Shown here: positions 1-64,000 of the stretch, in pieces
Position numbering within the stretch: the first letter of the stretch is position 1
Layout: each line of letters opens with the position of its first letter
Assembly (NCBI RefSeq): GCF_024700885.2
Contig: NZ_CP117016.1
Reading direction: 5' to 3' (one strand)
DNA length: 64,000 nucleotides
From: Escherichia coli
Lineage (GTDB): Bacteria; Pseudomonadota; Gammaproteobacteria; Enterobacterales; Enterobacteriaceae
Translations under genes and position numbers: made by a program
The notes under the pieces: model-generated
Databases searched by the model: none
What the model was told of the DNA's origin: nothing
What the model saw: the letters and a program-made list of their open reading frames with translations, nothing else

Positions 1-223
1 CGCGAAATACCGGCGCGGAAATCATCGACTTACGCATAGGCGCAAAGTTAAATGGCACGAGGATAATGGCCAGAGGCACCAGTACCCACGCCGACCACAG
101 ACCAGCAACGCCGAGGGCGGCTGTCCAGGCGAGCAAAATCAGACTGCTGATAAATAAGCTCACGCGGTGATAGAACAACGCGCCGAGCAGGACAACCGTA
201 GCGAGAATACTCAAAATCATCAT
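1..223 (-). CDS. fadE: acyl-CoA dehydrogenase, N-terminal part only (gene continues beyond window start)
   Basis: Minus-strand translation from ATG at 221-223 gives MMILSILATVVLLGALFYHRVSLF..., recognised as the FadE N-terminus; upstream of gmhA as in E. coli. Confidence 0.8.
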   Translation of the reverse strand, partial: MMILSILATVVLLGALFYHRVSLFISSLILLAWTAALGVAGLWSAWVLVPLAIILVPFNFAPMRKSMISAPVFR

Positions 224-462
224 AACGAAAAGCCCCTTACTTGTAGGAGGTCTGACCACTTGTGATGATATGGTTGTAGTGGATGTAAAAACATTTAGCA
301 ATGTGTTTACAATATAATTACAACAAAGCTCACATTGTTGCTGTTTTTATCCGCACTTCAGGTCAAAAAGTCCTGGTCATAGCACCTGCCCGTACTTCTC
401 GCTTTTGGCGGTATCCGGTACACTGCATTTTGTCTATTACATTTATGCTGAAGGATATCCTC

Positions 463-1041
463 ATGTACCAGGATCTTATTCGTAACGAACTGAACGAAGC
501 GGCGGAAACGCTGGCTAACTTTTTAAAAGATGACGCCAATATTCACGCCATTCAGCGCGCGGCGGTCCTGTTAGCAGACAGCTTTAAAGCCGGTGGCAAA
601 GTGCTTTCCTGCGGCAACGGCGGCTCCCATTGCGACGCTATGCACTTTGCCGAAGAGTTGACCGGTCGCTACCGTGAAAACCGTCCGGGCTACCCGGCGA
701 TTGCCATTTCTGACGTTAGTCATATTTCCTGCGTCGGTAACGATTTTGGTTTCAATGATATTTTCTCCCGTTACGTTGAAGCGGTAGGTCGCGAAGGCGA
801 TGTACTGCTGGGGATCTCCACCTCCGGTAACTCTGCAAACGTGATCAAAGCGATCGCGGCGGCGCGTGAGAAGGGGATGAAAGTGATCACCCTGACCGGT
901 AAAGACGGCGGTAAAATGGCTGGCACAGCGGATATCGAAATTCGTGTTCCGCACTTTGGTTATGCCGACCGCATTCAGGAGATCCACATTAAAGTGATCC
1001 ATATCCTGATCCAGTTAATTGAAAAAGAGATGGTTAAGTAA
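463..1041 (+). CDS. gmhA: phosphoheptose (sedoheptulose-7-phosphate) isomerase
   Basis: ORF 301..1041; start trimmed to [17 protein letters not shown] (192 aa); SIS-domain sequence recognised as GmhA/LpcA. Confidence 0.93.
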
Positions 1042-1048
1042 GGTCTTT

Positions 1049-1088
1049 TCTCCCTCTCCCTTTCAGGGAGAGGGCCGGGGTGAGGGTA
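1049..1088. repeat. short intergenic palindromic repeat (ccctctccc...gggagaggg...gggtgaggg)
   Basis: Inverted repeat tccctctccctttcagggagaggg followed by ggggtgaggg; a second copy lies at 10889-10928. Confidence 0.4.
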
Positions 1089-1162
1089 ACAGCCTGAACC
1101 TTTGTACTTTTTAATCAATCTTCGCCGGGGGCCATGTGCTCCCGCTGTTGTGGAGGTTACCC

Positions 1163-1930
1163 ATGTGCGAATTGCTCGGGATGAGCGCCAACGTCCCTAC
1201 CGATATCTGCTTTAGTTTCACCGGGCTTGTACAGCGTGGTGGTGGAACCGGGCCACATAAAGATGGCTGGGGCATCACCTTTTACGAAGGTAAAGGCTGT
1301 CGCACATTTAAAGATCCACAACCCAGCTTTAATTCCCCCATCGCCAAACTTGTCCAGGACTACCCGATAAAATCCTGTTCGGTGGTGGCTCATATTCGCC
1401 AGGCGAATCGGGGCGAGGTGGCGCTGGAAAATACTCACCCGTTTACCCGCGAGTTATGGGGGCGTAACTGGACTTATGCCCATAATGGGCAACTGACGGG
1501 CTATAAATCACTGGAAACCGGCAACTTCCGCCCGGTCGGTGAAACCGACAGCGAAAAAGCCTTCTGCTGGCTCCTGCATAAATTAACGCAGCGTTACCCG
1601 CGCACACCGGGCAACATGGCGGCAGTGTTTAAATATATCGCCTCACTGGCGGATGAACTGCGGCAGAAGGGCGTTTTCAACATGCTGCTTTCTGACGGGC
1701 GCTATGTAATGGCGTATTGCTCGACTAATTTACACTGGATCACCCGCCGCGCGCCGTTTGGCGTGGCAACGTTGCTGGATCAGGATGTGGAAATCGACTT
1801 CAGCTCGCAGACCACACCGAATGATGTGGTCACGGTGATTGCGACACAGCCGCTGACGGGCAATGAAACCTGGCAAAAGATTATGCCAGGCGAATGGCGC
1901 TTATTTTGCCTCGGGGAGCGTGTAGTTTGA
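1163..1930 (+). CDS. yafJ: class II (Ntn-type) glutamine amidotransferase
   Basis: ORF 1136..1930; start trimmed to MCELLGMS (Cys directly after Met, typical of Ntn amidotransferases); 255 aa. Confidence 0.85.
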
Positions 1931-2641
1931 TGCCAGCTGTGGCTGCACAACTTCGTGGCTTAACGGCTTGCTGACCACGTAACGACCATTGACCACAGAA
2001 ACGGTCGGTGGCTTACGGGTTTGCTCAAAGTAGTCGTAACCCGGCTTCAGCTGCTCCCAGAAGTCCTTAAAGTTGGAATATTTATGGCGCTTCATATTGG
2101 CGTCGGTCATGCGGAACGGGTAAATACTCACTTGCACGCTCGGCTGACCAAAAACCAGCGCACCAGTAACGAACTGGAAGATCTCATCAATACCCTGATT
2201 GGTCATCGCGTAGCAGCCGATGGAAACACAATCGCCGTGGATCATCAGATATTTCCCTTCATAACCATGCGCACGGTCATAGGCATTGGGGAATCCAATA
2301 TTAATCGCCTTGTAGTAACGGCTGTCTGGTTTTAACTGATTACGCTGGACGCTATAAAACCCTTCCGGGCTTTTGAAATCGCCCTGACGCTGTTTTGGCC
2401 CCAAGCCGCCGGAATATTTACAGATTTTATAGCTGTCGAGCAGTTGATATTGCTCGCCCATTTTGACGTAGAGATCGAGCGTACGTTCTTCCTTGAAGAT
2501 CTGGATGTAGACAGGGGATCCCATCAACTGCTGCTTATACTCTTTGCTCACTGGCGTGGTCGAGCTACTGCTGCCCAGCAAACCGGCAAACGAAACGCAC
2601 GGGATCAACAACATCGCAAGAATTAATGCGATTTTACGCAT
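1901..2641 (-). CDS. yafK: periplasmic L,D-transpeptidase-family protein (YkuD domain)
   Basis: 246-aa ORF with N-terminal signal peptide ([19 protein letters not shown]); position and sequence match YafK. Confidence 0.85.
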
Positions 2642-2932
2642 ACTGCTTATTCCTTGATAAAACGGTTACACACGCCAGGACGGCAAAATAGATCCCAAAT
2701 CGGAATAGTCTGGATTTGGAAGGCTCACATTATCACCAAAAGAGTTTTACGCAAGCCTGTCGGCGCAGGGTTTACAAATTTAGCACAGGGGCAGTTTTCA
2801 ATAGTCCGAAAAGCGCATGTATCATTTATTTCCTAAGATTATGAAACCTCAATAGTAATATGCAAATAAGCAATTAATAATCCCGTTTACTCCTCCGGTC
2901 TTTTAAAATTCTCACCTTCATTCAGCCGGTTT

Positions 2933-3691
2933 ATGTCCTTCATGTCTTCGTTCTTGCTCGGCAGATTTCTGCATCCAGGCGTGTTTTCGTTATGCGTTTT
3001 GCTCCCTTTACTCGCCAGCGCCACCACATCACATATCTCATTCAGCTACGCCGCCCGCCAGCGGATGCAAAACCGTGCGCGTTTATTAAAACAGTACCAA
3101 ACCCATCTGAAAAAACAGGCCAGCTATATTGTGGAAGGCAATGCCGAAAGCAGAAAGGCGCTGCGCCAGCACAACCGCGAACAGATAAAACAGCATCCAG
3201 AATGGTTTCCTGCGCCGCTCAAGGCAAGTGACAGACGCTGGCAGGCGCTGGCGGAGAACAACCATTTCTTAAGCAGCGACCATCTACACAACATCACCGA
3301 AGTGGCGATTCACCGCCTGGAGCAGCAGCTTGGCAAGCCTTACGTCTGGGGCGGCACGCGGCCCGATCAAGGCTTCGACTGTAGCGGGTTGGTTTTTTAT
3401 GCCTACAACAAGATCCTCGAGGCGAAGCTCCCGCGCACGGCCAATGAGATGTATCACTACCATCGGGCAACGATTGTGGCGAACAACGACCTGCGCCGGG
3501 GAGATTTGCTGTTTTTCCATATTCACAGCCGTGAAATTGCCGACCATATGGGCGTGTATCTGGGAGACGGTCAGTTTATCGAGTCGCCGCGCACGGGGGA
3601 AACCATTCGGGTAAGTCGGTTAGCTGAACCTTTCTGGCAGGATCATTTTTTAGGCGCGCGGCGGATTTTGACGGAGGAGACGATTTTGTAA
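2933..3691 (+). CDS. yafL: NlpC/P60-family peptidoglycan endopeptidase lipoprotein
   Basis: 252-aa ORF with signal/lipobox-like N-terminus and the GFDCSGLVFYAY cysteine peptidase motif. Confidence 0.8.
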   Translation: MSFMSSFLLGRFLHPGVFSLCVLLPLLASATTSHISFSYAARQRMQNRARLLKQYQTHLKKQASYIVEGNAESRKALRQHNREQIKQHPEWFPAPLKASDRRWQALAENNHFLSSDHLHNITEVAIHRLEQQLGKPYVWGGTRPDQGFDCSGLVFYAYNKILEAKLPRTANEMYHYHRATIVANNDLRRGDLLFFHIHSREIADHMGVYLGDGQFIESPRTGETIRVSRLAEPFWQDHFLGARRILTEETIL

Positions 3692-3717
3692 ATGGGTAAT
3701 ATTGACGAACTGGCAAA

Positions 3718-3745
3718 AGGTCGGATGCCACGCGGCATCCGACCT
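3718..3745. terminator. REP-like palindrome between convergent genes (likely bidirectional terminator)
   Basis: aggtcggatgccacgcggcatccgacct is a near-perfect palindrome between the yafL 3' end and the 3' end of the minus-strand gene at 3748. Confidence 0.5.
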
Positions 3746-3747
3746 GT

Positions 3748-4104
3748 TTACATCTGGGCTGAAAACTCACGTTCTAAGACATCAACAATGAGCTGGTTTT
3801 TTGAAATGGAATGTTGTCTGGCGACGATGGTCAGCCGCGAATCAATGTGATGAGGAACACGAAGCGTCAGGCGTTTTTGCTCTTCTTCTTCACGAAAAGG
3901 GGCAATACCGTCCTCTTCACAATCCGCCATCCACTCATCCAGCGCGCTTTCGCCTTCACGATATAATGCCTCAATACTTGTGGCTACAAAGTCACAATAA
4001 CCGTTTACATTGAGGAACTTGCCGCGAAATGCGTTGATATCGGCTTCAAATGTCACTGCGGCTGGTTGACCTTTAATTGTGATAATGTTCGATGCTTTAT
4101 TCAT
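3748..4104 (-). CDS. HicB-like antitoxin (RNase H-like fold plus C-terminal ribbon-helix-helix)
   Basis: 118 aa; C-terminal RLTLRVPHHIDSRLTIVARQHSISKNQLIVDVLEREF looks like an RHH DNA-binding tail; 8-nt overlap with the upstream small ORF. Confidence 0.5.
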   Translation of the reverse strand: MNKASNIITIKGQPAAVTFEADINAFRGKFLNVNGYCDFVATSIEALYREGESALDEWMADCEEDGIAPFREEEEQKRLTLRVPHHIDSRLTIVARQHSISKNQLIVDVLEREFSAQM

Positions 4105-4396
4105 AATCTACCCCTACACAGTTAACAAACCACTCCTTAAGACCTGCTACTGCGCCTTTATCCATCACATTCTTTGGATGTGGCTCATGTGTGCTGAATT
4201 TGGTCGTTCCAATCTGAAATTTTCGTCTGGAGCCGTTGTTATTTTTTATTGTTCCACCCACAGCTTTAATGAGTGCAACAACATCATCCCATTTAATTCC
4301 AGATTTTGGCGGCTCCGTCATTACATCGTCGAATGTTTTTCTATGACGAGAGCCTAGCGCGCTGACCTTAATCATACTATCAATCCATGACGTCAT
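4097..4396 (-). CDS. HicA-like toxin (putative mRNA interferase)
   Basis: 99 aa; segment GSRRKFQIGTTKFSTHEPHPKNVMDKGAVAGLKEW resembles the HicA core (GSH..F....HP.K); sits upstream of and overlapping its partner. Confidence 0.45.
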   Translation of the reverse strand: MTSWIDSMIKVSALGSRHRKTFDDVMTEPPKSGIKWDDVVALIKAVGGTIKNNNGSRRKFQIGTTKFSTHEPHPKNVMDKGAVAGLKEWFVNCVGVDYE

Positions 4397-4479
4397 TGTA
4401 TGGTGTCATCGTAGTCTCTTTGCAGTGTGACGTCAATTAATGGTGTCAGGTGCTGCAAAGCATGGAAAAGATTCCTCAA

Positions 4480-6573
4480 TCAACTCAACGCCCCCATAAT
4501 CTTCAACTCCAGCTCATCCGGCACTTCGTTATACGACAGCACATGCAGCCCCGGCGCAAACAATCTCGCATAGCGCGCCAGCAAAGGACGCAACTGCGGC
4601 GGCACCAGCAGCACCGGGTCTTTCCCCGCCGCTTTCATCTGCTCCTTCACCTGCGGCATCGTGATCTGAAACTGGTTGAGCATATTCGGGTCAACCGGTA
4701 CGCTGTCGAGCATCACTTTCCCGCCCTGTTGCGCCTGATTCACCACGTTGGTCAGCAGATTTTCCAGCTCATTATTCAGCGTATACACCGTCAGCTCCTG
4801 CTTGCGAACGAGCGGATGGGTAATGCTGCGCCGTAGCGCCAGGCGCACATCAGCTGCCAGCAGAATATGATCTTTGGTCACTGTGCTACTGGCGACCAGC
4901 ACGGTGGCGATGGTGACGATATCGCGCAGGGAAACGCCTTCAGTCAGTAGCGCCCGGTACACTTTCAGCAACTGGCTGTAATTGAGCGCCGCGCTCAAAT
5001 CTTCCGCCAGTCGCGGTGCCATCGACGACAAACGGTTATGCAGCTGAGTAATATCGTCATAGTTAAACAAATCAGGAATATAGCTGCGGACAATCTTGTT
5101 CACATGGGTGGCAATCACGCTGGCGCTGTCGATCACCTGATACCCCATATTCAGCGCCTTCGCTTTCTGCGCAGGCTGAATCCAGGTGACCGGCATCCCG
5201 TACGCCGGGTCGTTCCCCAATACGCCGTCTATCTCGCCGTAGGTTTCGCTGGAGGGCAGGGCCATCAGTTTATCCGCCGGAATATCCGCTTCATCAGCCT
5301 TAATGCCGTTGATGAAAATGGCGTACTGGCTGGGCTTGAGGCGGAAATTTTCCCGAATGCGGATCTCCGGCAGCAGCACGCCGTTGCCGTCGGAAATCAC
5401 CTGCCGCACGCCGCGAATCCGCTGGGTGAGCGGGTTACCTTGGGCTTTATCGACCAGCGCCACCAGCTTGTAGCCGAGGCTTAAGCTGATGGGCTCGATC
5501 AGCGGAATGGTTTCCCAACTGACCTGTTGCTCGCTGGTTTCAGTGATAGTGCGGGTCAGCGTTTCGAGACTTTTCTCTTCTGCCTCCGCCGCCTGCGGGC
5601 GTTTGCTCATCCGCCAGCCGGTAAAGCCAAGCAGGGCGCTGAACAGCAAAAACGGCAGATGCGGCATTCCCGGCACCACCGCCAGTACGAACATGATCCC
5701 GGTGGCGGTGTAGAGCACCGACGGGCTTGCCAGCAGCTGGTGGCGCACGTCATGGGCGATATCGCCGTTGTCGCTGACGCGGGTGACGATAATCGCCGCC
5801 GCGGTGGAAAGCAGCAGGGAAGGGATCTGCGCCACCAGGCCGTCGCCGATGGTCATCAGCACATATTGCTGGAAGGCGGCGTCGGCGCTCAGGTTGTATT
5901 TGAAGATCCCGATACAGACGCCGCCGATCAGGTTGATCGCCAGAATCATCATCCCGGCTATGGCATCCCCACGCACAAACTTCGATGCCCCGTCCATCGC
6001 GCCGTAGAAATCGGCCTCGCTGGCAACATCTTTACGCCGTGTTTGCGCCTGCGCCTGGTTGATCAACCCGGCGTTAAGATCGGCGTCAATCGCCATCTGT
6101 TTGCCGGGCATCGCGTCCAGGGTAAAGCGGGCGGAAACCTCGGAAATACGCTCGGCCCCTTTGGTGACGACGATAAAGTTGATGATCATCAGGATGATAA
6201 ACACCACGAAACCGACGACAAAGTTGCCGCCAATCACCACCTGACCAAATGACTCAATCACCTTACCTGCTGCGCCCGCGCCGAGATGCCCGTGCAGTAG
6301 CACCACGCGCGTAGAAGCAACGTTCAGCGTCAGGCGCATTAAGGTGGTGATCAGCAAAATGGTCGGGAACAGGCTGAATTCCAGCGGCCTTTTCGCCGAC
6401 ACCGCCACCAGCAGCACCATCACCGCCAGCACAATGTTGAAGGTGAACAGAATATCCAGCAGCGCAGGCGGCAGCGGCAAAATAACCATCGCCAGAATAC
6501 ACAGGATCACCAGCGGCACGCCGGGATTACCGCCGCGCAGTAGCGCGAGGAACGATTTAGTTGTTTTCGCCAT
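4480..6573 (-). CDS. lfhA: flagellar export apparatus protein FlhA homologue (Flag-2 lateral system)
   Basis: 697 aa, multi-TM N-terminus and large cytoplasmic domain typical of FlhA; first gene of the Flag-2 cluster next to yafL. Confidence 0.9.
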   Translation of the reverse strand: MAKTTKSFLALLRGGNPGVPLVILCILAMVILPLPPALLDILFTFNIVLAVMVLLVAVSAKRPLEFSLFPTILLITTLMRLTLNVASTRVVLLHGHLGAGAAGKVIESFGQVVIGGNFVVGFVVFIILMIINFIVVTKGAERISEVSARFTLDAMPGKQMAIDADLNAGLINQAQAQTRRKDVASEADFYGAMDGASKFVRGDAIAGMMILAINLIGGVCIGIFKYNLSADAAFQQYVLMTIGDGLVAQIPSLLLSTAAAIIVTRVSDNGDIAHDVRHQLLASPSVLYTATGIMFVLAVVPGMPHLPFLLFSALLGFTGWRMSKRPQAAEAEEKSLETLTRTITETSEQQVSWETIPLIEPISLSLGYKLVALVDKAQGNPLTQRIRGVRQVISDGNGVLLPEIRIRENFRLKPSQYAIFINGIKADEADIPADKLMALPSSETYGEIDGVLGNDPAYGMPVTWIQPAQKAKALNMGYQVIDSASVIATHVNKIVRSYIPDLFNYDDITQLHNRLSSMAPRLAEDLSAALNYSQLLKVYRALLTEGVSLRDIVTIATVLVASSTVTKDHILLAADVRLALRRSITHPLVRKQELTVYTLNNELENLLTNVVNQAQQGGKVMLDSVPVDPNMLNQFQITMPQVKEQMKAAGKDPVLLVPPQLRPLLARYARLFAPGLHVLSYNEVPDELELKIMGALS

Positions 6574-7696
6574 CCAGTTTAAGCACCTCTTTGGGAATGG
6601 AAATATGTCTGTTCAGGGCCGGGCGCGGCTGTGCGCCGTCGCGCCAGTGTTTCATTTGCAGGACGTAGGTCAGAACGTGGGCGATGGCCCGGTAAAGCTG
6701 AAACGGAATTTGCTGGTTCACCTGGGTGGTGTAGTAAACCGAGCGCGCCAGCCGCGGGAACTCGACCACTTCCACCTGATTCTCAGCAGCGACCTGACGA
6801 ATATAGAGGGCGATTTCATCGGTGCCTTTCGCCACCACAAACGGCGCGGCGGCGCGCGACTGGTCGTACTGCAACGCTACGGCGTAGTGGGTCGGGTTGG
6901 TGATCACCACGTTGGCTTTTGGCACCACTTTGCGGATTTGCCCCATCGCCAGCTGCCGTTGCAGCCGCCGCACGCGTGCCTTCACTTCCGGCTTGCCTTC
7001 CTGATTTTTGTACTCTTCTTTCAGCTCCTGCTTGGTCATCTTCAGTCCTTTGGTGAACAGGGCTTTCGCCAGCGGCACGTCGATTAACGCAAAGAAGATA
7101 AACAGGATGACAAAGTTGCGCATCACGCTGGCGTAGAGCGATAAACCGTCATTCATCGCCAGTTTGAACGGTAGTGCCTGCAGGCCGAGAAAGGCGGCAA
7201 AGTTATTGCGCAGGCTTACCCACAGCATCACCAGCACCACCACCGACTTCACCGTCATCTTTCCCGTTTCCGCCAGATGTTCGCTGGAAAACAGTCGCCC
7301 AATGCCTTTTAACGGGCTGATTTTGCTGAAATCCGGGAGGATTTTTTTCGGCAGAAACAGCCAGCCGCCGGGCACCAGCGAAGAGAGCAGCGCGGCGGCG
7401 GGCATCGGTAGCAAGGTAAGAATAAACTTGCCGAGAATTAACAGGTGATGGCGCAGAAACTGGCCGAGCACCTGCGGGTTATTAATCTCCTGCGCATACT
7501 GATGCACGCTGATAAAACTCTCGCGTACAAAATCGGCGTACCACGGAAAACTGCTGGAGATCACCACAAACGCCGCAAACAGGCTCGCCGCTAGCCCCAT
7601 ATCCTTCGAGCGCGGCAGTTGCCCCTCTTCACGCGCTTTACGCAGCTTTTGCGCCGAGGGTTTCTCTGTTTTTTCTTCGCTGCTGCTATCCGCCAT
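6557..7696 (-). CDS. lfhB: flagellar export apparatus protein FlhB homologue
   Basis: 379 aa with FlhB-like TM region and the conserved NPTH autocleavage motif (VVITNPTHYAVAL). Confidence 0.9.
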   Translation of the reverse strand: MADSSSEEKTEKPSAQKLRKAREEGQLPRSKDMGLAASLFAAFVVISSSFPWYADFVRESFISVHQYAQEINNPQVLGQFLRHHLLILGKFILTLLPMPAAALLSSLVPGGWLFLPKKILPDFSKISPLKGIGRLFSSEHLAETGKMTVKSVVVLVMLWVSLRNNFAAFLGLQALPFKLAMNDGLSLYASVMRNFVILFIFFALIDVPLAKALFTKGLKMTKQELKEEYKNQEGKPEVKARVRRLQRQLAMGQIRKVVPKANVVITNPTHYAVALQYDQSRAAAPFVVAKGTDEIALYIRQVAAENQVEVVEFPRLARSVYYTTQVNQQIPFQLYRAIAHVLTYVLQMKHWRDGAQPRPALNRHISIPKEVLKLDGENN

Positions 7697-8468
7697 AGTG
7701 ACCTTTCAGCGCGTCGAGTTGCTGCAACACAAAATTCGCCAGATGCAGATAGTGATCCGGCAGGTTGTAGAGCAGGGTGGCGAAGCAGACCAGCCCCGCC
7801 AGCATGTTGATGGGAAAGCCGAGCGAAAAGAGGTTCAGCGGCGGCGCGATGCGGTTGAGCAGGCCAAAGCAGCCCTGCACAATCAGCATGATAAAGGTGG
7901 TCGGCAGCGCCAGCAGCGATGCGGACGCCAGCACCCAGCTAAAGGCCAGTGCGATGGTGCGCAGGGGTTGCGGATGCAGCGCGTTGCCAATCGGCCAGTA
8001 GGTGAAGCCCTTATACAAAACACTCACCAGCAACAGATGCCCGTCCATGGCAAAAAACAGCAGGATTGCGTAGACGTTGATTAACTCCGCCAGCACGGTG
8101 GTCGATGCGCCGCTGCTCGGGTCGTTCATCACCGCCATGCTCATCCCCATATTGAACGAGAGAATTTGCCCGGCCAGTTGCAGCGCCAGAAACAGAAACT
8201 GAAACATCAGCCCGAACAACATGCCCCATAATATTTGCTCCACCGTCAGGATCAGGCTGTTGAGCGATAGCAGGTCGTGGGGAATGGGATGGGGGATCAA
8301 CGGCGTGATGATGATTGCCAGCGCCAGCGACAAAATGATCCGCACACGCACGGTCAGGGCGCTGTTATCCAGCACCGGCACATAGCGCAGAAACGCCATA
8401 ATGCGCACGAAGGGAAACCACAGCCCCATCGCCAGATCCATCAGTTGCGTAACGTCGCTTGTACGCAT
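7686..8468 (-). CDS. lfiR: flagellar export apparatus protein FliR homologue
   Basis: ORF 7686..8519; start trimmed to MRTSDVTQLM so it follows the lfiQ stop; polytopic membrane protein. Confidence 0.8.
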   Translation of the reverse strand: MRTSDVTQLMDLAMGLWFPFVRIMAFLRYVPVLDNSALTVRVRIILSLALAIIITPLIPHPIPHDLLSLNSLILTVEQILWGMLFGLMFQFLFLALQLAGQILSFNMGMSMAVMNDPSSGASTTVLAELINVYAILLFFAMDGHLLLVSVLYKGFTYWPIGNALHPQPLRTIALAFSWVLASASLLALPTTFIMLIVQGCFGLLNRIAPPLNLFSLGFPINMLAGLVCFATLLYNLPDHYLHLANFVLQQLDALKGHYGG

Positions 8469-8469
8469 C

Positions 8470-8742
8470 TTAATGCACCAGCAACGCGGCCTGGGTAAAC
8501 AGATGAATACACAGATCATGCAACTGGATAATCATCCATTTGCCGCACACGCCCAGCACCACCAGCGTGACAATCAGCCTCGGCAAAAAACTCAGGGTCT
8601 GTTCGTTAATCTGCGTCACCGCCTGGAACACGCTCACCAGCAGGCCAACCAGCAGGCTCGGCACTACCAGCACGGAAACCAGCAAAATCACCACTTTTAT
8701 GCCGCTCGCGACAATGTCGGCGGCTACGTCTACGGTCAACAT
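8470..8742 (-). CDS. lfiQ: flagellar export apparatus protein FliQ homologue
   Basis: 90 aa, two TM helices, FliQ-like sequence; tightly packed between lfiP and lfiR. Confidence 0.85.
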   Translation of the reverse strand: MLTVDVAADIVASGIKVVILLVSVLVVPSLLVGLLVSVFQAVTQINEQTLSFLPRLIVTLVVLGVCGKWMIIQLHDLCIHLFTQAALLVH

Positions 8743-8744
8743 AA

Positions 8745-9497
8745 TCAGCCCAGCCCCAGCCCGCGAATGCTGGTGGTGAGCGTACCGATTGTCAGCGACC
8801 AGCCGTCGATCAGCACAAACAGCATCAGTTTAAAGGGCAGCGAAACAATCAGCGGCGACAGCATCATCATCCCCATCGCCATCAATACGCTGGCGACAAT
8901 CAGGTCGATAACCAGAAACGGGATGTAAATCATAAAGCCAATCTGGAAGGCGGTTTTCAGCTCGCTCAACACATAGGCAGGCACCACGATGGAGAGATCC
9001 TGATCGGCGGCATTGCCCTTCGCGCCGCCGATGGTCATGATTTGCGCCATCGCTTTTTTGTCGGTCTGCGCCAGCATAAAGCGTTTGAGCGGCGTCGCGG
9101 CGGTGCTTAATGCATCGGTCAGGGTAATCTGATCGTTTTCGAACGGCACTACCGCGTGGTCGTAAATATTGAGCCAGATAGGGCGCATCACCAGCATAGT
9201 GAGTGAGAGCGCAATACCAATCAAAATGCGGTTTGGCGGCGTTTGTTGCAGCCCCAGCGCCTGGCGCAGCAGCGACAGCACGATAATAAAGCGCGTAAAG
9301 CAGGTCATCATCAGCACCATCGTCGGCAGCAAACCGACGAGGGTCATCAGAATCAGTACCTGAATTTTGACGCTGTACTCCTGAGTGTTGCCGTGGGTGA
9401 CCACGTTAAGCAGCGCAATATCGCCACCCTGGGCTAACGCCAGCGGCGCAAGCGCCAGCAGCCCAAGGCCCAGCGTCAGTTGAGTGCGGCGTTTCAT
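8745..9497 (-). CDS. lfiP: flagellar export apparatus protein FliP homologue
   Basis: 250 aa with signal peptide and FliP-like TM core. Confidence 0.88.
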   Translation of the reverse strand: MKRRTQLTLGLGLLALAPLALAQGGDIALLNVVTHGNTQEYSVKIQVLILMTLVGLLPTMVLMMTCFTRFIIVLSLLRQALGLQQTPPNRILIGIALSLTMLVMRPIWLNIYDHAVVPFENDQITLTDALSTAATPLKRFMLAQTDKKAMAQIMTIGGAKGNAADQDLSIVVPAYVLSELKTAFQIGFMIYIPFLVIDLIVASVLMAMGMMMLSPLIVSLPFKLMLFVLIDGWSLTIGTLTTSIRGLGLG

Positions 9498-9865
9498 GGT
9501 GCCAGGTCGTTGATATCGCGGGTGTTAAACTCCAGCACGCGCAGGCCGTACTTCTCGTTGACCACCACCACTTCTGCTTTGCCCAACAGGATATTGTTTA
9601 CTTTAATATCCAGCGGCTCCCCGGCGAGCTTATCCAGCTCAATCACCGTGTCGTCGTCGATGTTAAGGAGGTCGGCTAACATGATCTCTACTGATGACAC
9701 TTCCAGCGTTAAGGTCACCGGAATGCGTTTTAGCAGCGTCATCGAGTCGGAAAAACGGTCTTCCAGGCGGGTGACCAGCGTTTCAGCGTCGGCAGATTTC
9801 GCGACAGGCGCAACTTCATCGGTGAGGCCAAAATCCCCGGCTAAAATATCTTCTTGCTTACTCAT
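9494..9865 (-). CDS. lfiN: flagellar motor switch protein FliN homologue
   Basis: ORF 9494..9925; start trimmed to MSKQEDIL (123 aa) directly after the lfiM stop; SpoA-like C-terminus. Confidence 0.8.
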   Translation of the reverse strand: MSKQEDILAGDFGLTDEVAPVAKSADAETLVTRLEDRFSDSMTLLKRIPVTLTLEVSSVEIMLADLLNIDDDTVIELDKLAGEPLDIKVNNILLGKAEVVVVNEKYGLRVLEFNTRDINDLAP

Positions 9866-10709
9866 GGCTATTCTCATTTTTGCCCGCCAGCTCCGACAAA
9901 AACAGTTTGTCTTTGTCTTCCACAATCAGGGCGCTAAATAATTCAGATTGCCCAATCGCCACCGGGAACGTTTCTCCCAGCGAGATGGGTAAAATATCCC
10001 CGGCTTTTATCTGCGTGAGATCCGCGACATTCAGCGACAGCTCGGCGATTTTGACGTTCAGGGTCAGCGGCAGAGAGCGGATAATCTCTTTAATCAGGGC
10101 CGGTTTATTAACGGATTTCGCCACCTGCTGCGGTTTACTGTGCTCGCTGTGGCGGATCAGATTCAAAATAAAATCGGTGTGGGCGTCGTCGAGCAAAATA
10201 CGAAAACTGCTCTCTTCATCGCCCGCAAGGGTAAAGGTTAATTGATACGCCCAGTGGGTAATCACCGTGCTGCTATCCAGCTTTAATTTCAGCGCAATAC
10301 CGGAGGTTTGCAGATTAAATATCAGCGTGCAGATATCCAGCGCGAGTCGGTTTTTTAAACGAGTTTCGGTTTTGGTCGGCAGCCCGTTATGCGCTTTCGC
10401 CTCTTCAAGAGAGGACTCCAGACCATAAAAATTGCCCAGCAGCATTAACAATAAGGAGCGATCAATATCAAACGCCAGATGCCCGACCTGGGAAACCATC
10501 AGTTCGGCGTTTTTATTAATAATATCCATTTCGCAGCCAATCTTTTTTAAGGTGATATTGCTGCGATGCTTTTTGAGAAAGTAGCTGCCCAGATGCGAAT
10601 CAATCACGTCAAAATTCCCCGTAAACAGGGTCGGCAGGCGATGGTAGGGGCGTCCGAGCCGATTACCTTCTAATTTAAAGATGCCTGGCGTTTTACTGTA
10701 CTTCAGCAT
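9858..10709 (-). CDS. lfiM: flagellar motor switch protein FliM homologue
   Basis: 283 aa; operon position upstream of lfiN and FliM-like N-terminal region. Confidence 0.78.
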   Translation of the reverse strand: MLKYSKTPGIFKLEGNRLGRPYHRLPTLFTGNFDVIDSHLGSYFLKKHRSNITLKKIGCEMDIINKNAELMVSQVGHLAFDIDRSLLLMLLGNFYGLESSLEEAKAHNGLPTKTETRLKNRLALDICTLIFNLQTSGIALKLKLDSSTVITHWAYQLTFTLAGDEESSFRILLDDAHTDFILNLIRHSEHSKPQQVAKSVNKPALIKEIIRSLPLTLNVKIAELSLNVADLTQIKAGDILPISLGETFPVAIGQSELFSALIVEDKDKLFLSELAGKNENSHE

Positions 10710-10888
10710 GGCTTACTTTCTCTGCTGTAATGGTATGGGTGTTTCTGTGCACGCAAATCCGGCTGTGACACAAGGTGAGGTATTAAATAGAGGGGGAGTG
10801 AAAGGGGCAAATTATTAATAGGATGAAAAAATAATTAATCGATTAATTGCTTAATGGGAGTGATTTTCGCCAATCAGTCTGCGGTCTG

Positions 10889-10928
10889 TCCCCTCGCCCC
10901 ATCCGGGGAGAGGGTTAGGGTGAGGGGG
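10889..10928. repeat. short intergenic palindromic repeat (second copy)
   Basis: ccctcgccccatccggggagagggttagggtgaggg, same architecture as the repeat at 1049-1088. Confidence 0.4.
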
Positions 10929-11081
10929 CATCACAGATGTCCAAATTAACAGTATTAATATCTAACTAATTGTTTACCATCAAATAATATTTTTATTATC
11001 GTTTAATTCGAACTTGTTAATCCCGCCGGTGATACGCTTCAGAACATCCTGTTTTCTGTCGCTACTTATATCGTTCACCCT

Positions 11082-11349
11082 ATGTCTGAACTTATTGCAA
11101 CTGCCGCTTCCAGCATTAACGCTTTTACTCTGGCAAAGCGTGTCGCCGCATTTAACGTGCCGGTGCTCATTCAGGGCGAAACCGGCGCGGGCAAAGAATG
11201 CGTGGCAAAATATATTCACACCGTCGCCTTTGGTGAAAATGATAACGCGCCCTATATCGGCGTGAACTGCGCGGCGATCCCGGAAAACATGCTGGAAGCT
11301 ACATTATTTGGCTACGACAAAGGCGCATTTACCGGCGCAATTGCCAGCG
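11082..11349 (+). pseudogene. lafK: truncated sigma-54-dependent activator (Flag-2 regulator LafK-like), cut by IS1
   Basis: Translation contains the AAA+ Walker A GETGAGKE and sigma-54 activator-like sequence, then runs directly into the IS1 left end at 11350. Confidence 0.7.
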
Positions 11350-11404
11350 GGTGATGCTGCCAACTTACTGATTTAGTGTATGATGGTGTTTTTGAGGTGC
11401 TCCA

Positions 11405-11680
11405 GTGGCTTCTGTTTCTATCAGCTGTCCCTCCTGTTCAGCTACTGACGGGGTGGTGCGTAACGGCAAAAGCACCGCCGGACATCAGCGCTATCTCTGC
11501 TCTCACTGCCGTAAAACATGGCAACTGCAGTTCACTTACACCGCTTCTCAACCCGGTACGCACCAGAAAATCATTGATATGGCCATGAATGGCGTTGGAT
11601 GCCGGGCAACCGCCCGCATTATGGGCGTTGGCCTCAACACGATTTTCCGCCATTTAAAAAACTCAGGCCGCAGTCGGTAA
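11405..11680 (+). CDS. insA: IS1 InsA (transposition repressor)
   Basis: 91 aa [41 protein letters not shown]..., the zinc-finger InsA of IS1. Confidence 0.92.
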
Positions 11681-12102
11681 CCTCGCGCATACAGCCGGGC
11701 AGTGACGTCATCGTCTGCGCGGAAATGGACGAACAGTGGGGATACGTCGGGGCTAAATCGCGCCAGCGCTGGCTGTTTTACGCGTATGACAGGCTCCGGA
11801 AGACGGTTGTTGCGCACGTATTCGGTGAACGCACTATGGCGACGCTGGGGCGTCTTATGAGCCTGCTGTCACCCTTTGACGTGGTGATATGGATGACGGA
11901 TGGCTGGCCGCTGTATGAATCCCGCCTGAAGGGAAAGCTGCACGTAATCAGCAAGCGATATACGCAGCGAATTGAGCGGCATAACCTGAATCTGAGGCAG
12001 CACCTGGCACGGCTGGGACGGAAGTCGCTGTCGTTCTCAAAATCGGTGGAGCTGCATGACAAAGTCATCGGGCATTATCTGAACATAAAACACTATCAAT
12101 AA
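11599..12102 (+). CDS. insB: IS1 InsB reading frame (expressed as InsAB' transposase by -1 frameshift)
   Basis: Frame encodes ...[60 protein letters not shown]..., recognised as IS1 InsB. Confidence 0.88.
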
Positions 12103-12118
12103 GTTGGAGTCATTACCG

Positions 12119-12274
12119 GAATGCCTGACGGAAATGAAATTTGAAGATTTGCGCGGCATGAAAATATCCGCCATCCGCAAACTGATTTCTGATGCGCTAA
12201 AGAAAGATCTTCAGCGTCGCAAAATGAGCGCACCGTATAAGGATTTGCTGGTGAAAAAAGTGGTCTTCCAGTAA
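12119..12274 (+). pseudogene. 3' remnant of a gene truncated by the IS1-associated deletion
   Basis: Open frame immediately after the IS1 right end encodes a C-terminal tail (...KISAIRKLISDALKKDLQRRKMSAPYKDLLVKKVVFQ*) with no upstream start context. Confidence 0.35.
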
Positions 12275-12293
12275 TCACCAGGCGGATATAAAC

Positions 12294-13010
12294 ATGCTAC
12301 AGGACGTATTCGAGTCAGAAGAATTTGCTGCCGCGCCGGTATTAACCCCGCAGCAGGAGAGCCACTACTTGCAGGCCTATTTACCGTTGGTGCGTAAAGT
12401 GGTGCGGCAACTTGCCCCGCAGTGTAATTGCATTATTGATCGTCAGGATATGGAACAAATGGCGTTAATGGGGCTGCTTAATGCCATTCGTCGCTACGGG
12501 CTGCCGGACGAAGGTTTTGCGGGCTATGCCGTGCACCGTATTCGCGGCGCGATCCTGGATGAGCTGCGCGCTCTCGACTGGCGACCGCGCCAGCTGCGAC
12601 AGAAATATCATCAGATGAAAGATCTGATACGCGAAACGCGTAAAAAACTGGGGCACGAACCGGAGTGGTCAGAACTGGCCGTGGAAGGGATTTCGCATGA
12701 AGATTATATCGAATATCAGCAACTGGAAGGGGCGGAAACGCTCGCCAGCCTTGACGAACTGCTGAACGGCGAAGGGCCAGGCATTCCACTTGTTGGCAGG
12801 GAACTGGAAGATCAGTTTGTCACCCAGCAAATGCTGCAATACGCGCTTTCACTATTAAGCGAAAAAGAGCAACTGATCCTCTCCATGTATTACCAGCATG
12901 AGATGAATCTCAAAGAGATTGCGCTGGTATTAGGGCTAACCGAGGCCCGAATTTGTCAACTGAATAAACAGATCGCGCAGAAAATTCGTGATTTTGTCTA
13001 TCCGAATTAA
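12294..13010 (+). CDS. lafS: flagellar sigma factor (FliA/sigma-28 family), Flag-2 system
   Basis: 238 aa with sigma-70 regions 2 and 4 (C-terminal HTH LKEIALVLGLTEARICQL). Confidence 0.85.
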   Translation: MLQDVFESEEFAAAPVLTPQQESHYLQAYLPLVRKVVRQLAPQCNCIIDRQDMEQMALMGLLNAIRRYGLPDEGFAGYAVHRIRGAILDELRALDWRPRQLRQKYHQMKDLIRETRKKLGHEPEWSELAVEGISHEDYIEYQQLEGAETLASLDELLNGEGPGIPLVGRELEDQFVTQQMLQYALSLLSEKEQLILSMYYQHEMNLKEIALVLGLTEARICQLNKQIAQKIRDFVYPN

Positions 13011-13022
13011 AGTGAAGAAATC

Positions 13023-13886
13023 ATGCAAAAAATATTAGGTTTACTGGTGGTGCTCGGCTGCGTATTTGGCGGTTATTTTGAAGCGGGCGGGCAACTAGTG
13101 GCTATCTGGCAACCGGCGGAGATGATCATTATTTTGGGTGCCGGTTTCGGGGCGATGATTATTGGTAATCCGAAACATGTGCTGAAAGAGATTGCTCATC
13201 AAATTAAAGGCGTGATCAGTAAAAAACAGCTCGGGCCGGAGTTTCAGCGTCAGCTATTAATGTGCCTGTATGAGTTGCTCGAAATGGTACAAAACGGCGG
13301 CCTGCGCATGTTGGATCAGCATATTGAGCAGCCGGAAGAGAGCACCGTTTTCCAGAAATACCCGCTGGTGTTAACCCAGAAGCGGCTGGTGACCTTTATT
13401 GCCGATAACTTTCGCCTGATGGCGATGGGCAAAATCGACGCCCACGAACTGGAAGGCATTCTCGATCAGGAGCTGGATACCGCCGAAGAGTCGCTGCTCA
13501 CGCCGTCGCGCTCGCTGCAACGTACCGCCGAAGCGATGCCGGGATTTGGTATTTGCGCGGCGGTGCTGGGCATCATCATCACCATGCAGTCGATTGATGG
13601 ATCTATCGCCCTGATTGGCCTGAAAGTGGCGGCGGCTCTGGTGGGGACGTTTTTAGGCGTCTTTATCTGCTACTGCCTGATGGACCCGCTTGCCAACGCC
13701 ATGGAACAACAGGCGCGGGCGGAACATTCTTTGCTGGAATGTGTGCGTACCGTGCTGGTGGCGCAGGCGGGCGGTAAACCGACGCTGCTGGCGGTAGACG
13801 CCGGGCGTAAGCTGCTGCATCTAGCGTCCAAACCGACCTTCGCCAACCTCGACGCGTGGGTGAATGCGATGCTGGAGCAAGAATAA
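13023..13886 (+). CDS. lafT: flagellar stator protein MotA homologue
   Basis: 287 aa, four TM helices, MotA/TolQ/ExbB family pattern. Confidence 0.88.
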   Translation: MQKILGLLVVLGCVFGGYFEAGGQLVAIWQPAEMIIILGAGFGAMIIGNPKHVLKEIAHQIKGVISKKQLGPEFQRQLLMCLYELLEMVQNGGLRMLDQHIEQPEESTVFQKYPLVLTQKRLVTFIADNFRLMAMGKIDAHELEGILDQELDTAEESLLTPSRSLQRTAEAMPGFGICAAVLGIIITMQSIDGSIALIGLKVAAALVGTFLGVFICYCLMDPLANAMEQQARAEHSLLECVRTVLVAQAGGKPTLLAVDAGRKLLHLASKPTFANLDAWVNAMLEQE

Positions 13887-13888
13887 GC

Positions 13889-14812
13889 ATGAGAAAGACG
13901 GGCAACCGCCGCGAGCGTGGGGCAAAAACCACCATCGTCCGGCGGCAGATCAAAAAGAATCATGCCGGGCATCACGGCGGGGCGTGGAAGGTGGCGTTCG
14001 CCGACTTTACTTTGGCAATGATGGCGCTATTTATGACGCTGTGGATTGTCAACAGCGTCAGTAAATCCGAGCGTGAAAGCATTATCGCCGCGCTGCACGG
14101 GCAGTCGATTTTCAATGGCGGCGGGTTGTCGCCGTTAAATAAAATCAGCCCGTCTCATCCGCCAAAACCTGCCACCGTGGCGGTGCCGGAAGAGACGGAG
14201 AAAAAAGCGCGTGACGTCAATGAGAAAACGGCGCTGCTGAAGAAGAAATCAGCCACTGAGCTTGGCGAGCTGGCGACCAGTATCAACACCATTGCCCGTG
14301 ATGCACATATGGAAGCGAATCTGGAGATGGAGATTGTTCCCCAGGGACTGCGCGTGCTGATTAAAGATGACCAGAACCGCAATATGTTTGAACGCGGCAG
14401 CGCACAGATTATGCCGTTCTTTAAAACTTTGCTGGTGGAGCTCGCGCCAGTGTTCGACTCGCTCGATAACAAAATTATTATTACCGGGCATACCGATGCG
14501 ATGGCCTACAAAAACAATATCTACAACAACTGGAACCTTTCGGGCGATCGCGCGCTTTCGGCTCGTCGGGTGCTGGAAGAGGCCGGAATGCCGGAAGATA
14601 AAGTGATGCAGGTGAGCGCGATGGCGGACCAGATGCTGCTGGACGCGAAAAATCCGCAAAGCGCGGGCAACCGACGCATTGAGATTATGGTGCTGACCAA
14701 AAGTGCGTCCGATACGCTGTATCAATACTTTGGTCAGCATGGGGATAAAGTGGTGCAGCCGCTGGTGCAAAAGCTGGATAAGCAGCAGGTGCATTCGCAG
14801 CGAACGCGCTAG
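13889..14812 (+). CDS. lafU: flagellar stator protein MotB homologue (OmpA-like peptidoglycan-binding domain)
   Basis: ORF 13856..14812; start trimmed to MRKTGNRRE; single TM then OmpA-like C-terminal domain (NRRIEIMVL). Confidence 0.85.
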   Translation: MRKTGNRRERGAKTTIVRRQIKKNHAGHHGGAWKVAFADFTLAMMALFMTLWIVNSVSKSERESIIAALHGQSIFNGGGLSPLNKISPSHPPKPATVAVPEETEKKARDVNEKTALLKKKSATELGELATSINTIARDAHMEANLEMEIVPQGLRVLIKDDQNRNMFERGSAQIMPFFKTLLVELAPVFDSLDNKIIITGHTDAMAYKNNIYNNWNLSGDRALSARRVLEEAGMPEDKVMQVSAMADQMLLDAKNPQSAGNRRIEIMVLTKSASDTLYQYFGQHGDKVVQPLVQKLDKQQVHSQRTR

Positions 14813-14849
14813 ATGCTGAATCTTTACGCATTTCTCAAACCCTGAAATC

Positions 14850-14869
14850 ACTGTATACTTTACCAGTGT
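14850..14869 (+). promoter_or_regulatory. LexA (SOS) box upstream of dinB
   Basis: aCTGTatactttacCAGTgt matches the CTGT-N8-ACAG type LexA operator, about 15 bp upstream of the dinB start. Confidence 0.7.
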
Positions 14870-14882
14870 TGAGAGGTGAGCA

Positions 14883-15938
14883 ATGCGTAAAATCATTCAT
14901 GTGGATATGGACTGCTTTTTCGCAGCGGTGGAGATGCGCGACAATCCCGCCCTGCGCGATATCCCTATTGCTATTGGCGGCAGCCGCGAACGTCGGGGGG
15001 TGATCAGCACCGCCAATTATCCCGCGCGTAAATTTGGCGTACGTAGCGCTATGCCGACAGGGATGGCGCTCAAATTATGCCCACATCTCACCTTGCTTCC
15101 GGGGCGCTTTGACGCCTACAAAGAAGCCTCAAATCATATCCGTGAAATCTTCTCGCGCTACACCTCGCGTATTGAACCGTTGTCACTGGATGAAGCCTAT
15201 CTCGATGTCACTGATAGCGTCCATTGCCACGGTTCTGCGACCCTCATCGCCCAGGAAATCCGCCAGACGATTTTCAGCGAGCTGCAACTGACGGCGTCTG
15301 CGGGCGTGGCACCAGTAAAGTTTCTCGCCAAAATCGCCTCCGACATGAATAAACCCAACGGCCAGTTTGTGATTACGCCGGCAGAAGTTCCGGCATTTTT
15401 ACAAACCTTACCACTGGCAAAAATCCCCGGCGTCGGCAAAGTCTCGGCGGCAAAACTGGAAGCGATGGGGCTGCGGACCTGCGGTGATGTACAAAAGTGT
15501 GATCTGGTGATGCTGCTTAAACGCTTTGGCAAATTTGGCCGCATTTTGTGGGAGCGTAGTCAGGGGATTGACGAACGCGATGTTAACAGCGAACGGTTGC
15601 GAAAATCCGTCGGCGTGGAACGCACGATGGCGGAAGATATTCATCACTGGTCTGAATGTGAAGCGATTATCGAGCGGCTGTATCCGGAACTTGAACGCCG
15701 TCTGGCAAAGGTGAAACCTGATTTACTGATTGCTCGCCAGGGGGTGAAATTAAAGTTTGATGATTTTCAGCAAACCACTCAGGAGCACGTCTGGCCGCGG
15801 CTGAATAAAGCTGATCTAATCGCCACCGCGCGTAAAACCTGGGATGAACGCCGCGGCGGGCGCGGTGTGCGACTGGTGGGGCTGCATGTGACGTTGCTTG
15901 ACCCTCAAATGGAAAGACAACTGGTGCTGGGATTATGA
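14883..15938 (+). CDS. dinB: DNA polymerase IV (Y-family translesion polymerase)
   Basis: 351 aa starting [33 protein letters not shown]. Confidence 0.95.
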
Positions 15939-15989
15939 TGTATACTATTATGTCTATTCTGGTGTGCATTATTATGAGGGGATCACTGT

Positions 15990-16283
15990 ATGCATCGAAT
16001 TCTCGCTGAAAAATCGGTCAATATCACTGAGTTACGTAAAAACCCAGCTAAATACTTTATTGATCAACCGGTTGCGGTTCTTTCTAATAATCGCCCCGCA
16101 GGATATCTCTTAAGTGCCAGCGCATTCGAAGCGTTAATGGACATGCTTGCTGAACAAGAGGAGAAAAAACTGGTTAAGGCGCGCTTCCGTCCGAGTGCCG
16201 CAAGATTAGAGGAAATTACACGCCGCGCTGAACAATATCTTAATGATATGACGGATGATGATTTCAATGACTTTAAGGAATAA
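15990..16283 (+). CDS. yafN: YafN antitoxin (Phd/YefM family)
   Basis: 97 aa; operon position after dinB; Phd/YefM-like N-terminus. Confidence 0.85.
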   Translation: MHRILAEKSVNITELRKNPAKYFIDQPVAVLSNNRPAGYLLSASAFEALMDMLAEQEEKKLVKARFRPSAARLEEITRRAEQYLNDMTDDDFNDFKE

Positions 16284-16285
16284 GG

Positions 16286-16684
16286 ATGCGGGTATTCAAA
16301 ACAAAACTTATTTGCCTGCAACTTACAGCAGAGGAACTTGATGCGTTAACGGCGGATTTTATTTCCTATAAGCGTGACGGTGTTTTGCCAGATATATTTG
16401 GTCGCGATGCACTCTACGACGACTCGTTTACCTGGCCATTAATCAAATTTGAGCGAGTTGCTCATATTCATCTGGCAAATGTGAATAATCCATTTCCGCC
16501 ACAGTTGCGCCAATTCAGCAGAACGAATGACGAAGCGCATTTGGTATATTGTCAGGGTGCGTTTGATGAGCAAGCATGGTTGCTCATTGCCATTCTGAAA
16601 CCTGAACCTCATAAACTGGCTCGAGATAACAACCAAATGCATAAAATTGGGAAAATGGCAGAAGCGTTTCGCATGCGTTTTTGA
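16286..16684 (+). CDS. yafO: YafO toxin (ribosome-dependent mRNA interferase)
   Basis: 132 aa directly after yafN with 2-nt spacing. Confidence 0.85.
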   Translation: MRVFKTKLICLQLTAEELDALTADFISYKRDGVLPDIFGRDALYDDSFTWPLIKFERVAHIHLANVNNPFPPQLRQFSRTNDEAHLVYCQGAFDEQAWLLIAILKPEPHKLARDNNQMHKIGKMAEAFRMRF

Positions 16685-16693
16685 ATTTATATT

Positions 16694-17146
16694 ATGAATA
16701 ACATACAAATAAGAAACTATCAGCCTGGCGATTTTCAGCAACTATGCGCTATTTTCCTTAGAGCGGTTACGATGACCGCCAGTCAGCATTATTCACCACA
16801 ACAAATTGCCGCCTGGGCGCAGATTGACGAATCTCGCTGGAAGGAGAAACTCGCGAAATCACAAGTATGGGTTGCGATCATTAATGCACAACCGGTTGGT
16901 TTTATTTCCCGCATTGAACACTATATCGATATGTTATTTGTTGACCCTGAATACACCCGCCGTGGGGTTGCCAGCGCTTTGTTAAAACCTTTGATTAAGT
17001 CTGAATCCGAACTTACGGTGGACGCAAGCATAACCGCAAAACCCTTTTTTGAACGTTATGGTTTTCAGACAGTTAAGCAGCAGCGCGTTGAATGCAGGGG
17101 AGCGTGGTTTACTAATTTTTCTATGCGATATAAACCGCAACATTAA
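16694..17146 (+). CDS. yafP: GNAT-family N-acetyltransferase
   Basis: 150 aa; last gene of the dinB-yafNOP operon; GNAT motif region (RRGVASALL). Confidence 0.85.
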   Translation: MNNIQIRNYQPGDFQQLCAIFLRAVTMTASQHYSPQQIAAWAQIDESRWKEKLAKSQVWVAIINAQPVGFISRIEHYIDMLFVDPEYTRRGVASALLKPLIKSESELTVDASITAKPFFERYGFQTVKQQRVECRGAWFTNFSMRYKPQH

Positions 17147-17378
17147 ATTCAGCTTGCAATGAAAATAACACCCGCCTGGTATGTGCGCGTTTTCTTATTC
17201 CACAAACTGCAAGGAGGTAAATCATGACAAATCCTTTATCAATGACTCTTTGCAGACCTTTCCAGGATTAATTCTTTTTTCTTGCCCTGGATTCGTCTGC
17301 CATTTCCTGATTTTTATATTTATATACTCTAAATAATTCGAGTCGCAGTACATGCAACTTGAAGTATGACGAGTATAA

Positions 17379-17645
17379 ATGGGATGGTACATGGGCAAAT
17401 CTATTCGTCCCTTATCCGATGCGGTATTTACCATCGCATCTGATGGCCTGTGGATCGAGAGTTTAGCGATCCAACAATTACACACCACGGCAAATTTACC
17501 CAACATGCAGCGCGTAGTAGGGATGCCAGATTTACACCCCGGACGCGGCTACCCGATTGGCGCAGCGTTCTTCTCCGCAGGCCGTTTTTACCCGGCAAGA
17601 CGTCGCGGTAACGGTGCTGGAAACAGAAACGGGCCGCTACTCTGA
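17379..17645 (+). pseudogene. ykfJ: RtcB-like RNA ligase fragment (frameshifted/truncated)
   Basis: Only about 90 aa of RtcB-like N-terminal sequence (...[16 protein letters not shown]), continuing in another frame (17557..17811). Confidence 0.6.
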
Positions 17646-17687
17646 CACGCTGCGTTCGGCGCTGATTTCTCTGGATGGCGATAACGC

Positions 17688-17945
17688 ATGGGCATTAAGC
17701 GAAAGTTGGTGCGGCACTATTCAGTGGATTTGTCCGAGTCCGTATCGGCCTCATCATGGGCGCAAAAACTGGTTTCTGGGCATGCTAACAAGCGGCTGGC
17801 GCGATTGCTGATTGCCTGGAAGCTGGAACAACAGCAACAGGAAAATAGCGCGGCGCTGAAATCGCAGTGGCGAATGTTCCATCATCAAATTGAACGTGGC
17901 AACCCGCGACGGACATTTACAGGGATGGCTTTTATCGAAGGATAA
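17688..17945 (+). pseudogene. prfH: peptide chain release factor homologue fragment
   Basis: 85-aa C-terminal fragment in a third frame, adjacent to the rtcB-like remnant. Confidence 0.55.
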
Positions 17946-18001
17946 TGAAGGATGAAACTGCCGGAAGGCGATTAAACGCCATCCGGCAGCAAATCAAATA
18001 A

Positions 18002-19459
18002 TTACTTCGCCGGAATTTCTTTCAGCAGTTCAGTCAGCAGTGTCCAGTAATGACCAACGCTTTCGATATGAACCTGCTCATCCGGAGAGTGCGGACCGGT
18101 GATGGTTGGCCCGATAGAAACCATGTCCATTTCCGGATACGGTTTTTTAAACAGACCACATTCCAGGCCCGCGTGGATAATCTGGATGTTCGGCGTCTTG
18201 TTGAACAGACGCTGATAGGTTTCACGCACCAGGTGCATCACCGGAGAATTAGCGTCCGGCTGCCAGCCTGGATACGCGCCTTTCGCTTCGGTTTTCGCGC
18301 CAGCCAGTTTACCCAGCGAATCCAGCATGCTCACCACGTAGTCTTTACCGCTGTCGATCAGAGAACGGATCAGGCAGTGAATTTCTACGTTATTGTCAGT
18401 CATGGTCACCACACCGACGTTCAGGGAGGTTTCGACCACACCTTTTGCCACGTCGGAGTTGCGGATCACACCGTTCGGGGTAGCGTTCAGCAGACGAATA
18501 AAGGTATCGCGAGATTTCGCAATCAGGGCAGCTTTATCGTTCGCAACAGAGTCCAGCAGCAATGCCAGATTTTTCTCTTTCTCTGCCAGCTCGTTTTTCA
18601 GGATCTCCTGATAGGTATTCACCAGAGATTTCAGTGCGTCGACTTTATCAGCTGCGACAGCAATCGTCGCAAAGGCTTCACGCGGGATGGCGTTACGCAG
18701 TGTGCCACCGTTGAAATCGATAAGGCGCAGGTCCAGCTCTTCCGCATGACCCGCCAGGAAGCGCACCAGCAGTTTGTTGGCATTACCCAGGCCAACGTGG
18801 ATTTCACCGCCGGAGTGACCGCCTTTCAGGCCTTTTAAGGTTAACTTGAAGGTTTCAAAGCCAGCTGGAACCGCTTCACGATCTAAATGCAGGTTGGAGG
18901 TAAAGTCGATACCCCCCGCGCAACCCATGTAGATTTCACCTTCCTCTTCGGAGTCGGTGTTAATCAGAATATCAGCCTGCAACCAGTTGCTCTGTAAGCC
19001 AAAAGCACCATCCATACCGGCTTCTTCGGTCATGGTCAGCAGCACTTCCAGCGGGCCGTGAACCACGTTTTCGTCAGCCAGAACCGCCAGCGCAGACGCC
19101 ATACCAATGCCGTTATCCGCACCCAGCGTGGTGCCGCGCGCTTTAACCCATTCGCCATCAATATAAGGCTGGATAGGATCTTTAGTGAAGTCATGCACAG
19201 TGTCGTTATTTTTCTGCGGCACCATATCGAGGTGGGCCTGCAAGACGACCGGTTTACGATTTTCCATACCTGCGGTAGCAGGTTTACGAATCAGGATATT
19301 ACCTACCTGATCGCGTTCGACATGGAAACCTTTCTCTTTTGCCCAACCAACAATGTATTCAGCGAGTTGCTCTTCATGATAGGACGGGTGAGGAATAGAA
19401 CAGATTTTGGCAAAAATATCCCACAGCGGCTGTGGAGATAATTGAGACAGTTCAGACAC
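18002..19459 (-). CDS. pepD: cytosolic non-specific dipeptidase (aminoacyl-histidine dipeptidase)
   Basis: 485 aa M20-family peptidase starting MSELSQLSPQPLWDIFAKICSIPHPSYHEE. Confidence 0.95.
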   Translation of the reverse strand: MSELSQLSPQPLWDIFAKICSIPHPSYHEEQLAEYIVGWAKEKGFHVERDQVGNILIRKPATAGMENRKPVVLQAHLDMVPQKNNDTVHDFTKDPIQPYIDGEWVKARGTTLGADNGIGMASALAVLADENVVHGPLEVLLTMTEEAGMDGAFGLQSNWLQADILINTDSEEEGEIYMGCAGGIDFTSNLHLDREAVPAGFETFKLTLKGLKGGHSGGEIHVGLGNANKLLVRFLAGHAEELDLRLIDFNGGTLRNAIPREAFATIAVAADKVDALKSLVNTYQEILKNELAEKEKNLALLLDSVANDKAALIAKSRDTFIRLLNATPNGVIRNSDVAKGVVETSLNVGVVTMTDNNVEIHCLIRSLIDSGKDYVVSMLDSLGKLAGAKTEAKGAYPGWQPDANSPVMHLVRETYQRLFNKTPNIQIIHAGLECGLFKKPYPEMDMVSIGPTITGPHSPDEQVHIESVGHYWTLLTELLKEIPAK

Positions 19460-19719
19460 GTTAAGTCTCCTTGTCGATCACCCGCAAAACAGTATTGCAG
19501 GTCACAGGGTTAGCAGAAAATGTTGTCAACACAAGACAGGCTTGCGAGATATGTTTGAGAATACCACTTTATCCCGCGTCAGGGAGAGGCAGTGCGTAAA
19601 AAGACGCGGACTCATGTGAAATACTGGTTTTTAGTGCGCCAGATCTCTATAATCTCGCGCAACCTATTTTCCCCTCGAACACTTTTTAAGCCGTAGATAA
19701 ACAGGCTGGGACACTTCAC

Positions 19720-20178
19720 ATGAGCGAAAAATACATCGTCACCTGGGACATGTTGCAGATCCATGCACGTAAACTCGCAAGCCGACTGATGCCTTCTGAA
19801 CAATGGAAAGGCATTATTGCCGTAAGCCGTGGCGGTCTGGTACCGGGTGCGTTACTGGCGCGTGAACTGGGTATTCGTCATGTCGATACCGTTTGTATTT
19901 CCAGCTACGATCACGACAACCAGCGCGAGCTTAAAGTGCTGAAACGTGCAGAAGGCGATGGCGAAGGCTTCATCGTTATTGATGACCTGGTGGATACCGG
20001 TGGTACTGCGGTTGCGATTCGTGAAATGTATCCAAAAGCGCACTTTGTCACCATCTTCGCAAAACCGGCCGGTCGCCCGCTGGTTGATGATTATGTTGTT
20101 GATATCCCGCAAGATACCTGGATCGAACAGCCGTGGGATATGGGCGTCGTATTCGTCCCGCCAATCTCCGGTCGCTAA
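19720..20178 (+). CDS. gpt: xanthine-guanine phosphoribosyltransferase
   Basis: 152 aa starting [23 protein letters not shown] with PRTase motif [11 protein letters not shown]. Confidence 0.95.
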
Positions 20179-20269
20179 TCTTTTCAACGCCTGGCACTGC
20201 CGGGCGTTGTTCTTTTTAACTTCAGGCAGGTTACAATAGTTTCCAGTAAGTATTCTGGAGGCTGCATCC

Positions 20270-21514
20270 ATGACACAGGCAAACCTGAGCGAAACCCTGT
20301 TCAAACCCCGCTTTAAACATCCTGAAACCTCGACGCTAGTTCGCCGCTTTAATCACGGCGCACAACCGCCTGTGCAGTCGGCCCTTGATGGTAAAACCAT
20401 CCCTCACTGGTATCGCATGATTAACCGTCTGATGTGGATCTGGCGCGGCATTGACCCACGTGAAATCCTCGACGTCCAGGCACGTATTGTGATGAGCGAT
20501 GCCGAACGTACCGACGATGATTTATACGATACGGTGATTGGCTACCGCGGCGGCAACTGGATTTATGAGTGGGCTACCCAGGCGATGGTGTGGCAACAAA
20601 AAGCCTGTGCGGAAGAAGATCCGCAACTCAGTGGTCGTCACTGGCTGCATGCGGCTACGTTGTACAACATTGCCGCCTATCCTCATCTGAAAGGAGATGA
20701 CCTGGCCGAGCAAGCGCAGGCTTTGTCAAACCGCGCCTATGAAGAGGCCGCCCAGCGTCTGCCGGGCACCATGCGGCAGATGGAGTTTACCGTACCCGGC
20801 GGTGCGCCCATCACCGGCTTTTTGCATATGCCGAAAGGGGATGGCCCGTTCCCGACAGTATTAATGTGTGGTGGTCTGGATGCGATGCAGACGGACTATT
20901 ACAGCCTGTATGAACGTTATTTTGCGCCGCGCGGCATTGCGATGCTGACTATTGATATGCCGTCGGTGGGCTTTTCTTCAAAATGGAAGCTCACCCAGGA
21001 CTCCAGCCTGTTGCATCAGCACGTCTTAAAGGCGCTGCCTAACGTACCGTGGGTAGATCACACTCGCGTCGCGGCCTTTGGTTTCCGTTTCGGCGCTAAC
21101 GTTGCCGTACGTCTGGCATACCTTGAATCGCCGCGTCTGAAAGCGGTTGCCTGTCTTGGTCCGGTAGTTCATACCCTGTTGAGTGATTTTAAGTGCCAGC
21201 AACAGGTGCCGGAAATGTATCTTGACGTTCTGGCGAGTCGTTTGGGGATGCATGATGCTTCCGACGAAGCGTTGCGCGTGGAGCTGAATCGCTATTCATT
21301 AAAAGTGCAAGGATTGCTGGGACGTCGCTGCCCAACGCCAATGTTATCAGGCTACTGGAAGAACGATCCGTTCAGCCCGGAAGAGGACTCACGCTTAATC
21401 ACCTCATCATCTGCTGACGGTAAATTATTAGAGATCCCATTTAACCCAGTGTATCGGAATTTTGACAAAGGTCTTCAGGAAATCACCGACTGGATCGAAA
21501 AACGATTGTGTTAA
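20270..21514 (+). CDS. frsA: fermentation/respiration switch protein (alpha/beta hydrolase esterase)
   Basis: 414 aa; position between gpt and crl; alpha/beta-hydrolase core. Confidence 0.9.
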
Positions 21515-21973
<459 letters not shown>

Positions 21974-22011
21974 GTGAAATGTGCCGGATGCATCACATCC
22001 GGCAATATCCA

Positions 22012-23067
22012 TTAAAACTGATAGGTCATGCCAACCGCGACAATATCATCATTATTGATGTTCAGCTTATTATCGCTATCCAGTTGGTTTATTTTATAAT
22101 CAACAAATGCCGACATATTTTTGTTGAAATAATACGTAGCACCAACATCGATATAATTGACCAGATCTTCATCACCGATGCCTTCAATATCTTTCCCTTT
22201 CGATAAGACATAACCCAGCGACGGACGTAGACCAAAGTCAAACTGGTATTGGGCGACCGCTTCAAAGTTCTGTGTCTTATTGGCAAAGCCGCCAGTTATT
22301 GGCGTCATTTTGCGTGTTTCAGAATAGAAAGTTGCCAGATAAATATTATTGGCATCGTATTTCAGACCTGTTGCCCATGCTTCTGCACGCTTGCCTGTGC
22401 CACGGCTTTGCAGGTTCTGCTCGTTGGTGCGATCAGAGTTGGTATAGGCTCCACTGATGGCGAAATCGCTGCCACCAAAGTCATATGTCAATGACGTGCC
22501 GAAGCCATCGCCGTTTTGCTTTTTAACGTCGCGGTTTTCGTTTTTCCCTTGATATTGCAGGGTTAAGTTCAGACCATCGATAACGCCGAAGAAGTCGGTG
22601 TTCCTATACGTCGCCAGACCGCTGGCACGTTTGGTCATAAAGTTGTCGGTCTGTGCGGAGGAGTCGCCACCAAATTCCGGGAACATATCGGTCCAGGCTT
22701 CCACGTCATACAGCGCGCCCAGGTTACGACCATAATCGAAAGAACCCAAATCTTTATATTTCAACCCGGCAAAAGCGAGACGTGTTTTTTGCTGTGCAGT
22801 ATCACTCTCTGCTTTATTACCGGCAAACTCTGCTTCCCAGCGACCATAACCGGTCAATTGATCGTTAATTTGTGTTTCGCCTTTAAAACCAAAACGGATA
22901 TAACTCTGGTCGCCATCTTTACTGTCATTATCACTCATATAATGCATGGCTTTAACTTTGCCATAGACATCCAGTTTATTACCGTCTTTGTTATATATTT
23001 CTGCGGCCTGTACGGATGCAGATGCCACAATGCCCATCACCACTAATGCCAGAGTGCTCTTTTTCAT
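22012..23067 (-). CDS. phoE: phosphate-starvation outer-membrane porin PhoE
   Basis: ORF 22012..23073; start trimmed to [22 protein letters not shown]-terminal ...VGMTYQF beta-barrel signature. Confidence 0.93.
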
Positions 23068-23144
23068 TTTCATTCCTGATTTTAATTAACGCGCGAATAT
23101 TCAGCGGGAGAGTCCCGTTGAAAACAGGAAAGTTTTTAACCTGA

Positions 23145-23166
23145 GATTGTTAAAGATATATTACAG
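23145..23166 (-). promoter_or_regulatory. Pho box (PhoB binding site) in the phoE promoter
   Basis: Minus-strand reading CTGTAATATATCTTTAACAATC matches the tandem 7-bp CTGTAAT/CTTTAAC-type PhoB repeats about 80-100 bp upstream of phoE. Confidence 0.6.
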
Positions 23167-23354
23167 ATTAATAATATTCTTAAAATGTGGTAATTTATTA
23201 AATCTGTAATAAAAGCGTAAACAACTGCCGCTACGCTTGCTGATCCCGCGCAACAAAACGCCATGCTTTGCTCGCAGATGGTTGGCAACCGACGACAGTC
23301 CTGCTAAAACGTTCGTTTGATATCATTTTTCCTAAAATTGAATGGCAGAGAATC

Positions 23355-24458
23355 ATGAGTGACAGCCAGACGCTGGTGGTAAAACTCGGCACCAGTGTGC
23401 TAACAGGCGGATCGCGCCGTCTGAACCGTGCCCATATCGTTGAACTTGTTCGCCAGTGCGCGCAGTTACATGCCGCCGGGCATCGGATTGTTATTGTGAC
23501 GTCGGGCGCGATCGCCGCCGGACGTGAGCACCTGGGTTACCCGGAACTGCCAGCGACTATCGCCTCGAAACAACTGCTGGCGGCGGTAGGGCAGAGTCGA
23601 CTGATTCAACTGTGGGAACAGCTGTTTTCTATTTATGGCATTCACGTCGGGCAAATGCTGCTGACCCGTGCTGATATGGAAGACCGTGAACGCTTCCTGA
23701 ACGCCCGCGACACCCTGCGTGCGTTGCTCGATAACAATATCGTTCCGGTAATCAATGAGAACGATGCTGTCGCTACTGCAGAGATTAAGGTCGGCGATAA
23801 CGACAATCTTTCTGCGCTGGCGGCGATTCTGGCGGGTGCCGATAAACTGTTGCTGCTGACCGATCAAAAAGGTTTGTATACCGCTGACCCGCGCAGCAAT
23901 CCGCAGGCAGAACTGATTAAAGATGTTTACGGCATTGATGACGCACTGCGCGCGATTGCTGGCGACAGCGTTTCAGGCCTCGGAACTGGCGGCATGAGTA
24001 CCAAATTGCAGGCCGCAGACGTGGCTTGCCGTGCGGGTATCGACACCATTATTGCCGCGGGCAGCAAGCCGGGCGTTATTGGTGATGTGATGGAAGGCAT
24101 TTCCGTCGGTACGCTGTTCCATGCCCAGGCGACTCCGCTTGAAAACCGTAAACGCTGGATTTTCGGTGCACCACCTGCGGGTGAAATCACGGTAGATGAA
24201 GGGGCAACCGCCGCCATTCTTGAACGCGGCAGCTCCCTGTTGCCGAAAGGCATTAAGAGCGTAACTGGCAATTTCTCGCGTGGTGAAGTCATCCGCATTT
24301 GCAACCTCGAAGGTCGCGATATCGCCCACGGCGTCAGTCGTTACAACAGCGATGCATTACGCCGCATTGCCGGACACCACTCGCAAGAAATTGATGCAAT
24401 ACTGGGATATGAATATGGCCCGGTTGCCGTTCACCGTGATGACATGATTACCCGTTAA
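23355..24458 (+). CDS. proB: glutamate 5-kinase
   Basis: ORF 23268..24458; start trimmed to [19 protein letters not shown] (367 aa). Confidence 0.95.
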
Positions 24459-24469
24459 GGAGCAGGCTG

Positions 24470-25723
24470 ATGCTGGAACAAATGGGCATTGCCGCGAAGC
24501 AAGCCTCGTATAAATTAGCGCAACTCTCCAGCCGCGAAAAAAATCGCGTGCTGGAAAAAATCGCCGATGAACTGGAAGCACAGAGCGAAATCATCCTCAA
24601 CGCTAACGCCCAGGATGTTGCTGACGCGCGTGCCAATGGCCTTAGCGAAGCGATGATTGACCGTCTGGCACTGACGCCCGCACGGCTGAAAGGCATTGCC
24701 GATGATGTGCGCCAGGTGTGCAACCTCGCCGATCCGGTGGGGCAGGTAATCGATGGTGGCGTGCTGGACAGTGGCCTGCGTCTGGAGCGCCGTCGCGTGC
24801 CGCTGGGTGTGATTGGCGTGATTTATGAAGCGCGGCCGAACGTGACGGTTGATGTCGCTTCGCTGTGCCTGAAAACCGGTAACGCAGTGATCCTGCGTGG
24901 TGGCAAAGAAACCTGTCGCACTAACGCTGCAACGGTGGCGGTGATTCAGGACGCCCTGAAATCCTGCGATTTACCGGCAGGCGCAGTACAAGCGATTGAT
25001 AATCCTGACCGCGCGCTGGTCAGTGAAATGCTGCGTATGGATAAATACATCGACATGCTGATCCCGCGTGGTGGCGCTGGCCTGCATAAACTGTGCCGCG
25101 AACAGTCGACGATCCCGGTGATCACAGGTGGTATAGGCGTATGCCATATTTATGTTGATGAAAGTGCAGAGATCGCTGAAGCCCTGAAAGTAATCGTCAA
25201 CGCGAAAACCCAGCGTCCGAGCACATGTAATACGGTTGAAACGTTGCTGGTGAATAAAAACATCGCCGATAGCTTCCTGCCTGTGTTAAGCAAACAGATG
25301 GCTGAAAGCGGTGTGACGTTACACGCCGATGCTACCGCACTGACGCAATTGCAGGCAGGTCCCGCGAAGGTGGTTGCTGTTAAAGCTGAAGAGTATGACG
25401 ATGAGTTTCTGTCATTAGATTTGAACGTCAAAATCGTCAGCGATCTTGACGATGCCATCGCCCATATTCGTGAACACGGCACACAACACTCCGATGCGAT
25501 CCTGACCCGCGATATGCGCAACGCCCAGCGTTTTGTTAATGAAGTAGATTCATCCGCTGTTTACGTTAACGCCTCTACGCGTTTTACCGACGGCGGCCAG
25601 TTTGGACTGGGCGCGGAAGTGGCGGTAAGCACACAAAAACTCCACGCGCGTGGCCCAATGGGGCTGGAAGCGCTGACCACTTACAAGTGGATCGGCATTG
25701 GTGATTACACCATTCGTGCGTAA
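24470..25723 (+). CDS. proA: gamma-glutamyl phosphate reductase
   Basis: 417 aa aldehyde dehydrogenase-family protein directly after proB. Confidence 0.95.
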
Positions 25724-25837
25724 ATAAAACCGGGTGATGCAAAAGTAGCCATTTGATTCACAAGGCCATTGACGCATCGCCCGGTTAGTTTTAACCTTGT
25801 CCACCGTGATTCACGTTCGTGAACATGTCCTTTCAGG

Positions 25838-25913
25838 GCCGATATAGCTCAGTTGGTAGAGCAGCGCATTCGTAATGCGAAGGTCGTAGGTTCGACTCCT
25901 ATTATCGGCACCA
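25838..25913 (+). tRNA. thrW: tRNA-Thr (anticodon CGU)
   Basis: GCCGATATAGCTCAGTTGGTAGAGCAGCGCATTCGTAATGCGAAGGTCGTAGGTTCGACTCCTATTATCGGCACCA; cloverleaf with CGT anticodon; integration site for the downstream island. Confidence 0.95.
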
Positions 25914-26077
25914 TCACCTAGTTTTCCCAAGTCAACCCACATCAACAAAATCATTTAAAAACATATATATTACGTTGTTTTCATACGTTTGAGGTCAACC
26001 CTTGTCTCTTGAAATCAACACGCGGTTGGGGGCACAATCAGGGGCATGTTCTGTTCGGTCTAGGAAATGTGCCCCCA

Positions 26078-27268
26078 ATGATGCTGAATGCCCGCAAGGT
26101 TGAAGCTGCGAAAGGAAAAGAGAAGAGCTACAAGCTGTTTGATGGAGGTGGCCTATATCTTCAGGTCGAACCTAATGGCTCGCGTTACTGGCGTATGAAA
26201 TACCGTTTTGCTGGTAAAGAGAAACGATTGTCCTTTGGTGTTTATCCAACAGTCACACTTGCTGATGCCAGACAAAAACGAGAAGACGCGAAGAAACTAC
26301 TCGCAGCAGGTGAAGATCCCGGCGAAGTCAAAAAAGCCAAAAAGCAGGCTTTAAATGCAGCGATTGAGACACTTAACCCATTCAGAGAAGTGGCGTTAGA
26401 GTGGCACAAAATGAAATCACCCAAATGGTCTGAGGGCTATGCTTCCGACATCATTGAGGCATTCGAGAAAGACATTTTCCCGCATATTGGGCACAGACCT
26501 ATAGCTGATATTCAGCCCCTTGAACTGCTTGAAGTTCTGAGATTGATAGAAGCTCGAGGCGCTATGGAGAAAGCGAAGAAAGTCCGTCAGCGATGCGGTG
26601 AAGTTTTTCGCTATGCCATCGTAACGGGTAGGGCAATCTACAATCCGGCACCGGATCTTGCCAGTGCGATGCAAGGACATGAAGCAGTCCACTATCCATT
26701 CCTCAAAGCCAACGAACTACCGGAGTTCTTTAATGCCCTTAATTCTTATTCAGGAAGTCCAATTGTATTGTTGGGGGCGCATTTACTTATCCTGACAGGT
26801 CTACGAACTGGAGAACTACGAGCAGGTGAGTGGCGAGAGGTGGATTTTGATAATGCGGTGTGGGAGATCCCAAAAGAACGTATGAAAATGCGTAGGAGCC
26901 ATATTGTCCCGTTGTCAAAACAAGCATTATCCCATCTCAAAAGTTTGAAAGAACTAACTGGGAACTACCCGCTGATGTTCCCTGGACGCAACGATCCTAG
27001 CAAATTTATGAGTGAAGCAAGCATTAATCAGGTGTTTAAACGTATTGGATATGCAGGGCGTGTTACGGGGCATGGTTTCAGGCATACGATGAGTACAATC
27101 CTACATGAGAAAGGATTTAACAGCGCTTGGATTGAAACCCAGCTTGCTCATTCGGACAAAAACTCTATTCGTGGAATTTATAACCATGCCCAATATCTCG
27201 AAGGGAGAAGAGAAATGATGCAATGGTATGCTAATTATTTATCTGAGCTAATTGGTACTCATAAATGA
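26078..27268 (+). CDS. P4-type tyrosine integrase (tRNA-targeting)
   Basis: ORF 26009..27268; likely start at MMLNARK; C-terminal catalytic region with HGFRHT and conserved Tyr (RGIYNHAQYLEGRREMMQWY); directly beside thrW. Confidence 0.85.
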   Translation: MMLNARKVEAAKGKEKSYKLFDGGGLYLQVEPNGSRYWRMKYRFAGKEKRLSFGVYPTVTLADARQKREDAKKLLAAGEDPGEVKKAKKQALNAAIETLNPFREVALEWHKMKSPKWSEGYASDIIEAFEKDIFPHIGHRPIADIQPLELLEVLRLIEARGAMEKAKKVRQRCGEVFRYAIVTGRAIYNPAPDLASAMQGHEAVHYPFLKANELPEFFNALNSYSGSPIVLLGAHLLILTGLRTGELRAGEWREVDFDNAVWEIPKERMKMRRSHIVPLSKQALSHLKSLKELTGNYPLMFPGRNDPSKFMSEASINQVFKRIGYAGRVTGHGFRHTMSTILHEKGFNSAWIETQLAHSDKNSIRGIYNHAQYLEGRREMMQWYANYLSELIGTHK

Positions 27269-28089
27269 ATATTTTAAAAATTAATAATACTGATTCTCTG
27301 CTCAGAGATTACTACCAGTTGGATGAAGCTTCAGAAAAAATTGGTTGTAGTGAAAAGGATATACTCTGGTTTGCCAGAGAACGAGATGTAGAGCTATGCA
27401 TGGAATTCCATGATGATGAGTATGATGTTTCATGTGGTTTGAAGATTGATGGTCAAATGGATGAGTTCTTATCTAATCTGAAATATTTACCACGAGATAG
27501 AAATGGCAATATTATGTTGTCAGACTTAAGTTCTATAAGAATCCCTGATGAAGATAATTTAATTGATAAAAATGGTTTTATTCGATGTTTCATATCCGGT
27601 TTATGGGCTGTTGATTATGAATATAAAGATCTGTTAGTTAAGCATGAGGGGCAACCGGATTCCTGGCCTATTCATTTTCTACTGGCGGGTACGCCTAATA
27701 TAAATTGTAAGGTAATTCTTTATGTAAATTATGATGAAAAAGAAAATTATTATCTTTTTGAGGTTTTGTGGATTACAAAGGTACAGATTCAAAAATTCAT
27801 TGATATAGTCTTATGCGAACAAAAGCGGATAAAAAACGCCAATAAATATAAATCACAATCTGAGGCGCAAAAACAAAAACATGCTGTTCCTCGAGCTGAA
27901 ATACTCATGGCTATTATTTCGCTCTATCATCGTGATATGAGGCTAAGAAGAGAGAGTCCAGCAGCGATAGCTGATTATCTTTTTCAACATGCCAGTGAGT
28001 TCTGGCCTAAGACCGGAGAACCGCCTTTGAGCTATGATACTGTTGTTAGTTTGCTACGTAGTTGCATGAAAAACACTAAGTTTAACTAA
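27265..28089 (+). CDS. hypothetical protein (AT-rich island cargo, translationally coupled to integrase)
   Basis: 274-aa ORF whose ATG overlaps the integrase stop (ATGA); strongly AT-rich compared with flanking DNA; no recognisable motif. Confidence 0.55.
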   Translation: MNILKINNTDSLLRDYYQLDEASEKIGCSEKDILWFARERDVELCMEFHDDEYDVSCGLKIDGQMDEFLSNLKYLPRDRNGNIMLSDLSSIRIPDEDNLIDKNGFIRCFISGLWAVDYEYKDLLVKHEGQPDSWPIHFLLAGTPNINCKVILYVNYDEKENYYLFEVLWITKVQIQKFIDIVLCEQKRIKNANKYKSQSEAQKQKHAVPRAEILMAIISLYHRDMRLRRESPAAIADYLFQHASEFWPKTGEPPLSYDTVVSLLRSCMKNTKFN

Positions 28090-28214
28090 ATATTAACAAT
28101 TATTGTGGCTAATGATTTTGGATTTTTTTCATTAGTCACATTTTTCTCATTTATAACCTATGTTTTAATTTTCCGTGTTGAAGCCAATAGACTTAGATAA
28201 ACGGAGAATGATGA

Positions 28215-28421
28215 ATGTTATCTAAACATGATAATACTACTTTGCAACGACCTTCAATGGATTCTCTGATCGATATGAAGTTTATTACTTCCGATTGTTT
28301 ATTAAGTGATAAATGGATTTATCGATTGATTTCTCTGAATCGCTTTCCAAAACCTATAAAAATAGGTCGGATGTCACGATGGCGCGCTGCTGATTATTAT
28401 AAGTGGCGAGATGGGTTTTAA
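28215..28421 (+). CDS. alpA: AlpA/Vis-family phage transcriptional regulator (excisionase-like)
   Basis: 68 aa with the AlpA-like core ...RLISLNRFPKPIKIGRMSRWRAADYYKWRD. Confidence 0.7.
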   Translation: MLSKHDNTTLQRPSMDSLIDMKFITSDCLLSDKWIYRLISLNRFPKPIKIGRMSRWRAADYYKWRDGF

Positions 28422-28537
28422 GAAAACTCAGGTCAACATTTTGAGGGAATGAGAAATAAGGCAAGAGCAATTAATAAAGGGAATAGATTATCACCTACTC
28501 CCTAAGCCTTAATTGATAGTTAGTAATATTTAACTGA

Positions 28538-28711
28538 TTAGCCTTTAGGGTCAATCCCGCGTGATTGGAGTTCTTTGCGTAAAATTCTTTTAATCCAAGT
28601 TGCCAACGCGCTATCTCCATCTTTGCGCATTTCGTTTTCGAGTTGCAACCTAAAATCGTCGGTAAGACGCATTTGGAATGGTGGAGAACGTTTCTCTTGT
28701 GGTGTTGACAT
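28538..28711 (-). CDS. small Arc/MetJ-type (ribbon-helix-helix) DNA-binding protein, putative island repressor
   Basis: 57-aa minus-strand ORF (MSTPQEKRSPPFQMRLTDDFRLQLENEMRKDGDSALATWIKRILRKELQSRGIDPKG); below the ORF-track size cut-off; start codon overlaps the operator region. Confidence 0.45.
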   Translation of the reverse strand: MSTPQEKRSPPFQMRLTDDFRLQLENEMRKDGDSALATWIKRILRKELQSRGIDPKG

Positions 28712-28751
28712 GGTAATTACCCTAGAATATGATGACTACATGGTAATTACC
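28705..28751 (+). promoter_or_regulatory. sigma-70-like promoter (TTGACA-17-TATGAT) with two copies of the palindromic operator GGTAATTACC
   Basis: TTGACA at 28705-28710, 17-bp spacer, TATGAT at 28728-28733; catGGTAATTACC occurs at 28709-28721 and 28739-28751, 30 bp apart. Confidence 0.45.
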
Positions 28752-28842
28752 ATTGTAAGTATAGTTCGCTTGTAAAAGCAATGCCCGATTGTGCGGGAAC
28801 ACAAATCGGGCATTTAACCAACCGTTATAAGAGGTAACGAAG

Positions 28843-29019
28843 ATGGCTAAACAGAAGTGTACTTGGTTATTTGCGGCGATCAACCGCAGTCAACGCAATG
28901 CCCGTCCTGTGATGTTAAGGATCACCGCAGATAACGAGCGGTCAGCGCGGCGCAGACTTGCCCCGGACTATGTACTGAGCTTTGCCGGGCGCATTCCCTG
29001 CGGAGGTGAACATGCGTAA
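28843..29019 (+). CDS. small hypothetical protein (58 aa), first ORF of the rightward early transcript
   Basis: ATG with GAGG 8 nt upstream; MAKQKCTWLFAAINRSQRNARPVMLRITADNERSARRRLAPDYVLSFAGRIPCGGEHA; not in the ORF track (<60 aa). Confidence 0.3.
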   Translation: MAKQKCTWLFAAINRSQRNARPVMLRITADNERSARRRLAPDYVLSFAGRIPCGGEHA

Positions 29020-29371
29020 TTATCCGCACCCCGGCGAACGCTGGCAGCATGAACGTGGCTGGACGGTCACGATTATCCGATTAATAGAAGCATCGCCCTC
29101 TGTGGCACTGGTTAATCCTGAATTCAGCTGTGAAGTGCTGATACGTCATGACAGCGACAACCAGCTTTCTTCCTGCCCTCTGGCATGGTTTGAACAGCGG
29201 TATACGCGCCTGTTTGATGTACCGCTCTTTAAGCCTGCACCAGCTCCTGCAGGCGGTAGTGGTTCCGGCCCGCTGACACTGCATCCGTCTGTGCTATTTA
29301 TCCGCTGGCGGGAGCGTAGCATATGGCGTTCTGCTGAGCCTGACGACGGTCACTATTCAAAGTTTCTCTGA
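29012..29371 (+). CDS. hypothetical protein (island early region)
   Basis: ORF 28982..29371; ATG at 29012 with GGAGG 8 nt upstream; 119 aa, no recognisable motif. Confidence 0.4.
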   Translation: MRNYPHPGERWQHERGWTVTIIRLIEASPSVALVNPEFSCEVLIRHDSDNQLSSCPLAWFEQRYTRLFDVPLFKPAPAPAGGSGSGPLTLHPSVLFIRWRERSIWRSAEPDDGHYSKFL

Positions 29372-29402
29372 CAAAATACCGCTGAAAACGGAGTAATCCA
29401 CG

Positions 29403-29687
29403 ATGAATATTTCAAACGGGCACAACGGTGCTCAGGGCCACACTTTGCCTGAAAAACACAATACCGGTGCTTTTGCCTATGGGTTGTCAGAGGACAGTTT
29501 CGGAAAGCTGACCCGCGCAAGAAATGCCTGCGACATGCTCCAGCTTCTCTTTTCTGAATACCCGTCTCAGGCCGGAGCACTGGACGCTGGCTGTGCGCAT
29601 GGTGTCGCCGCGCTGATGGAGTACCTGCTGGCAGATTTGACGGATATTGCACACAGCTGCGCACTGATTGAAGGAGGTGCCAGATGA
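29403..29687 (+). CDS. hypothetical protein (island early region)
   Basis: 94-aa ORF, 4-nt overlap with the next ORF (operon-like). Confidence 0.4.
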   Translation: MNISNGHNGAQGHTLPEKHNTGAFAYGLSEDSFGKLTRARNACDMLQLLFSEYPSQAGALDAGCAHGVAALMEYLLADLTDIAHSCALIEGGAR

Positions 29688-30067
29688 ACCAGCCGCAGGT
29701 TTCCATTTTCCCGGCAGAAATGACCACCGCGCTTTACCGGCGGGCTATTGCTTCAGCATGGCGGCAGAAAATGCTGAACGAAACTGGCAGTGATCAGTAT
29801 GGTCCGCACAGCCTGACGGTGGAGCGTATTGAAATGGCCATTGCGCTGCATATCGAGTGCGTACTGATTAACGAGTACGGCGAAGTGCAGGGCGCCGCTG
29901 CCGCGCTGGCACTGCTGACTGACATGCTGGAGCCGTCACTGCTGACCGCGCCGCCGGTACTGACCGCGCGCGGCTGTGAAGTGATGGCGGAGATGTACCG
30001 CACGCTTCCGGCGGCCTTTGATGACTTCTGCAGTACCGGTGTGACGTTGTATGAGGGGGAAGTATGA
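29684..30067 (+). CDS. hypothetical protein (island early region, precedes primase)
   Basis: 127-aa ORF, 4-nt overlaps with both neighbours. Confidence 0.4.
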   Translation: MNQPQVSIFPAEMTTALYRRAIASAWRQKMLNETGSDQYGPHSLTVERIEMAIALHIECVLINEYGEVQGAAAALALLTDMLEPSLLTAPPVLTARGCEVMAEMYRTLPAAFDDFCSTGVTLYEGEV

Positions 30068-32736
30068 CAATACAGACGGTTACGCAGATTTCAGCCGCCG
30101 CACGGGGGAAATGGCCCGTTATTCTGCAGATGCTGCGTATTGATGTACCTGAAAACGGCAGGCACGGTCCCTGCCCGAAATGTGGGGGCAAGGATCGTTT
30201 TCGCCTTGATGACCTTGACGGGCGCGGGACGTGGATCTGCAGCCAGTGTGGCAATGGTGACGGTCTGGATCTGGTTAAGCTCGTAACCGGTTACAGCGTC
30301 AGAAAGGCTGCGCAGGAGGTGGCGCAGGTGCTTAATGTGCCGAATATGCAGGAACTGCCTGTTAAGCCTGCCAGACAAAAAGCCCCTAAACGCGACATGG
30401 GTCTTACCGTGGCGGCGCTGATGAAAGAGAGCCACACGGGAGAAAGCGCCTATCTGACAGGAAAAGGGTTCGCCGGATACCCGGCCTCTCTGACCGGAAG
30501 CGTGCAGCATATCAGCGGTAAGGATTTCCCTGCCGGTTCCCTGCTGTTACCACTCACGACCAACACCGGAGCCGTGACCGGTGCACAGCTTATCGCCCCG
30601 ACGGGTGAAAAAAGCATACTGCCCGGCAGCACGATGAAAGGCGCGTTTGTGTCGCTCAGCCCGTTACCGTCTGAACCACCGGTACAGGTGGTGATTACCG
30701 AAGGTTACGCTACGGCGCTGACGGTAAGTCAGCTCACTGCCGGATGCGTAGTGGCTGCCATATCTGCGGGCAACCTGCCCAATGTGGCGCAGTCGCTGCG
30801 GGCACGCTGGCCTGAGGTAAAAATTATCATCGCCGGTGATAACGATTTTCAGGACGGAGATGAGAATCCCGGCAGAGCCTTTGCTGAACGGGCGGCAAAA
30901 GCTGTTGGCGGCTGGATGACGCTGCCACCAGGAGAGATTAAGGCTGACTGGAATGACTTTCATCGGGAGCACGGTATTACCCGTGCCCGTGAAGCCTTTC
31001 GCAACGGTCTGGTACTGTGCGGGGAAGGCCGCACGCAACTGCCGCACGGGTTCCGTCTTACCCAGGAATATCTCTGGTATGAAAAGCAGGTACAGCGCAA
31101 CGGTGAGACGGAGATCCAGAACGTCAAAATATGCAGCCCGCTGCGCGTGACGGCAATCACCTGCGATGCCGATGGCGGTAACTTCGGACGACTGCTGGAA
31201 TGGGAAGATACGTGGGGTGAGTGTCGCCGCTGGGCGATGCCGATGGAAATGCTGAGCGGCAGTGGTGAGGAACTGCGCCGGGTACTGCTGGTTAACGGGC
31301 TGTCTTATATCAGCACCACCGGTGAGGCACGCGCACGCCTGATGGAATATATCTCACTGTGTAAACCGGAACGCCGCGTGACCTGCGTCAGTCGTACTGG
31401 CTGGCATGGTCAGGTTTACGTCCTGCAGGATGAGGTCAGCGGTGAAGGTGCAGAGGGTGTCATTCTCCAGACCACTTCCGTGCAGGGGCGTGATTTCCGC
31501 GTGTCGGGCACAACAGAGGAATGGCGGGAGCATGTATCCCGCTACTGTACCGGCAACTCCCGCGTGGCATTTGCTGTCAGCCTGGCCTTTGCTGCACCAC
31601 TGTTACGGCTGGTTGGTATGGACGGCGGCGGCTACCACCTCAAAGGGGAATCGACAGACGGTAAGACCACCACCATGAAAGCGGCAACCTCCGTCTGCGG
31701 CGGGCCTGACTACTGGCAGACATGGCGGGCCACCGGCAACGCGCTGGAGGGATGCGCCAGCCGCCGCAACGATGCCGCCATGATGCTTGATGAGATCCGG
31801 GAAGTTGACGGACGCGAGGCAGGCAATATCGCCTACATGCTGGCAAACGGTCAGGGCAAGGGCCGTGCCGGTACGGACGGTGAGCTGCGTACCCGTAAGC
31901 AGTGGCGCCTGTTGTTCTTTTCAACTGGCGAGTTGTCTCTGACCGAACATGCGGCAAAGGCCGGTGAGCGTACTTTTGCCGGGATGGAAGTCAGGATGAT
32001 CCAGATCCCCAGCGATTCCGGGAAGTTTGGCGTTTTTGAGGAGCTGCACGGCTTCGACAGCGGCAAGGCTCTGGCAGAGCATCTTGAATGGGCCACGTCC
32101 TGCTACTACGGTTCGCCGTTCCGGGAGTGGCTGAAAGCACTGACCGCTGATCTTAACGGACTAACGGCACAGGCAAAATCGCTGATGAAGGAATATGCTG
32201 CCGCCCTGACTCCGAAAGATGCAGGCAATCAGGTGGGCCGGGCTGTGAACCGCTTTGCTCTGGTGGCGATGGCAGGTGAACTGGCAACCCGTCTGGGTAT
32301 CACCGGCTGGCCTGAGGGTGAAGCACTGCGGGCAACCCGCGTCTGCCTGAACGCATGGCTGAAAGATCGCGGGCACACCGCCAATCAGGAAGATATCGCC
32401 GCACTGGAGCAGGTTCGCAGTTTCTTTACCGCGAATCAGTACAGCCGCTTTGCAGACTGGTATGACGAGCGCAACCGCCCCGGCAATATGGTGGGCTGGC
32501 GCAGGGTGGAGAAAGGCAGTACCGCGCAGGGCACGGAAGCTGTCACTACGTTCTATGTCATGCCGTCCGGCTGGAAAGAAATCTGCAGGGGATTTGACCC
32601 GCGCAAGGTGGCGCGTCTGTGCGCAGATCGTGGATACCTGCTGCCCTCCACAGATGGCAAACTCCAGACAACCATTCGCCCGCCAGAGATGAATCCCCGC
32701 AGGCTCTATGTCTTCAACAGCGAGGTGCCTGGTTAA
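30064..32736 (+). CDS. P4 alpha-type primase/helicase (zinc-binding primase domain, Toprim, P-loop NTPase)
   Basis: 890 aa; N-terminal Cys4 zinc motif (CPKCGGKDRF...CSQCGNGDG), Toprim-like acidic region, Walker A GESTDGKTT. Confidence 0.88.
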   Translation: MTIQTVTQISAAARGKWPVILQMLRIDVPENGRHGPCPKCGGKDRFRLDDLDGRGTWICSQCGNGDGLDLVKLVTGYSVRKAAQEVAQVLNVPNMQELPVKPARQKAPKRDMGLTVAALMKESHTGESAYLTGKGFAGYPASLTGSVQHISGKDFPAGSLLLPLTTNTGAVTGAQLIAPTGEKSILPGSTMKGAFVSLSPLPSEPPVQVVITEGYATALTVSQLTAGCVVAAISAGNLPNVAQSLRARWPEVKIIIAGDNDFQDGDENPGRAFAERAAKAVGGWMTLPPGEIKADWNDFHREHGITRAREAFRNGLVLCGEGRTQLPHGFRLTQEYLWYEKQVQRNGETEIQNVKICSPLRVTAITCDADGGNFGRLLEWEDTWGECRRWAMPMEMLSGSGEELRRVLLVNGLSYISTTGEARARLMEYISLCKPERRVTCVSRTGWHGQVYVLQDEVSGEGAEGVILQTTSVQGRDFRVSGTTEEWREHVSRYCTGNSRVAFAVSLAFAAPLLRLVGMDGGGYHLKGESTDGKTTTMKAATSVCGGPDYWQTWRATGNALEGCASRRNDAAMMLDEIREVDGREAGNIAYMLANGQGKGRAGTDGELRTRKQWRLLFFSTGELSLTEHAAKAGERTFAGMEVRMIQIPSDSGKFGVFEELHGFDSGKALAEHLEWATSCYYGSPFREWLKALTADLNGLTAQAKSLMKEYAAALTPKDAGNQVGRAVNRFALVAMAGELATRLGITGWPEGEALRATRVCLNAWLKDRGHTANQEDIAALEQVRSFFTANQYSRFADWYDERNRPGNMVGWRRVEKGSTAQGTEAVTTFYVMPSGWKEICRGFDPRKVARLCADRGYLLPSTDGKLQTTIRPPEMNPRRLYVFNSEVPG

Positions 32737-32769
32737 GGCTTTGCGTGAGTCTTATTTATTAAGGGTAAC

Positions 32770-32960
32770 AGGTGAAACAGGTGGAACAACCGTATTTTAC
32801 AGGGCTGAACCTGTTCCACCTTCTGAAATAGTGAGGTGGAACAGATGTAACGCCAGCCAATCCGCTGTTCCACCTTGTTACCCGCGATGTTCCACCGGTG
32901 CAGTGTATATAAATGCCTTATAAAACAAAGCCGTAACACATGTTTCACCTGTTCCACCGC
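32770..32960. repeat. iteron cluster (repeated GGTGGAACA/TGTTCCACC motif), candidate replication origin/crr
   Basis: At least six copies of the TGTTCCACC core in both orientations within about 190 bp directly downstream of the primase gene. Confidence 0.55.
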
Positions 32961-33046
32961 ATCAGGGACATAAAGCAGACTGAAACAGAGGGCATTTTTA
33001 TCTGGCTGGCTTTCATAGCCACGTCTGAATAACCGCAAGCGCCCGT

Positions 33047-33102
33047 TGTGCCAGCCACCACACACTGAACACCGATAGTGTGCTTGTGTCAGCCACGACA
33101 CA
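33047..33102 (+). promoter_or_regulatory. two TGT-N12-ACA dyads (Ogr/Delta-type activator sites), candidate late promoter
   Basis: TGTgccagccaccacACA (33047-33064) and TGTgtcagccacgacACA (33085-33102) upstream of the sid-like gene. Confidence 0.5.
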
Positions 33103-33136
33103 ATTGACGTAACGAACCAACCCGACAGGAGAAGTC

Positions 33137-33880
33137 ATGAACAATACCGCAGTAAATAACAACCTTTCCACTTTTCCGGCTGTAACGCAGCGGGCACTGG
33201 AAACCATGAACACAGCCAGAAACGCATGGCTTGAAGCACGTCGTCAGCAGAAAGCGGCAGCGGATAATATTGCGACAATCCGCCAGCGTCGCGCTGAAAT
33301 GGAAGCCACGACGAACACACTGAATGAGGAGTGGCGCACGCTGTTTCGTGAAAGTCAGGGCGTGATCTCAAAGGAAATGAAAAAACTGCGCACGGAAATT
33401 GCGCTGGGACGAGAAACGCTTGAGGATTTTGATGAGCTGCTGGCGGCTCAGGAAAGCGAAAATGCACTTTTGCCGCAGAAAGCTGCAGAATTAGCCGGAA
33501 AGTATATCCACGCGCATAACATTCTTGTGGATATTCGCGCAAAACAAATCTGGGAGGATTTTATGCAGTCGCATGGAAAAGTGCTTATTCAGACGCTGAG
33601 CCTGCTTAAATCCACAATGGGCCGGGAAGCCAGTGCCGTTGTGGGTGTGGTGAATTCAGTTAATGACCCGGACACAGTGCTGAAAGACTTTATTCATAAA
33701 TATATCACCAGACCGGCTCTGGCTAACGATGCGATGCCTGAGCAGGACCCGGTGTTTAAACTGGCGGGAGTTGCCCCGGATTATGCGGCGCGTCTGGATT
33801 TCAGTAATCAACTCTCTCCGGCAGCTATGCATAAAATTAAGGTTCGTCAGGAACTTGCTGAGAAGGAGAAAGCAGTATGA
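33137..33880 (+). CDS. Sid-like capsid size-determination (external scaffold) protein
   Basis: 247-aa helix-rich protein; first gene of the late operon downstream of the TGT-N12-ACA dyads and immediately upstream of the Psu-like gene; assignment by context and size. Confidence 0.45.
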   Translation: MNNTAVNNNLSTFPAVTQRALETMNTARNAWLEARRQQKAAADNIATIRQRRAEMEATTNTLNEEWRTLFRESQGVISKEMKKLRTEIALGRETLEDFDELLAAQESENALLPQKAAELAGKYIHAHNILVDIRAKQIWEDFMQSHGKVLIQTLSLLKSTMGREASAVVGVVNSVNDPDTVLKDFIHKYITRPALANDAMPEQDPVFKLAGVAPDYAARLDFSNQLSPAAMHKIKVRQELAEKEKAV

Positions 33881-34428
33881 CGGCCCGAGGCACGCCTGAC
33901 CAGGCACTTACCAGTTTTCGGAATGCCCGTATTCTGTGGGCCGGACATAATGAGAGCCGAAAAGCCGTTGAACAACAGATAACATCTCTCCTCGCTGCCA
34001 CAGAAAAACCAGCAGATTATGCCCGACAGCTCGAATTACTGCGGGAACGTCTGGATGTGCTGAAATGGCAAATTAACTGTGCTGCGCGCGAATGCATTTA
34101 CTCGCAGCATTTACTGATGGAGGCCTGCACAGAAGCCGCTCTCAGCAATTTTATGCAGGCGAATGGGGCAGCCCTGACATCTGCACTGGCTCCGTTCCTG
34201 AAGGGGCGCGGAGGGGTTGACGTTGCGTCCCGTATATTACGCAGTGCTCTGGTTCGCCAGCTGGCAATAACACCGCCTGAATTTGCCGGGGATTATCGTG
34301 AGATCCTGGATGAATCCGGTTTGATGCTTGACCCCGGGATGATTCGTGATTGCCAGGGTTCTTACACCCCGGCACAACATCTGCGTTTTCAGCAACGCCT
34401 GAATGACATTAACGATATACAGGAGTGA
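33877..34428 (+). CDS. Psu-like polarity-suppression / capsid-decoration protein
   Basis: 183 aa; motifs recalled from P4 Psu (LKWQINCAAR, HG.ALA.ALAP, TPAQHLRFQQR); 4-nt overlap with the sid-like gene. Confidence 0.65.
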   Translation: MTARGTPDQALTSFRNARILWAGHNESRKAVEQQITSLLAATEKPADYARQLELLRERLDVLKWQINCAARECIYSQHLLMEACTEAALSNFMQANGAALTSALAPFLKGRGGVDVASRILRSALVRQLAITPPEFAGDYREILDESGLMLDPGMIRDCQGSYTPAQHLRFQQRLNDINDIQE

Positions 34429-34433
34429 TATTA

Positions 34434-34706
34434 ATGGCACTTAAATGTCCGGAATGCGGTACAGTTGCACACGCCAGAACAGCAGCCTATGAAGCTCCGT
34501 CAGTTAAACGCTCGTGGTATCAGTGCCAGAATCTGGAATGTTCCTGCACATTTACGGCACTGGAGAGTGTGGATAAGATAATCATGAAACCCCGGCGCAA
34601 TGAACAGGAACCAGACAAATCACAAACCCCGGTAAAACAACAGCAAACGCTCAATCGCTATGGCTCCGCGTCAAAACTGTCAAGCCGTCAGCAGATTCCT
34701 GTCTGA
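34434..34706 (+). CDS. Ogr/Delta-family zinc-finger late transcriptional activator
   Basis: ORF 34425..34706; start trimmed to MALKCPECG with AGGAG upstream; Cys4 pattern CPECG...CQNLEC typical of Ogr/Delta. Confidence 0.75.
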   Translation: MALKCPECGTVAHARTAAYEAPSVKRSWYQCQNLECSCTFTALESVDKIIMKPRRNEQEPDKSQTPVKQQQTLNRYGSASKLSSRQQIPV

Positions 34707-34727
34707 TTAGAAAAAAAATGCCCACGT

Positions 34728-34753
34728 AATCCCGGTCGAGTACTGGGATTTTT
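34728..34753 (+). terminator. rho-independent terminator-like hairpin after the late operon
   Basis: aatccc-ggtcgagtact-gggatt stem-loop followed by a T run. Confidence 0.4.
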
Positions 34754-35289
34754 AACACCTTACCCCTGGCTGGCCTGAGAGCGCATGAGTGCATGTCTAT
34801 GGCGCATGAAAACGCATGAGTCTCATGCACCATTTTTGACGCGAAAGCCCTTGTGTGGTGGCTTCTGAGACGATTAATGAGGTGCATGAAAACCAGTCTG
34901 TTAAGTGAAGCGGGAAGGCGTGCGGGGCTGCGCACGTAGCAGGGTTAAATGGTCAATTCTGGCGCAGCTCACGACATTAAGTCAGCCTCAATAGATGTAC
35001 GTGTTGGTAGGGGTAATTCGCTACTTTTTTGTATCCTAAATTGTATGGTTTGATGCTGATCGTTTCTTCACCGCACCTGCAGAGATATCAATTCAATGTG
35101 GACAAAAATGAGTCTGGCTCTTTCCGTATCACTAGAATTGCCAGTATTGTTAGGGATGATGCCCATATCATACGGAGGGAGCCAGTGGGGGCGATTGCGC
35201 GTGGAAAGTGCTTTGGATTTATTCATCGGTTTTATGATTCTACATAAGGAGCAAAGGTACTTGTATCGTATGAAAAAAAATAGTATAGA

Positions 35290-35520
35290 TATAATGCTCC
35301 TTACGCGTTATGGCATAGTTATATGCTAGTCGGGCGATTAGCCAGACTCGAACTTATTGAACGGTATTAGGGTTGCGCTTGGTGTGCCTCTGGATTGCAC
35401 TCCATGCTGTCGCGCAATCCAGAGGCACACCAAGCGCTTCCTTTAGGTAAGTGAGTAAAAACAGCACCTTCTTCGATTTATGATGAAGGTGCTGCAATCG
35501 TAACGTTTTTTGTATACACG
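35290..35520 (+). ncRNA. candidate retron msr-msd non-coding RNA
   Basis: Non-coding stretch directly upstream of the effector-RT pair with a perfect 24-bp stem (35375-35398 / 35414-35437, 15-nt loop) and a second 10-bp stem (35462-35471 / 35485-35494); exact ends and a1/a2 repeats not resolved. Confidence 0.55.
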
Positions 35521-35529
35521 GATAGTATA

Positions 35530-36498
35530 GTGGCTGAGACATACGAAGATAAAGTTGCTAATCATGTTTCAGAGTGGGAAATGGAAAATTTCCGTGTATG
35601 TTATGATGATCAGGTTATTTTCTTATGTGGTGCGGAAGTACTTCCTCAAGGAAGTGTTCAGACTTCAATGAGAGGGCATTTTTATCACTATTGCCTGAAT
35701 AAAAATAAAGATATAGCTGATAAAATAATTCTTGCCGAAAACTTCAAAAAATATCTTCAAAATAATCATTATCCAGACTTAATAACTTTTGAGCATGATG
35801 TTGCAAGTATATCTAGTTTAGTTGTTATTTTCTTGGAAAGCAGTGGTTCAATTGCTGAGTTAGGTGTTTTCTGTAATATTAGTGATGTCAATAAAAAATT
35901 ATTGATATTTGTTCCATCAGATGAAGTTGAAGGTGACAAGAAAGAGTCTTTCATTTACTTAGGGCCTTTATTGTTTTTAAAAGAAAAGGTCAATGAAAAA
36001 GCATTTAAGATTTATCCAAAACCCACTAATGGTTCTGATTACTCCGAGCATTTAGAGATTATGGCTGATGACTTGGCTGAACTATTACCTAGAAGTGGTA
36101 AGTTTGAAAGCTTCGATCCTGACAATTTAGGGCATATAGCTTTTCTTATATGCAGAATTGTGCATTTAGTAATGCCTATTAAGCTAAAGGAAATATTAAA
36201 TTGTTTAAAAATAATAGGTATCAATAAATATACTCTGACTGAGGTTGAAAGAATTTTGTTTTTATTGGAAACATTGGGTTTTATAAATATTTATCCGTAT
36301 GGCGATTTAAAATACTATTATTCAATGCAAGCCAGGCAAAATCTTAAATTAGGGAAAAATAAAACCGGATTCACAATCGATGAGGCTGGTATTTTTACTG
36401 ATATTAGTGTTTTTATCAATGACAATAAATTATGTAGTGATAAAAAAAGACGGCTGGTTTTGAAAGGCATTAAGGAGAAGCATAATGGACATAATTAA
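35530..36498 (+). CDS. retron effector candidate: nucleoside 2-deoxyribosyltransferase-like (NDT-like) protein with C-terminal putative DNA-binding region
   Basis: 322 aa (GTG start in the ORF track); Rossmann-like N-terminus with ESSGSIAELG motif resembling the NDT-family catalytic Glu region; overlaps the RT gene by 14 nt; AT-rich. Confidence 0.6.
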   Translation: MAETYEDKVANHVSEWEMENFRVCYDDQVIFLCGAEVLPQGSVQTSMRGHFYHYCLNKNKDIADKIILAENFKKYLQNNHYPDLITFEHDVASISSLVVIFLESSGSIAELGVFCNISDVNKKLLIFVPSDEVEGDKKESFIYLGPLLFLKEKVNEKAFKIYPKPTNGSDYSEHLEIMADDLAELLPRSGKFESFDPDNLGHIAFLICRIVHLVMPIKLKEILNCLKIIGINKYTLTEVERILFLLETLGFINIYPYGDLKYYYSMQARQNLKLGKNKTGFTIDEAGIFTDISVFINDNKLCSDKKRRLVLKGIKEKHNGHN

Positions 36499-37417
36499 AA
36501 AAATCGCAGATGAAACTCTAATGCCGGTATCAAAAGTATCTGCTTTTATATTTACAGCCCCATATAGATATAAAGTATATCCCATCCCCAAAAGGAATGG
36601 TGGGTTTAGGGAGATTGCTCAACCGTCAAGGGCATTAAAGTTTATGCAAAGGATTGTTATTGCTGAACTAGAGAAAGTACTTAAGGTTCATGAAAACGCA
36701 TATGCTTATGTCAAAGGACGTAGTATAAAAGATAATGTGGAAAAGCATCAAAGAAACTCTTATATTTTGAAAGTTGATTTCTGCGACTTTTTTAATAGCA
36801 TAAACCCTTACGACCTTGAGTTATGTTTAAAAAACAATGGGTTAGACTCATTGTTAAGCTCACAAGAATTATTGAATAAACTTTTTTTCTATAAGAAAAG
36901 TAAAAGAGGTGCTTTATCAATGAGCATCGGGGCACCTAGTTCTCCATTTTTGTCAAATGCGATTATGTATAAGTTTGATTCAGTCATTAGTGATATGTGT
37001 TCAAATAAAAATATTACTTATACAAGATATGCTGATGATCTTACATTTTCTACTAATGAAAAAGGTATTTTGTATGAATTCATACATGAAATAGATAAAG
37101 TTCTTGAGGAGATAGATAGTCCTAAATTAAAACTAAATGATAAGAAAACCATATTTGCATCTAAAAAATGCAATCGTCATATAACAGGAATTGTTATTAA
37201 TAACGAAGAAAAACTTTCAATTGGTAGAGATAAAAAACGTTACTTAAGTAGTTTAATTCATAAATTCTCGCTTAATGCACTTAATGAGGAAGGAGTTGAA
37301 CATTTAAAAGGGTATTTGGCGTATGTAAATAAAATTGAACCTTCATTCATTAGCAGAATGAAAAGGAAATATGGAGTCGAAGTTGTCAACTCCATAATCA
37401 CATTTAATCCATTATAA
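36485..37417 (+). CDS. retron-type reverse transcriptase
   Basis: 310 aa; RT motifs YRYKVYPIPKRNGGFREIAQPSRALK, VDFCDFFNSI, GAPSSPFLSNAIM, TRYADDLTFS (YADD active site), HITGIVI; distant resemblance to the Ec86 RT. Confidence 0.9.
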   Translation: MDIIKKIADETLMPVSKVSAFIFTAPYRYKVYPIPKRNGGFREIAQPSRALKFMQRIVIAELEKVLKVHENAYAYVKGRSIKDNVEKHQRNSYILKVDFCDFFNSINPYDLELCLKNNGLDSLLSSQELLNKLFFYKKSKRGALSMSIGAPSSPFLSNAIMYKFDSVISDMCSNKNITYTRYADDLTFSTNEKGILYEFIHEIDKVLEEIDSPKLKLNDKKTIFASKKCNRHITGIVINNEEKLSIGRDKKRYLSSLIHKFSLNALNEEGVEHLKGYLAYVNKIEPSFISRMKRKYGVEVVNSIITFNPL

Positions 37418-37894
37418 ATGTGAACTTATTATATTTATAATGGTTGTGCTTTTTTCTTGTACCTTAGGGGTGTAAAAGAATGTCATCATGAAGATAATTA
37501 AAAAATGAATGGCAATAAGAGTAATAGGTAACATTTTTTCAATATCACTTAAATGGCGATGCCTTTTTTGTGTAATAACTTCCTCTTCTCTTTTGAAAGG
37601 AGTTATACCTATCTTGACCTCCATCTCCTGAATTACTGTAAACTTAGCAGCATTAATTCTTTTATAGGAAGTAATTAGATTTATCCAATAGATATTAATT
37701 ACGACTCCAGCGAGAGAGATTAAGATTACCCAAATAGGCTGTATTGTTGGCTTTAAAGAAAAATATCCAACAAGCGGTAAAATAGAAGAGTTTAAGGCTA
37801 ATAAAAATGTATTTGACTTAAGTCTTCGATCACTTATTCTATCCGCCATCTCAACGCATGTTTTATATATTTCTATGACTTTATCATCCGTCAC
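37412..37894 (-). CDS. small three-TM membrane protein of unknown function (candidate defence/abortive-infection effector)
   Basis: 160 aa with three predicted hydrophobic helices; AT-rich; convergent with the RT gene, its stop codon overlapping the RT's last codon. Confidence 0.55.
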   Translation of the reverse strand: MTDDKVIEIYKTCVEMADRISDRRLKSNTFLLALNSSILPLVGYFSLKPTIQPIWVILISLAGVVINIYWINLITSYKRINAAKFTVIQEMEVKIGITPFKREEEVITQKRHRHLSDIEKMLPITLIAIHFLIIFMMTFFYTPKVQEKSTTIINIISSHL

Positions 37895-38137
37895 TAATAG
37901 TATCCTTATAAATTTCTGAGTTGTTCAAATAAATGTTATCATATATTTTTATCAACGTAATATGTATTTTTACGTATTTTTAACTGTGAGAGATACATAG
38001 TGATTGTTGGGTGCATGTACAATCCTTGATACTTAACAATGAAAGCGTAGTTGTGGGGGGGGGGCATATTTGGGGGCATTACTATTTAATCTTTCTTGAT
38101 TTTTATTATAAAACAACTGGTTGTATTGATGTTTTGT

Positions 38138-38154
38138 TCCTATTATCGCACCAT
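38138..38154 (+). repeat. attR: degenerate direct repeat of the thrW 3' end (island right boundary)
   Basis: tcctattatcg-caccat matches the tRNA 3' end tcctattatcggcaccat with one missing G. Confidence 0.5.
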
Positions 38155-38280
38155 TTAAATCAAGTAGTTACCTCACATTCAATTACACCACATTTTCCTC
38201 CTGTGCCGTATTTGTGCCATTGTAACCCTGGCAATTCATCAAAATACTGTTCTGACATCAGGCAGTGCAGGTGCAGACAT

Positions 38281-38496
38281 TTAAGCCAATTGCTGCCGCC
38301 ATTCCTTGACGTGGTCAATCAGGGCGCGGAGCTTTGGTGCAATATTGCGACGCTGTGGGAAATACAGATAGAAGCCCGGAAATTGTGGAAGAAAGTCATC
38401 AAGCAGCGATACAAGCTTACCGCTTTCAATATATGGCCTGAAAGTTTCCTGAGTGGCAATTGTTATGCCTGCGCCGGCAAGAGCCAGCCTCAACAT
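38281..38496 (-). pseudogene. LysR-family regulator, C-terminal fragment only
   Basis: 71-aa ORF matching only the C-terminal effector-domain end of the LysR paralogues in this window (...FPGFYLYFPQRRNIAPKLRALIDHV); no HTH N-terminus. Confidence 0.55.
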
Positions 38497-38689
38497 CAGA
38501 CGCAGATCATTCTGCTAATCCCACCGATGCTTCGGTCTGGAGTGGTAAATTAATATTGGACACAGTTTTATTTTCTCTCTTTTTCGAGGGCTATATGAAC
38601 AGGAAGAATACATCCCTAAGCGGTTAATGCTGGCGTAATCAATAGACCAGCATTAATCACAGATGATTACCAATCAGACAGAAATGGTT

Positions 38690-38810
38690 AAATCGTCGAA
38701 TTCATATTTAATACGTTTTCTTACGCCGCTGAGCAACTTGAAAGCAGGAAAAGGATGTATATTTTAAATATCAGTGAAGTGAACAGTTTATTGCCGTTAT
38801 TAATAGAGAT
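38690..38810 (-). pseudogene. degraded duplicate of the rpmJ2 (ykgO) 3' end and ykgR
   Basis: Close nucleotide similarity to 57200-58160; ykgR-like frame disrupted by a deletion (C-terminal IVVFVAIVEYAYLFLHLY retained, N-terminus out of frame). Confidence 0.4.
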
Positions 38811-39079
38811 GGAGGAATAAATAGGCGTATTCTACTATTGCAACAAAAACAACGATAATGATCAGTTTTCATAATGAAGTAACCTGACAGATATAAAAAT
38901 GTTGATTGAGGCTAAATGCCCGGATGAAGGTTGTCGAGGGAGCCAGGTGGTTTTTTCTTTTGGGTGATCTCCATTGCTGGATAGTCCTCTCTTTCTCGCT
39001 CAAAGCAGACCCTGGAATTGAATGCAGAGGGACTACCTGACACAATTTTGCACAGTGAAGAGTCGGTCGTTATTAACGT

Positions 39080-39964
39080 TCAGATTTTCAATGTATCAAT
39101 GACCATCCGCAGGGCGGGGGAGACGTTGCGATGAGGGTAATAGAGAAACAATCCCTCCATTCGCAGGCTGTAACGCTGCAACACCCTGATAAGCTTACCG
39201 TGTTCTAAATCATCCGCGACCAGTTCAACAGGAACATAGGCCAATCCGAGGCCCAGCCGGGCTGCTTCTGCTTCCATATAGCTGTCGGATAAGGCCCATT
39301 GCCCTTCAGGGCGATGAGTGATTTTTTTATCATCCTGATTGAGTTCCCACTGGTATACGCTGCCGTCGGCAAACTGATAGGCGATACAGGGATGCGCCTT
39401 TAAATCCGCCGGGGTTTGCGGAAAACCATAGCGACGAAAATGTTCCGGAGTCCCCACAATTGCCATCTCCATATCGGGCGTGATGCGTACCGCGACCATA
39501 CCCTGGCCGACTTCAGGCCCCAGGCGGACACCTGCATCGAATCTTTCCTCGATGATATCGACGAACCGGCTCTCATTTATCAGTTCAAGCCGGATATCAG
39601 GATATCTCTGTTTAAATACCGCCAGCTTTGGCAGCAGGCATTTATCAATCGCGTGCTGGCTGGCATTGATACGCACCGTGCCGGAGGGCGTCTCTCGATA
39701 GTGCGCCAGCGTGGCAAGCCCAAGATCTAACATTTCAAATCCAGATGCCGTCTTCTGGTAGAGCTGCTCGCCTGCTTGTGTCAGCGACAGTTTACGCGTG
39801 GTGCGCACTAGCAGCTGGACGCCCAGCCTTTCTTCAAGCTCGCGAACAGAACGGCTGACTCCTGACTGAGCAAGACCCAGCCGCTGAGCCGCTGCGGTAA
39901 AGCTGCCTTCCCGCACCACCTGCATAAACAGGTACAGCTCGTTGTAGTTCTCCCTTTTCGCCAT
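39080..39964 (-). CDS. LysR-family transcriptional regulator
   Basis: 294 aa; N-terminal HTH (FTAAAQRLGLAQSGVSRSVRELEERLGVQLL) and LysR substrate-binding domain; divergent from the hydrolase gene. Confidence 0.85.
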   Translation of the reverse strand: MAKRENYNELYLFMQVVREGSFTAAAQRLGLAQSGVSRSVRELEERLGVQLLVRTTRKLSLTQAGEQLYQKTASGFEMLDLGLATLAHYRETPSGTVRINASQHAIDKCLLPKLAVFKQRYPDIRLELINESRFVDIIEERFDAGVRLGPEVGQGMVAVRITPDMEMAIVGTPEHFRRYGFPQTPADLKAHPCIAYQFADGSVYQWELNQDDKKITHRPEGQWALSDSYMEAEAARLGLGLAYVPVELVADDLEHGKLIRVLQRYSLRMEGLFLYYPHRNVSPALRMVIDTLKI

Positions 39965-40129
39965 TGAAACATCCCCCCTTCATGCCGGCAATCTCCGCAT
40001 TAATTTATAACAATATGGTATTAATCTTAGCATTAATCGCCCCCTAATCAGCACTAATTCTGCTCACTATAATGACCCCATCAAAGTAAAGCACCGCAGC
40101 GTTGTCCGTCGGAAACCTGTATCTCTCTG

Positions 40130-41279
40130 TTGTTTTTTATGGGGATTTTTATGAAAGCCTTCACCCGCACGCTAAAAACCGCGATGCCGACCATGCTGCT
40201 TTTCGCATCATTAAGTGGAGTCACGACAATGAGTTATGCTGATTCAACCAATCCTAATGCCCCTGTGTCCATGACAGATAAATGGGATAAAACGTTCGCC
40301 GAGAGCCAGAAAGTCGATCACCGTAAAGTCTCGTTCCCGAACCGATATGGCATCACCTTAGTGGGCGATCTTTACCTGCCTAAAGACCGTGGCGATCGCA
40401 AGCTGGCGGCGATTGCGGTCAGTGGGCCATTTGGCGCGGTGAAAGAGCAATCCAGCGGCTTGTATGCGCAGACGCTGGCGGAACGAGGGTTTGTTACCCT
40501 GGCGTTCGATCCTTCTTACACCGGGGAAAGCGGCGGCTATCCGCGAAACGTCGCCTCACCGGATATCAACACTGAAGATTTCAGCGCGGCGGTGGATTTC
40601 TTAGGGCTGCAAAAAGAGGTAGATCGCAACCGTATCGGGCTGCTCGGTATTTGTGGCTGGGGCGGCATGGCGCTGAACGACGTGGCGATGGATACCCGCG
40701 TTAAAGCGGTAGCTACCAGCGTGATGTATGACATGAGCCGGGCGATGGGTCATGGTGTGGGGGATGGCAAAGACCGTTATTCTACCGCCGACCGTCGTGC
40801 CGTTCTGCAATATCTGAATGAACAGCGCTGGAAGGATGCGCAGAGCGGAACGTTCGCTCACGGTGGTCATGATATTAATGTCGACAGCAACGGCAAGGTC
40901 AGTGCGGGCGAGCGCATTCTGCCAGAAACGCTGCCGGCAAATCCTCATCCGGTACTGAAAGAGTTCTTTGACTACTATCGCATGCCGCGCGGCTTCCACG
41001 AACGTTCCGTTAACTCTACCGGGGCGTGGACGGCAACGATGCCGCTGGAATATGCCGCTGTTGAGCTACGCCAGTGAAATCACCATCCCGACGCTGATTG
41101 TGACCGGTGAGAAAGCGCATTCACGCTATTTTGCTGAAGATGCTTACAAGGTGGTTGGCAGTAACGACAAAGAGCTGGTGGTGGTACCAGGGGCAAATCA
41201 CGTGGACCTGTACGATAACGTGGCCGGAAAAATACCTTTCGCGAAGTTCGAACAATTTTTCCAGACCAAACTGAAATAA
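40130..41279 (+). pseudogene. alpha/beta (dienelactone-type, Cys-nucleophile) hydrolase, frameshifted by a 13-bp duplication
   Basis: ORF 40130..41077 carries the N-terminal and core domain (GICGWGG elbow); the C-terminus with catalytic His (GANHVDLYD) continues in ORF 40968..41279 in another frame; tandem duplicate atgccgctg(gaat)atgccgctg at 41039-41060. Confidence 0.6.
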
Positions 41280-41354
41280 AACCTCTCCTGAATTGATGCA
41301 AAGCCACCGGCCATAGGCTGGTGGCTTTTATCCTGATCTTTGTGAAATTTCACT

Positions 41355-42548
41355 ATGTCGACACTAAGCCAAACACTATCACCTCATCATCAGCGCGCAT
41401 ACTGGGGCGGTATTTTTGCCATGACCCTGTGCGTGTTTGTGCTGATTGCTTCTGAATTTATGCCCGTCAGCCTGCTCACGCCGATTACCCGCGATTTAGG
41501 CGTGACGGAGGGGCTGGCAGGGCAGGGGATTGCTATCTCCGGCGCGCTGGCGGTTCTGACCAGCCTGACGCTTTCAACGCTAGCTGGAAAGATGAATCGT
41601 AAGTTCCTGCTGCTGGGGATGACGGTTCTGATGGCCGTATCGGGGCTTATTATTGCGCTGGCTTCCAGTTATCTGATGTATATGGTCGGTCGTGCGATGA
41701 TTGGTGTGGCTATTGGCGGATTCTGGTCGATGTCAGCGGCAACGGCGATTCGTCTGGTGCCGCAGCATCAGGTCACGCGTGCGCTGGCAATTTTCAACGC
41801 CGGTAATGCGCTGGCGACGGTCGTGGCCGCACCGCTGGGAAGCTATCTGGGGGCTACGGTCGGATGGCGAGGCGCTTTCTTGTGCCTGGTGCCCATCGCG
41901 GTTGTCGCCTTTATCTGGCAGTGCATCAGCCTGCCAAGCATGGATGCGAATAAAAGCCACACTTCATGTGGCGCGGTATTCCGCTTATTTAGCCGCCGCA
42001 TGGTTGTGGTCGGCATGATAGCCTGCTGCCTGTTTTTCATGGGGCAGTTTGCACTATTCACCTATGTGCGCCCGTTTCTGGAGTCGGTGACACGGGTTAA
42101 TTCCTTAGGCTTGTCGTTGATTTTGCTGATTATCGGCGTGGCCGGTTTTATTGGCACGCTGGTTGTTTCGGCATTTCTCAACAGAAAATTCTACCCCACG
42201 CTGATGGCCATACCCGGACTGATGGCCGTCATTGCTATCGGTCTGATGCTGACCGGGCATCACGTCTGGACGGTCTCGCTGCTGTTAGGACTCTGGGGCA
42301 TGCTGGCCACCGCCGCGCCAACCGGATGGTGGACATGGATTGCGCGTACGTTGCCTGACAACGCCGAAGCCGGAGGCGGGCTCATGGTCGCGGTGATTCA
42401 GCTCTCCATCGCCCTTGGATCAACAGCAGGAGGCATCGTATTTGACCGCCTTGGCTGGCAGAGCACGTTTGCTATGAGTAGCGTGCTGCTCCTTTGCGCT
42501 GGCGTACTGACCTTTGTTACCGCACGCCAGAAGGCCGGTGCGCTTTAG
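41355..42548 (+). CDS. MFS-family transporter
   Basis: 397 aa with 12 predicted TM helices. Confidence 0.85.
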   Translation: MSTLSQTLSPHHQRAYWGGIFAMTLCVFVLIASEFMPVSLLTPITRDLGVTEGLAGQGIAISGALAVLTSLTLSTLAGKMNRKFLLLGMTVLMAVSGLIIALASSYLMYMVGRAMIGVAIGGFWSMSAATAIRLVPQHQVTRALAIFNAGNALATVVAAPLGSYLGATVGWRGAFLCLVPIAVVAFIWQCISLPSMDANKSHTSCGAVFRLFSRRMVVVGMIACCLFFMGQFALFTYVRPFLESVTRVNSLGLSLILLIIGVAGFIGTLVVSAFLNRKFYPTLMAIPGLMAVIAIGLMLTGHHVWTVSLLLGLWGMLATAAPTGWWTWIARTLPDNAEAGGGLMVAVIQLSIALGSTAGGIVFDRLGWQSTFAMSSVLLLCAGVLTFVTARQKAGAL

Positions 42549-42727
42549 TCCGGCGAGGGCGCGCGTTGCTGAATAAGTTACACAAGGCGATGAGCGCCCA
42601 CTATGGGTTGGGTGCTCTTTTAAACGATTTAGGTGATTTTCTAAAACGGCTACTGCAGATTTTTCTCTTAATTTATGGGTATTTCCCCCGGAGGCGAGAA
42701 AGCGCTCTCCACGCCCGGCCGCAAGGA

Positions 42728-43684
42728 TCAGGACGACGGGGGCAGGCATGAATCCTCCTCCTGATGGAGACGTACAGAGGCGACTTCTGCCAGCACGGAG
42801 AGTGCCAGAGTATGCGCATCCCGGGCTTTGGGGAATATCCCGACGGGTGCCCGGATTTGCGCTGTCTCCTCCCTGGACCATCCCAGCTCGTGGAGCTTTT
42901 GCAGACGTAAAGTGTGGGTTCGATAGCTGCCCAATGCGCCGAGATAAAAGGGTTTTGCTTCTCGCGCGGCCTGCAACACTGGCAGCTCCCGGTTGAGATC
43001 ATGGCACAGCAAAATGACCGCCGTATCGGTATCGATCTGAGCGCTGGCTGAGGCCGGAAAAAGATCGAAGATATGGCTGTCATAGCCTGTGGCTGCTGCA
43101 AGACTCGCGGTTGCCTGCGCCTCAAGAGAACGTCCGTAAATCATCAGCCTGACGCATGGCCTGAACCCCACCTCAAAGCCATTGAGACTCCAGCCCGTCC
43201 GGGTTTGCGTGGGCAGGCACACCAGCGATTGAGCTTGCGGATCGTAGCGCAGACCCGCCGGTTTTCTCTGTTCCAGGCGGTTCAGCACGGCGAGCAGAGG
43301 CTGTGCCGAGCGTAGTTTATGGAGCGTCAGCGTGATCCCACCGCCGCAGGGCAGAACGATGTCAAACCACGGCGAACCTTCGCCATAGCGAACTTCGCGA
43401 TCGCGGCCTGAGCCCATCACCTCCAGCGCTTCAAAAGCGGCAGCGGCCTCCACGCAGCCGCCAGAGACAAAACCGCAGTAACGGCCATCTTCGCGCACCA
43501 CCATCTGCGCCCCGAGCGGGCGCGCCGCGCCGCCGCGTATCTCCACCAGCGTCACCAGCACCGCTCCTTTACCGGACATTAGCGCCTCTACGGCGAAGCG
43601 CAGAATGGTCCGGTGGTCATCGGTGAGAAACGCCTGCTCTGGCTTATGCCAGTGCTCGTCTTTATCAAAAAGCGAGTATGACAT
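42728..43684 (-). CDS. paoD: XdhC/CoxI-family molybdenum cofactor insertion chaperone
   Basis: 318 aa; last gene of the aldehyde oxidoreductase operon (yagQ position). Confidence 0.82.
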   Translation of the reverse strand: MSYSLFDKDEHWHKPEQAFLTDDHRTILRFAVEALMSGKGAVLVTLVEIRGGAARPLGAQMVVREDGRYCGFVSGGCVEAAAAFEALEVMGSGRDREVRYGEGSPWFDIVLPCGGGITLTLHKLRSAQPLLAVLNRLEQRKPAGLRYDPQAQSLVCLPTQTRTGWSLNGFEVGFRPCVRLMIYGRSLEAQATASLAAATGYDSHIFDLFPASASAQIDTDTAVILLCHDLNRELPVLQAAREAKPFYLGALGSYRTHTLRLQKLHELGWSREETAQIRAPVGIFPKARDAHTLALSVLAEVASVRLHQEEDSCLPPSS

Positions 43685-43693
43685 TGTTCCTCC

Positions 43694-45892
43694 TTAAACC
43701 ACATCCGGCAGTTTATCGAGCAGCTTATCCAGAGTGATGGGATAATCCCGTACCCGAATACCGGTGGCGTTATACACCGCGTTGGCGATAGCCGCGCTCA
43801 CGCCGCACAGGCCCAGCTCACCGACACCTTTGGCCTTCATCGGGGAGGAGATGGGGTCGGTATCATCCAGGAAAATCACCTCCTGTTTTGGGATATCCGC
43901 ATGAACCGGCACCTCATACCCCGCCATATCGTGATTAACGAAGTAGCCCAAACGGTCATCTACCGCCAGCTCCTCCATCAGTGCCGCGCCCATGCCCATA
44001 GTCATCGCGCCAATGACCTGGCTACGTGCAGTTTTCGGATTCAGGATGCGTCCTGCAGCACACACAGCGAGCATACGCCGGACCCGAACTTCTCCCGTCG
44101 CGCTATGCACGCCGACCTCCACAAAATGCCCGGCAAAGGTCGACTGCTGGTACTCCTTGCTCAGTGTTCCGAATTCAATGCTCTCTTCCGCTGTCAGTCT
44201 GCCGCCTGCGGTGGCCTCATGTAGCGTGGCGCTTCGGGTACCGTTGGTAATCTTGCCGTCGGCAAACTGCGACTGCTCAGGATCAAACCCGACTGCCGAG
44301 GCAATCATTTCGCGAAGTTTCACACAGGCGGCGTAAACGCCGGAGGTGGAGGTATTCGCGCCCCATTGTCCACCAGACCCCGCAGAAACCGGGAAACTGG
44401 AATCGCCGAGGTGAACCGCAACCTGCTCCAGCGGTACGCCAAGCATTTCCGCTGCCGTCTGGGCCAGAATGGTGTAGCTGCCAGTGCCAATATCGGTCAT
44501 GTCCGTTTCCACGGTAACGGTGCCGTTTTGTTCGAGATGAACCCGCGCACCCGATTTTTCCAGCAGATTATTGCGAAAGCCCGCCGCAACACCGTGGCCG
44601 ACTAGCCACTCCCCGTCGCGTACCTGTCCGGGTGTGGCGTTGCGCTGCTTCCAGCCAAATTTATCCGCTCCGGTGCGCAAGCACTCAATAAGCTGACGGC
44701 GAGAGAAGCGGCGCGTCGGGTCGGCGGGGTCAACCTGAGTGTCATTCAGGATGCGAAACTCGACGGGATCGATGCCCGCTTTTTCCGCCAGTTCATCGAT
44801 CGCGATTTCGAGCGCCATCAGACCGGGGGCTTCGCCGGGCGCACGCATGGCGTTCCCTTCCGGCAAATCAAGCGTGGCGAGCCGCAGGCCGGTATGACGA
44901 TTCGCCCCTGCGTAAAGAAATTCGCTTTGCTGTACCGCCGTTTCCGGCGTGCCGCCGGGCAGGTTTCCGGACCAGCTTTCATGTGAGATAGCAGTGATTT
45001 TCCCGCTCTGGTCGGCACCGATACGCAGGTGCTGAAGGGTGGCGGGGCGGTGCGTTGTGTTATTGGGAATAGTGGGGCGGGGGAGCATCACTTTAACCGG
45101 ACGTTTCACCGCACGGGCGGCGAGGGCCGCCAGCAGCGCATCGCTTCTCAGGAACAGCTTGCCGCCAAACCCTCCACCGATATACGGGGAGATAATACGC
45201 ACATTCTCCACGGGCACTTTCAGCGTTTTTGCCAGATCGGTGCGGCACCAGTCAATCATCTGATTTGAGGTCCAGAGGGTAAGCTTATTTCCATCCCAGA
45301 CGGCCATCGAGGCATGCGGCTCCATCGCCATATGGCTCTGGTCCGGGGTCGTGTAGGTAGCATCAATCTTCACCGCAGCGGAGGTGAAAGCCCCGTCAAA
45401 GTCACCAACATTTTTATCGGGCGTGTCTTCCGGCGGCTGACTGACGGCCTGTTTCTCGTCCGCCAGGGAGTAAGCTCCTTTATTACGGCGATAGTGCGCC
45501 TGCACCAGCGAGGCCGCCGCTCGTGCCTGTTCGAAGGTCTCGGCCACTACCAGCGCAATGGCCTGATGATAGTGCTCAATAGTGGGGCCGCCTAACAGCC
45601 TGGCGGTGTTTTTGTCGCCTTTGCCGAGCACCCCGGCGTTACTGGCGGTAATGACAGCCAGTACGCCCGGCGCTTTTTGCGCGGCGTCCGTATCGAGGGC
45701 GGTGAGGCATCCTTTGGCAATGGCGGAACCGACGATATAACCATAGGCGGCGTTGGGGGCTTCTTCATGCCATTCGTAGGCGTAGCGTGCCGTGCCGGTA
45801 GTTTTCAGCGGTCCGTCGATGCGGTCATGGGGACGACCGACAACCTTCAGCTGATCGATCGGGTTTTCCCCTGCGGGTTTATCAAATTTCAT
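43694..45892 (-). CDS. paoC: periplasmic aldehyde oxidoreductase, molybdopterin-binding large subunit
   Basis: 732 aa xanthine dehydrogenase-family Mo-binding subunit. Confidence 0.9.
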
Positions 45893-46845
45893 GCCTGTGC
45901 CCTCGCTTCAGCCAGTACGGAGGCAAGCGTTCGCTTCGCCAACAGGAGTTTAAAGGTGTTTTCAGCGGTGGGATGGGCGCTGGCGAACAGCGCGTCATAT
46001 ACGGCCTGCGCCCCCTGGGATAGCTGAGCATCCGCAGCCTCAATGCGCCAGGGCTTATGTGCTACTCCGCCCAGCGCGACGCGCCCGCTGCCGTCAGGCT
46101 GAATAATCGCTGCGACCGATACCAGGGCAAAGGCGTAGGAGGCGCGATCGCGCACCTTACGGTAAATATGTTTTCCGCCGAGCGGCGGAGGTAACGTCAC
46201 CGCAACGATAAGCTCACCGGGAAGCAGGGCGGTTTCAATGTGCGGCGTTTTTCCCGGAGGGTGATAAAAATCAGCCAGTGTGATACTGCGAGTCTTTCCC
46301 TCCGGCGTGATGGTTTCCACCACCGCATCCAGCAACCGCATTGCGACCGCCATATCGCTCGGATGGGTGGCAATGCAGGCTTCGCTTACGCCTACCACCG
46401 CGTGCTGACGGCTAAAGCCTTCAAGTGCCGCGCAGCCGCTCCCGGGCAGGCGCTTATTGCAGGGCTGATTGGTGTCGTAAAAATAGGGGCAGCGCGTGCG
46501 CTGGAGCAGATTACCTGCGGTGGTTGCCTGATTACGTAACTGACCAGACGCGCCAGCGAGCAGGGCGCGGGAGAGTACCGCGTAATCACGACGCACGCGC
46601 TCGTGAGCTGCCAGGTCGGTGTTCCGTACCAGTGCGCCGATGCGCAGCCCACCCGCGTCGGTCACTTCAATCTTATCGAGCCCGAGCCCGTTCACATCGA
46701 TAAGGTGGGTTGGCGTTTCAATTTCCAGCTTCATCAGGTCCAGCAGATTGGTCCCGCCCGCGATAAATTTTGCGCCGGGTACGCGCTGAGCGCTAAGTGC
46801 CGCCTCGGCCGGGGTGTTCACTCGTTCATAGGTAAACGCCTTCAT
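45889..46845 (-). CDS. paoB: periplasmic aldehyde oxidoreductase, FAD-binding subunit
   Basis: 318 aa FAD-binding (CO dehydrogenase medium-subunit-like) protein; 4-nt overlaps with neighbours. Confidence 0.88.
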
Positions 46846-47531
46846 GATTTTATCTCCCCCGCAGCGTCTTCAATGGCGGCAAGGATGTTAGCGTATGCTC
46901 CACAGCGACAGATGTTGCCGCTCATACGTTCACGGATCTCATCGGCAGTTCTTTCTGGAGGGGAAACCAAATCGACCGTGACGTGACTGGGAATGCCGTC
47001 CTGAATCTCTTTTAGCACCGCTACTGATGAGCAAATTTGCCCGGAGGTGCAGTAGCCGCACTGGAAGCCATCATGCTTGATAAAGGCCGCCTGCATGGGG
47101 TGAAGATTCTCTGGTGAACCCAGGCCTTCAATGGTGGTGATCTCGGCCCCCTGATGCATGACTGCAAGCGTCAGGCAGGCATTAAGCCTGCGACCATTGA
47201 CCAGCACGGTACAGGCTCCGCACTGTCCGTGATCGCAACCTTTCTTGGTACCGAACAGATGCAGATTTTCACGCAAAGCGTCCAGTAGCGTGGTTCGGGT
47301 ATCCACCTCAAGCTGCTCGGTTTTGCCGTTCACCTTAAGTGTCAGGGGCATTATCTCTGGCGCGGGTGTAGCTGCCGGAACGCTTGCTGCAAGCGTAGAA
47401 TGAGGATAAACCACGGCGGTCGCCGCCGTTGCGGCGCTGACTTTAATCAGATCGCGACGGGTCAAACTAAAATCGTGCGGCTCGTGCTTCCCAACCCGAT
47501 TATCTTCGGGGTATTCGCCTTGGTTGCTCAT
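46842..47531 (-). CDS. paoA: periplasmic aldehyde oxidoreductase, [2Fe-2S] iron-sulfur subunit (Tat signal)
   Basis: 229 aa; twin-arginine signal ([18 protein letters not shown]) and 2Fe-2S cysteine motifs ([18 protein letters not shown]). Confidence 0.9.
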
Positions 47532-47937
47532 ACCAGGCCTCCGGTATTCTAAAGGGGAAAATAAGAGAGCGTTGCGAGAGTGCTGATGCTTTTTTAAACG
47601 TTAAGCATAGTCGGTGAGAGCAGGAGGATTATTCTTAAAACGCGAATGCAGCTATGAGCCCGGCTAATTAATTCATATTCGCCGATGACGGGAGCTCGTT
47701 TATTGCTTTAGTTGTGCGATGCAAAAACCGATAAGGAAACCTGTGATTGTCAGCTCTGCATCACCCTACAAATCTTTGTCACTTCTAACATAAAAATAGG
47801 GAGAAATGATGGTGCTTATATTCATTGGCGATTAGGAAACTATCTTGTTATACAAAACAATACAGTTCTTTACATTTGTCTTGTTTTATGAATACTCCTG
47901 AAGAGGTGTATAACATAATGGTACAAGCAGGGTAGAT

Positions 47938-48552
47938 ATGAATATATTTGAACAAACTCCACCGAACCGCAGACGTTATGGTCTTGCTGCATTCATTGGG
48001 CTGATTGCTGGCGTTGTTTCCGCATTTGTGAAGTGGGGGGCTGAAGTTCCATTGCCGCCACGTAGCCCGGTGGATATGTTTAATGCAGCGTGTGGCCCGG
48101 AATCATTAATCAGGGCTGCTGGGCAAATTGATTGCTCCCGTAATTTTCTCAATCCTCCGTATGTTTTTCTTCGAGACTGGCTAGGGCTGACAGATCCCAA
48201 TGCGGCTGTTTATACCTTTGCCGGGCATGTCTTTAACTGGGTTGGCGTTACGCACATTATCTTTTCGATAGTGTTTGCTGTCGGTTATTGTGTGGTTGCT
48301 GAAGTATTTCCAAAAATTAAACTCTGGCAGGGCTTACTGGCAGGTGCTTTAGCCCAACTTTTTGTTCATATGATTTCATTCCCTCTCATGGGACTGACGC
48401 CACCTCTGTTTGATCTCCCGTGGTATGAGAATGTTTCTGAAATTTTTGGACATTTAGTCTGGTTCTGGTCCATTGAAATTATTCGCAGAGATTTACGAAA
48501 CAGAATTACTCATGAGCCAGACCCTGAGATCCCTTTAGGCTCAAACAGATAA
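47938..48552 (+). CDS. yagU: inner-membrane protein YagU (DUF1440 family)
   Basis: 204 aa, three to four TM helices; position between pao and ykgJ. Confidence 0.82.
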
Positions 48553-48800
48553 TGCATTGAATAATAAAAATGGCGCAAATGCAGCGCCATTTTTATAGGT
48601 TAAAAACATTGCTTTTTACTTTCTGAAGCAGATAGCCAGTGAGTACATCGCGCTACTTCAGGATGCTGTAGATCCGGAGAACACTATAGAGGAAGATGCA
48701 TTGTTGCTGGCAGATGGAAGAAGTTTCGGGTTTTGTTATCCCTGAAAAACGAAGCCCCGCGGTTATAGCTGGCGGGGCAGTGCAATTAATTATTGCATAT

Positions 48801-49130
48801 TTATAACGGTGTCAGCCCGTATTTAGCTCTTGCACGATTGCAAGCCTCATTGACGACTCCGTTCTCACCAGACATGGCGAATTCTCTGCACGTGGACGAT
48901 CGATTTTTATATATCGTGCAGCAGGCATTTTTGCCCGGTGTTCCTGCAAGGGCAATACATCGGGGGTTTTTCTGATTGGTACCGCTCATGCATCGGTGAA
49001 AAGGGGATATTTGTTCAGTGAGCCTGGCGGGAATGGTACCGCCAGCATCGTCGGCTTCGGCCCAGTAAAAAGAGACGCGGAAAAATGCACAACAGGCACC
49101 ACACGTCATGCATGGATTCAGATTGCTCAT
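48801..49130 (-). CDS. ykgJ: YkgJ-family zinc/iron-chelating cysteine cluster protein
   Basis: 109 aa with CxxC clusters ([21 protein letters not shown]). Confidence 0.8.
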
Positions 49131-49443
49131 AATTCACCAGTACAGCTATAAATCGTAAAGAGAACAACGGTACATCGTATGTAAGAACGTACCGCGGTTG
49201 GCTGGGGAACTTTCGATAGTGTGAGTATTGAATGATTTCCAGCCGTTACCGATTTTACGTACTAATTCGTGAATAAACCACTCGTTAGCAGGCTGCCTGG
49301 TACCTTTCCGTGTCTCCTGAACACTATGGTGTACATATGAGAAAGCCCATCGTTACAGGTGACATTGACGATCGCTTCCACATCATTTAATCGATTATTT
49401 GAGTCTCTGAGGTGGAATTCTTCCCTCGTCCGATGGATAAGTC

Positions 49444-50154
49444 TTAGTCCGCCGAAGGGGGCTTAGCAGGACAGGAATCGCTAATCTTAATGAATTTGTC
49501 GTTATAGACCAGATAATGATTCCCCGGCTGACGTAACTCAGGCTGATGAACCACGTCTCCCGGACGTAGATACCAGGCGTCGCCTTCCTCTTCGGTCGAA
49601 TCACATCCTGGTTTAATCAGTAGCTTAAACCACGTGTTGCCGGTGTTACTTACCGTTCCTTTCACCTGGTCGAAGGACCATCTAAACTGAACCTGACGAG
49701 GTCGTACTACCAGAATGGTATCCATCACCACCACCGGCTCCGTGCTGACCTCGCCGCCGGTCGGGCTACGTCTTGTCTGGTTGCGAGTGGGGACCTCGCG
49801 AAATGAGACCCGGTAGTAGCGCTCGCGGTTATCCCGTGGACCATGATAGTAAAATTTAAAATACTCGCTCTCACCAGCCTGCAACGCCAGCTGGCGGGGG
49901 GCGAAAAGCAGTTCACCATCCACCGGTCGGGTGCGCAATTCACTGCTGCCCGGGCTATCGATAGCACTGATGGCAATACGGTATATCCGTGCGCTTTTGT
50001 TGTTATTCACTACACGTTTGCTGACAAAGTCAGTCTCGGACGGCAGCGAAAATGTCAGATTGCCGACCGAAATCGCCTGTGTCAAAGGTGCCGCTAGCAT
50101 ACAGACCACTGTCAGCAGGGCCTTAGTTAATGTTACGCCACGTCGCCTGAACAT
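49444..50154 (-). CDS. ecpE: E. coli common pilus chaperone EcpE
   Basis: ORF 49444..50199; start trimmed to [14 protein letters not shown] (signal peptide); last gene of the ecp operon, overlapping the ecpD 3' end. Confidence 0.78.
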
Positions 50155-51766
50155 GAATTTCTCCTGAAGCGCTGACTTCGCCAAACCAGCCGTTATCATC
50201 TACCGTACGCAGCGAAATGGCGTTATCCATTGGAATCGAAAATTTGACAGTGGTCTTATCCATCTGCCCCACTTCGCCAGAGATATCAGTCCACGGTGTA
50301 GTCAGCCACAGCGCATCGGTCATATCCCGCCAGCTATCATCGCACCCGGCATCGTAGGTTTTTGTAGCTCCGTTGCGGGTAATAAAGGAAAGCGTCGCCG
50401 GGAACGGTACTTTCGCCTTACCGTCATCGGAGCTGAAGACACAATAGGAGCGCCCGCCAATCACCTGCGCGGGTCCGGTCACCTTGATCAGCACTTCGTC
50501 GGCAGCTGTTTTACCGCTGGTGGTTACGATATAGCCGAAATCGAGTGCCGACTCGCCGCTGCCGACATATCCCTCCCGCGACGGTGTCTGAGTATATTCA
50601 TCGGAGATAATACTGATGCTGAAATCACGGGGTTTGATAATCAGCGTGTTGGAGGTAGAAAATTCATACCAGCCAGACTCCGGTGATGTCGTGTTCTGAA
50701 AGCGAAAGTTGAATAGATCTTTGGTGTTGATATCGCTGATCCCGAGGTTCACCATCTGCTTAAAGAAGTTGCTCGAGAAGAAAACATAGATCGAGTCTGC
50801 GCTCTTCATCTCGTTGAAGGTGTAGTAATAGGCAGTATTGCTCACCGGTTTCCATGAACTGCCATTCAGACTGAACTGCATATCGTACGCCCCGACGGCC
50901 GAGGCTAACGACGAGTTGGCGATCGCCGGGAATATATGGATTGAGATGTTGCTGAGTCCGTTTGTTTGCAGGGTGTAGTTGACCATCTTACAACTTAATC
51001 CTGAAAGGCTGCCGATGGTTTGCGTCCGGCAGTCGGCGTTCCCTTCGCCCAGAGTCGGTACTCCGTCGCTGTTGATAAATACCTCCGCCAGCGAGTGGGT
51101 ATTTATTAACCGCAGATTTGCTGCTTTCGTATGGGTGACATTGCGAACATACCAGTTGCCGGAGGCCTGATCCTTACAACGCGCGCCGCTGCTGGCGTCA
51201 TAGTTCACAGAGGTCTGACAGGCATTGATGGTCATTGTAAAGCTGCTGCCGACGGGCATTTGTTGCATATACTGGTAAAACGCGTCTGACAACATGCCGT
51301 GCATCCACTTCGCGCCGCCGCTGGTCACCGTCGCGCCATAAAATCCACTGGCGTCGGTGGTTTGCGGCAGGATAAGACTGGTGGTCATATTACACCCTGC
51401 GTACCAGTTGATGCAGCGCAAGCCAGTTAAAGGAGATGAAACTGGTGAATTTTCCAGCCACATATCAAACTTCCAGTTGGTATAAAGGCCGGTGTTGTAA
51501 CCGTTATCAATGTAGCCGAGGCTTTGCTGATAGATGGTTCCTGAACCATTGTATTTTAAACCGGTCCAGCGGTTGGCACCGGTCAGGCGCGGATCCAGCG
51601 CCCCGCCAGGCGTGACGAAAAAGTTGTCGTCTGAGTTGTTTTCGACAAACACAAACTCGCTTGCCGGTGCATCCGCCCAGGTTGTTTTGCTCACTGCAGC
51701 TCTGAGCGCGGTTGCAGGCCAGATTAGCGCAAATATTATCATCGCTATCAGTAGGTTAACTCTCAT
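50123..51766 (-). CDS. ecpD: E. coli common pilus tip adhesin EcpD
   Basis: 547 aa with signal peptide; operon position after the usher. Confidence 0.85.
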
Positions 51767-54281
51767 TCTCTTCTCCTGTCTGCGTCACCGCCGCCCACGA
51801 TGAGAGGCCGCTGCAGACCACATCACCGACCCAGACGGCACCGCGCGCCTGGCTGAGTTCCAGTGCCACTTCGCAGGTTTTATTGCCACTGTAGCGAAAA
51901 TCGATAGTGGGGTATTTCTTATCCACGTCCATGACAAACTCGCCGTTTTCATCGGTTCGGGTTCGGCCGATATGGTTGTTAATCCGTGCGTTAGCCAGCA
52001 GTGTGCCGTCTTCCGCACGGATACGACCGGAGACGGTAACCATCTGCTTCACCTCTGGCTCAATGACAGCGACATTGCCTGGATAGAGAGTCAGATGACT
52101 TTTGCGACCGCTGACGATATCGTAACTGTCGAGTGAGTTTTTGCTGTTCTGTAACTCCACCTCATATCTTCCATAGGGAGAGAGCGGGAGATAGTTACGC
52201 TTGCCGTTAAGCGGGAAAATCCGCCCGTTGATTTTGGCGCTGATCTGACCGTCGTCCTCCAGCCCGGTGTTGAATATCACCCCAGCGTTGCCATCAGTCC
52301 GCCCGCTGGCAGCAATGTTTTTACCCTGCCAGCCGACGCTGCCATTGGCGGTCAAGTTGGTATTGACGTAGCCGTCCGCCGCGCTATTGATGTTCAGCGT
52401 TCCGCTGGCGTAACGAGCGTCGAACTGTGCATACGCTCCACCGCTGAGGGTTTTGTCATCACCGGTATCGCCGGAGATGGCTCGTGACAGATTGGCACCA
52501 ACAGTGCGAATGGTCCCTTCATCAAACTGCTTGCGTGCTGACAGGTTTGCCATGGTGTAGCCGTTTTGATGGGTCATCCCTGCGCTAAACCAGTTGCCCA
52601 GTGGTAGCGAGAGATCGAGAGCGATATATTTTCCTGTATTGGCGCTGCTGTCGCCGTTGTTATAGCGCTGAATACCGGCCCGCAGGCCAAGCGTACCAAA
52701 GGTACCGCTGTAGACACTTTGATAGTAATCTGCCGTGTAATAATGGCTGTTGTAACGGCGGTCATCATTGTAGCTGATGCTGAATGTGCCCAGCTTCGAC
52801 CACAGTGAGTTCAGGTTGAGTGTGCCGCCGATAGCACGGTTGTCGGCATCGCTACGTCGCAATTGATTGCCAATGCGGGTTTTTTCCTGATTAACCCACA
52901 GCGAACTAAAGCCTCCCGGTAGAGTGGCGCTGATGCTGCCGATGCTGCTCCATGAGCTGTCACTGGCCAGCATATTTTGCAGGTTAACGTTGATCGCTCC
53001 CCCAAGCGGCAGCGTCAGACGGGTTTCACCCACCGCCTGATTATCGTATCCATATCCCGTTGCCGCCCAGCTAAGCGTACTCAGTGAGCCGGAGGTCGAG
53101 GCACCTGCCAGCCAACTCTCTTTGGCTGGTCGCGTCTTTTTCCCGTTTTCCGACCAGCGATCCATATGAAAGCTACCGCCCCATATCTGCCACGCCAGTG
53201 GTGCACCGACGCCGCGCCCCCGGCTAAACAGCTTATTGACCCGTTGAGTGCGTTTGCTGATCACGCGACCGTTAACGATGACCTCAACTTCCACATCGTA
53301 AATACCGTACGGTAGACCCCGGGTATCCACTTCATGATTGCCCATGGTGAAGTTCTGAACGCTTAGTAGCCGCCCATCACGGGTGAGATGTACTTCGCCC
53401 GCCGCCGGTAAAAAGGCGATCACTGGCGTGGCTGACTGGCTGCTGTCGAAGATGGTGGAGCTGGCCTGGTTTCCCCAGGAAAGGCCGTAAATCTTCCCTG
53501 CTGAAATGGCGGTCATCGGCCCTAAGGACTGCAAGTTCCAGGTGTCGAGCATTCCACCGGCAAATCGGTGACCGGCAAAATCGCGTTCATACATCGCTTT
53601 ATATAATTCACTGTCCTGTTGACCGCTACCGATCCCGTACAGCGAGCCGTCGAGCACCACGTGATGTTCGCGCAGTGCAGTAACGTTATTCAGCGACAGA
53701 TAGCTGGATGTGTTGCTCCCGCCGTTACGCAACTGGTTGTTATAGACGCCGAAGTTATAGCTCAGATTACTGCTGAGGGTGTTAACACTGGACTGCCCGA
53801 TGTCTTCGCTACGTGAGCGTAGTACGGTGCCCAGCGCTTCGCGCTTGACCACTAGCTGCAGCAGCAGTTGGCGCAAGCTGAGATCCAGCTGCGCGTTGTC
53901 AGTCAGGGGGATGGTAAGGGCCTCATTGAACGGGGCGTTCGCCAGAGCCATCAGCTGCTGTCGAGTTTGTTCGCTGACACTGGCGTTATCTTCACTCTCT
54001 TCCAGCTGTATTTTCCGGATGCGTAGCTGTCCATCATCCAGCCAGATAAAAGCGCTGCCGATTCGCTGATCGTCCTGGCGACCCTGGCTACCGGCGAGAT
54101 GAATATAAAGCGGGACGCTCATGCCGTCCTGGAGCGCCTGACTGAAGGCCTGCGGAATAATCACCCCACCTATTTGCTGCGCACTTATGTCAGCAGCGCT
54201 GGCATCGGGCTGAACGAACAAAAAGACCATGCCGAAGGCAAACTGGGCTTTCAGTCCTGGGGAGAACCGTCGTAAAGGCAT
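51756..54281 (-). CDS. ecpC: E. coli common pilus outer-membrane usher EcpC
   Basis: 841-aa beta-barrel usher-size protein with signal peptide. Confidence 0.9.
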
Positions 54282-54306
54282 TGTCGTTATCCATCTGCAC
54301 AGCTAT

Positions 54307-54975
54307 CTATTTCACGGGAATGAACTTATCACCCTGCCAAAGTGCAACCCGTCCTTTGTTATCCGCCGTGTCCACGCGGGTAAAACGACGCGACTTGCCC
54401 GGCATCAGGTAGTAATTCTCTTTACACTCCTTACCATTGGCGGCTTTCAGGCAGGGGCCGTAGGCGAGGATCCGCAGCGTCGCATTTCCTGTATTTGTCA
54501 GGGAGCCGTTGGCGTACTGAAAGCGGTAGTTCGCCTGGCGGGGGGCGACGACCAGAATGGTGCCGATGCGGGCGGAAGCAGTGGCTACAGCGCTGCGGTT
54601 GGCATTATCGCGCTGCGCATCACTGAGGGCCTGATCGAACCAGACAATGCGGTAATAGCGCTCTTTCTCATCTACTGGTCCCTTATAGAAGAAGCGGATC
54701 ACTTCGCTGGCTTGGGCGGGTAGCAGCAAGCTAGCGGGAGTGAGTAGCAACTCATCCGGCTTGTCCATTGAGATAACCTGCCCGTCGTCAAGCGGTGAAG
54801 AGAGCCGTTCGAGACGGATATTGATGAGGCGGCCACTGTCGGTACTGTTTTGGATCGTTTTGCTCAGCGTGCTGCTGTCACTGTTCATAAACGATGATAT
54901 ATCGCCGACATCCAGCGCCTGGGCCGGAGATATTCCGGAAAACAGCAGAGCGAGAGGCAGAAGGTGCTTTTTCAT
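54307..54975 (-). CDS. ecpB: E. coli common pilus periplasmic chaperone EcpB
   Basis: 222 aa with signal peptide [20 protein letters not shown]. Confidence 0.88.
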
Positions 54976-55032
54976 AACAATTCCGTCCAGGAATAAAGCA
55001 GGGGGGCTACCCCTGCTGGTACATCAGAGAGA

Positions 55033-55620
55033 TTAACTGGTCCAGGTCGCGTCGAACTGTACGCTAACGTCGCCGCTCCAGATGCCTTCCGGTAGAGTGC
55101 TGTAATCGGTTACTGCGGTGGTACCATTGGTGGTGCCGCTGATGATGGTGAAGGTGAAACCATCCTGTGCGGTGGTACGATTGCTGGCATTGTAACCGTT
55201 AGCCAGCGGGCTAAGGTTGCCGCCCAGTACGCCGTTGGCGGTATCGATCATCACGGTATCGCCAGTTTTTTCGACTGCCGCGCCGTTATAATCCACGCCC
55301 ACATTCAGTGTGGAACCTGAGGTATCCAACTGGGTTAATGTGTTGGTGATAAGACGTGAGGTCAGTTTAAAGGCGGTAGCCGTTGAGTCACCTTCGATAG
55401 CCACGTCAAATAGACCTTTCTGTGAGTTAAAACCTTTAATGCCTTCGGCATACTGGAACGCCAGGCTACCGAGTGGCGTCACAACCAGCTTACTGGTGGT
55501 GTCTTTTTTGGCTGTTGCTGACCAGGTCGCTACAGCCTGAGCTGTTACGTCAGCAGCCTGCGCCACACCCATGCCGGTAAACACCGTTACCAGAGCTATT
55601 GCCAGAACCTTTTTTTTCAT
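55033..55620 (-). CDS. ecpA: E. coli common pilus (Mat fimbria) major subunit EcpA
   Basis: 195 aa; signal peptide [22 protein letters not shown] followed by pilin domain. Confidence 0.9.
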
Positions 55621-55693
55621 TGCTTTTCTTCCCGAGTTGAATTGAGGACATGAAGTCCCGGTGAGTCATTTTTAAAACTAACTTGCCTGGAGT

Positions 55694-56305
<612 letters not shown>

Positions 56306-57319
56306 TTACAGGTGCATTCAGTTTCCTTAGTAAACCGGAGGTAAATAAGATACGTAGTACATATCAATAAAGGTTAAACGAGATTAAGTTTAATTATTTT
56401 CGATTGGGCTTAAATTTATGTTTTTTTCCCGATGAGTGTCAATATGTGAACGGAAAAGGAATTCAATGGTTAAGTCAATATTTAGAAAAACTGAAAATAT
56501 TGCTTTTTTGATAAGAAGAAAAAGACATTTAGTTTCATAAGGTTATTGGCAATATAACGTTCATTTCTTACTTGCATTTTATATTGGTCAGGAACTTTGC
56601 CCTGAAGTGTTAGGAATAGTCTTAATGCGCTGTGTGATGGACTAGTAAAAAAACAAGTTTTAAGGGTAAGGGATAGAATATAAAACTATTATGAGCTGTC
56701 ATTGAAGATGATTTGCCAATCAGTAAGATATTTTAATGGATTAACATGCCGCACAAAATGGTTATAGGTGTTCATTACAATAAGTGATGGAAAATTGAAC
56801 GGGTATAAGTACGTCATCTGTTCGGTAAGTCCCCCAAGAGCCAAATTAAGTGAAGTTAAACGAAGGCTGCCAGCTGTCACAGGAACGATGGCCTCTTTGT
56901 CAGGGCACTGCATTCAGTCATCTGTGCGCATTACTCTAACTGGCACTCGAACGTCAGCGACGGGGTTACCGGTGGATCAGGCTGTTCCTGTGGCGTAAAC
57001 GTTTTTATGTTAGTACCAACAGATTTACCACATTTATCATCTTAACAGTTTGAGTGAAAATGCAGGCTGCGCCGCAAAGGGAGGAGACTGATGGCGTGTT
57101 CAGTCTAAAAGAGGGTTGATGCCAGCATACAGGGGCGAAGCTGGTCAACACGTCAACATTAATATAATGGAATATTCGGAGAGAAACGTCAGGCAGTTGA
57201 CCTTAAATGAACAGGAAGATACATCCCCAGGAAAATTAATGCTGGTGTAATAAATACACCAACATTAATCCGGTCTGATTATTAATCAGACAAATATCGT
57301 TAATTCGTCGAATTTTAAA

Positions 57320-57460
57320 TCAACGTTTTTTCTTACGACCCTGAACGGCCTTAAAACGTGGATTAGATTTACAAATCACATACAGCCGTCCTTTTCGCTT
57401 CACAATCTGACAGTCTGGATGGCGTTCTTTTGCGGTACGCAGAGAGTTAAGGACTTTCAT
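57320..57460 (-). CDS. rpmJ2: 50S ribosomal protein L36 paralogue (zinc-independent type B)
   Basis: 46 aa [46 protein letters not shown]; start overlaps the rpmE2 stop; not in the ORF track (<60 aa). Confidence 0.85.
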
Positions 57461-57726
57461 CATGCCTCCTTTTTCGTGCTAACAAAACGACCAAAACGTT
57501 GGGTGAACCGTGCAACATTTCCTTCTGATGCCACTGTTCTCAGCTTCCCTGTATAGAACGGGTGCGATTTCGAAGAGACATCAATTGTTACGTACGGATA
57601 CGTTACGCCATCCAGCTCAATCTCACGGTCTGTTTTGATAGTCGAGCCGATTTTAAAGTACTCATCAACACTGGTGTCATGGAACACCACAGTACGATAC
57701 TCAGGATGGATATTGGGTTTCATCAT
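57460..57726 (-). CDS. rpmE2: 50S ribosomal protein L31 paralogue (zinc-independent type B)
   Basis: 88 aa [61 protein letters not shown]... Confidence 0.9.
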
Positions 57727-57732
57727 TTTTAC

Positions 57733-57754
57733 CGGTTATGTTATAACATAACCG
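57733..57754. promoter_or_regulatory. Zur box upstream of rpmE2-rpmJ2
   Basis: cGGTTATGTTATAACATAACCg is a perfect palindrome of the Zur operator type, immediately upstream of the rpmE2 start. Confidence 0.6.
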
Positions 57755-58087
57755 CAAAGATACATGCTCATCCGGATCATTTCAACACCCAATCCCTGTG
57801 ACTATTTGTAGGATGTGGAATTTCCGCAACGGAGAAGTCTGGTATTGTTAGCAGCCATTGGCGACGCTCTCATAAACGCCTGGATGAGTGATTGATGATG
57901 GTTTCGCTGAGAGTATGAATTTTTCGAGAATGGAGGCTATCTCCACTTTACTGGCCGATGATTTATCGCAGTTTGATTGATTACCTGACAGCGTGTATTC
58001 CTCTCCCACGGATATAATAATTACTTACAAAAAAGGGAGAGGATGCATATTTTAAATATCACTGCAGTGAACAGTTTATTGCCGTTA

Positions 58088-58189
58088 TTAATAGAAATGG
58101 AGAAATAAATAGGCGTATTCTACAATTGCGACAAAAACAACGATATTAATCAGTTTATGACTGATTTGCTGTACTTTATTCTCTTTCAT
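58088..58189 (-). CDS. ykgR: small membrane protein YkgR (33 aa)
   Basis: Minus-strand ORF MKENKVQQISHKLINIVVFVAIVEYAYLFLHFY; below the ORF-track size cut-off. Confidence 0.55.
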   Translation of the reverse strand: MKENKVQQISHKLINIVVFVAIVEYAYLFLHFY

Positions 58190-58661
58190 TGGTACTTCCT
58201 CGCTTTAAAAAAGAGTGCACTTCGTAAGTGCCCTTATATAAATAACGAGTTTGGTCAACCAATTTTTTGATATGTATCACAAATTTGAATAGATGTATTA
58301 CATCGGCTATCTTTTATTGCCCCAACGTCATTGATATATGTCGCCTGAAGTCAGTCCGGGAATGAGTCTGATCTCAAAACTGGCCCAGTCCGGGCGTTGA
58401 TTGGTGCTGAGGAGCATATCGCATCTCATCATAATGTCGTATCTCCTGGGGTGTTATACAAGATATCGTTGTTGGTGACCTGGGCGAGGAATTGAGTTCT
58501 ATTAAACCGTCAACTATGCTGGATACATACTGGATTACACTGCAGGCACGCCTTACGAGAGAACGTGCCGCAGTGACGGGTTAATTATCTGAAAGAATTT
58601 GCGAGACTGTATCGGTTACTCATTGATTTGATAGTTTTACTCTCGGGAGAGTAATAGATAT

Positions 58662-59804
58662 TTAATCTATTAACGGAAACCAGCCAGTTCCTTTCGATGC
58701 CTGAATTTGATCCCATAGTTTATCCGGAATGGTTAATTCAGGAACAAGTTGTGGATTAAGGGTTGTTTGAATTTCATGGCCTCTACCTGATTCAGCTAAA
58801 GTCACCCATTCTGGATTTATCACCAGCCCTTTACCGATCGCAACAAGTGGCAGGCCAGTGGAAATTGCTTCTTGAGCCTGAGACGGTGTGCGTATTTTAC
58901 CTGCAGCGATTACCGGCACTCTGCCTGCAATATGATTTAAAATCAATTCAATAGTTCGGGGGCCATTTGGCGACTCAACAGGGTAGCTATCGTTAATACT
59001 GACCAGCGAGGTATGTATATACGAAATACCGGATGAAATGAGCCGATCAAGGAGTTTATAAGTATCCTCTATCCGCAGCCCCCCTGTTACAGATTCTTCA
59101 GGAGATATTCTGTAACCGATAGCAAAGGGCTTTGTCGCATATTCATAGACTACATTTTTTACTTCCTGTAATACGGCCAGCGGGAAGCGCATACGTCCTT
59201 CAAGATCTCCTCCCCATCGGTCATTACGCTGGTTAAATAGAGGGGAGAAGAAATTCTGCAGAAGGAATCCGTGCGCACCATGAAGTTCAACGCCATCAAA
59301 ACCTGCTTTAATCGCCCTTTTTGTGACATCTCCGAATGCTCTAATGGTTTCCTGAATTTCGTTTTCAGTCATTTCCCTGCTTTGTACCACTCTCTTCATA
59401 AAGTCACCAGATTTTACGCTTGATGCGCTGGCACTAATAACATCGTTATTTGGTACAAGCTCCGGGATGGCTTTATTACCGGCGTGGAAAATCTGCAAAA
59501 TAGCCGGAGCCCCCCCACTTTGGGCTGCCGCTGCTAACTTTTCAAGGCTGTTAATGAAACGGTCGTCATATGCGGCAAATTCATGAGTAAACCCAATGCC
59601 GCTTGGCGTGACATAGGTACATCCTGTTATTACTAAACCAACATTTTGTGAGCGGCGTTTATAAAATTCGAGTTCTTGCTCAGAGATGGTTCCATCAGGA
59701 TTCGCTGACCAGGTCGTCATAGGGGCCATAACGATACGATTACGTAGCTTTATTTTTTCTGTCAGCATAAAAGGAGAAAACAATGATGGGTGTTTATTTG
59801 TCAT
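58662..59804 (-). CDS. NADH:flavin oxidoreductase (Old Yellow Enzyme family)
   Basis: 380 aa TIM-barrel OYE-like sequence (PMTTWSANPDG..., HGAHGFLLQNFFSPLFNQRNDRWGG). Confidence 0.85.
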   Translation of the reverse strand: MTNKHPSLFSPFMLTEKIKLRNRIVMAPMTTWSANPDGTISEQELEFYKRRSQNVGLVITGCTYVTPSGIGFTHEFAAYDDRFINSLEKLAAAAQSGGAPAILQIFHAGNKAIPELVPNNDVISASASSVKSGDFMKRVVQSREMTENEIQETIRAFGDVTKRAIKAGFDGVELHGAHGFLLQNFFSPLFNQRNDRWGGDLEGRMRFPLAVLQEVKNVVYEYATKPFAIGYRISPEESVTGGLRIEDTYKLLDRLISSGISYIHTSLVSINDSYPVESPNGPRTIELILNHIAGRVPVIAAGKIRTPSQAQEAISTGLPLVAIGKGLVINPEWVTLAESGRGHEIQTTLNPQLVPELTIPDKLWDQIQASKGTGWFPLID

Positions 59805-60048
59805 AACAATACCTCAAATGTTTATCTGATTTTGATGCGTATGTTTTAACTGGTTAGTTGTTGCCAGCTTTGGAACCAAGATTTCTGGCTTTATTTATAA
59901 TCCCTTCAAAGGGTTTCTAATAATCTTAATAATTGAGTTGCTGCTTTTTTGTTTCTTTAATGAAATTTCTTTTTGAGTAATTTTATTATTGTTGTGTAGT
60001 CAATAAAGGATAAATGTCAGGGAGATAAGGAATCTCCCTGTAAAATTA

Positions 60049-60969
60049 TTACAAATGTGTTTTATAAAAAGGAATTAATTTATCGAGTGCCTGTTTCACA
60101 GGTTCTGGCTTATCATACAGGTCGTAATGTGAATAACCTTCAACCACGACCAGCTCTTTATGTTTTGAGGCAGCGCGGCCAATAATTTCGCAGCCGTCAC
60201 GGTAGGCACCAAATGCGCCCACTCTATCGCCCACCACAACCATTATTGGTTGAGTTAACAGGACTTCTGCAAGATGAAATGCATCCCAACCCACGGCAAC
60301 AGTCTGATGTGAGAATAGCGAACGATTTACCCCATTAGGTGCACAGCCTCGTGGCGAACGATAATATTCTGTGGCTTCAAAAAGGTCTATTTCTGTTAAT
60401 CCCGCTTCAAGAGCTGCATCCGGAGAAGAGGGGAGTAAATCATCTACGCGAAGTTTTGCGCCGTTAGCTTCGTCTGTTCTTTGTTGCGCCATTGCTTCGA
60501 GTGCTCCGATAGGATTAAACGCTGTAAATCCCTCACGCATAAGACGCCCGTAGTTTGCACCCGTGACAGTACCAATAGCTTTAATTCGACGTTCTGTCAT
60601 TGCGGCATTAATGGCATATCCACCTCCACCACAAATACCCAGTACACCAATACGCCCGGCATCAACGTAAGGTAAGGTGGTAAGGTAATCAACGACAATG
60701 CTGAAGTCTTTTACTCGCATTGTTGGATCTTCCAGATAACGCGGTTCCCCACCGCTGCTTCCCTGAAAACTGGCATCAAAAGCAATGACGATAAAGCCAG
60801 CTTTTGCCAGGGCGGCACCATACACACTACCCGATGTCTGTTCTTTGCAGCTTCCAATTGGATGGGCGCTGATAATGGCAGGATACTTTTTTTCACTATT
60901 AAAATCGTCAGGGAAATAGATATCAGCAGCTATATCCCAGTAAGTGTGTTTTATCGAAACAGTTTTCAT
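60049..60969 (-). CDS. alpha/beta (dienelactone-type, Cys-nucleophile) hydrolase
   Basis: 306 aa; GICGGGG elbow and C-terminal His (YSHYDLYD); paralogue of the frameshifted gene at 40130. Confidence 0.8.
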   Translation of the reverse strand: MKTVSIKHTYWDIAADIYFPDDFNSEKKYPAIISAHPIGSCKEQTSGSVYGAALAKAGFIVIAFDASFQGSSGGEPRYLEDPTMRVKDFSIVVDYLTTLPYVDAGRIGVLGICGGGGYAINAAMTERRIKAIGTVTGANYGRLMREGFTAFNPIGALEAMAQQRTDEANGAKLRVDDLLPSSPDAALEAGLTEIDLFEATEYYRSPRGCAPNGVNRSLFSHQTVAVGWDAFHLAEVLLTQPIMVVVGDRVGAFGAYRDGCEIIGRAASKHKELVVVEGYSHYDLYDKPEPVKQALDKLIPFYKTHL

Positions 60970-61125
60970 TTCAAGCTCCGGGGATTTGCCTAAACAGATT
61001 TAAATATCATTTCTATTATCCGCAACTGGCATTCGTGTTCATATCGAGAACGGCGTAATAGTATGACTTGTATTGGTTATCATCAATGGTCTAATATCTA
61101 TCACAGTGTTAAGTTAAGGTTTACA

Positions 61126-62052
61126 ATGATGAAAATAGAGCCTTCAATTTTGCCTTCTCTTGCCTGGTTTGCGCATATTGTTCGTGCCGGCAGTTTTTCC
61201 AGAGCCGCTTCTGAAATGGGTATTACGCGGGCCGCATTGTCCCAGAATTTAAAATCTCTTGAGGAACGTCTTAACACCAAGCTGATATACCGTACGACCC
61301 GCAATATGTCGCTTACTGAGGAAGGACTGCGTCTGTATGAAGTGCTGGTGTCGGCTTTGGGGCAAATTGATGATGCTTTGAAAGATGTTGGTGATACCCA
61401 ACTTGAACCTACAGGCCTGTTGAGAATAAATTCCTCCCGTGTTGCAGCAAGGATGCTTATTGAGCCTCATATTGGCGAGTTTCTTACTCGTTACCCCAAA
61501 ACAAAGATAGAACTCATTATGGATGACGGTTTATCTAACATTATTGCGGACGGCTGTGATGTGGGCATACGTCTTGAGCAAGGACTGGATGAGCATATGA
61601 CTGCCGTTCCTGTTTCTCCGCTTATTAAACTGGTTACTGTGGCATCGCCAGATTATTTAAAAGAACACGGTATTCCTGAAACGCCTCAGGAACTGAGTAA
61701 CCATAATTGCCTTCGGTTGCGGCATAAAAGTAGCGGTGCACTCTCTGCATGGGAGTTTTCTAATGTTGCGGGCGGGAATGAAGAGTTCGAAATAGAGGTT
61801 TCAGGTAAGTATATTTCTAATGATGACGAAAGCATGATACGAATGGCGCTGAATGGAACGGGTATCATTCAACATCTGGATTTTGCAATCGCTGAACATA
61901 TCAATGCGGGCAAGTTACAGCCGATTCTTGAGGATTGGGCCGTTTCATTTCCTGGGTTTTATATATATGTTTCATCACGGGTGAGAATGCCCTCTAAAGT
62001 TCGTGCTTTTATTGATTTTATGGTGGAGAAAAGAGTAAAAATAGAAAGTTAA
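61126..62052 (+). CDS. LysR-family transcriptional regulator
   Basis: ORF 61063..62052; start trimmed to MMKIEPS; HTH FSRAASEMGITRAALSQNLKSLEERL; divergent from the hydrolase gene. Confidence 0.85.
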   Translation: MMKIEPSILPSLAWFAHIVRAGSFSRAASEMGITRAALSQNLKSLEERLNTKLIYRTTRNMSLTEEGLRLYEVLVSALGQIDDALKDVGDTQLEPTGLLRINSSRVAARMLIEPHIGEFLTRYPKTKIELIMDDGLSNIIADGCDVGIRLEQGLDEHMTAVPVSPLIKLVTVASPDYLKEHGIPETPQELSNHNCLRLRHKSSGALSAWEFSNVAGGNEEFEIEVSGKYISNDDESMIRMALNGTGIIQHLDFAIAEHINAGKLQPILEDWAVSFPGFYIYVSSRVRMPSKVRAFIDFMVEKRVKIES

Positions 62053-62134
62053 TGATGTGTGTCAGAATATCGGTAAGAAGAATGGCACAATCGTGAGGAT
62101 ACGTTTATTCATAATAAATCTCCTGAAAGTTTAG

Positions 62135-64000
<1,866 letters not shown>

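What the first reader, a model, noticed from the sequence alone, without database searches (positions are those of the whole stretch)
28780..28814. Perfect 11-bp inverted repeat in the early leader
aatgcccgatt-(13 nt)-aatcgggcatt lies between the operator/promoter and the first small ORF. It is not followed by a T run, so it is more likely a protein-binding site or leader RNA structure than a terminator.
Basis: seen in the sequence. Interest (0 to 1): 0.15.

Follow-up and report, generated by a model that had tools for sequence, protein, structure and literature searches.

The report
SymR-like antisense RNA's terminator hairpin
The inverted repeat is real. It is most likely the end hairpin of a small antisense RNA, related to E. 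coli SymR, that lies opposite the start of a cell-division-inhibitor gene (kil/icd-like) in a P4-like phage satellite and probably keeps that toxic gene silent.

Summary
The perfect 11-bp inverted repeat (28780-28790 / 28804-28814, 13-nt spacer) is present as described and is not a chance feature. It lies in the early leader of a P4-like satellite integrated at tRNA-Thr, between an operator-flanked promoter and a Kil/Icd-like ORF.

Relatives keep a hairpin at this position but change its sequence by compensatory substitutions. Of 23 distinct variants, 22 fold more stably on the minus strand (51 G·U pairs against 10), and a T-rich tail follows only on that strand.

The repeat is the 3' stem-loop of a predicted ~77-nt minus-strand RNA (28848→28772). 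This RNA starts 3 nt after the kil ATG and carries the anti-Shine-Dalgarno sequence in a loop. Its promoter, TTGATC-16-TACACT, is embedded in kil codons 5-14, exactly where synonymous variation drops to zero.

Rfam's SymR model is the best match here, though below its threshold. A model built only from kil-linked RNAs finds K-12 SymR and 22 of 22 other symE-linked SymRs at the right place and strand.

No expression data are available. I rate it a new variant of a known kind, of moderate interest.

The parts
28780..28814 (-). The inverted repeat itself. It forms hairpin 2, the 3' stem-loop or terminator-like hairpin of the predicted antisense RNA. Its complement forms a weaker hairpin in the sense leader.
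   Evidence: It folds more stably on the minus strand (-20.0 to -21.1 vs -18.7 to -19.3 kcal/mol). In relatives, 12 of 14 pairs show changes on both sides.
28772..28848 (-). Predicted ~77-nt cis-antisense RNA of the SymR family. Its 5' end AGCCAU is at 28848, 3 nt past the kil ATG. Its 3' end lies after GCUUUU at about 28772-28776.
   Evidence: Rfam SymR is the best family match on the minus strand, 28848..28777 (31.6 bits, E 6e-4). Model R1 scores 90.7 bits at 28772-28848 (-). The consensus structure is 98% paired.
28817..28847 (-). Hairpin 1 of the antisense RNA. The outer helix pairs GCCA (28847-28844) with UGGU (28820-28817). The inner stem pairs CGUUA (28839-28835) with UAACG (28827-28823). 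The loop CCUCUUA (28834-28828) carries the anti-Shine-Dalgarno sequence.
   Evidence: The conserved motif YTRACCA next to the repeat on the + strand is the 3' side of the outer helix.
28856..28883 (-). Predicted promoter of the antisense RNA, embedded in kil codons 5-14. The -35 is TTGATC (28883-28878), followed by a 16-nt spacer, the -10 TACACT (28861-28856), 7 nt, and +1 A at 28848.
   Evidence: The geometry is invariant in 13 unique coding variants. Synonymous variation is zero at codons 2, 5, 6, 13 and 14, against 0.32-0.43 in spacer codons 10-12. It averages 0.17 for codons 2-15 and 0.41 for codons 16-52. K-12 SymR has the same layout, with its -10 TAGAAT 7 nt from +1.
28843..29019 (+). 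kil/icd-like ORF (58 aa), the first gene of the early operon. Its Shine-Dalgarno sequence (AAGAGG, 28829-28834) and ATG (28843) are covered by the antisense RNA.
   Evidence: NCBIfam NF033153 'host cell division inhibitor Icd-like', 84 bits. It is 54% identical to the Kil region of phage P4 (tblastn E 2e-7).
28705..28733 (+). Early (sense) promoter TTGACA-17-TATGAT. The predicted start is near 28740, which places the repeat at about +41 to +75 of the leader.
   Evidence: 11 of 12 matches. A TTGACA-like -35 followed by an operator is conserved in relatives.
28708..28751 (.). Two copies of the operator-like repeat ACATGGTAATTACC (28708-28721 and 28738-28751; palindromic core GGTAATTACC).
   Evidence: D2, I1. 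The same two-site layout occurs with at least nine different site sequences in relatives.
28538..28711 (-). Divergent 57-aa putative ribbon-helix-helix repressor. Its ATG overlaps the -35 of the early promoter.
   Evidence: It is 41% identical (E 3e-13) to the repressor of symE-linked cassettes, which matches Pfam HicB above its cut-off and RHH families weakly. The window protein itself has no direct Pfam or NCBIfam match.
28752..28781 (-). Inferred repressor promoter TTGCTT (28781-28776), 18-nt spacer, TACAAT (28757-28752). Its -35 overlaps the base and tail of the hairpin.
   Evidence: Read from the sequence. TACAAT/TATAAT and TTGYTT recur at the same spacing in L007, L022 and L030. This is inference only, and the promoter scan did not call it.

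Best explanation
The inverted repeat encodes the 3' stem-loop of a small cis-antisense RNA transcribed from the minus strand (28848→about 28772). The stem-loop probably acts as a terminator and stabiliser.

The RNA's promoter (TTGATC-16-TACACT) sits inside codons 5-14 of the kil/icd-like gene, and transcription starts 3 nt after its ATG. The RNA is fully complementary to the 5' UTR, Shine-Dalgarno sequence and start codon of kil, the first gene of the early operon of a P4-like satellite. It has two hairpins. Hairpin 1 presents the anti-Shine-Dalgarno sequence in its loop. Hairpin 2 is the inverted repeat.

By analogy with SymR/symE, I infer that the RNA pairs with the early leader and blocks ribosome binding. 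This would keep leaky Kil synthesis off while the divergent RHH-type repressor holds the early promoter down. By analogy with P4, leaving kil untranslated may also have polar effects on the downstream replication genes.

Shown here: the structure, its strand, its conservation, the promoter-shaped constraint on synonymous sites, and kinship with SymR. Inferred: expression, the 3' end, and the repressive effect.
For: The hairpin's position is conserved upstream of kil/icd-like genes in Escherichia, Enterobacter, Citrobacter, Pseudocitrobacter, Pantoea and Regiella genomes, and in IMG/VR viral contigs and metagenome contigs of unknown host, with different arm sequences.

An alignment-free strand test favours the antisense strand. 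It is more stable in 16 of 16 variants and in 22 of 23 in the extended set. G·U pairs number 51 against 10, and the tail holds 5.3 T against 1.9.

Covariation supports the fold. On a MAFFT alignment 98.1% of cells pair, 7 pairs change on both sides, and 0 of 500 shuffles reach the observed score. On the wider model-fitted alignment, 17 of 23 pairs change on both sides, including 12 of 14 in the repeat helix.

The promoter is invariant across 13 coding variants. Synonymous variation vanishes exactly at +1, -10 and -35 but not in the spacer.

Rfam SymR is the top family at this site and strand, with matching 5' ends (also L005). Model R1, trained only on kil-linked RNAs, finds annotated K-12 symR at its exact start (24.1 bits). 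It also finds a symE-linked SymR in a metagenome (44.4 bits) and 21 of 21 symE-homolog loci from IMG/VR at ATG+5 on the antisense strand (24.6-57.6 bits). The noise ceiling in 128 kb is 19.1 bits.

The -10 of SymR, 7 nt upstream of its +1 and embedded in the target ORF, was verified by mutation, and SymR represses SymE translation (PMC1891008).
Against: There is no transcript evidence of any kind.

The antisense promoter matches consensus at only 8 of 12 positions, and the promoter scan did not call it.

The terminator scan did not call the hairpin either. The window's tail has only four U (GCUUUUAC), and one variant class (L001) has no U tract. The T-rich tail could instead reflect the -35 or upstream region of the repressor promoter.

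The Rfam SymR score (31.6 bits) is well below the gathering score (61). Part of the similarity, the anti-Shine-Dalgarno sequence and CAU, is forced by any antisense RNA covering a translation start.

The sense-strand hairpin is also stable (-19.3 kcal/mol) and could have a role of its own. Many variants are phylogenetically related, so counts overstate the number of independent events. Alignment A4 was fitted to the model.
Confidence: 0.7

Rival explanations
1. The functional element is the hairpin in the sense early leader (+ strand). It would act as an mRNA stabiliser, a processing site, or part of an attenuation or antitermination signal, with no antisense RNA involved.
For: The repeat lies at about +41 to +75 of the transcript predicted from the strong early promoter. 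The + strand hairpin is stable (-19.3 kcal/mol, z -4.4). P4 regulates the homologous leader through RNA structures on the sense strand (PMC10111431).
Against: In relatives the + strand version carries C·A and A·C mismatches where the - strand has G·U pairs, and it is less stable in 22 of 23 variants. No T tract follows on the + strand. No C4/CI-type RNA is detectable here. This reading explains neither the promoter-shaped synonymous constraint inside kil nor the kinship with SymR. In antisense systems the sense hairpin usually exists as the target, so this is more a partial truth than a true rival.
Confidence: 0.12
2. The hairpin is only an insulating terminator on the minus strand. It would stop stray transcription from entering the repressor promoter and gene, and any short transcript that ends there would have no regulatory role.
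For: A T-rich tail follows on the minus strand in most variants. The hairpin sits immediately upstream of the inferred repressor promoter.
Against: The conserved element is the whole 77-nt two-hairpin unit with a fixed 5' end at ATG+5, not just the terminator. A promoter-like constraint lies just upstream. In the homologous SymR, the short RNA was shown experimentally to be the regulator.
Confidence: 0.1
3. The palindrome is a DNA-binding site for a dimeric protein, such as the divergent repressor, the AlpA/Vis-like protein or a host factor.
For: It is a perfect palindrome next to a regulated promoter. The arms vary between islands, as operator specificities do.
Against: The operator role is already filled by two copies of ACATGGTAATTACC placed over the -35/-10 spacer and the start site. 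The same operator type occurs with different hairpin sequences (window, L007, L030, L022). Near-identical hairpins occur with different operators (L001, L005, L014, L077). Stems contain bulges, length changes and strand-asymmetric wobble pairs, which matter for RNA but not for duplex DNA.
Confidence: 0.05
4. The repeat is a chance palindrome with no function.
For: None beyond its small size.
Against: Shuffles give 0.34 such repeats per window. Position and pairing are conserved across genera through compensatory changes.
Confidence: 0.01

Closest known systems
SymR (RyjC) antisense RNA of the symE/symR type I toxin-antitoxin locus, E. coli K-12 (Rfam RF01809; Kawano et al. 2007, PMC1891008)
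   Same: Both are about 77 nt, with a 5' end 3 nt after the target's start codon (AGUCAU in SymR, AGCCAU here). Both have a promoter embedded in the target ORF with the -10 placed 7 nt from +1. Both have two hairpins, with the anti-Shine-Dalgarno sequence in the first and a GU...AC apex in the second. Detection is reciprocal: Rfam SymR finds the window, and R1 finds K-12 SymR plus 22 of 22 other symE-linked SymRs. Some symE-linked SymRs share identical hairpin-2 apices with kil-linked RNAs.
   Different: The target here is a Kil/Icd-like cell-division inhibitor, not the AbrB-fold SymE. The score is below the Rfam gathering threshold. The sense promoter is controlled by a dedicated divergent RHH-type repressor with its own operators, not by LexA. 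The target heads a satellite replication operon rather than being a solitary toxin gene. Most variants have a U-rich tail that K-12 SymR lacks.
CI RNA immunity of satellite phage P4 (Rfam C4 family RF01695, with seqA/seqC targets) upstream of kil
   Same: Both occupy the same genomic slot, the leader between the vis/alpA-like gene and kil at the head of the operon that ends in the alpha primase. Both use an RNA that pairs with the leader of the same operon. Kil is homologous in the two elements.
   Different: P4's RNA is processed from the sense leader and acts through complementary sites. No C4, isrK or a1b1 element is detectable in the window, and R1 finds nothing in P4. Here the RNA is a true cis-antisense transcript and comes with a protein repressor.
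c4 antisense RNA / icd-ant (immI) of phages P1 and P7
   Same: A small RNA masks the ribosome-binding site of an Icd-family cell-division-inhibitor gene at the head of an operon (from established knowledge of P1 immI, recalled and not tested here).
   Different: c4 is encoded upstream on the same strand and acts through short complementary boxes. It belongs to a different RNA family, C4, which was not detected here.
Rho-independent (intrinsic) terminator
   Same: A G+C-rich stem of 11-14 bp is followed, on the minus strand, by a T-rich stretch, with runs of 7-9 T in L022, L031, L048 and L009.
   Different: In the window the tail is only GCUUUUAC, offset by 2 nt, so it fails the scan's rule. 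One variant class has no U tract at all.

Membership tests
SymR antisense RNA (Rfam RF01809) | Score at or above Rfam's curated gathering threshold (61 bits) | tested here: not met
   31.6 bits, E 6e-4 in a targeted 801-nt scan, with no hit at the gathering threshold. L005 scores 24.9 bits.
SymR antisense RNA (Rfam RF01809) | [quoted passage not shown] | tested here: met
   The model alignments place position 1 at 28848, with the ATG at 28843-28845. The same register holds in K-12 and in all 21 symE loci. This is a prediction from sequence, not a mapped 5' end.
SymR antisense RNA (Rfam RF01809) | Two-hairpin secondary structure | tested here: met
   RNAalifold consensus, 98% of cells paired, covariation in hairpin 2 and in the inner stem of hairpin 1.
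SymR antisense RNA (Rfam RF01809) | Promoter embedded in the target's coding sequence | tested here: met
   TTGATY-16-TA[C/A/G]ACT-7-A is invariant. Synonymous sites are frozen at -35, -10 and +1 only. The verified SymR -10 has the same geometry. Promoter activity was not measured.
SymR antisense RNA (Rfam RF01809) | Detectable common ancestry with bona fide SymR RNAs | tested here: met
   R1, which contains no SymR sequence, hits K-12 symR (24.1 bits), L112 (44.4 bits) and 21 of 21 IMG/VR symE loci (up to 57.6 bits). The noise ceiling is 19.1 bits.
SymR antisense RNA (Rfam RF01809) | Target gene is symE | tested here: not met
   The target is an Icd/Kil-like protein.
Type I toxin-antitoxin system | A toxic protein whose translation is repressed by an antisense RNA | not testable with these tools
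   Toxicity is inferred only from family names (Icd-like; P4 Kil 'functions in cell killing', PMC10111431). Repression is inferred from complementarity.
Intrinsic terminator | G+C-rich hairpin immediately followed by a U tract | tested here: inconclusive
   The scan called it on neither strand. The minus-strand tail is GCUUUUAC. Relatives average 5.3 T in 10 nt, with up to T9 runs, but the L001 class has none.
C4 / P4 CI immunity RNA (Rfam RF01695, CL00128) | Match to the C4, isrK or c4-a1b1 covariance models in the kil leader | tested here: not met
   No hit even at E up to 10 in 28400-29200. P4 itself gives 74.9, 60.8 and 44.1 bits for the three models.
Repressor operator (protein-binding palindrome) | Sequence co-varies with the cognate repressor or operator type and overlaps core promoter elements | tested here: not met
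   Hairpin type and operator type are uncoupled. The repeat lies 40-75 nt downstream of the early start site.
P4-like satellite (context of the element) | Integrase, alpA/vis-like gene, alpha-type primase, sid, psu and delta | tested here: met
   Phage integrase domains, Phage_AlpA, Toprim+DUF927 primase, two Psu-family proteins (PHROG 6165 is sid-like; PHROG 6366 is psu), Ogr_Delta and DUF5375. The gene order matches the P4 left operon.

The most novel reading that the evidence does not exclude
A portable three-part control cassette gates different toxic first genes, Kil/Icd in some elements and SymE in others. The three parts are a small divergent RHH repressor, a pair of operators, and a SymR-type cis-antisense RNA.

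In a large subfamily of P4-like satellites this cassette has replaced the CI-RNA immunity system of P4. The antisense RNA would then be a second, RNA-level immunity factor of the satellite. The LexA-controlled symER locus of E. coli K-12 would be a rewired, domesticated derivative of the same cassette.
Probability: 0.4. Interest if true: 0.65.

Novelty: new variant of a known kind. Interest (0 to 1): 0.5.

Why it matters
P4 is the textbook phage satellite, and its immunity is famously RNA-based (CI RNA). This locus suggests that many P4-like satellites use a different solution at the same position. Matches to the 601-nt region occur in 332 of 5,426 complete E. coli genomes, and related elements occur in other enterobacteria. 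The solution is a protein repressor plus a SymR-type cis-antisense RNA masking the translation start of the Kil cell-division inhibitor.

It would also widen the SymR family, so far tied to symE, to a second, unrelated toxic target. It points to modular exchange of repressor, operator and antisense units between satellites and defence-island toxins.

The prediction is cheap to test with a Northern blot, a silent -10 mutation and a kil'-'lacZ fusion. It also gives annotators a covariance model for an RNA gene that current pipelines miss.

Tried and rejected
1. P4-type CI/C4 immunity RNA in the leader. No C4, isrK or a1b1 hit appears even at E up to 10, whereas P4 scores strongly for all three.

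2. A P4-like seqA/seqB/seqC arrangement. A third copy of the left arm (GCAATGCCCG...TGTG, 28895-28911, D1/I2) lies inside kil. Relatives keep that coding sequence while their hairpins differ (L001, L002), so it does not co-vary. I treat it as coincidence or coding constraint.

3. A terminator on the + strand. No T run follows, and the scan finds nothing.

4. A protein-coding explanation. A 53-aa minus-strand ORF (28722-28883) spans the repeat, but the homologous stretch varies in length (73-80 nt) by steps that are not multiples of three, which would break any reading frame.

5. Direct family assignment of the 57-aa divergent ORF. Pfam, NCBIfam, PHROGs and PDB sequence searches all failed. The RHH assignment rests on 41% identity to a homolog that matches HicB/RHH models.

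6. The broad Rfam E-value scan of 11 relatives recovered SymR only in L005, because the filters tighten with search size.

7. The degenerate metagenome pattern returned mostly unrelated DNA, and only 9 of 80 loci carried the RNA.

8. Six literature searches found no description of an antisense RNA to kil/icd in P4-like elements. The library holds open-access papers only, so this is not proof of absence.

Full report
OBSERVATION. The repeat is exactly as described. AATGCCCGATT (28780-28790) and AATCGGGCATT (28804-28814) are perfectly complementary with 13 nt between them. With one bulged A the stem extends to 14 bp around a 6-nt loop. The + strand RNA folds at -19.3 kcal/mol, z = -4.4. Perfect repeats of at least 11 bp with 3-20 nt spacers give 13 k-mer hits (8 sites) in the window, against 0.34 expected from dinucleotide shuffles. 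It is not a chance feature.

CONTEXT. The window carries a P4-like satellite integrated next to tRNA-Thr (25838-25910; proA-tRNA-Thr flank in an identical RefSeq locus). Its genes, in order, are:
- an integrase (26009-27268);
- an unassigned 274-aa ORF;
- an AlpA/Vis-like gene (28215-28421);
- a divergent 57-aa ORF (28538-28711, minus strand);
- the early operon on the + strand: a 58-aa Icd-like protein (28843-29019; NF033153, 84 bits), two unknown ORFs, DUF5375, and a Toprim/DUF927 primase (30064-32736);
- sid-like, psu and delta genes, followed by a retron.

The 58-aa protein is 54% identical to the Kil region of phage P4, and the gene order matches P4's left operon. A near-consensus promoter, TTGACA-17-TATGAT (28705-28733), is overlapped by two copies of ACATGGTAATTACC. 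This places the repeat at about +41 to +75 of a roughly 103-nt leader.

CONSERVATION. Matches to the 601-nt region 28500-29100 occur in 332 of 5,426 complete E. coli genomes. In two large groups, similarity to the window begins inside or just after the repeat, at window 28783 or 28817. Upstream of those points the regulatory region is replaced.

I collected the region upstream of kil/icd-like genes from several sources:
- other E. coli genomes (L001, L002);
- 11 loci in genomes of other taxa: Enterobacter, Pseudocitrobacter, Citrobacter, Pantoea, Regiella and an unclassified Enterobacteriaceae MAG;
- 16 IMG/VR contigs;
- metagenome contigs.

All of them have a hairpin at the same distance from the ATG, but with many different arm sequences.

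WHICH STRAND. The variants repeatedly carry C·A or A·C mismatches on the + strand. These read as G·U or U·G wobble pairs on the - strand. An alignment-free comparison confirms the bias:
- In the first set, the minus-strand hairpin is more stable in 16 of 16 distinct variants (mean -21.7 vs -16.6 kcal/mol; 44 vs 6 G·U pairs; Wilcoxon p = 4e-4).
- In the extended set it is more stable in 22 of 23 (51 vs 10 G·U pairs).
- The 10 nt after the stem hold 5.3 T on average on the minus strand and 1.9 on the plus strand, with T7-T9 runs in several variants. In the window the tail is GCTTTTAC.

The structure under selection is therefore in a minus-strand transcript. On that strand the hairpin looks like a terminator of moderate quality, one that the strict scan did not call.

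THE WHOLE RNA. On the minus strand the sequences fold into one common two-hairpin unit of about 77 nt.
- The 5' end AGCCAU is the complement of AUGGCU, so the RNA would start 3 nt after the kil ATG.
- An inner stem presents the anti-Shine-Dalgarno sequence CCUCU in its loop.
- UGGU closes an outer helix with the 5' GCCA. This explains the conserved YTRACCA motif next to the repeat on the + strand.
- Hairpin 2, the repeat itself, and its tail follow.

On a plain MAFFT alignment of 14 variants, 98.1% of cells pair and 7 pairs change on both sides. No shuffle out of 500, and no slid register, approaches the observed score. On a wider alignment of 18 RNAs, which was fitted to the model and so leans towards it, 17 of 23 pairs change on both sides, including 12 of 14 in the repeat helix.

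PROMOTER. Immediately upstream on the minus strand, inside kil codons 5-14, lies TTGATY-16-TA[C/A/G]ACT-7-A(+1). It is invariant in 13 unique coding variants. A synonymous-site test on 21 unique coding sequences gives:
- a pairwise synonymous difference of 0.17 for codons 2-15, against 0.41 for codons 16-52;
- zero variation exactly at codons 2 (+1), 5-6 (-10) and 13-14 (-35);
- ordinary variation (0.32-0.43) at spacer codons 10-12.

This is the footprint expected of a promoter embedded in a coding sequence. The promoter matches consensus at only 8 of 12 positions and was not called by the scan.

RELATION TO SymR. A permissive Rfam scan of 28400-29200 gives one notable hit, SymR, on the minus strand at 28848..28777. 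The model is matched end to end at 31.6 bits and E 6e-4, below the gathering score of 61.

K-12 SymR has a comparable layout. [quoted passage not shown] Its first bases AGUCAU are the complement of AUGACU (PMC1891008).

I built covariance model R1 from kil-linked RNAs only.
- It finds every kil-linked locus on the minus strand. Scores are 64-94 bits, and 26-32 bits for the most divergent variants (L010-L012, L031, L111, L048, L042).
- It finds the annotated K-12 symR at its exact start (24.1 bits, E 3.5e-5).
- It finds an RNA antisense to a 42%-identical SymE homolog in a metagenome contig (44.4 bits).
- It finds 21 of 21 SymE-homolog loci from IMG/VR, always on the antisense strand with the 5' end at ATG+5 (24.6-57.6 bits).
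- The highest background score in the 64-kb window, both strands and filters off, is 19.1 bits.

The symE-linked loci share more than the RNA:
- They have a divergent small repressor 41% identical to the window's 57-aa ORF (E 3e-13). That homolog matches Pfam HicB above its cut-off and RHH families weakly.
- They use the same operator types as some kil-linked loci: GTACGTACC as in L010, and GGCCACC as in L031.
- Their hairpin-2 apices are identical to kil-linked ones. L155 has UGUGUUCCCGCACA, as in the window. L154 has GGUAUUGCGAGUACC, as in L010.

I conclude that the kil-linked RNAs and SymR are one family. The repressor-operator-antisense unit appears to be exchanged as a module between different toxic genes. 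Part of the sequence similarity (the anti-Shine-Dalgarno sequence and CAU) is functionally forced, so the Rfam E-value alone would be weak evidence. The intermediates scoring 44-58 bits and the shared apices are what make the case.

MECHANISM.
Shown: a conserved, covarying, minus-strand two-hairpin element; a promoter-shaped constraint; complete complementarity to the kil Shine-Dalgarno sequence and AUG; kinship with SymR.

Inferred:
- The RNA is made constitutively. It ends at the repeat, which serves as its terminator and 3' stabiliser.
- It pairs with the early leader and blocks ribosome binding, as SymR does for symE. SymR represses translation, is in about 10-fold excess over its target mRNA, and also works in trans.
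- It thereby sets a threshold against leaky Kil synthesis while the RHH-type repressor holds the early promoter.
- Convergent transcription from the early promoter over the antisense promoter would add mutual interference.

By analogy with P4, failure to translate kil may also reduce expression of the downstream replication genes. In P4, leader RNA interactions terminate the transcript and kil/eta translation prevents that termination (PMC10111431). This last step is speculative.

P4 itself carries C4/CI, isrK-like and a1b1 elements in this slot and has no R1 match. The window has none of them. The immunity module differs between the two elements.

RIVALS.
- A stand-alone sense-leader hairpin is disfavoured by the strand asymmetry. 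The sense hairpin probably exists as the antisense RNA's target.
- A protein-binding palindrome is disfavoured because hairpin type and operator type are uncoupled, and because the stems show RNA-type wobble pairs and bulges.
- A purely insulating terminator does not explain the fixed 5' end, the promoter constraint or the homology with SymR.
- Chance is excluded.

NOVELTY AND VERDICT. Cis-antisense control of a small toxic gene is a known kind, and SymR is a known family. What appears new is a SymR-type RNA paired with a Kil/Icd target at the head of a P4-like satellite's early operon, in place of CI RNA and coupled to a dedicated repressor. I found no description of it in six searches of an open-access library. 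No expression data exist, so this remains a strong sequence-based prediction. My confidence is about 0.85 that the repeat belongs to a conserved minus-strand RNA structure, and about 0.7 for the full antisense-repressor reading. Interest is 0.5.

Noticed in passing
window 35296-35365 (msr), 35530-36498, 36485-37417: Retron inside the satellite. It comprises an Rfam msr hit (53.4 bits, just above the gathering score of 52), a 322-aa ORF with no Pfam match, and a 310-aa reverse transcriptase (RVT_1). It lies downstream of delta, where P4-like satellites are known to carry defence cargo.
   Followed up: partly
window 32771-32958: Eight copies of TGTTCCACC/TGTTTCACC, in both orientations, cluster within 188 bp just after the primase gene. 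They resemble the ori/crr iterons of P4 that the alpha protein binds. The perfect 11-bp inverted repeats at 32811/32834/32865 found are part of this cluster.
   Followed up: partly
L154-L174 (IMG/VR contigs of 7-79 kb, mostly 9-16 kb) and L112 9184-9818: SymE homologs sit in a stand-alone cassette (small RHH-like repressor, paired operators, SymR, symE). They often lie at the very end of satellite-sized viral contigs, next to RhuM-like or retron genes. This suggests that symER units travel as cargo of mobile elements and are not always LexA-controlled as in K-12.
   Followed up: partly
window 28889-28911: A third, imperfect copy of the hairpin's left arm (GTCAACGCAATGCCCG...CCTGTG) lies inside the kil ORF, and the right arm could pair with it. 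It does not co-vary with the hairpin in relatives, so it is probably coincidental.
   Followed up: yes
window 48558-48758: Full-length match to Rfam IS009 (190.7 bits), a candidate small-RNA region of E. coli. It lies outside the satellite.
   Followed up: no
window 27265-28089: A 274-aa ORF between the integrase and the alpA-like gene has no Pfam, NCBIfam or PHROG match. The corresponding slot holds different genes in related satellites (639-bp and 882-bp ORFs in L001 and L002), so it may be a second variable cargo position.
   Followed up: no
window 17949-18006 (-): This is the best background hit of model R1 (19.1 bits). It is an ordinary terminator-like hairpin (CTGCCGGA...TCCGGCAG followed by TTT) after a coding region and is unrelated to the finding.
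   Followed up: yes
relatives L001-L031; window 28705-28751: At least nine different operator sequences occupy the same two positions around a conserved TTGACA-type -35: GGTAATTACC, GTGCGATTCAC, GTGGGCCACAC, TGTAATGTG/CACATTACA (inverted-repeat arms), GTACGTACC, GTGGAACAC, GTGGCCACC, GTGTCGGACAC and TTGTCAAC. Each comes with a different small divergent ORF. This looks like a diversified set of satellite immunity types.
   Followed up: partly

What the first reader, a model, noticed from the sequence alone, without database searches (positions are those of the whole stretch)
32770..32960. Iteron cluster immediately downstream of the primase/helicase gene
At least six copies of the 9-bp core TGTTCCACC (and its complement GGTGGAACA) occur in both orientations within about 190 bp. 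This resembles the ori/crr organisation of P4, where the alpha protein binds short repeats, and suggests an autonomously replicating element.
Basis: partly seen in the sequence, partly recalled or inferred. Interest (0 to 1): 0.4.

Follow-up and report, generated by a model that had tools for sequence, protein, structure and literature searches.

The report
Replication origin of a P4-like satellite
The repeat cluster is real and is most likely the replication origin of a small P4-like satellite prophage, bound by the primase-helicase encoded just upstream; this is an expected kind of feature, but it has not been described for this protein family.

Summary
TGTTCCACC occurs six times exactly, on both strands, at 32780-32958. 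The whole 64-kb window would give 0.45 by chance. There are also two one-mismatch copies and about four degenerate copies, making 12 repeat positions over 32762-32958. A 35% GC spacer lies at 32897-32931.

The cluster starts 26 bp after the stop codon of an 890-aa protein. That protein is a P4-alpha-like primase fused to a DUF927 helicase with a C-terminal winged helix, as in SaPI Rep and SCCmec Cch. It belongs to a P4-like satellite at tRNA-Thr that carries int, cnr-like, sid-like, psu, delta and a retron.

All 37 usable related loci from Enterobacterales have one cluster with the same architecture. The repeat sequence differs by lineage (seven types). It switches in all copies together between alpha proteins that are 96-98% identical. 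In those pairs divergence peaks at the repeats and at the alpha C-terminus. Within this element's type, the six exact repeats never vary while the spacers do.

Best reading: a single-site iteron origin recognised by the winged helix of alpha. It works like SaPI and PICI rep-ori modules. It sits in the positions of both P4 crr and P4 ori, but it is not the two-site P4 system. Binding and origin function are inferred, not shown. I class it as a new member of a known kind, of moderate interest.

The parts
25838..25913 (+). tRNA-Thr (anticodon CGU); left boundary and attachment site of the satellite
   Evidence: ARAGORN and Rfam tRNA; the integrase gene starts 96 bp downstream.
26009..27268 (+). 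Tyrosine integrase of the satellite
   Evidence: Pfam Arm-DNA-bind_3, Phage_int_M and Phage_integrase; RefSeq annotation.
29684..30067 (+). DUF5375 protein, counterpart of P4 ORF106 (cnr); its stop codon overlaps the alpha start codon
   Evidence: Pfam DUF5375, E=2.4e-13; phrog_5991, 3.4e-39. P4 ORF106 is annotated DUF5375 and sits directly upstream of alpha. PMC8628076 places cnr between epsilon and alpha.
30064..32736 (+). Alpha-like replication protein, 890 aa: Zn-ribbon and Toprim primase (aa 5-316), DUF927 helicase (aa 330-612), helical linker and C-terminal winged helix
   Evidence: Pfam. 39% identity to P4 alpha over aa 5-316 only. Sequence matches in the PDB are SaPIbov1 Rep 8TCH and Cch 5DGK. 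phrog_1139 matches full length, 1.8e-183.
32404..32733 (+). Part of the alpha gene encoding the C-terminal winged-helix domain (aa 781-890), the proposed iteron reader
32746..32761 (.). Conserved AT-rich leader TGAGTCTTATTTATTA; the core CTTATnTnT is invariant in 15 aligned origins
   Evidence: Invariant columns 18-26 of alignment A3. The leader travels with the cluster in L041, where a gene separates alpha from the origin.
32762..32788 (-). Left array of three abutting 9-mers: AGGGTAACA, GGTGAAACA, GGTGGAACA (TGTTCCACC on the minus strand)
32812..32820 (+). Single iteron TGTTCCACC
   Evidence: invariant in 8 type-A sequences.
32835..32852 (-). Iteron pair GGTGGAACA plus the decayed copy GATGTAACG
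   Evidence: The second copy reads GGTGGAACG in six of the seven other type-A sequences.
32866..32896 (+). Inner right group: TGTTCCACC, degenerate TGTTACCC, TGTTCCACC
32897..32931 (.). AT-rich spacer (about 35% GC) with the conserved motif CTTWTAAAWCAA; the presumed site of DNA melting
   Evidence: Composition profile; conserved position and partial sequence in A3. This is the most variable stretch among type-A copies.
32932..32958 (+). Right array of three abutting 9-mers: CGTAACACA, TGTTTCACC, TGTTCCACC; inverted relative to the left array
   Evidence: (inverted repeat I3).
33047..33102 (+). Late promoter region of the Psid type: two TGT-N12-ACA dyads (33047-33064 and 33085-33102)
   Evidence: The 38-bp spacing and the 35 nt to the ATG are identical to P4 Psid. 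Both dyads are conserved in type-A loci.
33137..33880 (+). Sid-like protein
   Evidence: phrog_6165, 9.9e-92; weak Pfam Psu match.
33877..34428 (+). Psu
   Evidence: Pfam Psu, 5.4e-43; phrog_6366, 9.2e-69.
34434..34706 (+). Ogr/Delta-type late activator
   Evidence: RefSeq annotation; phrog_603, 2.9e-21.

Best explanation
The interval 32746-32958 is the single replication origin of a roughly 12-kb P4-like satellite prophage inserted next to tRNA-Thr. It has 12 positions for a 9-bp iteron with consensus (C)TGTTCCACC(T). Three abutting copies at each end point in opposite directions. Inner copies of both orientations and a 35-bp AT-rich spacer lie between them. The alpha-like protein encoded immediately upstream is proposed to read the iterons with its C-terminal winged helix. 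It would then assemble as hexamers on either side of the AT-rich spacer, melt it, load itself as the replicative helicase and prime with its own N-terminal primase. The DUF5375 (Cnr-like) protein encoded just upstream probably modulates this, as Cnr does in P4.

Shown here: the repeats, their statistics, conserved architecture, lineage-specific sequence with concerted switching, purifying selection on the repeats, and the predicted winged-helix fold with its closest structural relatives.

Inferred: protein-DNA binding, melting, helicase loading, and origin activity in the cell.
For: - **Statistics.** There are 6 exact copies in 179 bp against 0.45 expected in 64 kb.
- **Conserved position and architecture.** Thirty-five of 37 usable relatives (55-98% protein identity, many genera of Enterobacterales) have 6-13 repeats at about +25 to +300 after the alpha stop, most ending near +230. 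The order of orientations is the same and the AT-rich spacer is in the same place. The other two loci carry the same module about 1.1 kb downstream, after an inserted ORF.
- **One cluster per element.** There are 232 core matches inside clusters and 3 elsewhere in about 330 kb of loci.
- **Lineage-specific sequence.** Seven iteron types were found: GGTGGAACA, GGTGTAACA, TGGTAACA, GGGTAACA, GTGGTTACA, TGTAGTACA and GTGGGAACA.
- **Concerted switching.** Alpha pairs that are 98%, 97.5% and 96.5% identical carry different iterons at every position. In these pairs DNA identity drops only at the cluster and the last 100-200 nt of alpha. Seventeen of their 70 amino-acid differences fall in aa 840-890, where 4 are expected (binomial p=3e-7). 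Same-type Xenorhabdus pairs have 0 of 75 differences there.
- **Purifying selection.** In 8 type-A sequences, 0 of 54 columns in the six exact iterons vary, against 33 of 125 other columns in the cluster (Fisher p=3e-6).
- **Literature precedent.** SaPI Rep uses a C-terminal winged helix to bind iterons directly downstream of rep, in two sets around an AT-rich region (PMC9371898 and PMC7581432). The E. coli PICI pri-rep-ori supports plasmid replication (PMC6092414). P4 annotates its type 1 repeats as ori and crr.
Against: - No experiment here shows binding or origin activity.
- The pooled test of C-terminal enrichment over all close pairs is not significant (p=0.11).
- N-terminal residues (aa 1-270) also differ in every switch pair, so the reading domain is not pinned down.
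- No simple residue-to-base code emerged.
- Tandem copies are 9 bp apart, so neighbouring sites lie on different faces of the DNA helix. How hexamers use them is unknown.
- No terminator or sigma-70 promoter was detected around the cluster. Read-through from the alpha operon is therefore possible, and its effect is unknown.
Confidence: 0.85

Rival explanations
1. The cluster is only a crr-like auxiliary site, used for enhancement or for copy-number control by pairing of bound sites. Initiation would happen at a separate origin elsewhere in the element, as in P4, where both ori and crr are needed.
For: The cluster sits exactly where P4 has crr, just after the alpha stop. A Cnr-like gene is present.
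Against: The element has no second cluster. Between 25914 and 38000 there are no further matches to the 8-bp core GTGGAACA, and the only one-mismatch match to the 9-mer outside the cluster is at 35910. In the 34 related loci scanned, 3 core matches lie outside the clusters against 226 inside. The cluster contains its own AT-rich spacer flanked by opposed iterons, which is the full anatomy of a SaPI/PICI origin. It also lies about 89 bp upstream of the Psid-type dyads, close to the 80 bp seen for P4 ori.
Confidence: 0.07
2. The repeats are operator sites for a transcription factor such as the AlpA/Vis-like HTH protein, delta or Cnr. The factor would control read-through from the alpha operon or the downstream late operon. 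The repeats would not be an origin.
For: The cluster lies between two operons and upstream of a late promoter. No terminator separates alpha from sid. The cnr-like gene also shows a local identity dip in two of three switch pairs.
Against: The delta/Ogr-type dyads are separate and stay conserved while the iterons change. In the Pectobacterium pair the iterons switch while the cnr region stays 99% identical. The same cluster follows DUF927 genes in islands that lack sid, psu and delta (L047). Twelve sites around an AT-rich spacer is typical of an origin, not of an operator.
Confidence: 0.04
3. The iterons are read by the N-terminal Zn-ribbon/primase part of alpha, the only part shared with P4 alpha, rather than by the C-terminal winged helix. 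This would explain why the P4 iteron TGTTCACC and this TGTTCCACC are so alike.
For: The P4 and window iterons differ by one inserted C, while the helicase and C-terminal domains belong to different Pfam families. N-terminal residues differ in all switch pairs.
Against: L047 has a DUF927 protein with no primase domain and still has a typical cluster. The N-terminal region varies in same-type pairs too. Among domains, the core of the winged helix separates same-type from different-type pairs best (AUC 0.81 against 0.59 for aa 1-120). In P4, and in SaPI Rep, the C-terminal domain is the origin binder (my knowledge of Ziegelin et al. for P4; PMC9371898 for SaPI).
Confidence: 0.04

Closest known systems
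SaPI and Gram-negative PICI rep-ori modules (SaPIbov1 Rep, PDB 8TCH; EcCICFT073 pri-rep-ori)
   Same: The origin lies directly 3' of the initiator-helicase gene. It consists of 6-12 short iterons in opposed sets around an AT-rich region. The initiator has a C-terminal winged helix, and iteron sequence differs between alleles. The helicase core (DUF927) and the C-terminal domain match SaPIbov1 Rep by sequence and by fold (PMC9371898, PMC6092414).
   Different: Here the iterons are 9 bp long and abut one another, whereas SaPI iterons are 5-6 bp. The helicase is fused to a P4-type Zn-ribbon/Toprim primase. The host element is a P4-like satellite with sid, psu, delta and a cos-like site, not a PICI. 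EcCICFT073 itself uses a D5-type Pri-Rep and TGTCTACC-type repeats.
Bacteriophage P4 ori and crr with alpha protein
   Same: The primase domain is homologous (39% identity). The iteron core is near-identical: P4 TGTTCACC against TGTTCCACC here. Abutting copies are 9 bp apart, as in crr. The cluster lies right after the alpha stop, like crr, and 80-90 bp upstream of the Psid dyads, like ori. A cnr-like gene sits upstream of alpha.
   Different: P4 needs two clusters about 4.5 kb apart, whereas this element has one. P4 alpha has a D5_N/DUF5906 helicase and a Pox_D5 origin-binding domain (PDB 1KA8); this protein has DUF927 and a Rep/Cch-type C-terminal domain. No exact P4 octamer was found downstream of alpha here. 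Gene order also differs: here alpha and sid are adjacent and co-directional.
SCCmec Cch (DUF927, MCM-like helicase; PDB 5DGK)
   Same: The DUF927 helicase core and the C-terminal domain fold are shared.
   Different: Cch is encoded by a staphylococcal cassette chromosome. PMC7581432 describes a putative origin for the unrelated Cch2, not for Cch.

Membership tests
SaPI/PICI-type iteron origin with a self-loading Rep helicase | The origin lies immediately downstream of the initiator-helicase gene | tested here: met
   The first repeat starts 26 bp after the stop at 32736. The same holds in 35 of 37 relatives. In two loci a 335-aa ORF intervenes.
SaPI/PICI-type iteron origin with a self-loading Rep helicase | Multiple short iterons in opposed sets flanking an AT-rich region | tested here: met
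   There are twelve positions. The outer triples are inverted relative to each other, and a 35% GC spacer lies at 32897-32931.
SaPI/PICI-type iteron origin with a self-loading Rep helicase | The initiator is related to Rep and carries a C-terminal winged-helix domain | tested here: met
SaPI/PICI-type iteron origin with a self-loading Rep helicase | Iteron sequence matches the initiator allele (cognate specificity) | tested here: met
   There are seven iteron types. Switching is concerted in pairs that are 96-98% identical, and changes are enriched in aa 840-890. This is comparative evidence only.
SaPI/PICI-type iteron origin with a self-loading Rep helicase | The initiator binds the iterons, and rep plus ori drives autonomous replication | not testable with these tools
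   This needs binding assays and a replication assay.
P4 two-site ori/crr replicon | Alpha has a Zn-ribbon/Toprim primase at its N-terminus | tested here: met
   39% identity over aa 5-316, E=1e-48; Pfam Zn_Ribbon_Prim and Toprim_3.
P4 two-site ori/crr replicon | Alpha helicase of the D5 (SF3) type with a Pox_D5 origin-binding domain (PDB 1KA8) | tested here: not met
P4 two-site ori/crr replicon | Type 1 iteron is the octamer TGTTCACC | tested here: not met
   The 500 bp downstream of alpha contain no exact P4 octamer. The repeat is the 9-mer TGTTCCACC, one base longer.
P4 two-site ori/crr replicon | Two separate iteron clusters (ori and crr), both required in cis | tested here: not met
   There is a single cluster per element: 232 core matches inside clusters and 3 outside.
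P4 two-site ori/crr replicon | A cnr (ORF106/DUF5375) gene directly upstream of alpha | tested here: met
   29684-30067 matches DUF5375 and phrog_5991. P4 ORF106 is annotated DUF5375.
P4-like satellite (the element as a whole) | Core set of genes: integrase, alpha, sid, psu, delta, and an AlpA/Vis-like HTH protein | tested here: met
   Epsilon was not identified by name. The gene order differs from P4: alpha, sid, psu and delta are co-directional.
P4-like satellite (the element as a whole) | A cos site of the P2/P4 type | tested here: inconclusive
   AAGCGGGAAGGCGTGCGGGGCTGCGCAC at about 34909-34937 resembles the P4 cos junction, but only by eye.

The most novel reading that the evidence does not exclude
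The alpha winged helix and its origin form a fast-evolving specificity module. At least seven iteron classes sit on one fixed origin scaffold. Switches between classes are achieved by five to eight amino-acid changes, for example K/R at residue 866, which tracks the second base of the iteron. These classes may act as replication-specificity groups that keep related satellites in the same cell or the same helper burst from competing for, or being silenced by, each other's initiator and Cnr. A further speculation is that the split ori and crr of P4 descend from such a single alpha-adjacent origin, because this cluster occupies both P4 positions at once.
Probability: 0.3. Interest if true: 0.55.

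Novelty: new member of a known kind. Interest (0 to 1): 0.35.

Why it matters
About 6% of complete E. coli genomes (326 of 5426) carry this exact region. DUF927-type alpha genes with the same kind of origin occur in about 17% (918 of 5426) and across Enterobacterales.

Locating the origin gives a defined, compact replicon of alpha plus about 215 bp. It can be used to study how these satellites amplify after helper infection, including the amplification of their defence cargo (here a retron).

The natural series of iteron switches on a constant scaffold is a ready-made data set for working out how a winged helix reads DNA, and for testing whether specificity classes prevent cross-talk between co-resident satellites.

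The finding also shows that P4-like satellites have exchanged the helicase and origin-binding half of alpha for a SaPI Rep-type module while keeping the P4 primase, Cnr and late genes.

Tried and rejected
- **DNA search in phage records.** A blastn search of 32700-33140 against the phage collection found nothing.
- **Sequence-level matches for the C-terminal region.** Pfam at E up to 10 on aa 641-890 gave no family. A profile search of the PDB gave only chance hits. Structure prediction was needed.
- **Promoter and terminator scan.** Nothing was found in 32600-33250, so there is no support for a terminator like the one between alpha and crr in P4.
- **Right-hand attachment site.** Searching for a repeat of the tRNA-Thr 3' end with up to 3 mismatches found none, and no long direct repeat bounds the element. 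The right end is only approximate, near 37.9-38.3 kb.
- **Pooled enrichment test.** Enrichment of C-terminal differences over all close pairs was not significant (p=0.11). Only the three closest independent switch pairs give a clear signal.
- **Residue-to-base code.** Tabulating aa 840-890 gave no simple code; only K/R866 tracks one iteron position.
- **Integrase arm sites.** Rejected, because the cluster is about 7 kb from the left attachment junction at the tRNA and about 5 kb from the approximate right end of the element.
- **Coding ORFs over the cluster.** The mechanical ORFs 32708-32923 (+) and 32733-33101 (-) are not annotated in RefSeq, and the conservation pattern follows the repeats rather than codons.
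- **16-nt repeat.** The repeat at 32987 and 35671 does not extend and looks incidental.
- **Published iteron sequences.** The PICI paper supplements did not contain iteron sequences to compare. The Ziegelin 1993 paper was not held.

Full report
**1. Observation**

The 9-mer TGTTCCACC has seven exact matches in the 64-kb window. Six lie at 32780(-), 32812(+), 32835(-), 32866(+), 32888(+) and 32950(+). Dinucleotide-preserving shuffles give a mean of 0.45 and never more than 2. With one mismatch allowed, two more copies (TGTTTCACC) appear at 32771(-) and 32941(+), abutting the outermost exact copies.

The repeat finder shows the extended unit CTGTTCCACCT. It also shows that the two outer tandem pairs form an 18-nt inverted repeat. 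Alignment with relatives reveals four further decayed positions at 32762-32770, 32844-32852, 32876-32883 and 32932-32940. The full array therefore has 12 positions over 32762-32958.

A 35% GC spacer lies at 32897-32931, between the inner copies and the right-hand triple.

**2. Context**

The cluster starts 26 bp after the stop codon (32736) of an 890-aa ORF with Zn_Ribbon_Prim, Toprim_3 and DUF927 domains. The neighbourhood is a P4-like satellite at tRNA-Thr (25838-25913). Its genes, in order, are:

- integrase, a hypothetical gene, an HTH protein and an Icd-like protein;
- a DUF5375 protein, the family of P4 ORF106 (cnr);
- the primase-helicase, followed by the repeats;
- a Sid-like protein, Psu and an Ogr/Delta zinc-finger protein;
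- a retron (msr RNA).

Between the repeats and the sid-like gene lie two TGT-N12-ACA dyads at 33047 and 33085. They are 38 bp apart, and the second ends 35 nt before the ATG. This is exactly the geometry of P4 Psid.

The region is present in 326 of 5426 complete E. coli genomes.

**3. The protein**

Only aa 5-316 resemble P4 alpha (39% identity).

- P4 alpha continues with D5_N, DUF5906 and Pox_D5 domains, and its origin-binding domain is solved as 1KA8.
- The window protein continues with DUF927. Its only sequence matches in the PDB are SaPIbov1 Rep (8TCH) and SCCmec Cch (5DGK).

The protein is therefore a chimera: a P4-type primase joined to a Rep/Cch-type self-loading helicase with a winged-helix tail.

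**4. Comparative test**

A scan of one genome per species returned 43 loci encoding relatives, of which 37 had usable downstream sequence.

- In 35 loci, a cluster of 6-13 short repeats lies about 25-300 bp after the stop codon, most ending near +230.
- In the remaining two (L033, L041), the same module, including its conserved leader, lies about 1.1 kb downstream behind an inserted 335-aa ORF.

The architecture is conserved. It runs: leader CTTATnTnT, three tandem forward copies, one reverse, two forward, two or three reverse, an AT-rich CTTWTAAAWCAA segment, and three tandem reverse copies.

The repeat sequence is not conserved. It falls into seven types:

| Type | Iteron |
|---|---|
| A | GGTGGAACA (this window and five other genome-contig loci) |
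| B | GGTGTAACA |
| C | TGGTAACA |
| D | GGGTAACA |
| E | GTGGTTACA |
| F | TGTAGTACA |
| G | GTGGGAACA |

. Each element has one cluster only: 232 core matches fall inside clusters and 3 elsewhere in about 330 kb.

The same module follows DUF927 genes in two other kinds of E. coli island. One is an ST131 satellite with a P2-type capsid gene. The other is an ssrA island whose DUF927 protein has no primase domain.

**5. Co-variation**

Three independent pairs of nearly identical proteins carry different iterons at every position of an otherwise alignable origin:

- Pectobacterium L042/L019, 98% identical;
- Proteus L024/L025, 97.5% identical;
- Xenorhabdus L022/L023, 96.5% identical.

Along the DNA, identity is 90-100% through alpha and beyond the origin. 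It dips to 58-81% at the cluster and to 85-94% in the last 100-200 nt of alpha.

Of the 70 amino-acid differences in these three pairs, 17 lie in aa 840-890, where 4 are expected (binomial p=3e-7). Three Xenorhabdus proteins with the same iteron type differ at 0 of 75 positions there. The changes fall in two places:

- positions 846, 850 and 854, which are one face of the predicted recognition helix;
- positions 860-870 and 878-887, which form the wing.

Residue 866 is K in types whose iteron starts GG and R in types with T at the second base. This includes the L022/L023 switch.

There are caveats. The pooled test over all close pairs is not significant (p=0.11). N-terminal residues also differ in every pair. 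The sequences are phylogenetically related.

**6. Selection within type A**

Eight type-A sequences from several genera were aligned. None of the 54 columns in the six exact iterons varies, whereas 33 of 125 other columns inside the cluster vary (Fisher p=3e-6).

**7. Interpretation**

The anatomy, the conservation pattern and the nature of the protein all fit an iteron origin read by the initiator-helicase encoded just upstream. This is the arrangement described for:

- SaPI Rep, whose origin lies directly downstream of rep, with 6-12 iterons in opposed sets around an AT-rich centre, read by a C-terminal winged helix (PMC9371898; PMC7581432);
- Gram-negative PICIs, where pri-rep-ori of EcCICFT073 supports plasmid maintenance (PMC6092414).

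Relative to P4, the cluster sits where crr sits (after the alpha stop) and also where ori sits (80-90 bp upstream of the Psid dyads). This is because alpha and sid are adjacent here. The P4 octamer TGTTCACC differs from this 9-mer by one base.

Three defining P4 features were tested and not met: two clusters, a D5-type helicase with a Pox_D5 origin-binding domain, and the exact octamer. I therefore say it works like a SaPI/PICI origin inside a P4-like satellite. It is not a member of the P4 two-site ori/crr system.

**8. Rivals**

- *A crr-only auxiliary site.* This is unlikely because there is no second cluster and this one has a complete origin anatomy.
- *A transcriptional operator.* This is unlikely for three reasons. 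The late-promoter dyads are separate and stable. The iterons switch in a pair whose cnr region is unchanged. The module also occurs in islands without sid, psu or delta.
- *Reading by the N-terminal primase.* This is unlikely because a primase-less DUF927 protein keeps the module, and the winged-helix core separates same-type from different-type pairs best (AUC 0.81 against 0.59).

**9. Novelty and score**

Full-text searches found no paper describing origins or iterons for enterobacterial DUF927 primase-helicases. The P4-like satellite survey does not discuss origins.

The kind of feature is well known, so this is a new member of a known kind. The added value is the seven specificity classes on one scaffold and the chimeric alpha. 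Interest 0.35.

Noticed in passing
window 33047-33064 and 33085-33102: Two near-identical TGT-N12-ACA dyads lie 38 bp apart, and the second ends 35 nt before the sid-like ATG. This is the same geometry as the two dyads of P4 Psid, so it is probably the delta/Ogr-activated late promoter.
   Followed up: partly
window 35296-37417: A retron forms the cargo: Rfam msr at 35296-35365 (53.4 bits), a long msd-type hairpin at about 35370-35440, an effector at 35530-36498 and a reverse transcriptase at 36485-37417 (RefSeq calls it the retron St85 family). It sits between delta and the right end, which is the P4 defence hotspot position.
   Followed up: partly
window about 34909-34937: The cos-like sequence AAGCGGGAAGGCGTGCGGGGCTGCGCAC resembles the P4 cos junction AAGCGGGCG|GGCGAGGCGGGGAAAGCAC. 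The comparison was made by eye only.
   Followed up: partly
window about 1-25500: In the RefSeq strain whose 441-bp region is identical to the window, a P22-like prophage (portal, P22 capsid, tailspike, acyltransferase) lies directly upstream of the same tRNA-Thr. Prophage and satellite are therefore neighbours at one tRNA locus. The one stray TGTTCCACC copy at 4250 would fall inside the prophage if the layout of the reference strain holds for the window.
   Followed up: partly
window 32987-33002 and 35671-35686: There is an exact 16-nt direct repeat, AGAGGGCATTTTTATC. One copy lies between the origin and the late promoter, the other inside the retron effector ORF. The similarity does not extend, so it is probably incidental.
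   Followed up: yes
L041 6649-8040 and L033 (about 7780-8100): In two Klebsiella-type relatives a 335-aa ORF is inserted between alpha and the origin. The origin, with its leader motif, is intact (type GTGGGAACA). This shows that the origin is a self-contained module.
   Followed up: partly
L046 (E. coli ST131, tRNA-Arg) and L047 (ssrA island): Other island types reuse the DUF927 gene plus downstream iteron origin. One has a P2-family capsid gene, Ogr/Delta and sce7726/sce7725 genes but no sid or psu. The other has a primase-less DUF927 protein and alternating GTGGTACA/GTGGGACA repeats next to helicase-type cargo genes.
   Followed up: partly
alpha residue 866 (window 32659-32661): Residue 866 is K in iteron types beginning GG (A, B, D) and R in types with T at the second base (C, E, G). 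The pattern includes the close Xenorhabdus switch pair. This residue is a candidate specificity determinant, although shared ancestry confounds the correlation.
   Followed up: partly
window 48558-48758: Rfam matches IS009 (190.7 bits). The match lies outside the satellite and is unrelated to the finding.
   Followed up: no

What the first reader, a model, noticed from the sequence alone, without database searches (positions are those of the whole stretch)
33047..33102. Two tandem TGT-N12-ACA dyads upstream of the sid-like gene
TGT-N12-ACA is the recognition pattern of Ogr/Delta zinc-finger activators at P2/P4 late promoters. Two copies about 38 bp apart precede the sid-psu-delta operon, which itself encodes an Ogr/Delta homologue. 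This implies helper-dependent or auto-activated late expression.
Basis: partly seen in the sequence, partly recalled or inferred. Interest (0 to 1): 0.4.

Follow-up and report, generated by a model that had tools for sequence, protein, structure and literature searches.

The report
Ogr/Delta-activated sid promoter of P4-like satellite
The two dyads are real and mark the late "sid" promoter of a P4-like satellite prophage in E. coli, laid out base for base like the well-studied promoter of phage P4, so this is a correct but ordinary finding.

Summary
Confirmed. Two perfect TGT-N12-ACA dyads lie at 33047-33064 and 33085-33102, 38 bp apart, and the second ends 35 nt before the ATG of a sid-like gene.

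The bare pattern is not enriched in the window (15 found, 13.7 expected). The pair is not chance: it occurs in 0.9% of whole-window shuffles, and the chance of it lying just before one named gene is about 1.6e-5.

Phage P4's own Psid has the same geometry: 38 bp spacing and 35 nt to the ATG.

All eleven other loci with an intact or nearly intact sid-like gene and enough upstream DNA, from at least five lineages, keep both dyads. TGT, ACA and a CACAATT -10 block are invariant, while the N12 spacers vary.

A weight matrix trained only on other elements ranks the two window sites first and second of 64,000 positions. In P2, its top two hits are the annotated activator sites of PF and PO/PP.

The operon encodes Sid, Psu and a 90-aa Delta with the CX2CX22CX4C motif, 47% identical to P2 Ogr.

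Best reading: a weak sigma-70 promoter with +1 near 33111. Helper Ogr and the element's own Delta would activate it from sites at -55.5 and -17.5. Activation itself was not tested.

It is a new member of a known kind, of low interest.

The parts
32770..32958 (.). Cluster of about 9 iterons (TGTTCCACC / GGTGGAACA, both orientations). It is the counterpart of the P4 ori type-1 repeats (GGTGAACA) that also lie just upstream of P4 Psid.
   Evidence: Repeat families D1-D3 and inverted pairs I3-I16. The P4 record annotates ori type-1 repeats at 9310-9413, ending 80 bp before its first dyad. Here the last iteron ends 89 bp before dyad 1.
33047..33064 (+). Distal Ogr/Delta-type dyad TGTGCCAGCCACCACACA, centred at a predicted -55.5.
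   Evidence: Its TGT and ACA are invariant in the 12-sequence alignment. It scores 20.9 bits, rank 2 of 64,000, with a matrix trained on other elements. Its centre lies 48.5 bp from the last T of the -10-like hexamer, as in P2 PO and P4 Psid.
33076..33081 (+). Weak -35-like hexamer TAGTGT, 17 bp upstream of the -10-like hexamer.
   Evidence: Only its T (33076) and G (33078), positions 1 and 3 of TTGACA, are invariant across the 12 sequences (columns T60 and G62). The consensus sigma-70 scan does not call a promoter here, as expected for an activator-dependent promoter.
33085..33102 (+). Proximal Ogr/Delta-type dyad TGTGTCAGCCACGACACA, centred at a predicted -17.5. Its 3' ACA overlaps the -10-like hexamer.
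   Evidence: It scores 24.8 bits, rank 1 of 64,000. Its TGT is invariant in all 12 sequences. It has the same position as the second P4 Psid dyad at 9531-9548.
33099..33104 (+). -10-like hexamer CACAAT (4 of 6 to TATAAT, with A2 and T6 kept).
   Evidence: CACAATT is invariant in all 12 aligned promoters, including P4.
33111..33111 (+). Predicted transcription start: the A of the TAAC motif shared with P4 and several relatives. It has not been mapped.
   Evidence: Inferred as 7 nt after the -10 hexamer and 55.5 nt after the centre of dyad 1. The geometry is calibrated on the start sites and activator sites annotated in the P2 RefSeq record. TAAC is conserved between the window and P4.
33128..33132 (+). 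Shine-Dalgarno sequence AGGAG of the sid-like gene.
   Evidence: AGG is invariant in the alignment. It lies 4 nt before the ATG at 33137.
33137..33880 (+). sid-like gene (247 aa), a homologue of the capsid size-determination protein.
   Evidence: 23% identity to P4 Sid over 226 collinear residues, E 2e-12. Pfam Psu family 2.2e-9, consistent with the published Sid-Psu homology (PMC7552001).
33877..34428 (+). psu (183 aa), polarity suppression and capsid decoration protein.
   Evidence: Pfam PF07455 5.4e-43. 29% identity to P4 Psu.
34434..34706 (+). delta (90 aa from the annotated start, 93 aa from the GTG at 34425): a single-domain Ogr/Delta zinc-finger activator.
   Evidence: Pfam PF04606 7.2e-16. 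CX2CX22CX4C read from the translation. 47% identity to P2 Ogr, E 7e-17. It matches both halves of the 166-aa P4 Delta. Annotated start as in L002.
34814..34838 (+). Terminator-like hairpin plus T-run after delta, the probable end of the operon.
   Evidence: It is the only + strand terminator-like site in 32600-35600.
34912..34930 (+). cos-like 19-mer GGCGTGCGGGGCTGCGCAC, with part of the left flank shared with P2 and P4 (GTGAAGCGGG).
   Evidence: 12 of 19 bases match the P2/P4 cos GGCGAGGCGGGGAAAGCAC. The exact P2 cos is absent even with 3 mismatches allowed.

Best explanation
The two dyads are the activator-binding sites of the late promoter (Psid) of a P4-like satellite prophage integrated at tRNA-Thr next to proA in E. 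coli.

The promoter is a weak sigma-70 promoter. It has a -35-like TAGTGT at 33076-33081, a -10-like CACAAT at 33099-33104, and a predicted +1 near 33111. It probably fires poorly without help.

An Ogr/Delta-family zinc-finger protein binds the distal dyad, centred at -55.5. This is the position from which Ogr activates P2 late promoters through the alpha subunit of RNA polymerase. A second copy binds the proximal dyad, centred at -17.5, as in P4 Psid.

The activator can be the Ogr of an infecting or induced P2-like helper. That ties Sid, Psu and Delta production to the helper's late phase. It can also be the satellite's own Delta, the last gene of the same operon, which closes a positive feedback loop.

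Shown here: the sites, their geometry, their conservation, the homology of the genes, and the match to P2's annotated sites. Inferred: binding, the transcription start, activation, and the role of the proximal site.
For: 1. P4 Psid has the same layout to the base. Its dyads are at 9493 and 9531 (38 bp apart), and the second ends 35 nt before the sid ATG, against 33047, 33085 and 35 nt here.

2. There is a phylogenetic footprint. All 12 promoters compared carry two dyads: the window plus eleven other loci with a sid-like gene and enough upstream DNA. These are two further E. coli types, a Salmonella contig, Pantoea, two Enterobacter, Mixta, Pseudocitrobacter, two metagenomic contigs and P4. Spacing is 38 bp in eleven and 39 bp in one. 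In alignment A3 the invariant columns are TGT, ACA, TGT, CACAATT, two -35 bases, the SD and the ATG. The N12 spacers differ completely between lineages. A thirteenth locus, cut 58 nt upstream of sid, still shows the proximal dyad. Two loci with no sid or a truncated sid were not shown to carry the pair: no perfect dyad was found near psu in L009, and L011 was not scanned for dyads.

3. A weight matrix trained on sites from other elements only ranks the window sites 1st and 2nd of 64,000 positions (24.8 and 20.9 bits; the next is 15.4). In the 33.6-kb P2 genome, its two best hits fall inside the annotated activator-binding sites of PF and PO/PP.

4. The distance from the centre of the distal dyad to the last T of the -10 hexamer is 48.5 bp here and in P4. 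It is 48.5 bp in P2 PO and 49.5 bp in P2 PF, whose start sites are annotated.

5. The consensus sigma-70 scan finds no promoter here, as expected for an activator-dependent promoter.

6. The operon encodes Sid, Psu and a Delta with CX2CX22CX4C, 47% identical to Ogr.

7. Literature: TGT-N12-ACA is the Ogr-dependent late promoter consensus (PMC3931495), and Ogr trans-activates P4 sid, delta and psu (PMC7552001).

8. From my own recollection, not checked here because the paper is not held: Julien & Calendar 1995 footprinted P4 Delta at about -55 and at a second site near -18 in Psid.
Against: There is no experimental datum for this locus: the start site, binding and activation are all inferred.

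The alpha-type primase gene ends at 32736, 400 nt upstream on the same strand. No intrinsic terminator is predicted between it and sid. Read-through could therefore express the operon without any activator.

A site centred at -17.5 overlaps the core promoter. For most regulators that position represses, so the positive role of the proximal site is not established.

The P2-type cos 19-mer is not conserved (12 of 19 bases). The actual helper, and hence the actual Ogr, is unknown.
Confidence: 0.88

Rival explanations
1. This is the same promoter, but the proximal dyad (-17.5) is a negative site, an operator. At high Delta or Ogr concentration it would occlude the -10 region and cap expression of Sid, Psu and Delta. 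The distal dyad alone would activate.
For: The proximal dyad spans -26 to -9 and shares its ACA with the -10 hexamer, a position typical of repressors. P2 late promoters work with a single site, so a second site is not needed for activation as such. A positive feedback loop, with delta inside the operon, would benefit from a brake.
Against: The proximal site is the better match to the family matrix (24.8 against 20.9 bits), so it would fill first and would block activation from the start. Nothing in the sequence tells activation from repression. As I recall the P4 work, both sites were described as activator sites, without evidence of repression.
Confidence: 0.2
2. The operon is mainly expressed by read-through from the upstream alpha (primase) operon, and the dyads are conserved relics with little regulatory weight in this gene arrangement.
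For: Alpha and sid are on the same strand, 400 nt apart, with no intrinsic terminator predicted between them. The same alpha-then-sid arrangement occurs in L007, L014 and L015.
Against: The half-sites, the -10 block and the spacing are invariant in this arrangement and in the P4-type divergent arrangement alike, while the surrounding DNA has diverged. That indicates selection on the promoter. Rho-dependent termination in the untranslated iteron region cannot be excluded by these tools.
Confidence: 0.06
3. The dyads are a chance repeat, the target of an unrelated regulator (a CRP-like protein or the replication initiator), or an RNA or DNA hairpin signal.
For: The bare TGT-N12-ACA pattern is as frequent in the window as chance predicts. 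The sites lie next to replication iterons. TGT-N12-ACA is also the PpsR/CrtJ consensus in purple bacteria.
Against: The pair and its position have a chance probability of about 1e-5. The CRP consensus TGTGA-N6-TCACA needs 10, not 12, bases between TGT and ACA. The iteron sequence (TGTTCCACC) is unrelated to the dyads. As RNA, the region folds no better than shuffles (z = -0.18). PpsR/CrtJ belong to phototrophic proteobacteria, not E. coli.
Confidence: 0.02

Closest known systems
Psid, the late promoter of satellite phage P4 (X51522, dyads at 9493-9510 and 9531-9548)
   Same: Both have two perfect TGT-N12-ACA dyads 38 bp apart, with the second ending 35 nt before the sid ATG. Both share the CACAATT -10 block and a TAAC at the predicted start, and both have ori iterons just upstream. 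Both drive an operon encoding Sid, Psu and Delta.
   Different: The N12 spacers and the rest of the promoter DNA are unrelated (blastn finds no match). Gene order is sid-psu-delta rather than sid-delta-psu, a swap reported in 20% of P4-like elements (PMC8628076). Delta is a single 90-aa Ogr-like domain rather than P4's 166-aa tandem pair. The upstream neighbour is a co-directional primase gene rather than the divergent immunity region. The block TTGAC follows the -10 here and in all non-P4 relatives, but not in P4.
P2 late promoters PP, PO, PV and PF (Ogr-dependent)
   Same: The half-site family is the same: T-TGT...CA-A, with left halves TGTGTCAG and TGTCTGG shared. The distance from site centre to the -10 hexamer is the same (48.5-49.5 bp). 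Both have a weak -35. Both use an activator of the Ogr/Delta family.
   Different: P2 promoters have one site each, and it is imperfect: TGT-N12-CCA in PO and PF. They score 11-12 bits against 21-25 bits for the satellite sites. There is no second site over the core promoter.
Sid-operon promoters of other P4-like satellites (O157:H7 type, Pantoea, Enterobacter, Mixta, Salmonella; retronphage phiR73 by recollection)
   Same: They have the identical two-dyad architecture and a single-domain Delta of 90-96 aa. Several also carry reverse-transcriptase cargo downstream.
   Different: They differ only in the N12 spacers, the leader length (31-36 nt from dyad 2 to the ATG) and the cargo genes. phiR73 itself could not be examined because it is not in the phage collection searched.

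Membership tests
Ogr/Delta-dependent late promoter (P2/P4 type) | A TGT-N12-ACA element of dyad symmetry upstream of the core promoter. | tested here: met
   There are two perfect copies at 33047-33064 and 33085-33102. The consensus is as cited in PMC3931495.
Ogr/Delta-dependent late promoter (P2/P4 type) | The site is centred about 55 bp upstream of the transcription start. | tested here: inconclusive
   The start site is not mapped here. By geometry, the distal dyad centre lies 48.5 bp from the last T of the conserved -10-like hexamer. This matches P2 PO (48.5 bp, site at -55.5 from the annotated start) and PF (49.5 bp).
Ogr/Delta-dependent late promoter (P2/P4 type) | A poor sigma-70 core promoter that needs an activator. 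| tested here: met
   The consensus scan does not call a promoter at 33076-33104. The -10-like CACAAT matches 4 of 6, and only 2 of 6 bases of the -35 are conserved. This is a sequence-level test only.
Ogr/Delta-dependent late promoter (P2/P4 type) | A cognate activator of the Ogr/Delta zinc-finger family (CX2CX22CX4C) is available. | tested here: met
   Pfam Ogr_Delta 7.2e-16. The motif was read from the translation. 47% identity to P2 Ogr.
Ogr/Delta-dependent late promoter (P2/P4 type) | Transcription depends on Ogr or Delta and on the C-terminal domain of the RNA polymerase alpha subunit (the rpoA109 phenotype). | not testable with these tools
   This needs reporter assays or in vitro transcription.
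P4 Psid class (two-site satellite late promoter) | A second activator site over the core promoter (about -18), 38 bp from the first. | tested here: met
   The proximal dyad is centred at a predicted -17.5. The 38 bp spacing is the same as in P4 and is conserved in 12 promoters. That Delta binds this second site in P4 rests on my recollection of Julien & Calendar 1995, which is not held.
P4 Psid class (two-site satellite late promoter) | It lies directly upstream of a sid homologue that heads an operon with psu and delta. | tested here: met
   Sid homology E 2e-12. Psu and Delta by Pfam. The genes overlap or abut.
P4-like satellite | The core gene set: integrase, AlpA, alpha primase, Sid, Psu, Delta, a cos site, and integration at a tRNA. 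| tested here: met
   Int, AlpA, a Toprim/Zn-ribbon primase, Psu and Ogr_Delta are all found. tRNA-Thr lies at 25838-25913. A cos-like site lies at 34912-34930. Departures: the primase carries DUF927 rather than P4's D5_N/Pox_D5 domains, no epsilon/Ash domain was found among the small ORFs tested, and the cos matches only 12 of 19 bases.
CRP-type site | TGTGA-N6-TCACA, that is 10 bases between TGT and ACA. | tested here: not met
   Both sites have 12 bases between TGT and ACA. The spacing is invariant in relatives.

The most novel reading that the evidence does not exclude
The strictly conserved two-site layout could be a satellite-specific device. It consists of perfect dyads at -55.5 and -17.5 and is kept whether Delta is a single domain or a tandem pair. 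Helper late promoters have one imperfect site each. The satellite promoter would therefore capture limiting Ogr or Delta first and fire at a lower activator threshold than the helper's own late genes. The core-overlapping site would act by an unusual activation or feedback mechanism. In the alpha-then-sid arrangement seen here, read-through from the replication operon could supply the first Delta and so replace P4's separate PLL route.
Probability: 0.3. Interest if true: 0.4.

Novelty: new member of a known kind. Interest (0 to 1): 0.18.

Why it matters
This is the switch that couples a satellite's capsid-hijacking genes (Sid, Psu) and its activator (Delta) to the late phase of a helper phage.

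Identifying it in this element gives a precise, testable promoter for a satellite family whose sid-promoter region matched 641 of 5426 complete E. coli genomes. The element also carries a retron defence cargo.

The small added value is comparative. The two-site geometry known from P4 is invariant across lineages whose promoter DNA is otherwise unrelated, and it does not depend on Delta being a tandem duplication.

It does not open a new question. It extends a 1990s result to a wider family.

Tried and rejected
- **DNA similarity to sequenced phages.** blastn of 32700-34750 against the phage collection found nothing. P4 was reached only through the Psu protein.
- **Primary papers.** Julien & Calendar 1995 and 1996, and a review I recalled as covering P4 regulation (PMC3518693), are not held. 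Three further full-text searches found nothing on the two Psid sites. The -55/-18 footprint therefore rests on my recollection.
- **P4 records.** Neither P4 record annotates Psid or its start site. The geometry was calibrated on P2 instead.
- **Cross-species scan.** The genome-collection scan with the Psu alignment returned only 5 loci. Six more came from contig look-ups.
- **A second activator-dependent promoter (PLL-like).** The only other strong matrix hit, 26904-26923 at 15.4 bits, lies inside int codons for the conserved HIVPLSKQAL motif. It has no partner dyad and no -10-like hexamer at the right distance. I rejected it as chance.
- **RNA hairpin or attenuator reading.** z = -0.18. Rejected.
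- **CRP and PpsR/CrtJ readings.** Rejected on spacing and on host range respectively.
- **Exact P2 cos.** Absent. The cos-like variant has only weak matches to P2-like phages, E 0.03-0.09, so the helper was not identified.
- **Helper prophage.** Whether strain 1190 carries a P2-like prophage could not be checked with these tools.

Full report
**1. The observation.**
The sequence reads TGTGCCAGCCACCACACA at 33047-33064 and TGTGTCAGCCACGACACA at 33085-33102. With one flanking T they form a 19-nt direct repeat that is 89% identical.

The bare TGT-N12-ACA pattern has no statistical weight. The window holds 15 copies against 13.7 expected. The pair does have weight. Two sites 37-39 bp apart occur anywhere in only 18 of 2000 dinucleotide-preserving shuffles of the window. 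The chance of such a pair within the 100 nt before one named gene is about 1.6e-5.

**2. The setting.**
The window is E. coli chromosome, 100% identical to strain 1190 over the region. A P4-like satellite prophage sits at tRNA-Thr (25838-25913) next to proA. Its parts, in order, are:
- integrase (26009-27268);
- an AlpA-like regulator;
- an Icd-like gene (annotation);
- a Toprim/zinc-ribbon/DUF927 primase (30064-32736);
- a cluster of TGTTCCACC iterons (32770-32958);
- the two dyads;
- a sid-like gene (33137-33880), psu (33877-34428) and an Ogr/Delta zinc-finger gene (34434-34706);
- a terminator-like hairpin (34814) and a cos-like site;
- a retron cargo.

The Sid homologue is 23% identical to P4 Sid over 226 collinear residues (E 2e-12). 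Delta carries CX2CX22CX4C and is 47% identical to P2 Ogr. It matches both halves of the tandem P4 Delta. The sid-psu-delta order is a known variant of the P4 order (PMC8628076).

**3. Comparison with P4.**
The DNA is too diverged for blastn, yet P4's region upstream of sid has the same architecture to the base. It has perfect dyads at 9493-9510 and 9531-9548 (38 bp apart). The second ends 35 nt before the sid ATG at 9583, just as 33102 precedes 33137 by 35 nt. An ungapped alignment of the two promoters conserves the half-sites, a CACAATT block and a TAAC. In both, ori-type iterons end 80-90 bp upstream.

**4. Phylogenetic footprint.**
I collected loci through a Psu alignment, contig look-ups and E. 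coli genome hits.

Every locus with a sid-like gene and enough upstream DNA has two perfect dyads, with spacing of 38 bp (39 in one). There are 12 in all: the window, two further E. coli types, a Salmonella contig, Pantoea, two Enterobacter, Mixta, Pseudocitrobacter, two metagenomic contigs and P4. The Mixta sid (L008) carries an in-frame stop. A thirteenth locus (L012), cut 58 nt upstream of sid, still shows the proximal dyad.

In the 12-sequence alignment the invariant columns are:
- TGT and ACA of dyad 1;
- TGT of dyad 2;
- CACAATT;
- the Shine-Dalgarno AGG and the ATG;
- two isolated bases (T and G) that fall at positions 1 and 3 of a -35 hexamer, 17 bp upstream of CACAAT.

The N12 spacers differ completely between lineages. 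Two loci in which sid is missing or truncated gave no evidence of the pair. No perfect dyad was found near psu in L009. L011 has only a 72-aa sid remnant and was not scanned for dyads. Across 17 unique sites the extended consensus is T-TGT-N11-C-ACA-A.

**5. Link to the helper's promoters.**
The P2 RefSeq record annotates the activator-binding sites and transcription starts of the four late promoters. There the sites are imperfect: TGT-N12-CCA in PO and PF. They are centred at -55.5 (PO) and -57.5 (PF). The site centre lies 48.5 bp (PO) and 49.5 bp (PF) from the last T of the -10 hexamer. In the window and in P4 that distance is 48.5 bp.

A weight matrix trained only on sites from elements other than the window and its close relatives ranks the two window dyads first and second among 64,000 positions (24.8 and 20.9 bits; the next are 15.4 and 10.1). 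In the P2 genome its two best hits fall inside the annotated PF and PO/PP activator sites. This is an independent check that the satellite dyads and the helper's experimentally defined sites belong to one motif family.

**6. Mechanism.**
The geometry places +1 near 33111, the -10 hexamer at 33099-33104, a weak -35 at 33076-33081, the distal dyad at -55.5 and the proximal dyad at -17.5. The consensus sigma-70 scan does not call this promoter, which fits activator dependence.

By established knowledge of P2 and P4, Ogr and Delta activate such promoters. P2 Ogr trans-activates P4 sid, delta and psu (PMC7552001), and Delta is described there as a homologue of Ogr. Another paper describes Delta as a mimic that competes with Ogr (PMC8096241). 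The operon would therefore be switched on by a helper's Ogr and then amplified by its own Delta.

That P4 Delta footprints both a -55 site and a second site near -18 in Psid is my recollection of Julien & Calendar 1995. I could not read that paper here. Binding, the start site, activation and the sign of the proximal site's effect are all inferred.

**7. Caveats and rivals.**
- The primase gene is co-directional, and no intrinsic terminator is predicted before sid. Read-through is therefore possible. The conservation of the promoter in both gene arrangements argues that it still matters.
- The proximal site overlaps the core promoter and could be a brake rather than a co-activator. The sequence cannot decide this.
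- The chance, CRP, replication-iteron and RNA-hairpin readings are rejected.
- The only other strong matrix hit (26904-26923) lies in conserved integrase codons with no promoter features, so I treat it as chance. I found no PLL-like second late promoter.

**8. Verdict.**
This is the Psid-type promoter of a P4-like satellite, a new member of a well-known kind.

The modest comparative point is that the two-site geometry is invariant across lineages and occurs with single-domain Deltas. It is therefore not tied to P4's tandem Delta. Helper promoters, by contrast, have single, imperfect sites. Interest is low.

Noticed in passing
window 32770-32958: About nine copies of the iteron TGTTCCACC / GGTGGAACA, in both orientations, lie between the primase gene and the sid promoter. 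They resemble P4's ori type-1 repeat GGTGAACA with one extra base and occupy the same place relative to Psid. This is probably the satellite's replication origin.
   Followed up: partly
window 34896-34930: A cos-like site, GTGAAGCGGGAA-GGCGTGCGGGGCTGCGCAC, shares part of the left flank with P2 and P4 (GTGAAGCGGG) but only 12 of 19 bases of the cohesive-end sequence. The exact P2 cos is absent, and matches to P2-like phages are weak (E 0.03-0.09). The natural helper may therefore be a P2 relative with a different cos. My simple pattern found no such site in the other related loci.
   Followed up: partly
window 35296-37894: The cargo downstream of the cos-like site is a retron. It comprises an msr RNA (35296-35365, 53.4 bits, above Rfam's threshold), an STnc400-like stretch (35368-35486, probably the msd part), a 322-aa effector, a 310-aa reverse transcriptase (both annotated as retron St85 family), and a convergent 8xMP/RipA-family membrane protein (37412-37894, minus strand). 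Two related satellites also carry reverse transcriptases in this position (L010, L013).
   Followed up: partly
window 30064-32736 and 32736-33137: The primase is a Toprim/DUF927 type (890 aa), not P4's D5_N/Pox_D5 type (777 aa). It lies directly upstream of sid on the same strand, with no predicted intrinsic terminator between them. The same arrangement is seen in Pantoea, Salmonella and Klebsiella-type loci. P4, the O157:H7-type element and others have the divergent arrangement.
   Followed up: partly
window 33103-33108 (and the same place in L003-L015): TTGAC directly follows the -10-like hexamer (CACAATTGAC) in every non-P4 relative but not in P4 (CACAATTTTC). It lies in the discriminator region of the predicted promoter. 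It has no suitably placed -10 of its own, and I have no explanation for it.
   Followed up: no
window 32987-33002 and 35671-35686: An exact 16-nt direct repeat, AGAGGGCATTTTTATC. One copy lies 45 nt upstream of the distal dyad and the other inside the retron effector gene. About 0.02 such matches are expected by chance in 13 kb. It is unexplained.
   Followed up: no
window 26904-26923: A third perfect TGT-N12-ACA with good flanks (15.4 bits) lies inside the integrase gene, in codons for the conserved HIVPLSKQAL motif. It has no partner site and no -10-like hexamer, so it is probably chance under coding constraint.
   Followed up: yes
L002-L004 annotation of the sid-like gene; L008 3262-4004: RefSeq labels Sid homologues variously as 'hypothetical protein', 'septation initiation protein' or 'phage polarity suppression protein'. 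The second label looks like a misnomer. In the Mixta locus (L008) the sid reading frame carries an in-frame stop, yet both dyads are intact.
   Followed up: no

What the first reader, a model, noticed from the sequence alone, without database searches (positions are those of the whole stretch)
34780..34940. Repeat-rich non-coding region after the late operon with a possible divergent cos-like site
The region contains repeated GCATGA-containing motifs (gcgcatgagtgcatg, ggcgcatgaaaacgcatgagtctcatgcacc, gaggtgcatgaaaacc) and a GC-rich segment ggcgtgcggggctgcgcac that partially resembles (about 12 of 19 positions) the P2/P4 cohesive-end sequence as I recall it. If this is the packaging site, it marks the boundary between backbone and cargo.
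Basis: inference. Interest (0 to 1): 0.3.

Follow-up and report, generated by a model that had tools for sequence, protein, structure and literature searches.

The report
Packaging (cos) site of P4-like satellite
The repeat-rich stretch is the DNA-packaging (cos) site of a P4-like phage satellite, sitting where the conserved satellite backbone ends and its swappable anti-phage cargo (a retron) begins; this arrangement is already described for the family, so the finding is correct but mostly ordinary.

Summary
Window ~25.9-38.15 kb is a 12.25-kb P4-like satellite integrated at tRNA-Thr. It carries int, alpha primase, sid, psu, delta and an St85-type retron. The flagged region lies 210 nt after the delta stop, where P4 has its cos (164 nt after psu). 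A profile of 77 cos regions from P2-like helper phages hits the 64-kb window once, at 34781-34960 (E=4.6e-18). The GCATGA/TGCATG repeats and the GGTGCATGAAAACC box are shared with helper cos sites. Five GCATGA copies fall within 107 nt, against at most 3 in simulations. The 12/19 match to the P2/P4 cohesive end is real but not above chance alone (86 such sites in the window). Among 29 distinct related satellites, conservation runs high through 34936 and then collapses, which marks the backbone/cargo boundary. Rousset et al. 2022 already described this layout, a defence hotspot next to cos in P4-like satellites, including retrons. One possibly new detail is that this lineage has +5 nt right of the core and -5 nt inside it. 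This preserves box-to-left-flank spacing but leaves the nick positions, and a 14- versus 19-nt overhang, undetermined. Packaging was not tested.

The parts
25838..25913 (+). tRNA-Thr(cgt). Its 3' 17 nt (25897-25913, TCCTATTATCGGCACCA) form the attL core of the satellite.
   Evidence: ARAGORN; sequence and repeat search
26078..27268 (+). Satellite integrase (tyrosine recombinase)
   Evidence: RefSeq annotation of the identical locus in NZ_CP083512.1, transferred by offset
30064..32736 (+). Alpha-type primase/helicase (TOPRIM + DUF927), 890 aa
   Evidence: ORF list; RefSeq annotation
33137..33880 (+). sid-like capsid-size determination gene (247 aa)
   Evidence: BLASTP to P4 Sid: 23% identity over 226 aa, E=2e-12. 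Annotated as 'phage capsid morphogenesis protein' in a homologous locus.
33877..34428 (+). psu (polarity suppression / capsid decoration), 183 aa
   Evidence: RefSeq annotation; 30% identity to P4 Psu in alignment A1
34434..34706 (+). delta, a single-domain Ogr/Delta zinc-finger late activator of 90 aa
   Evidence: BLASTP: 47% identity to P2 Ogr (E=7e-17) and 45% to the N-terminal half of P4 Delta
34728..34753 (+). Hairpin plus T-run, the likely intrinsic terminator of the sid-psu-delta operon
   Evidence: Inverted repeat I5; hairpin present in both the MFE and centroid RNA folds
34781..34831 (.). Distal right-arm block of cos, carrying the GCATGA/TGCATG repeats (GCATGA at 34783, 34804, 34814 and 34823(-); GTGCATG at 34789). 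Inferred terminase-recognition (cosB-like) element. Positions 34814-34828 also form a terminator-like palindrome.
   Evidence: About 28/32 identical to the same block in P2-like helper cos regions. Motif cluster statistics. Terminator-like hit.
34879..34894 (.). Proximal box GAGGTGCATGAAAACC. It equals the helper box GGTGCATGAAAACC, P2 GGTGCATTAAAACC and P4 ACTGCATTAAAACC.
   Evidence: Alignments
34895..34916 (.). Spacer between box and core. It is 5 nt longer than in all standard cos sites (AAGTG|AAGCG tandem duplication) and includes the conserved GAAGCGGG at 34907-34914.
   Evidence: Box-to-GGCG distance is 34 nt in 29/29 unique satellites of this lineage, against 29 nt in 125/125 unique standard sites. 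nhmmer places a 5-nt insertion here.
34917..34935 (.). G+C-rich cos core GGCGTGCGGGGCTGCGCAC (cohesive-end region). Relative to the helper core GGCGTGGCGGGGATACGAG|CGCGCGC it lacks 1+4 nt.
   Evidence: Nick positions are inferred, not determined.
34942..34968 (.). Short remnant of the native left flank of helper-phage cos (GGGTTAAATGGTCAATTCTGGCGCAGC). It is not conserved in most other satellites.
   Evidence: About 80% identity at the same offset to cargo-free helper loci L003, L049, L021, L077 and L062, where Q ends about 200 nt after the core in four of the five (L062: +1706). The score is reached by none of 500 shuffles for L003, L049 and L062 but falls within the shuffle range for L021 and L077. 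The BLAST hit to Yersinia phage MLG42 extends to 34966.
35296..35486 (+). Retron non-coding RNA: msr 35296-35365 and the msd hairpin region 35368-35486. First element of the cargo.
   Evidence: Rfam RF00170 msr at 53.4 bits (gathering score 52). STnc400 model at 53 bits, below its gathering score of 80.
35530..37417 (+). Retron St85-family effector (35530-36498) and reverse transcriptase (36485-37417)
   Evidence: ORFs; RefSeq product names at the identical locus
38138..38153 (+). attR core TCCTATTATCG-CACCA, a repeat of the tRNA-Thr 3' end with one G missing. This is the right end of the 12.25-kb satellite.

Best explanation
Window 34781-34936, with a weak extension to about 34968, is the cos packaging site of a 12.25-kb P4-like satellite (phiR73-style 'retronphage') integrated at tRNA-Thr. 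After excision and circularisation, cos lies between the late operon (sid-psu-delta) and the accessory cargo. The terminase of a P2-like helper would recognise the right arm. That arm comprises the distal GCATGA/TGCATG block, the proximal GGTGCATGAAAACC box and AAGCGGG. The terminase would then make staggered nicks in the G+C-rich core starting near 34917 and package the 12-kb genome into Sid-downsized helper capsids. This step is inferred from P2/P4 biology. Only about 6 conserved nucleotides are needed left of the core, so everything beyond 34936 is free to vary. This makes cos the fixed edge of the defence-gene hotspot, occupied here by an St85-type retron. What is shown is homology, position, selective conservation and the location of the cargo boundary. 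What is inferred is terminase binding to the repeats, the cleavage positions and present-day packaging competence.
For: Element identity. RefSeq annotation of the 100%-identical locus lists int, an Icd-like protein, DUF5375, a TOPRIM/DUF927 primase, Psu, Ogr/Delta and the retron St85 effector and RT. Sid, Psu and Delta are homologous to their P4/P2 counterparts. attL and attR sit at tRNA-Thr, giving a 12.25-kb element of P4-capsid size.

Position. The core starts 210 nt after the delta stop; P4 cos is 164 nt after the psu stop. In satellite loci with this cos type, the Delta-gene homology where detected (30 of 37 loci) ends a constant ~210 nt before the core (that query was read one base out of frame, so it reports DNA-level homology).

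Homology. The region matches P2-like phages between gpA/DinI and portal Q, which is the cos locus. An nhmmer profile of 77 helper cos regions gives one hit in the window, E=4.6e-18. Blocks shared with P2 and P4 are visible in direct alignment.

Selection. The non-coding cos segment is more conserved (median 92%) than the adjacent delta CDS (87%) or psu (61%). Sequence beyond the core drops to background, 57%. Per-column conservation collapses after 34936 (coordinates corrected by -2).

Boundary. In 841-892 of 5426 complete E. coli genomes the homology ends at 34931-34944, with different cargo beyond: a retron, ABC-three-component genes or a portal gene.

Literature. P2 and P4 share a core cos signal, and defence hotspots including retrons lie directly next to cos in both P4-like satellites and P2-like phages (PMC9122126). 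A 55-bp cos region with 19-nt ends is conserved in P2-like phages (PMC3931495). phiR73 is a retron-carrying P4-like element mobilised by P2 (PMC6868368).
Against: No packaging, cleavage or transduction data exist for this sequence. The core is not a standard 19-mer between conserved flanks: it is 5 nt shorter than in every P2-type and helper-type site examined, although total spacing is compensated. A cleavage defect therefore cannot be excluded. The 12/19 identity to the P2/P4 ends is at chance level on its own. No IMG/VR contig showed circular overlap or termini at cos. Only 92 of 841 E. coli genomes with this satellite cos also hold a prophage with the most similar helper cos, against about 198 expected if independent. 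This comparison is uncorrected for phylogeny. Satellites can also wait for an infecting helper, so the evidence is weak.
Confidence: 0.85

Rival explanations
1. The region is an inactive relic of a cos site. The sequence descends from a cos, but the 5-nt loss in the core (plus the 5-nt duplication beside it) abolished cleavage, so the element is a cryptic, vertically inherited island.
For: The core is 5 nt shorter than in 125/125 unique standard sites. There is no evidence of excised or packaged forms. The most similar helper cos co-occurs with it less often than expected.
Against: The variant is fixed in 29/29 unique satellites that differ in cargo and have Delta, Psu or primase as divergent as 64%, 26% and 36% identity. 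The cos segment is nevertheless the best-conserved part of the neighbourhood. The +5 and -5 changes cancel exactly, keeping box-to-left-flank spacing at the helper value of 47 nt, which looks like maintained function. All hijacking genes in the window are intact ORFs.
Confidence: 0.1
2. The region is only transcriptional punctuation. The GCATGA palindromes act as terminators or operator sites closing the sid-psu-delta operon or insulating the retron, with no role in packaging.
For: The palindrome at 34814-34828 followed by a T-run scores as terminator-like. A larger hairpin at 34801-34831 appears in the RNA fold. In P4 the TGCATG repeats also form a hairpin plus T-run after psu.
Against: A separate hairpin/T-run already follows delta at 34728-34753. 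The fold of the region is not unusually stable (z=-1.05). The same repeat block is conserved in helper phages where it does not form that hairpin and where a different GC-rich terminator lies between the blocks. Termination does not explain the box, the AAGCGGG motif or the GGCG core homology. A dual role is possible and is compatible with the main explanation.
Confidence: 0.03
3. The region is a retron-associated or integration-associated site, such as a retron promoter/a1-a2 region or an attP arm.
For: It lies upstream of the retron, and short repeats are typical of recombinase arm sites.
Against: The retron msr starts 360 nt downstream at 35296. Satellites with entirely different cargo keep the region. 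The att cores are at 25897-25913 and 38138-38153. No sigma-70-like promoter was found in 34600-35600.
Confidence: 0.02

Closest known systems
cos of satellite phage P4 (NC_001609, junction 11624/1)
   Same: It sits just after the late operon (164 nt after psu, against 210 nt after delta here). It has TGCAT(G) repeats in the right arm, a TGCATTAAAACC box, AAGCGGGC and then a GGCG... core. Accessory genes (gop/beta/cII) start right after it.
   Different: The P4 core is the exact P2 19-mer GGCGAGGCGGGGAAAGCAC, with box-to-core 29 nt. Here the core is GGCGTGCGGGGCTGCGCAC, with box-to-core 34 nt and 5 nt missing before the GCGC(R)C flank. Gene order is sid-delta-psu in P4 and sid-psu-delta here. 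Psu is only 30% identical.
cos of Wadgaonvirus/Elveevirus-type P2-like phages (Escherichia phage 500465-1 NC_049342, Yersinia phage vB_YpM_MLG42, prophage in E. coli WP5-W18-ESBL-11)
   Same: This is the closest sequence relative. The distal block AGTGCATGTCTATGSCGCATGA..CGCATGA is about 28/32 identical and the box GGTGCATGAAAACCA is identical. AAGCGGGCAGGCGTG and the GCGCGC flank match, and so does the native left flank GGGTGAAATGG...GGCGCA. A variable hotspot starts right after the GCGCGC flank in these phages as well.
   Different: The helper core is the 19-nt GGCGTGGCGGGGATACGAG, located between gpA/DinI and portal Q. The satellite has the +5/-5 register shift and lies after delta.
P4-like defence hotspot next to cos (Rousset et al. 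2022, PMC9122126)
   Same: A variable anti-phage cargo, with retrons explicitly included, lies directly adjacent to cos in P4-like satellites. Conserved sequence on one side switches abruptly to variable sequence.
   Different: That study defined the locus as lying between psu and int. In this element int is at the opposite prophage end, next to tRNA-Thr, so the hotspot lies between cos and attR.
Retronphage phiR73 (retron Ec73) and retrons Ec67/Ec86 beside the cos of 186-like prophages
   Same: phiR73 is a retron carried by a P4-like element that P2 can mobilise, and Ec67/Ec86 are retrons inserted next to a cos site (PMC6868368).
   Different: The retron family differs (St85-type, with msr-msd, effector and RT) and so does the integration site (tRNA-Thr rather than selC). 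The shared sid-psu-delta order is from my memory, not tested.
Lambda cos (cosN/cosB)
   Same: The functional logic is the same: a nicking core flanked on one side by terminase-binding repeats.
   Different: There is no sequence homology. Lambda has a 12-nt overhang. P2-family packaging uses circular monomers (established knowledge, not tested here).

Membership tests
P2/P4-family cos site | Sequence homology to the conserved cos region of P2-like phages (right-arm box, AAGCGGG, GGCG-core, GCGCGC flank) | tested here: met
   nhmmer profile of 77 helper cos regions gives a single window hit at 34781-34960, E=4.6e-18. BLAST hits fall on the cos loci of P2-like phages.
P2/P4-family cos site | A 19-nt G+C-rich cohesive-end segment between the conserved nick-flanking sequences | tested here: inconclusive
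   A GGCG-initiated G+C-rich 19-mer exists (34917-34935; 12/19 to P2, at chance level alone). However, only 14 nt separate the conserved GGGCA|GGCG and |CGC(R)CGC flanks, against 19 in 125/125 unique standard sites. Total box-to-flank spacing is preserved.
P2/P4-family cos site | Position in a satellite: directly downstream of the late (sid/psu/delta) operon and upstream of accessory genes | tested here: met
   The core starts 210 nt after the delta stop. Where Delta-gene homology is detected (30 of 37 satellite loci) it ends a constant ~210 nt before the core; the query was out of frame, so this is DNA-level evidence. P4 has 164 nt after psu.
P2/P4-family cos site | Cleavage by helper terminase and helper-dependent packaging or transduction | not testable with these tools
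No contig termini or circular overlaps at cos were found in IMG/VR loci.
P4-like satellite | Core gene set: integrase, alpha primase, sid, psu, delta (plus epsilon/alpA-region genes) in an element of about 10-13 kb | tested here: met
   RefSeq annotation. Homology of Sid (E=2e-12), Psu (30% identity) and Delta (E=4e-11) to P4. Element size is 12.25 kb between the att cores. An epsilon homologue was not specifically checked.
cos-adjacent defence hotspot of P4-like satellites (Rousset et al. 2022) | Conserved sequence up to cos, then unrelated cargo in different strains, with cargo including known defence systems | tested here: met
   Homology ends at 34931-34944 across about 890 genomes. Per-column conservation collapses after 34936. 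Cargo examples are the St85 retron, ABC-three-component genes and a portal gene.
Retron (cargo) | msr-msd ncRNA plus a reverse transcriptase, with an effector | tested here: met
   Rfam msr at 53.4 bits, above the gathering score of 52. RefSeq lists a retron St85 family effector and RT.

The most novel reading that the evidence does not exclude
This widespread satellite lineage (about 16% of complete E. coli genomes) carries a re-registered cos. A 5-nt tandem duplication (AAGYG|AAGCG) sits right of the core, and it is exactly offset by loss of 5 nt inside the cohesive-end segment. The terminase box therefore stays 47 nt from the GCGCGC left flank, as in its helper, while the GGCG core is displaced by half a helical turn. 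If functional, this implies one of two things. Either P2-family terminase places its nicks by distance from flanking anchors rather than by the overhang sequence, or this lineage has a 14-nt overhang. In both cases the satellite's cohesive ends would differ from, and be unable to anneal with, the ends of its helper. That would bear on the proposed cos-end recombination route for hotspot exchange.
Probability: 0.3. Interest if true: 0.45.

Novelty: new member of a known kind. Interest (0 to 1): 0.25.

Why it matters
The site fixes where the mobilisable backbone of this satellite ends and its defence cargo begins. It also identifies the signal that would let a P2-like helper spread the retron between strains. 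That is useful for annotation, because RefSeq has no feature here, and for delimiting cargo in about 850-890 E. coli genomes. The concept itself (cos next to a defence hotspot, retrons riding on P4-like elements) is already published. The only potentially new point is the compensated 5-nt register shift of the core. If functional, it would give a natural experiment on how P2-family terminases choose their nick positions and on whether helper and satellite ends can cross-anneal.

Tried and rejected
Megablast of 34400-35400 against the phage collection found nothing. Only the 11-mer blastn mode revealed the helper cos homology.

I first read the zinc-finger ORF as P2 ogr and the locus as a P2 prophage end (attR). 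The psu, sid and alpha neighbours and the RefSeq annotation rejected this.

A direct-repeat search with 11-nt seeds did not find attL/attR. A targeted search with the tRNA 3' end did.

The 12/19 match was tested as stand-alone evidence and rejected, because 86 equal or better sites occur in the window.

I looked for circular overlaps or cos termini in IMG/VR satellite contigs to map the ends and found none.

L141 looked like a divergent satellite sharing the cos. Pfam showed a lambdoid remnant plus an IS with a stranded 388-nt cos fragment.

Ziermann & Calendar 1990 and Sun et al. 1991 were not held in the library. The minimal-cos limits and the phiR73 cos sequence therefore could not be checked.

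In one search my Delta query was one base out of frame. Its hits reflect DNA-level conservation, and the correct frame was used. Coordinates printed are 2 too high and were corrected.

Co-occurrence with P2-type helpers was not attempted, because P4-type satellites share the P2 core and would confound the count.

Full report
OBSERVATION. GCATGA occurs 40 times in the window on both strands, and five copies fall in 34783-34889. No cluster above 3 appeared in 300 Markov-1 simulations, and Poisson P is about 1e-8 per 110-nt window. The GC-rich 19-mer GGCGTGCGGGGCTGCGCAC (34917-34935) matches the P2/P4 cohesive end GGCGAGGCGGGGAAAGCAC at 12/19 positions, taking the reference from the ends of NC_001895 and NC_001609. 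That level is not above chance by itself, because 86 sites in the window reach it.

CONTEXT. The locus is 100% identical in about 20 complete E. coli genomes. In strain elppa4 RefSeq annotates, left to right:
- the end of a P22-like prophage
- an integrase
- an Icd-like protein
- DUF5375
- a TOPRIM/DUF927 primase
- a 247-aa protein
- Psu
- an Ogr/Delta-like zinc-finger protein
- the unannotated gap under study
- a retron St85-family effector and reverse transcriptase
- a small ORF, followed by host genes (lysR, pao, ecp)

The 247-aa protein is a Sid homologue (E=2e-12 to P4 Sid). Psu is 30% identical to P4 Psu. The 90-aa zinc finger is 47% identical to P2 Ogr and 45% to the first half of P4 Delta.

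A tRNA-Thr(cgt) lies at 25838-25913. Its 3' end TCCTATTATCGGCACCA recurs as TCCTATTATCG-CACCA at 38138-38153. This delimits a 12.25-kb element, which is P4-capsid size. The cargo contains a retron msr (Rfam 53.4 bits, above the gathering score) at 35296-35365, followed by the msd hairpin. The element is thus a P4-like satellite of the retronphage kind, and the flagged region is the gap between its late operon and its cargo.

HOMOLOGY TO COS. In P4 the cohesive ends lie 164 nt after the psu stop. Here the GGCG core begins 210 nt after the delta stop. Sensitive blastn of 34700-35030 against 50,697 phage records hit only P2-like phages (Peduoviridae). The hits fall between gpA/DinI and the portal gene Q, where P2-like phages have cos.

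Scanning IMG/VR with the 14-mer GTGCATGAAAACCA returned 120 stretches, most of them P2-like cos regions. These read ...AGTGCATGTCTATGCCGCATGAGATCGCATGA...(terminator hairpin)...GGTGCATGAAAACCACTACATAAAGCGGGCA|GGCGTGGCGGGGATACGAG|CGCGCGC, followed by unrelated sequence. A profile HMM built from 77 unique such regions finds exactly one hit in the 64-kb window, 34781-34960, E=4.6e-18.

The P2 and P4 junctions share the same architecture: TGCAT repeats, then a TGCATTAAAACC box, then AAGCGGGCG|GGCGAGGCGGGGAAAGCAC|YGCGCGC. TGCAT/ATGCA occurs 3-5 times per 182-nt right arm in all three classes, against 0.38 expected from the window background.

[quoted passage not shown] It also records that P2 and P4 share a core cos signal because P4 uses the P2 terminase (PMC9122126).

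CONTEXT SPECIFICITY AND SELECTION. In 37 loci with the satellite form of the site, wherever an upstream gene is detected it is a satellite gene (Delta in 30 loci, or Sid, Psu or the primase); two loci showed none. Where Delta-gene homology is detected it ends a constant ~210 nt before the core. In 81 loci with the helper form, the detected flanking genes are gpA upstream and Q/P downstream, apart from five loci with none detected and one with P upstream (the Delta query was out of frame, so this reports DNA-level homology).

Compared with the window, other satellites are a median 92% identical over the cos segment (-140..+20). The same figure is 87% over delta, 61% over psu and 57% (alignment background) beyond +20. 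Per-column conservation among 29 unique satellites is high through 34936 and then collapses (coordinates corrected by -2).

In complete E. coli genomes the region is present in 841 (megablast) to 892 (blastn) of 5426. Alignments end at 34931-34944. Beyond that point different strains carry another St85-type retron, ABC-three-component genes or a portal gene. It is also the layout described by Rousset et al. 2022, in which defence hotspots including retrons lie directly adjacent to cos in P4-like satellites and P2-like phages. In helper phages the variable region likewise begins immediately after CGCGCG(C). Cargo-free helpers have Q ending about 200 nt after the core. The window retains about 27 nt of that native left flank at the same offset, 34942-34968.

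MECHANISM. The shown facts are homology, position, selective conservation and the boundary. The inferred steps come from established P2/P4 biology. On helper late-gene expression, which Delta can trans-activate, the excised and replicated satellite circle is recognised by helper terminase through the right-arm repeats and box. It is nicked in the G+C-rich core and packaged into Sid-downsized capsids. The retron then lies at the left end of the linear genome.

I assign the GCATGA/TGCATG motifs to terminase recognition. They are the parts of the right arm that satellite and helper share almost base for base, while the spacer between them differs. One pair also forms a terminator-like palindrome (34814-34828), so a dual role is possible. 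The operon's main terminator is more likely the hairpin at 34728-34753.

WHAT IS UNUSUAL. In all 125 unique standard sites (50 P2/P4-type and 75 helper-type) the box-to-GGCG distance is 29 nt. In all 29 unique satellites of the window's lineage it is 34 nt, owing to an AAGYG|AAGCG tandem duplication. The distance from the box to the GCGCGC left-flank block is nevertheless 47 nt in both this lineage and its closest helpers. This is because 1+4 nt are missing inside the core.

Three nick registers are therefore possible:
- 14 nt (34917-30), if both nick-flanking sequences are followed
- 19 nt (34912-30), if distances from the anchors are kept

The G-rich repeats make all three align comparably to P2, so I could not resolve the question in silico. 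P4-type satellites do not show the shift.

HELPER ASSOCIATION. The helper-type cos is present in 1277 of 5426 genomes. The union with the satellite type is 2026 genomes. Both therefore occur together in about 92 genomes, against about 198 expected under independence. This count is uncorrected for phylogeny (many O157:H7 genomes carry the satellite), and a resident helper is not required for a satellite, so I treat it only as a caveat.

VERDICT. This is the cos site of a P4-like satellite and it marks the backbone/cargo boundary. The kind is well known, so interest is low. The compensated register shift is a modest, testable curiosity.

Noticed in passing
window ~14400-25490: A P22-like prophage end (gp10, three ejection/DNA-transfer proteins, SieA, Arc, tailspike, O-antigen acyltransferase) abuts tRNA-Thr on the side opposite the satellite. 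Two mobile elements therefore sit in tandem at thrW.
   Followed up: partly
L009:5284-6705, also L019, L147, L155, L174: psu-less P4-like satellites carry, immediately after their cos, a small ORF and a full-length portal (Q) gene on the minus strand. It is 88% identical to the Q of a Wadgaonvirus-type helper prophage (L010). This looks like helper left-end DNA captured at cos.
   Followed up: partly
L141:11484-11871: A 388-nt copy (98.7%) of window 34769-35156 (cos plus left flank) is stranded between lambdoid tail genes (K- and I-like) and an IS5-like transposase. It appears to be a rearrangement remnant.
   Followed up: yes
window 35368-35486: The Rfam model STnc400 (Salmonella sRNA) matches at 53 bits, below its gathering score of 80, directly after msr. 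It is evidently the msd hairpin of the St85-type retron rather than an independent sRNA.
   Followed up: no
L002:2600-2640 (Escherichia phage 500465-1, NC_049342): This helper phage has an 18-nt core GGCGTGCGGGGATACGAG, lacking the same G that is missing in the satellites. This is either a real variant or a sequencing error.
   Followed up: no
IMG/VR contigs 2718218453_000001 (L068/L069) and 2740892440_000004 (L087/L088): The satellite-type and helper-type cos sites occur on the same predicted prophage contig. Satellite and helper are therefore integrated close together in those genomes.
   Followed up: no
E. coli complete genomes: The satellite-type cos (841 genomes) and the most similar helper-type cos (1277 genomes) co-occur in only about 92 genomes, against about 198 expected if independent. 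This is uncorrected for phylogeny.
   Followed up: partly
window 37412-37894 (- strand): A 160-aa hypothetical ORF (WP_000128896.1 in RefSeq) lies between the retron RT and attR and is part of the cargo. Its function was not examined.
   Followed up: no
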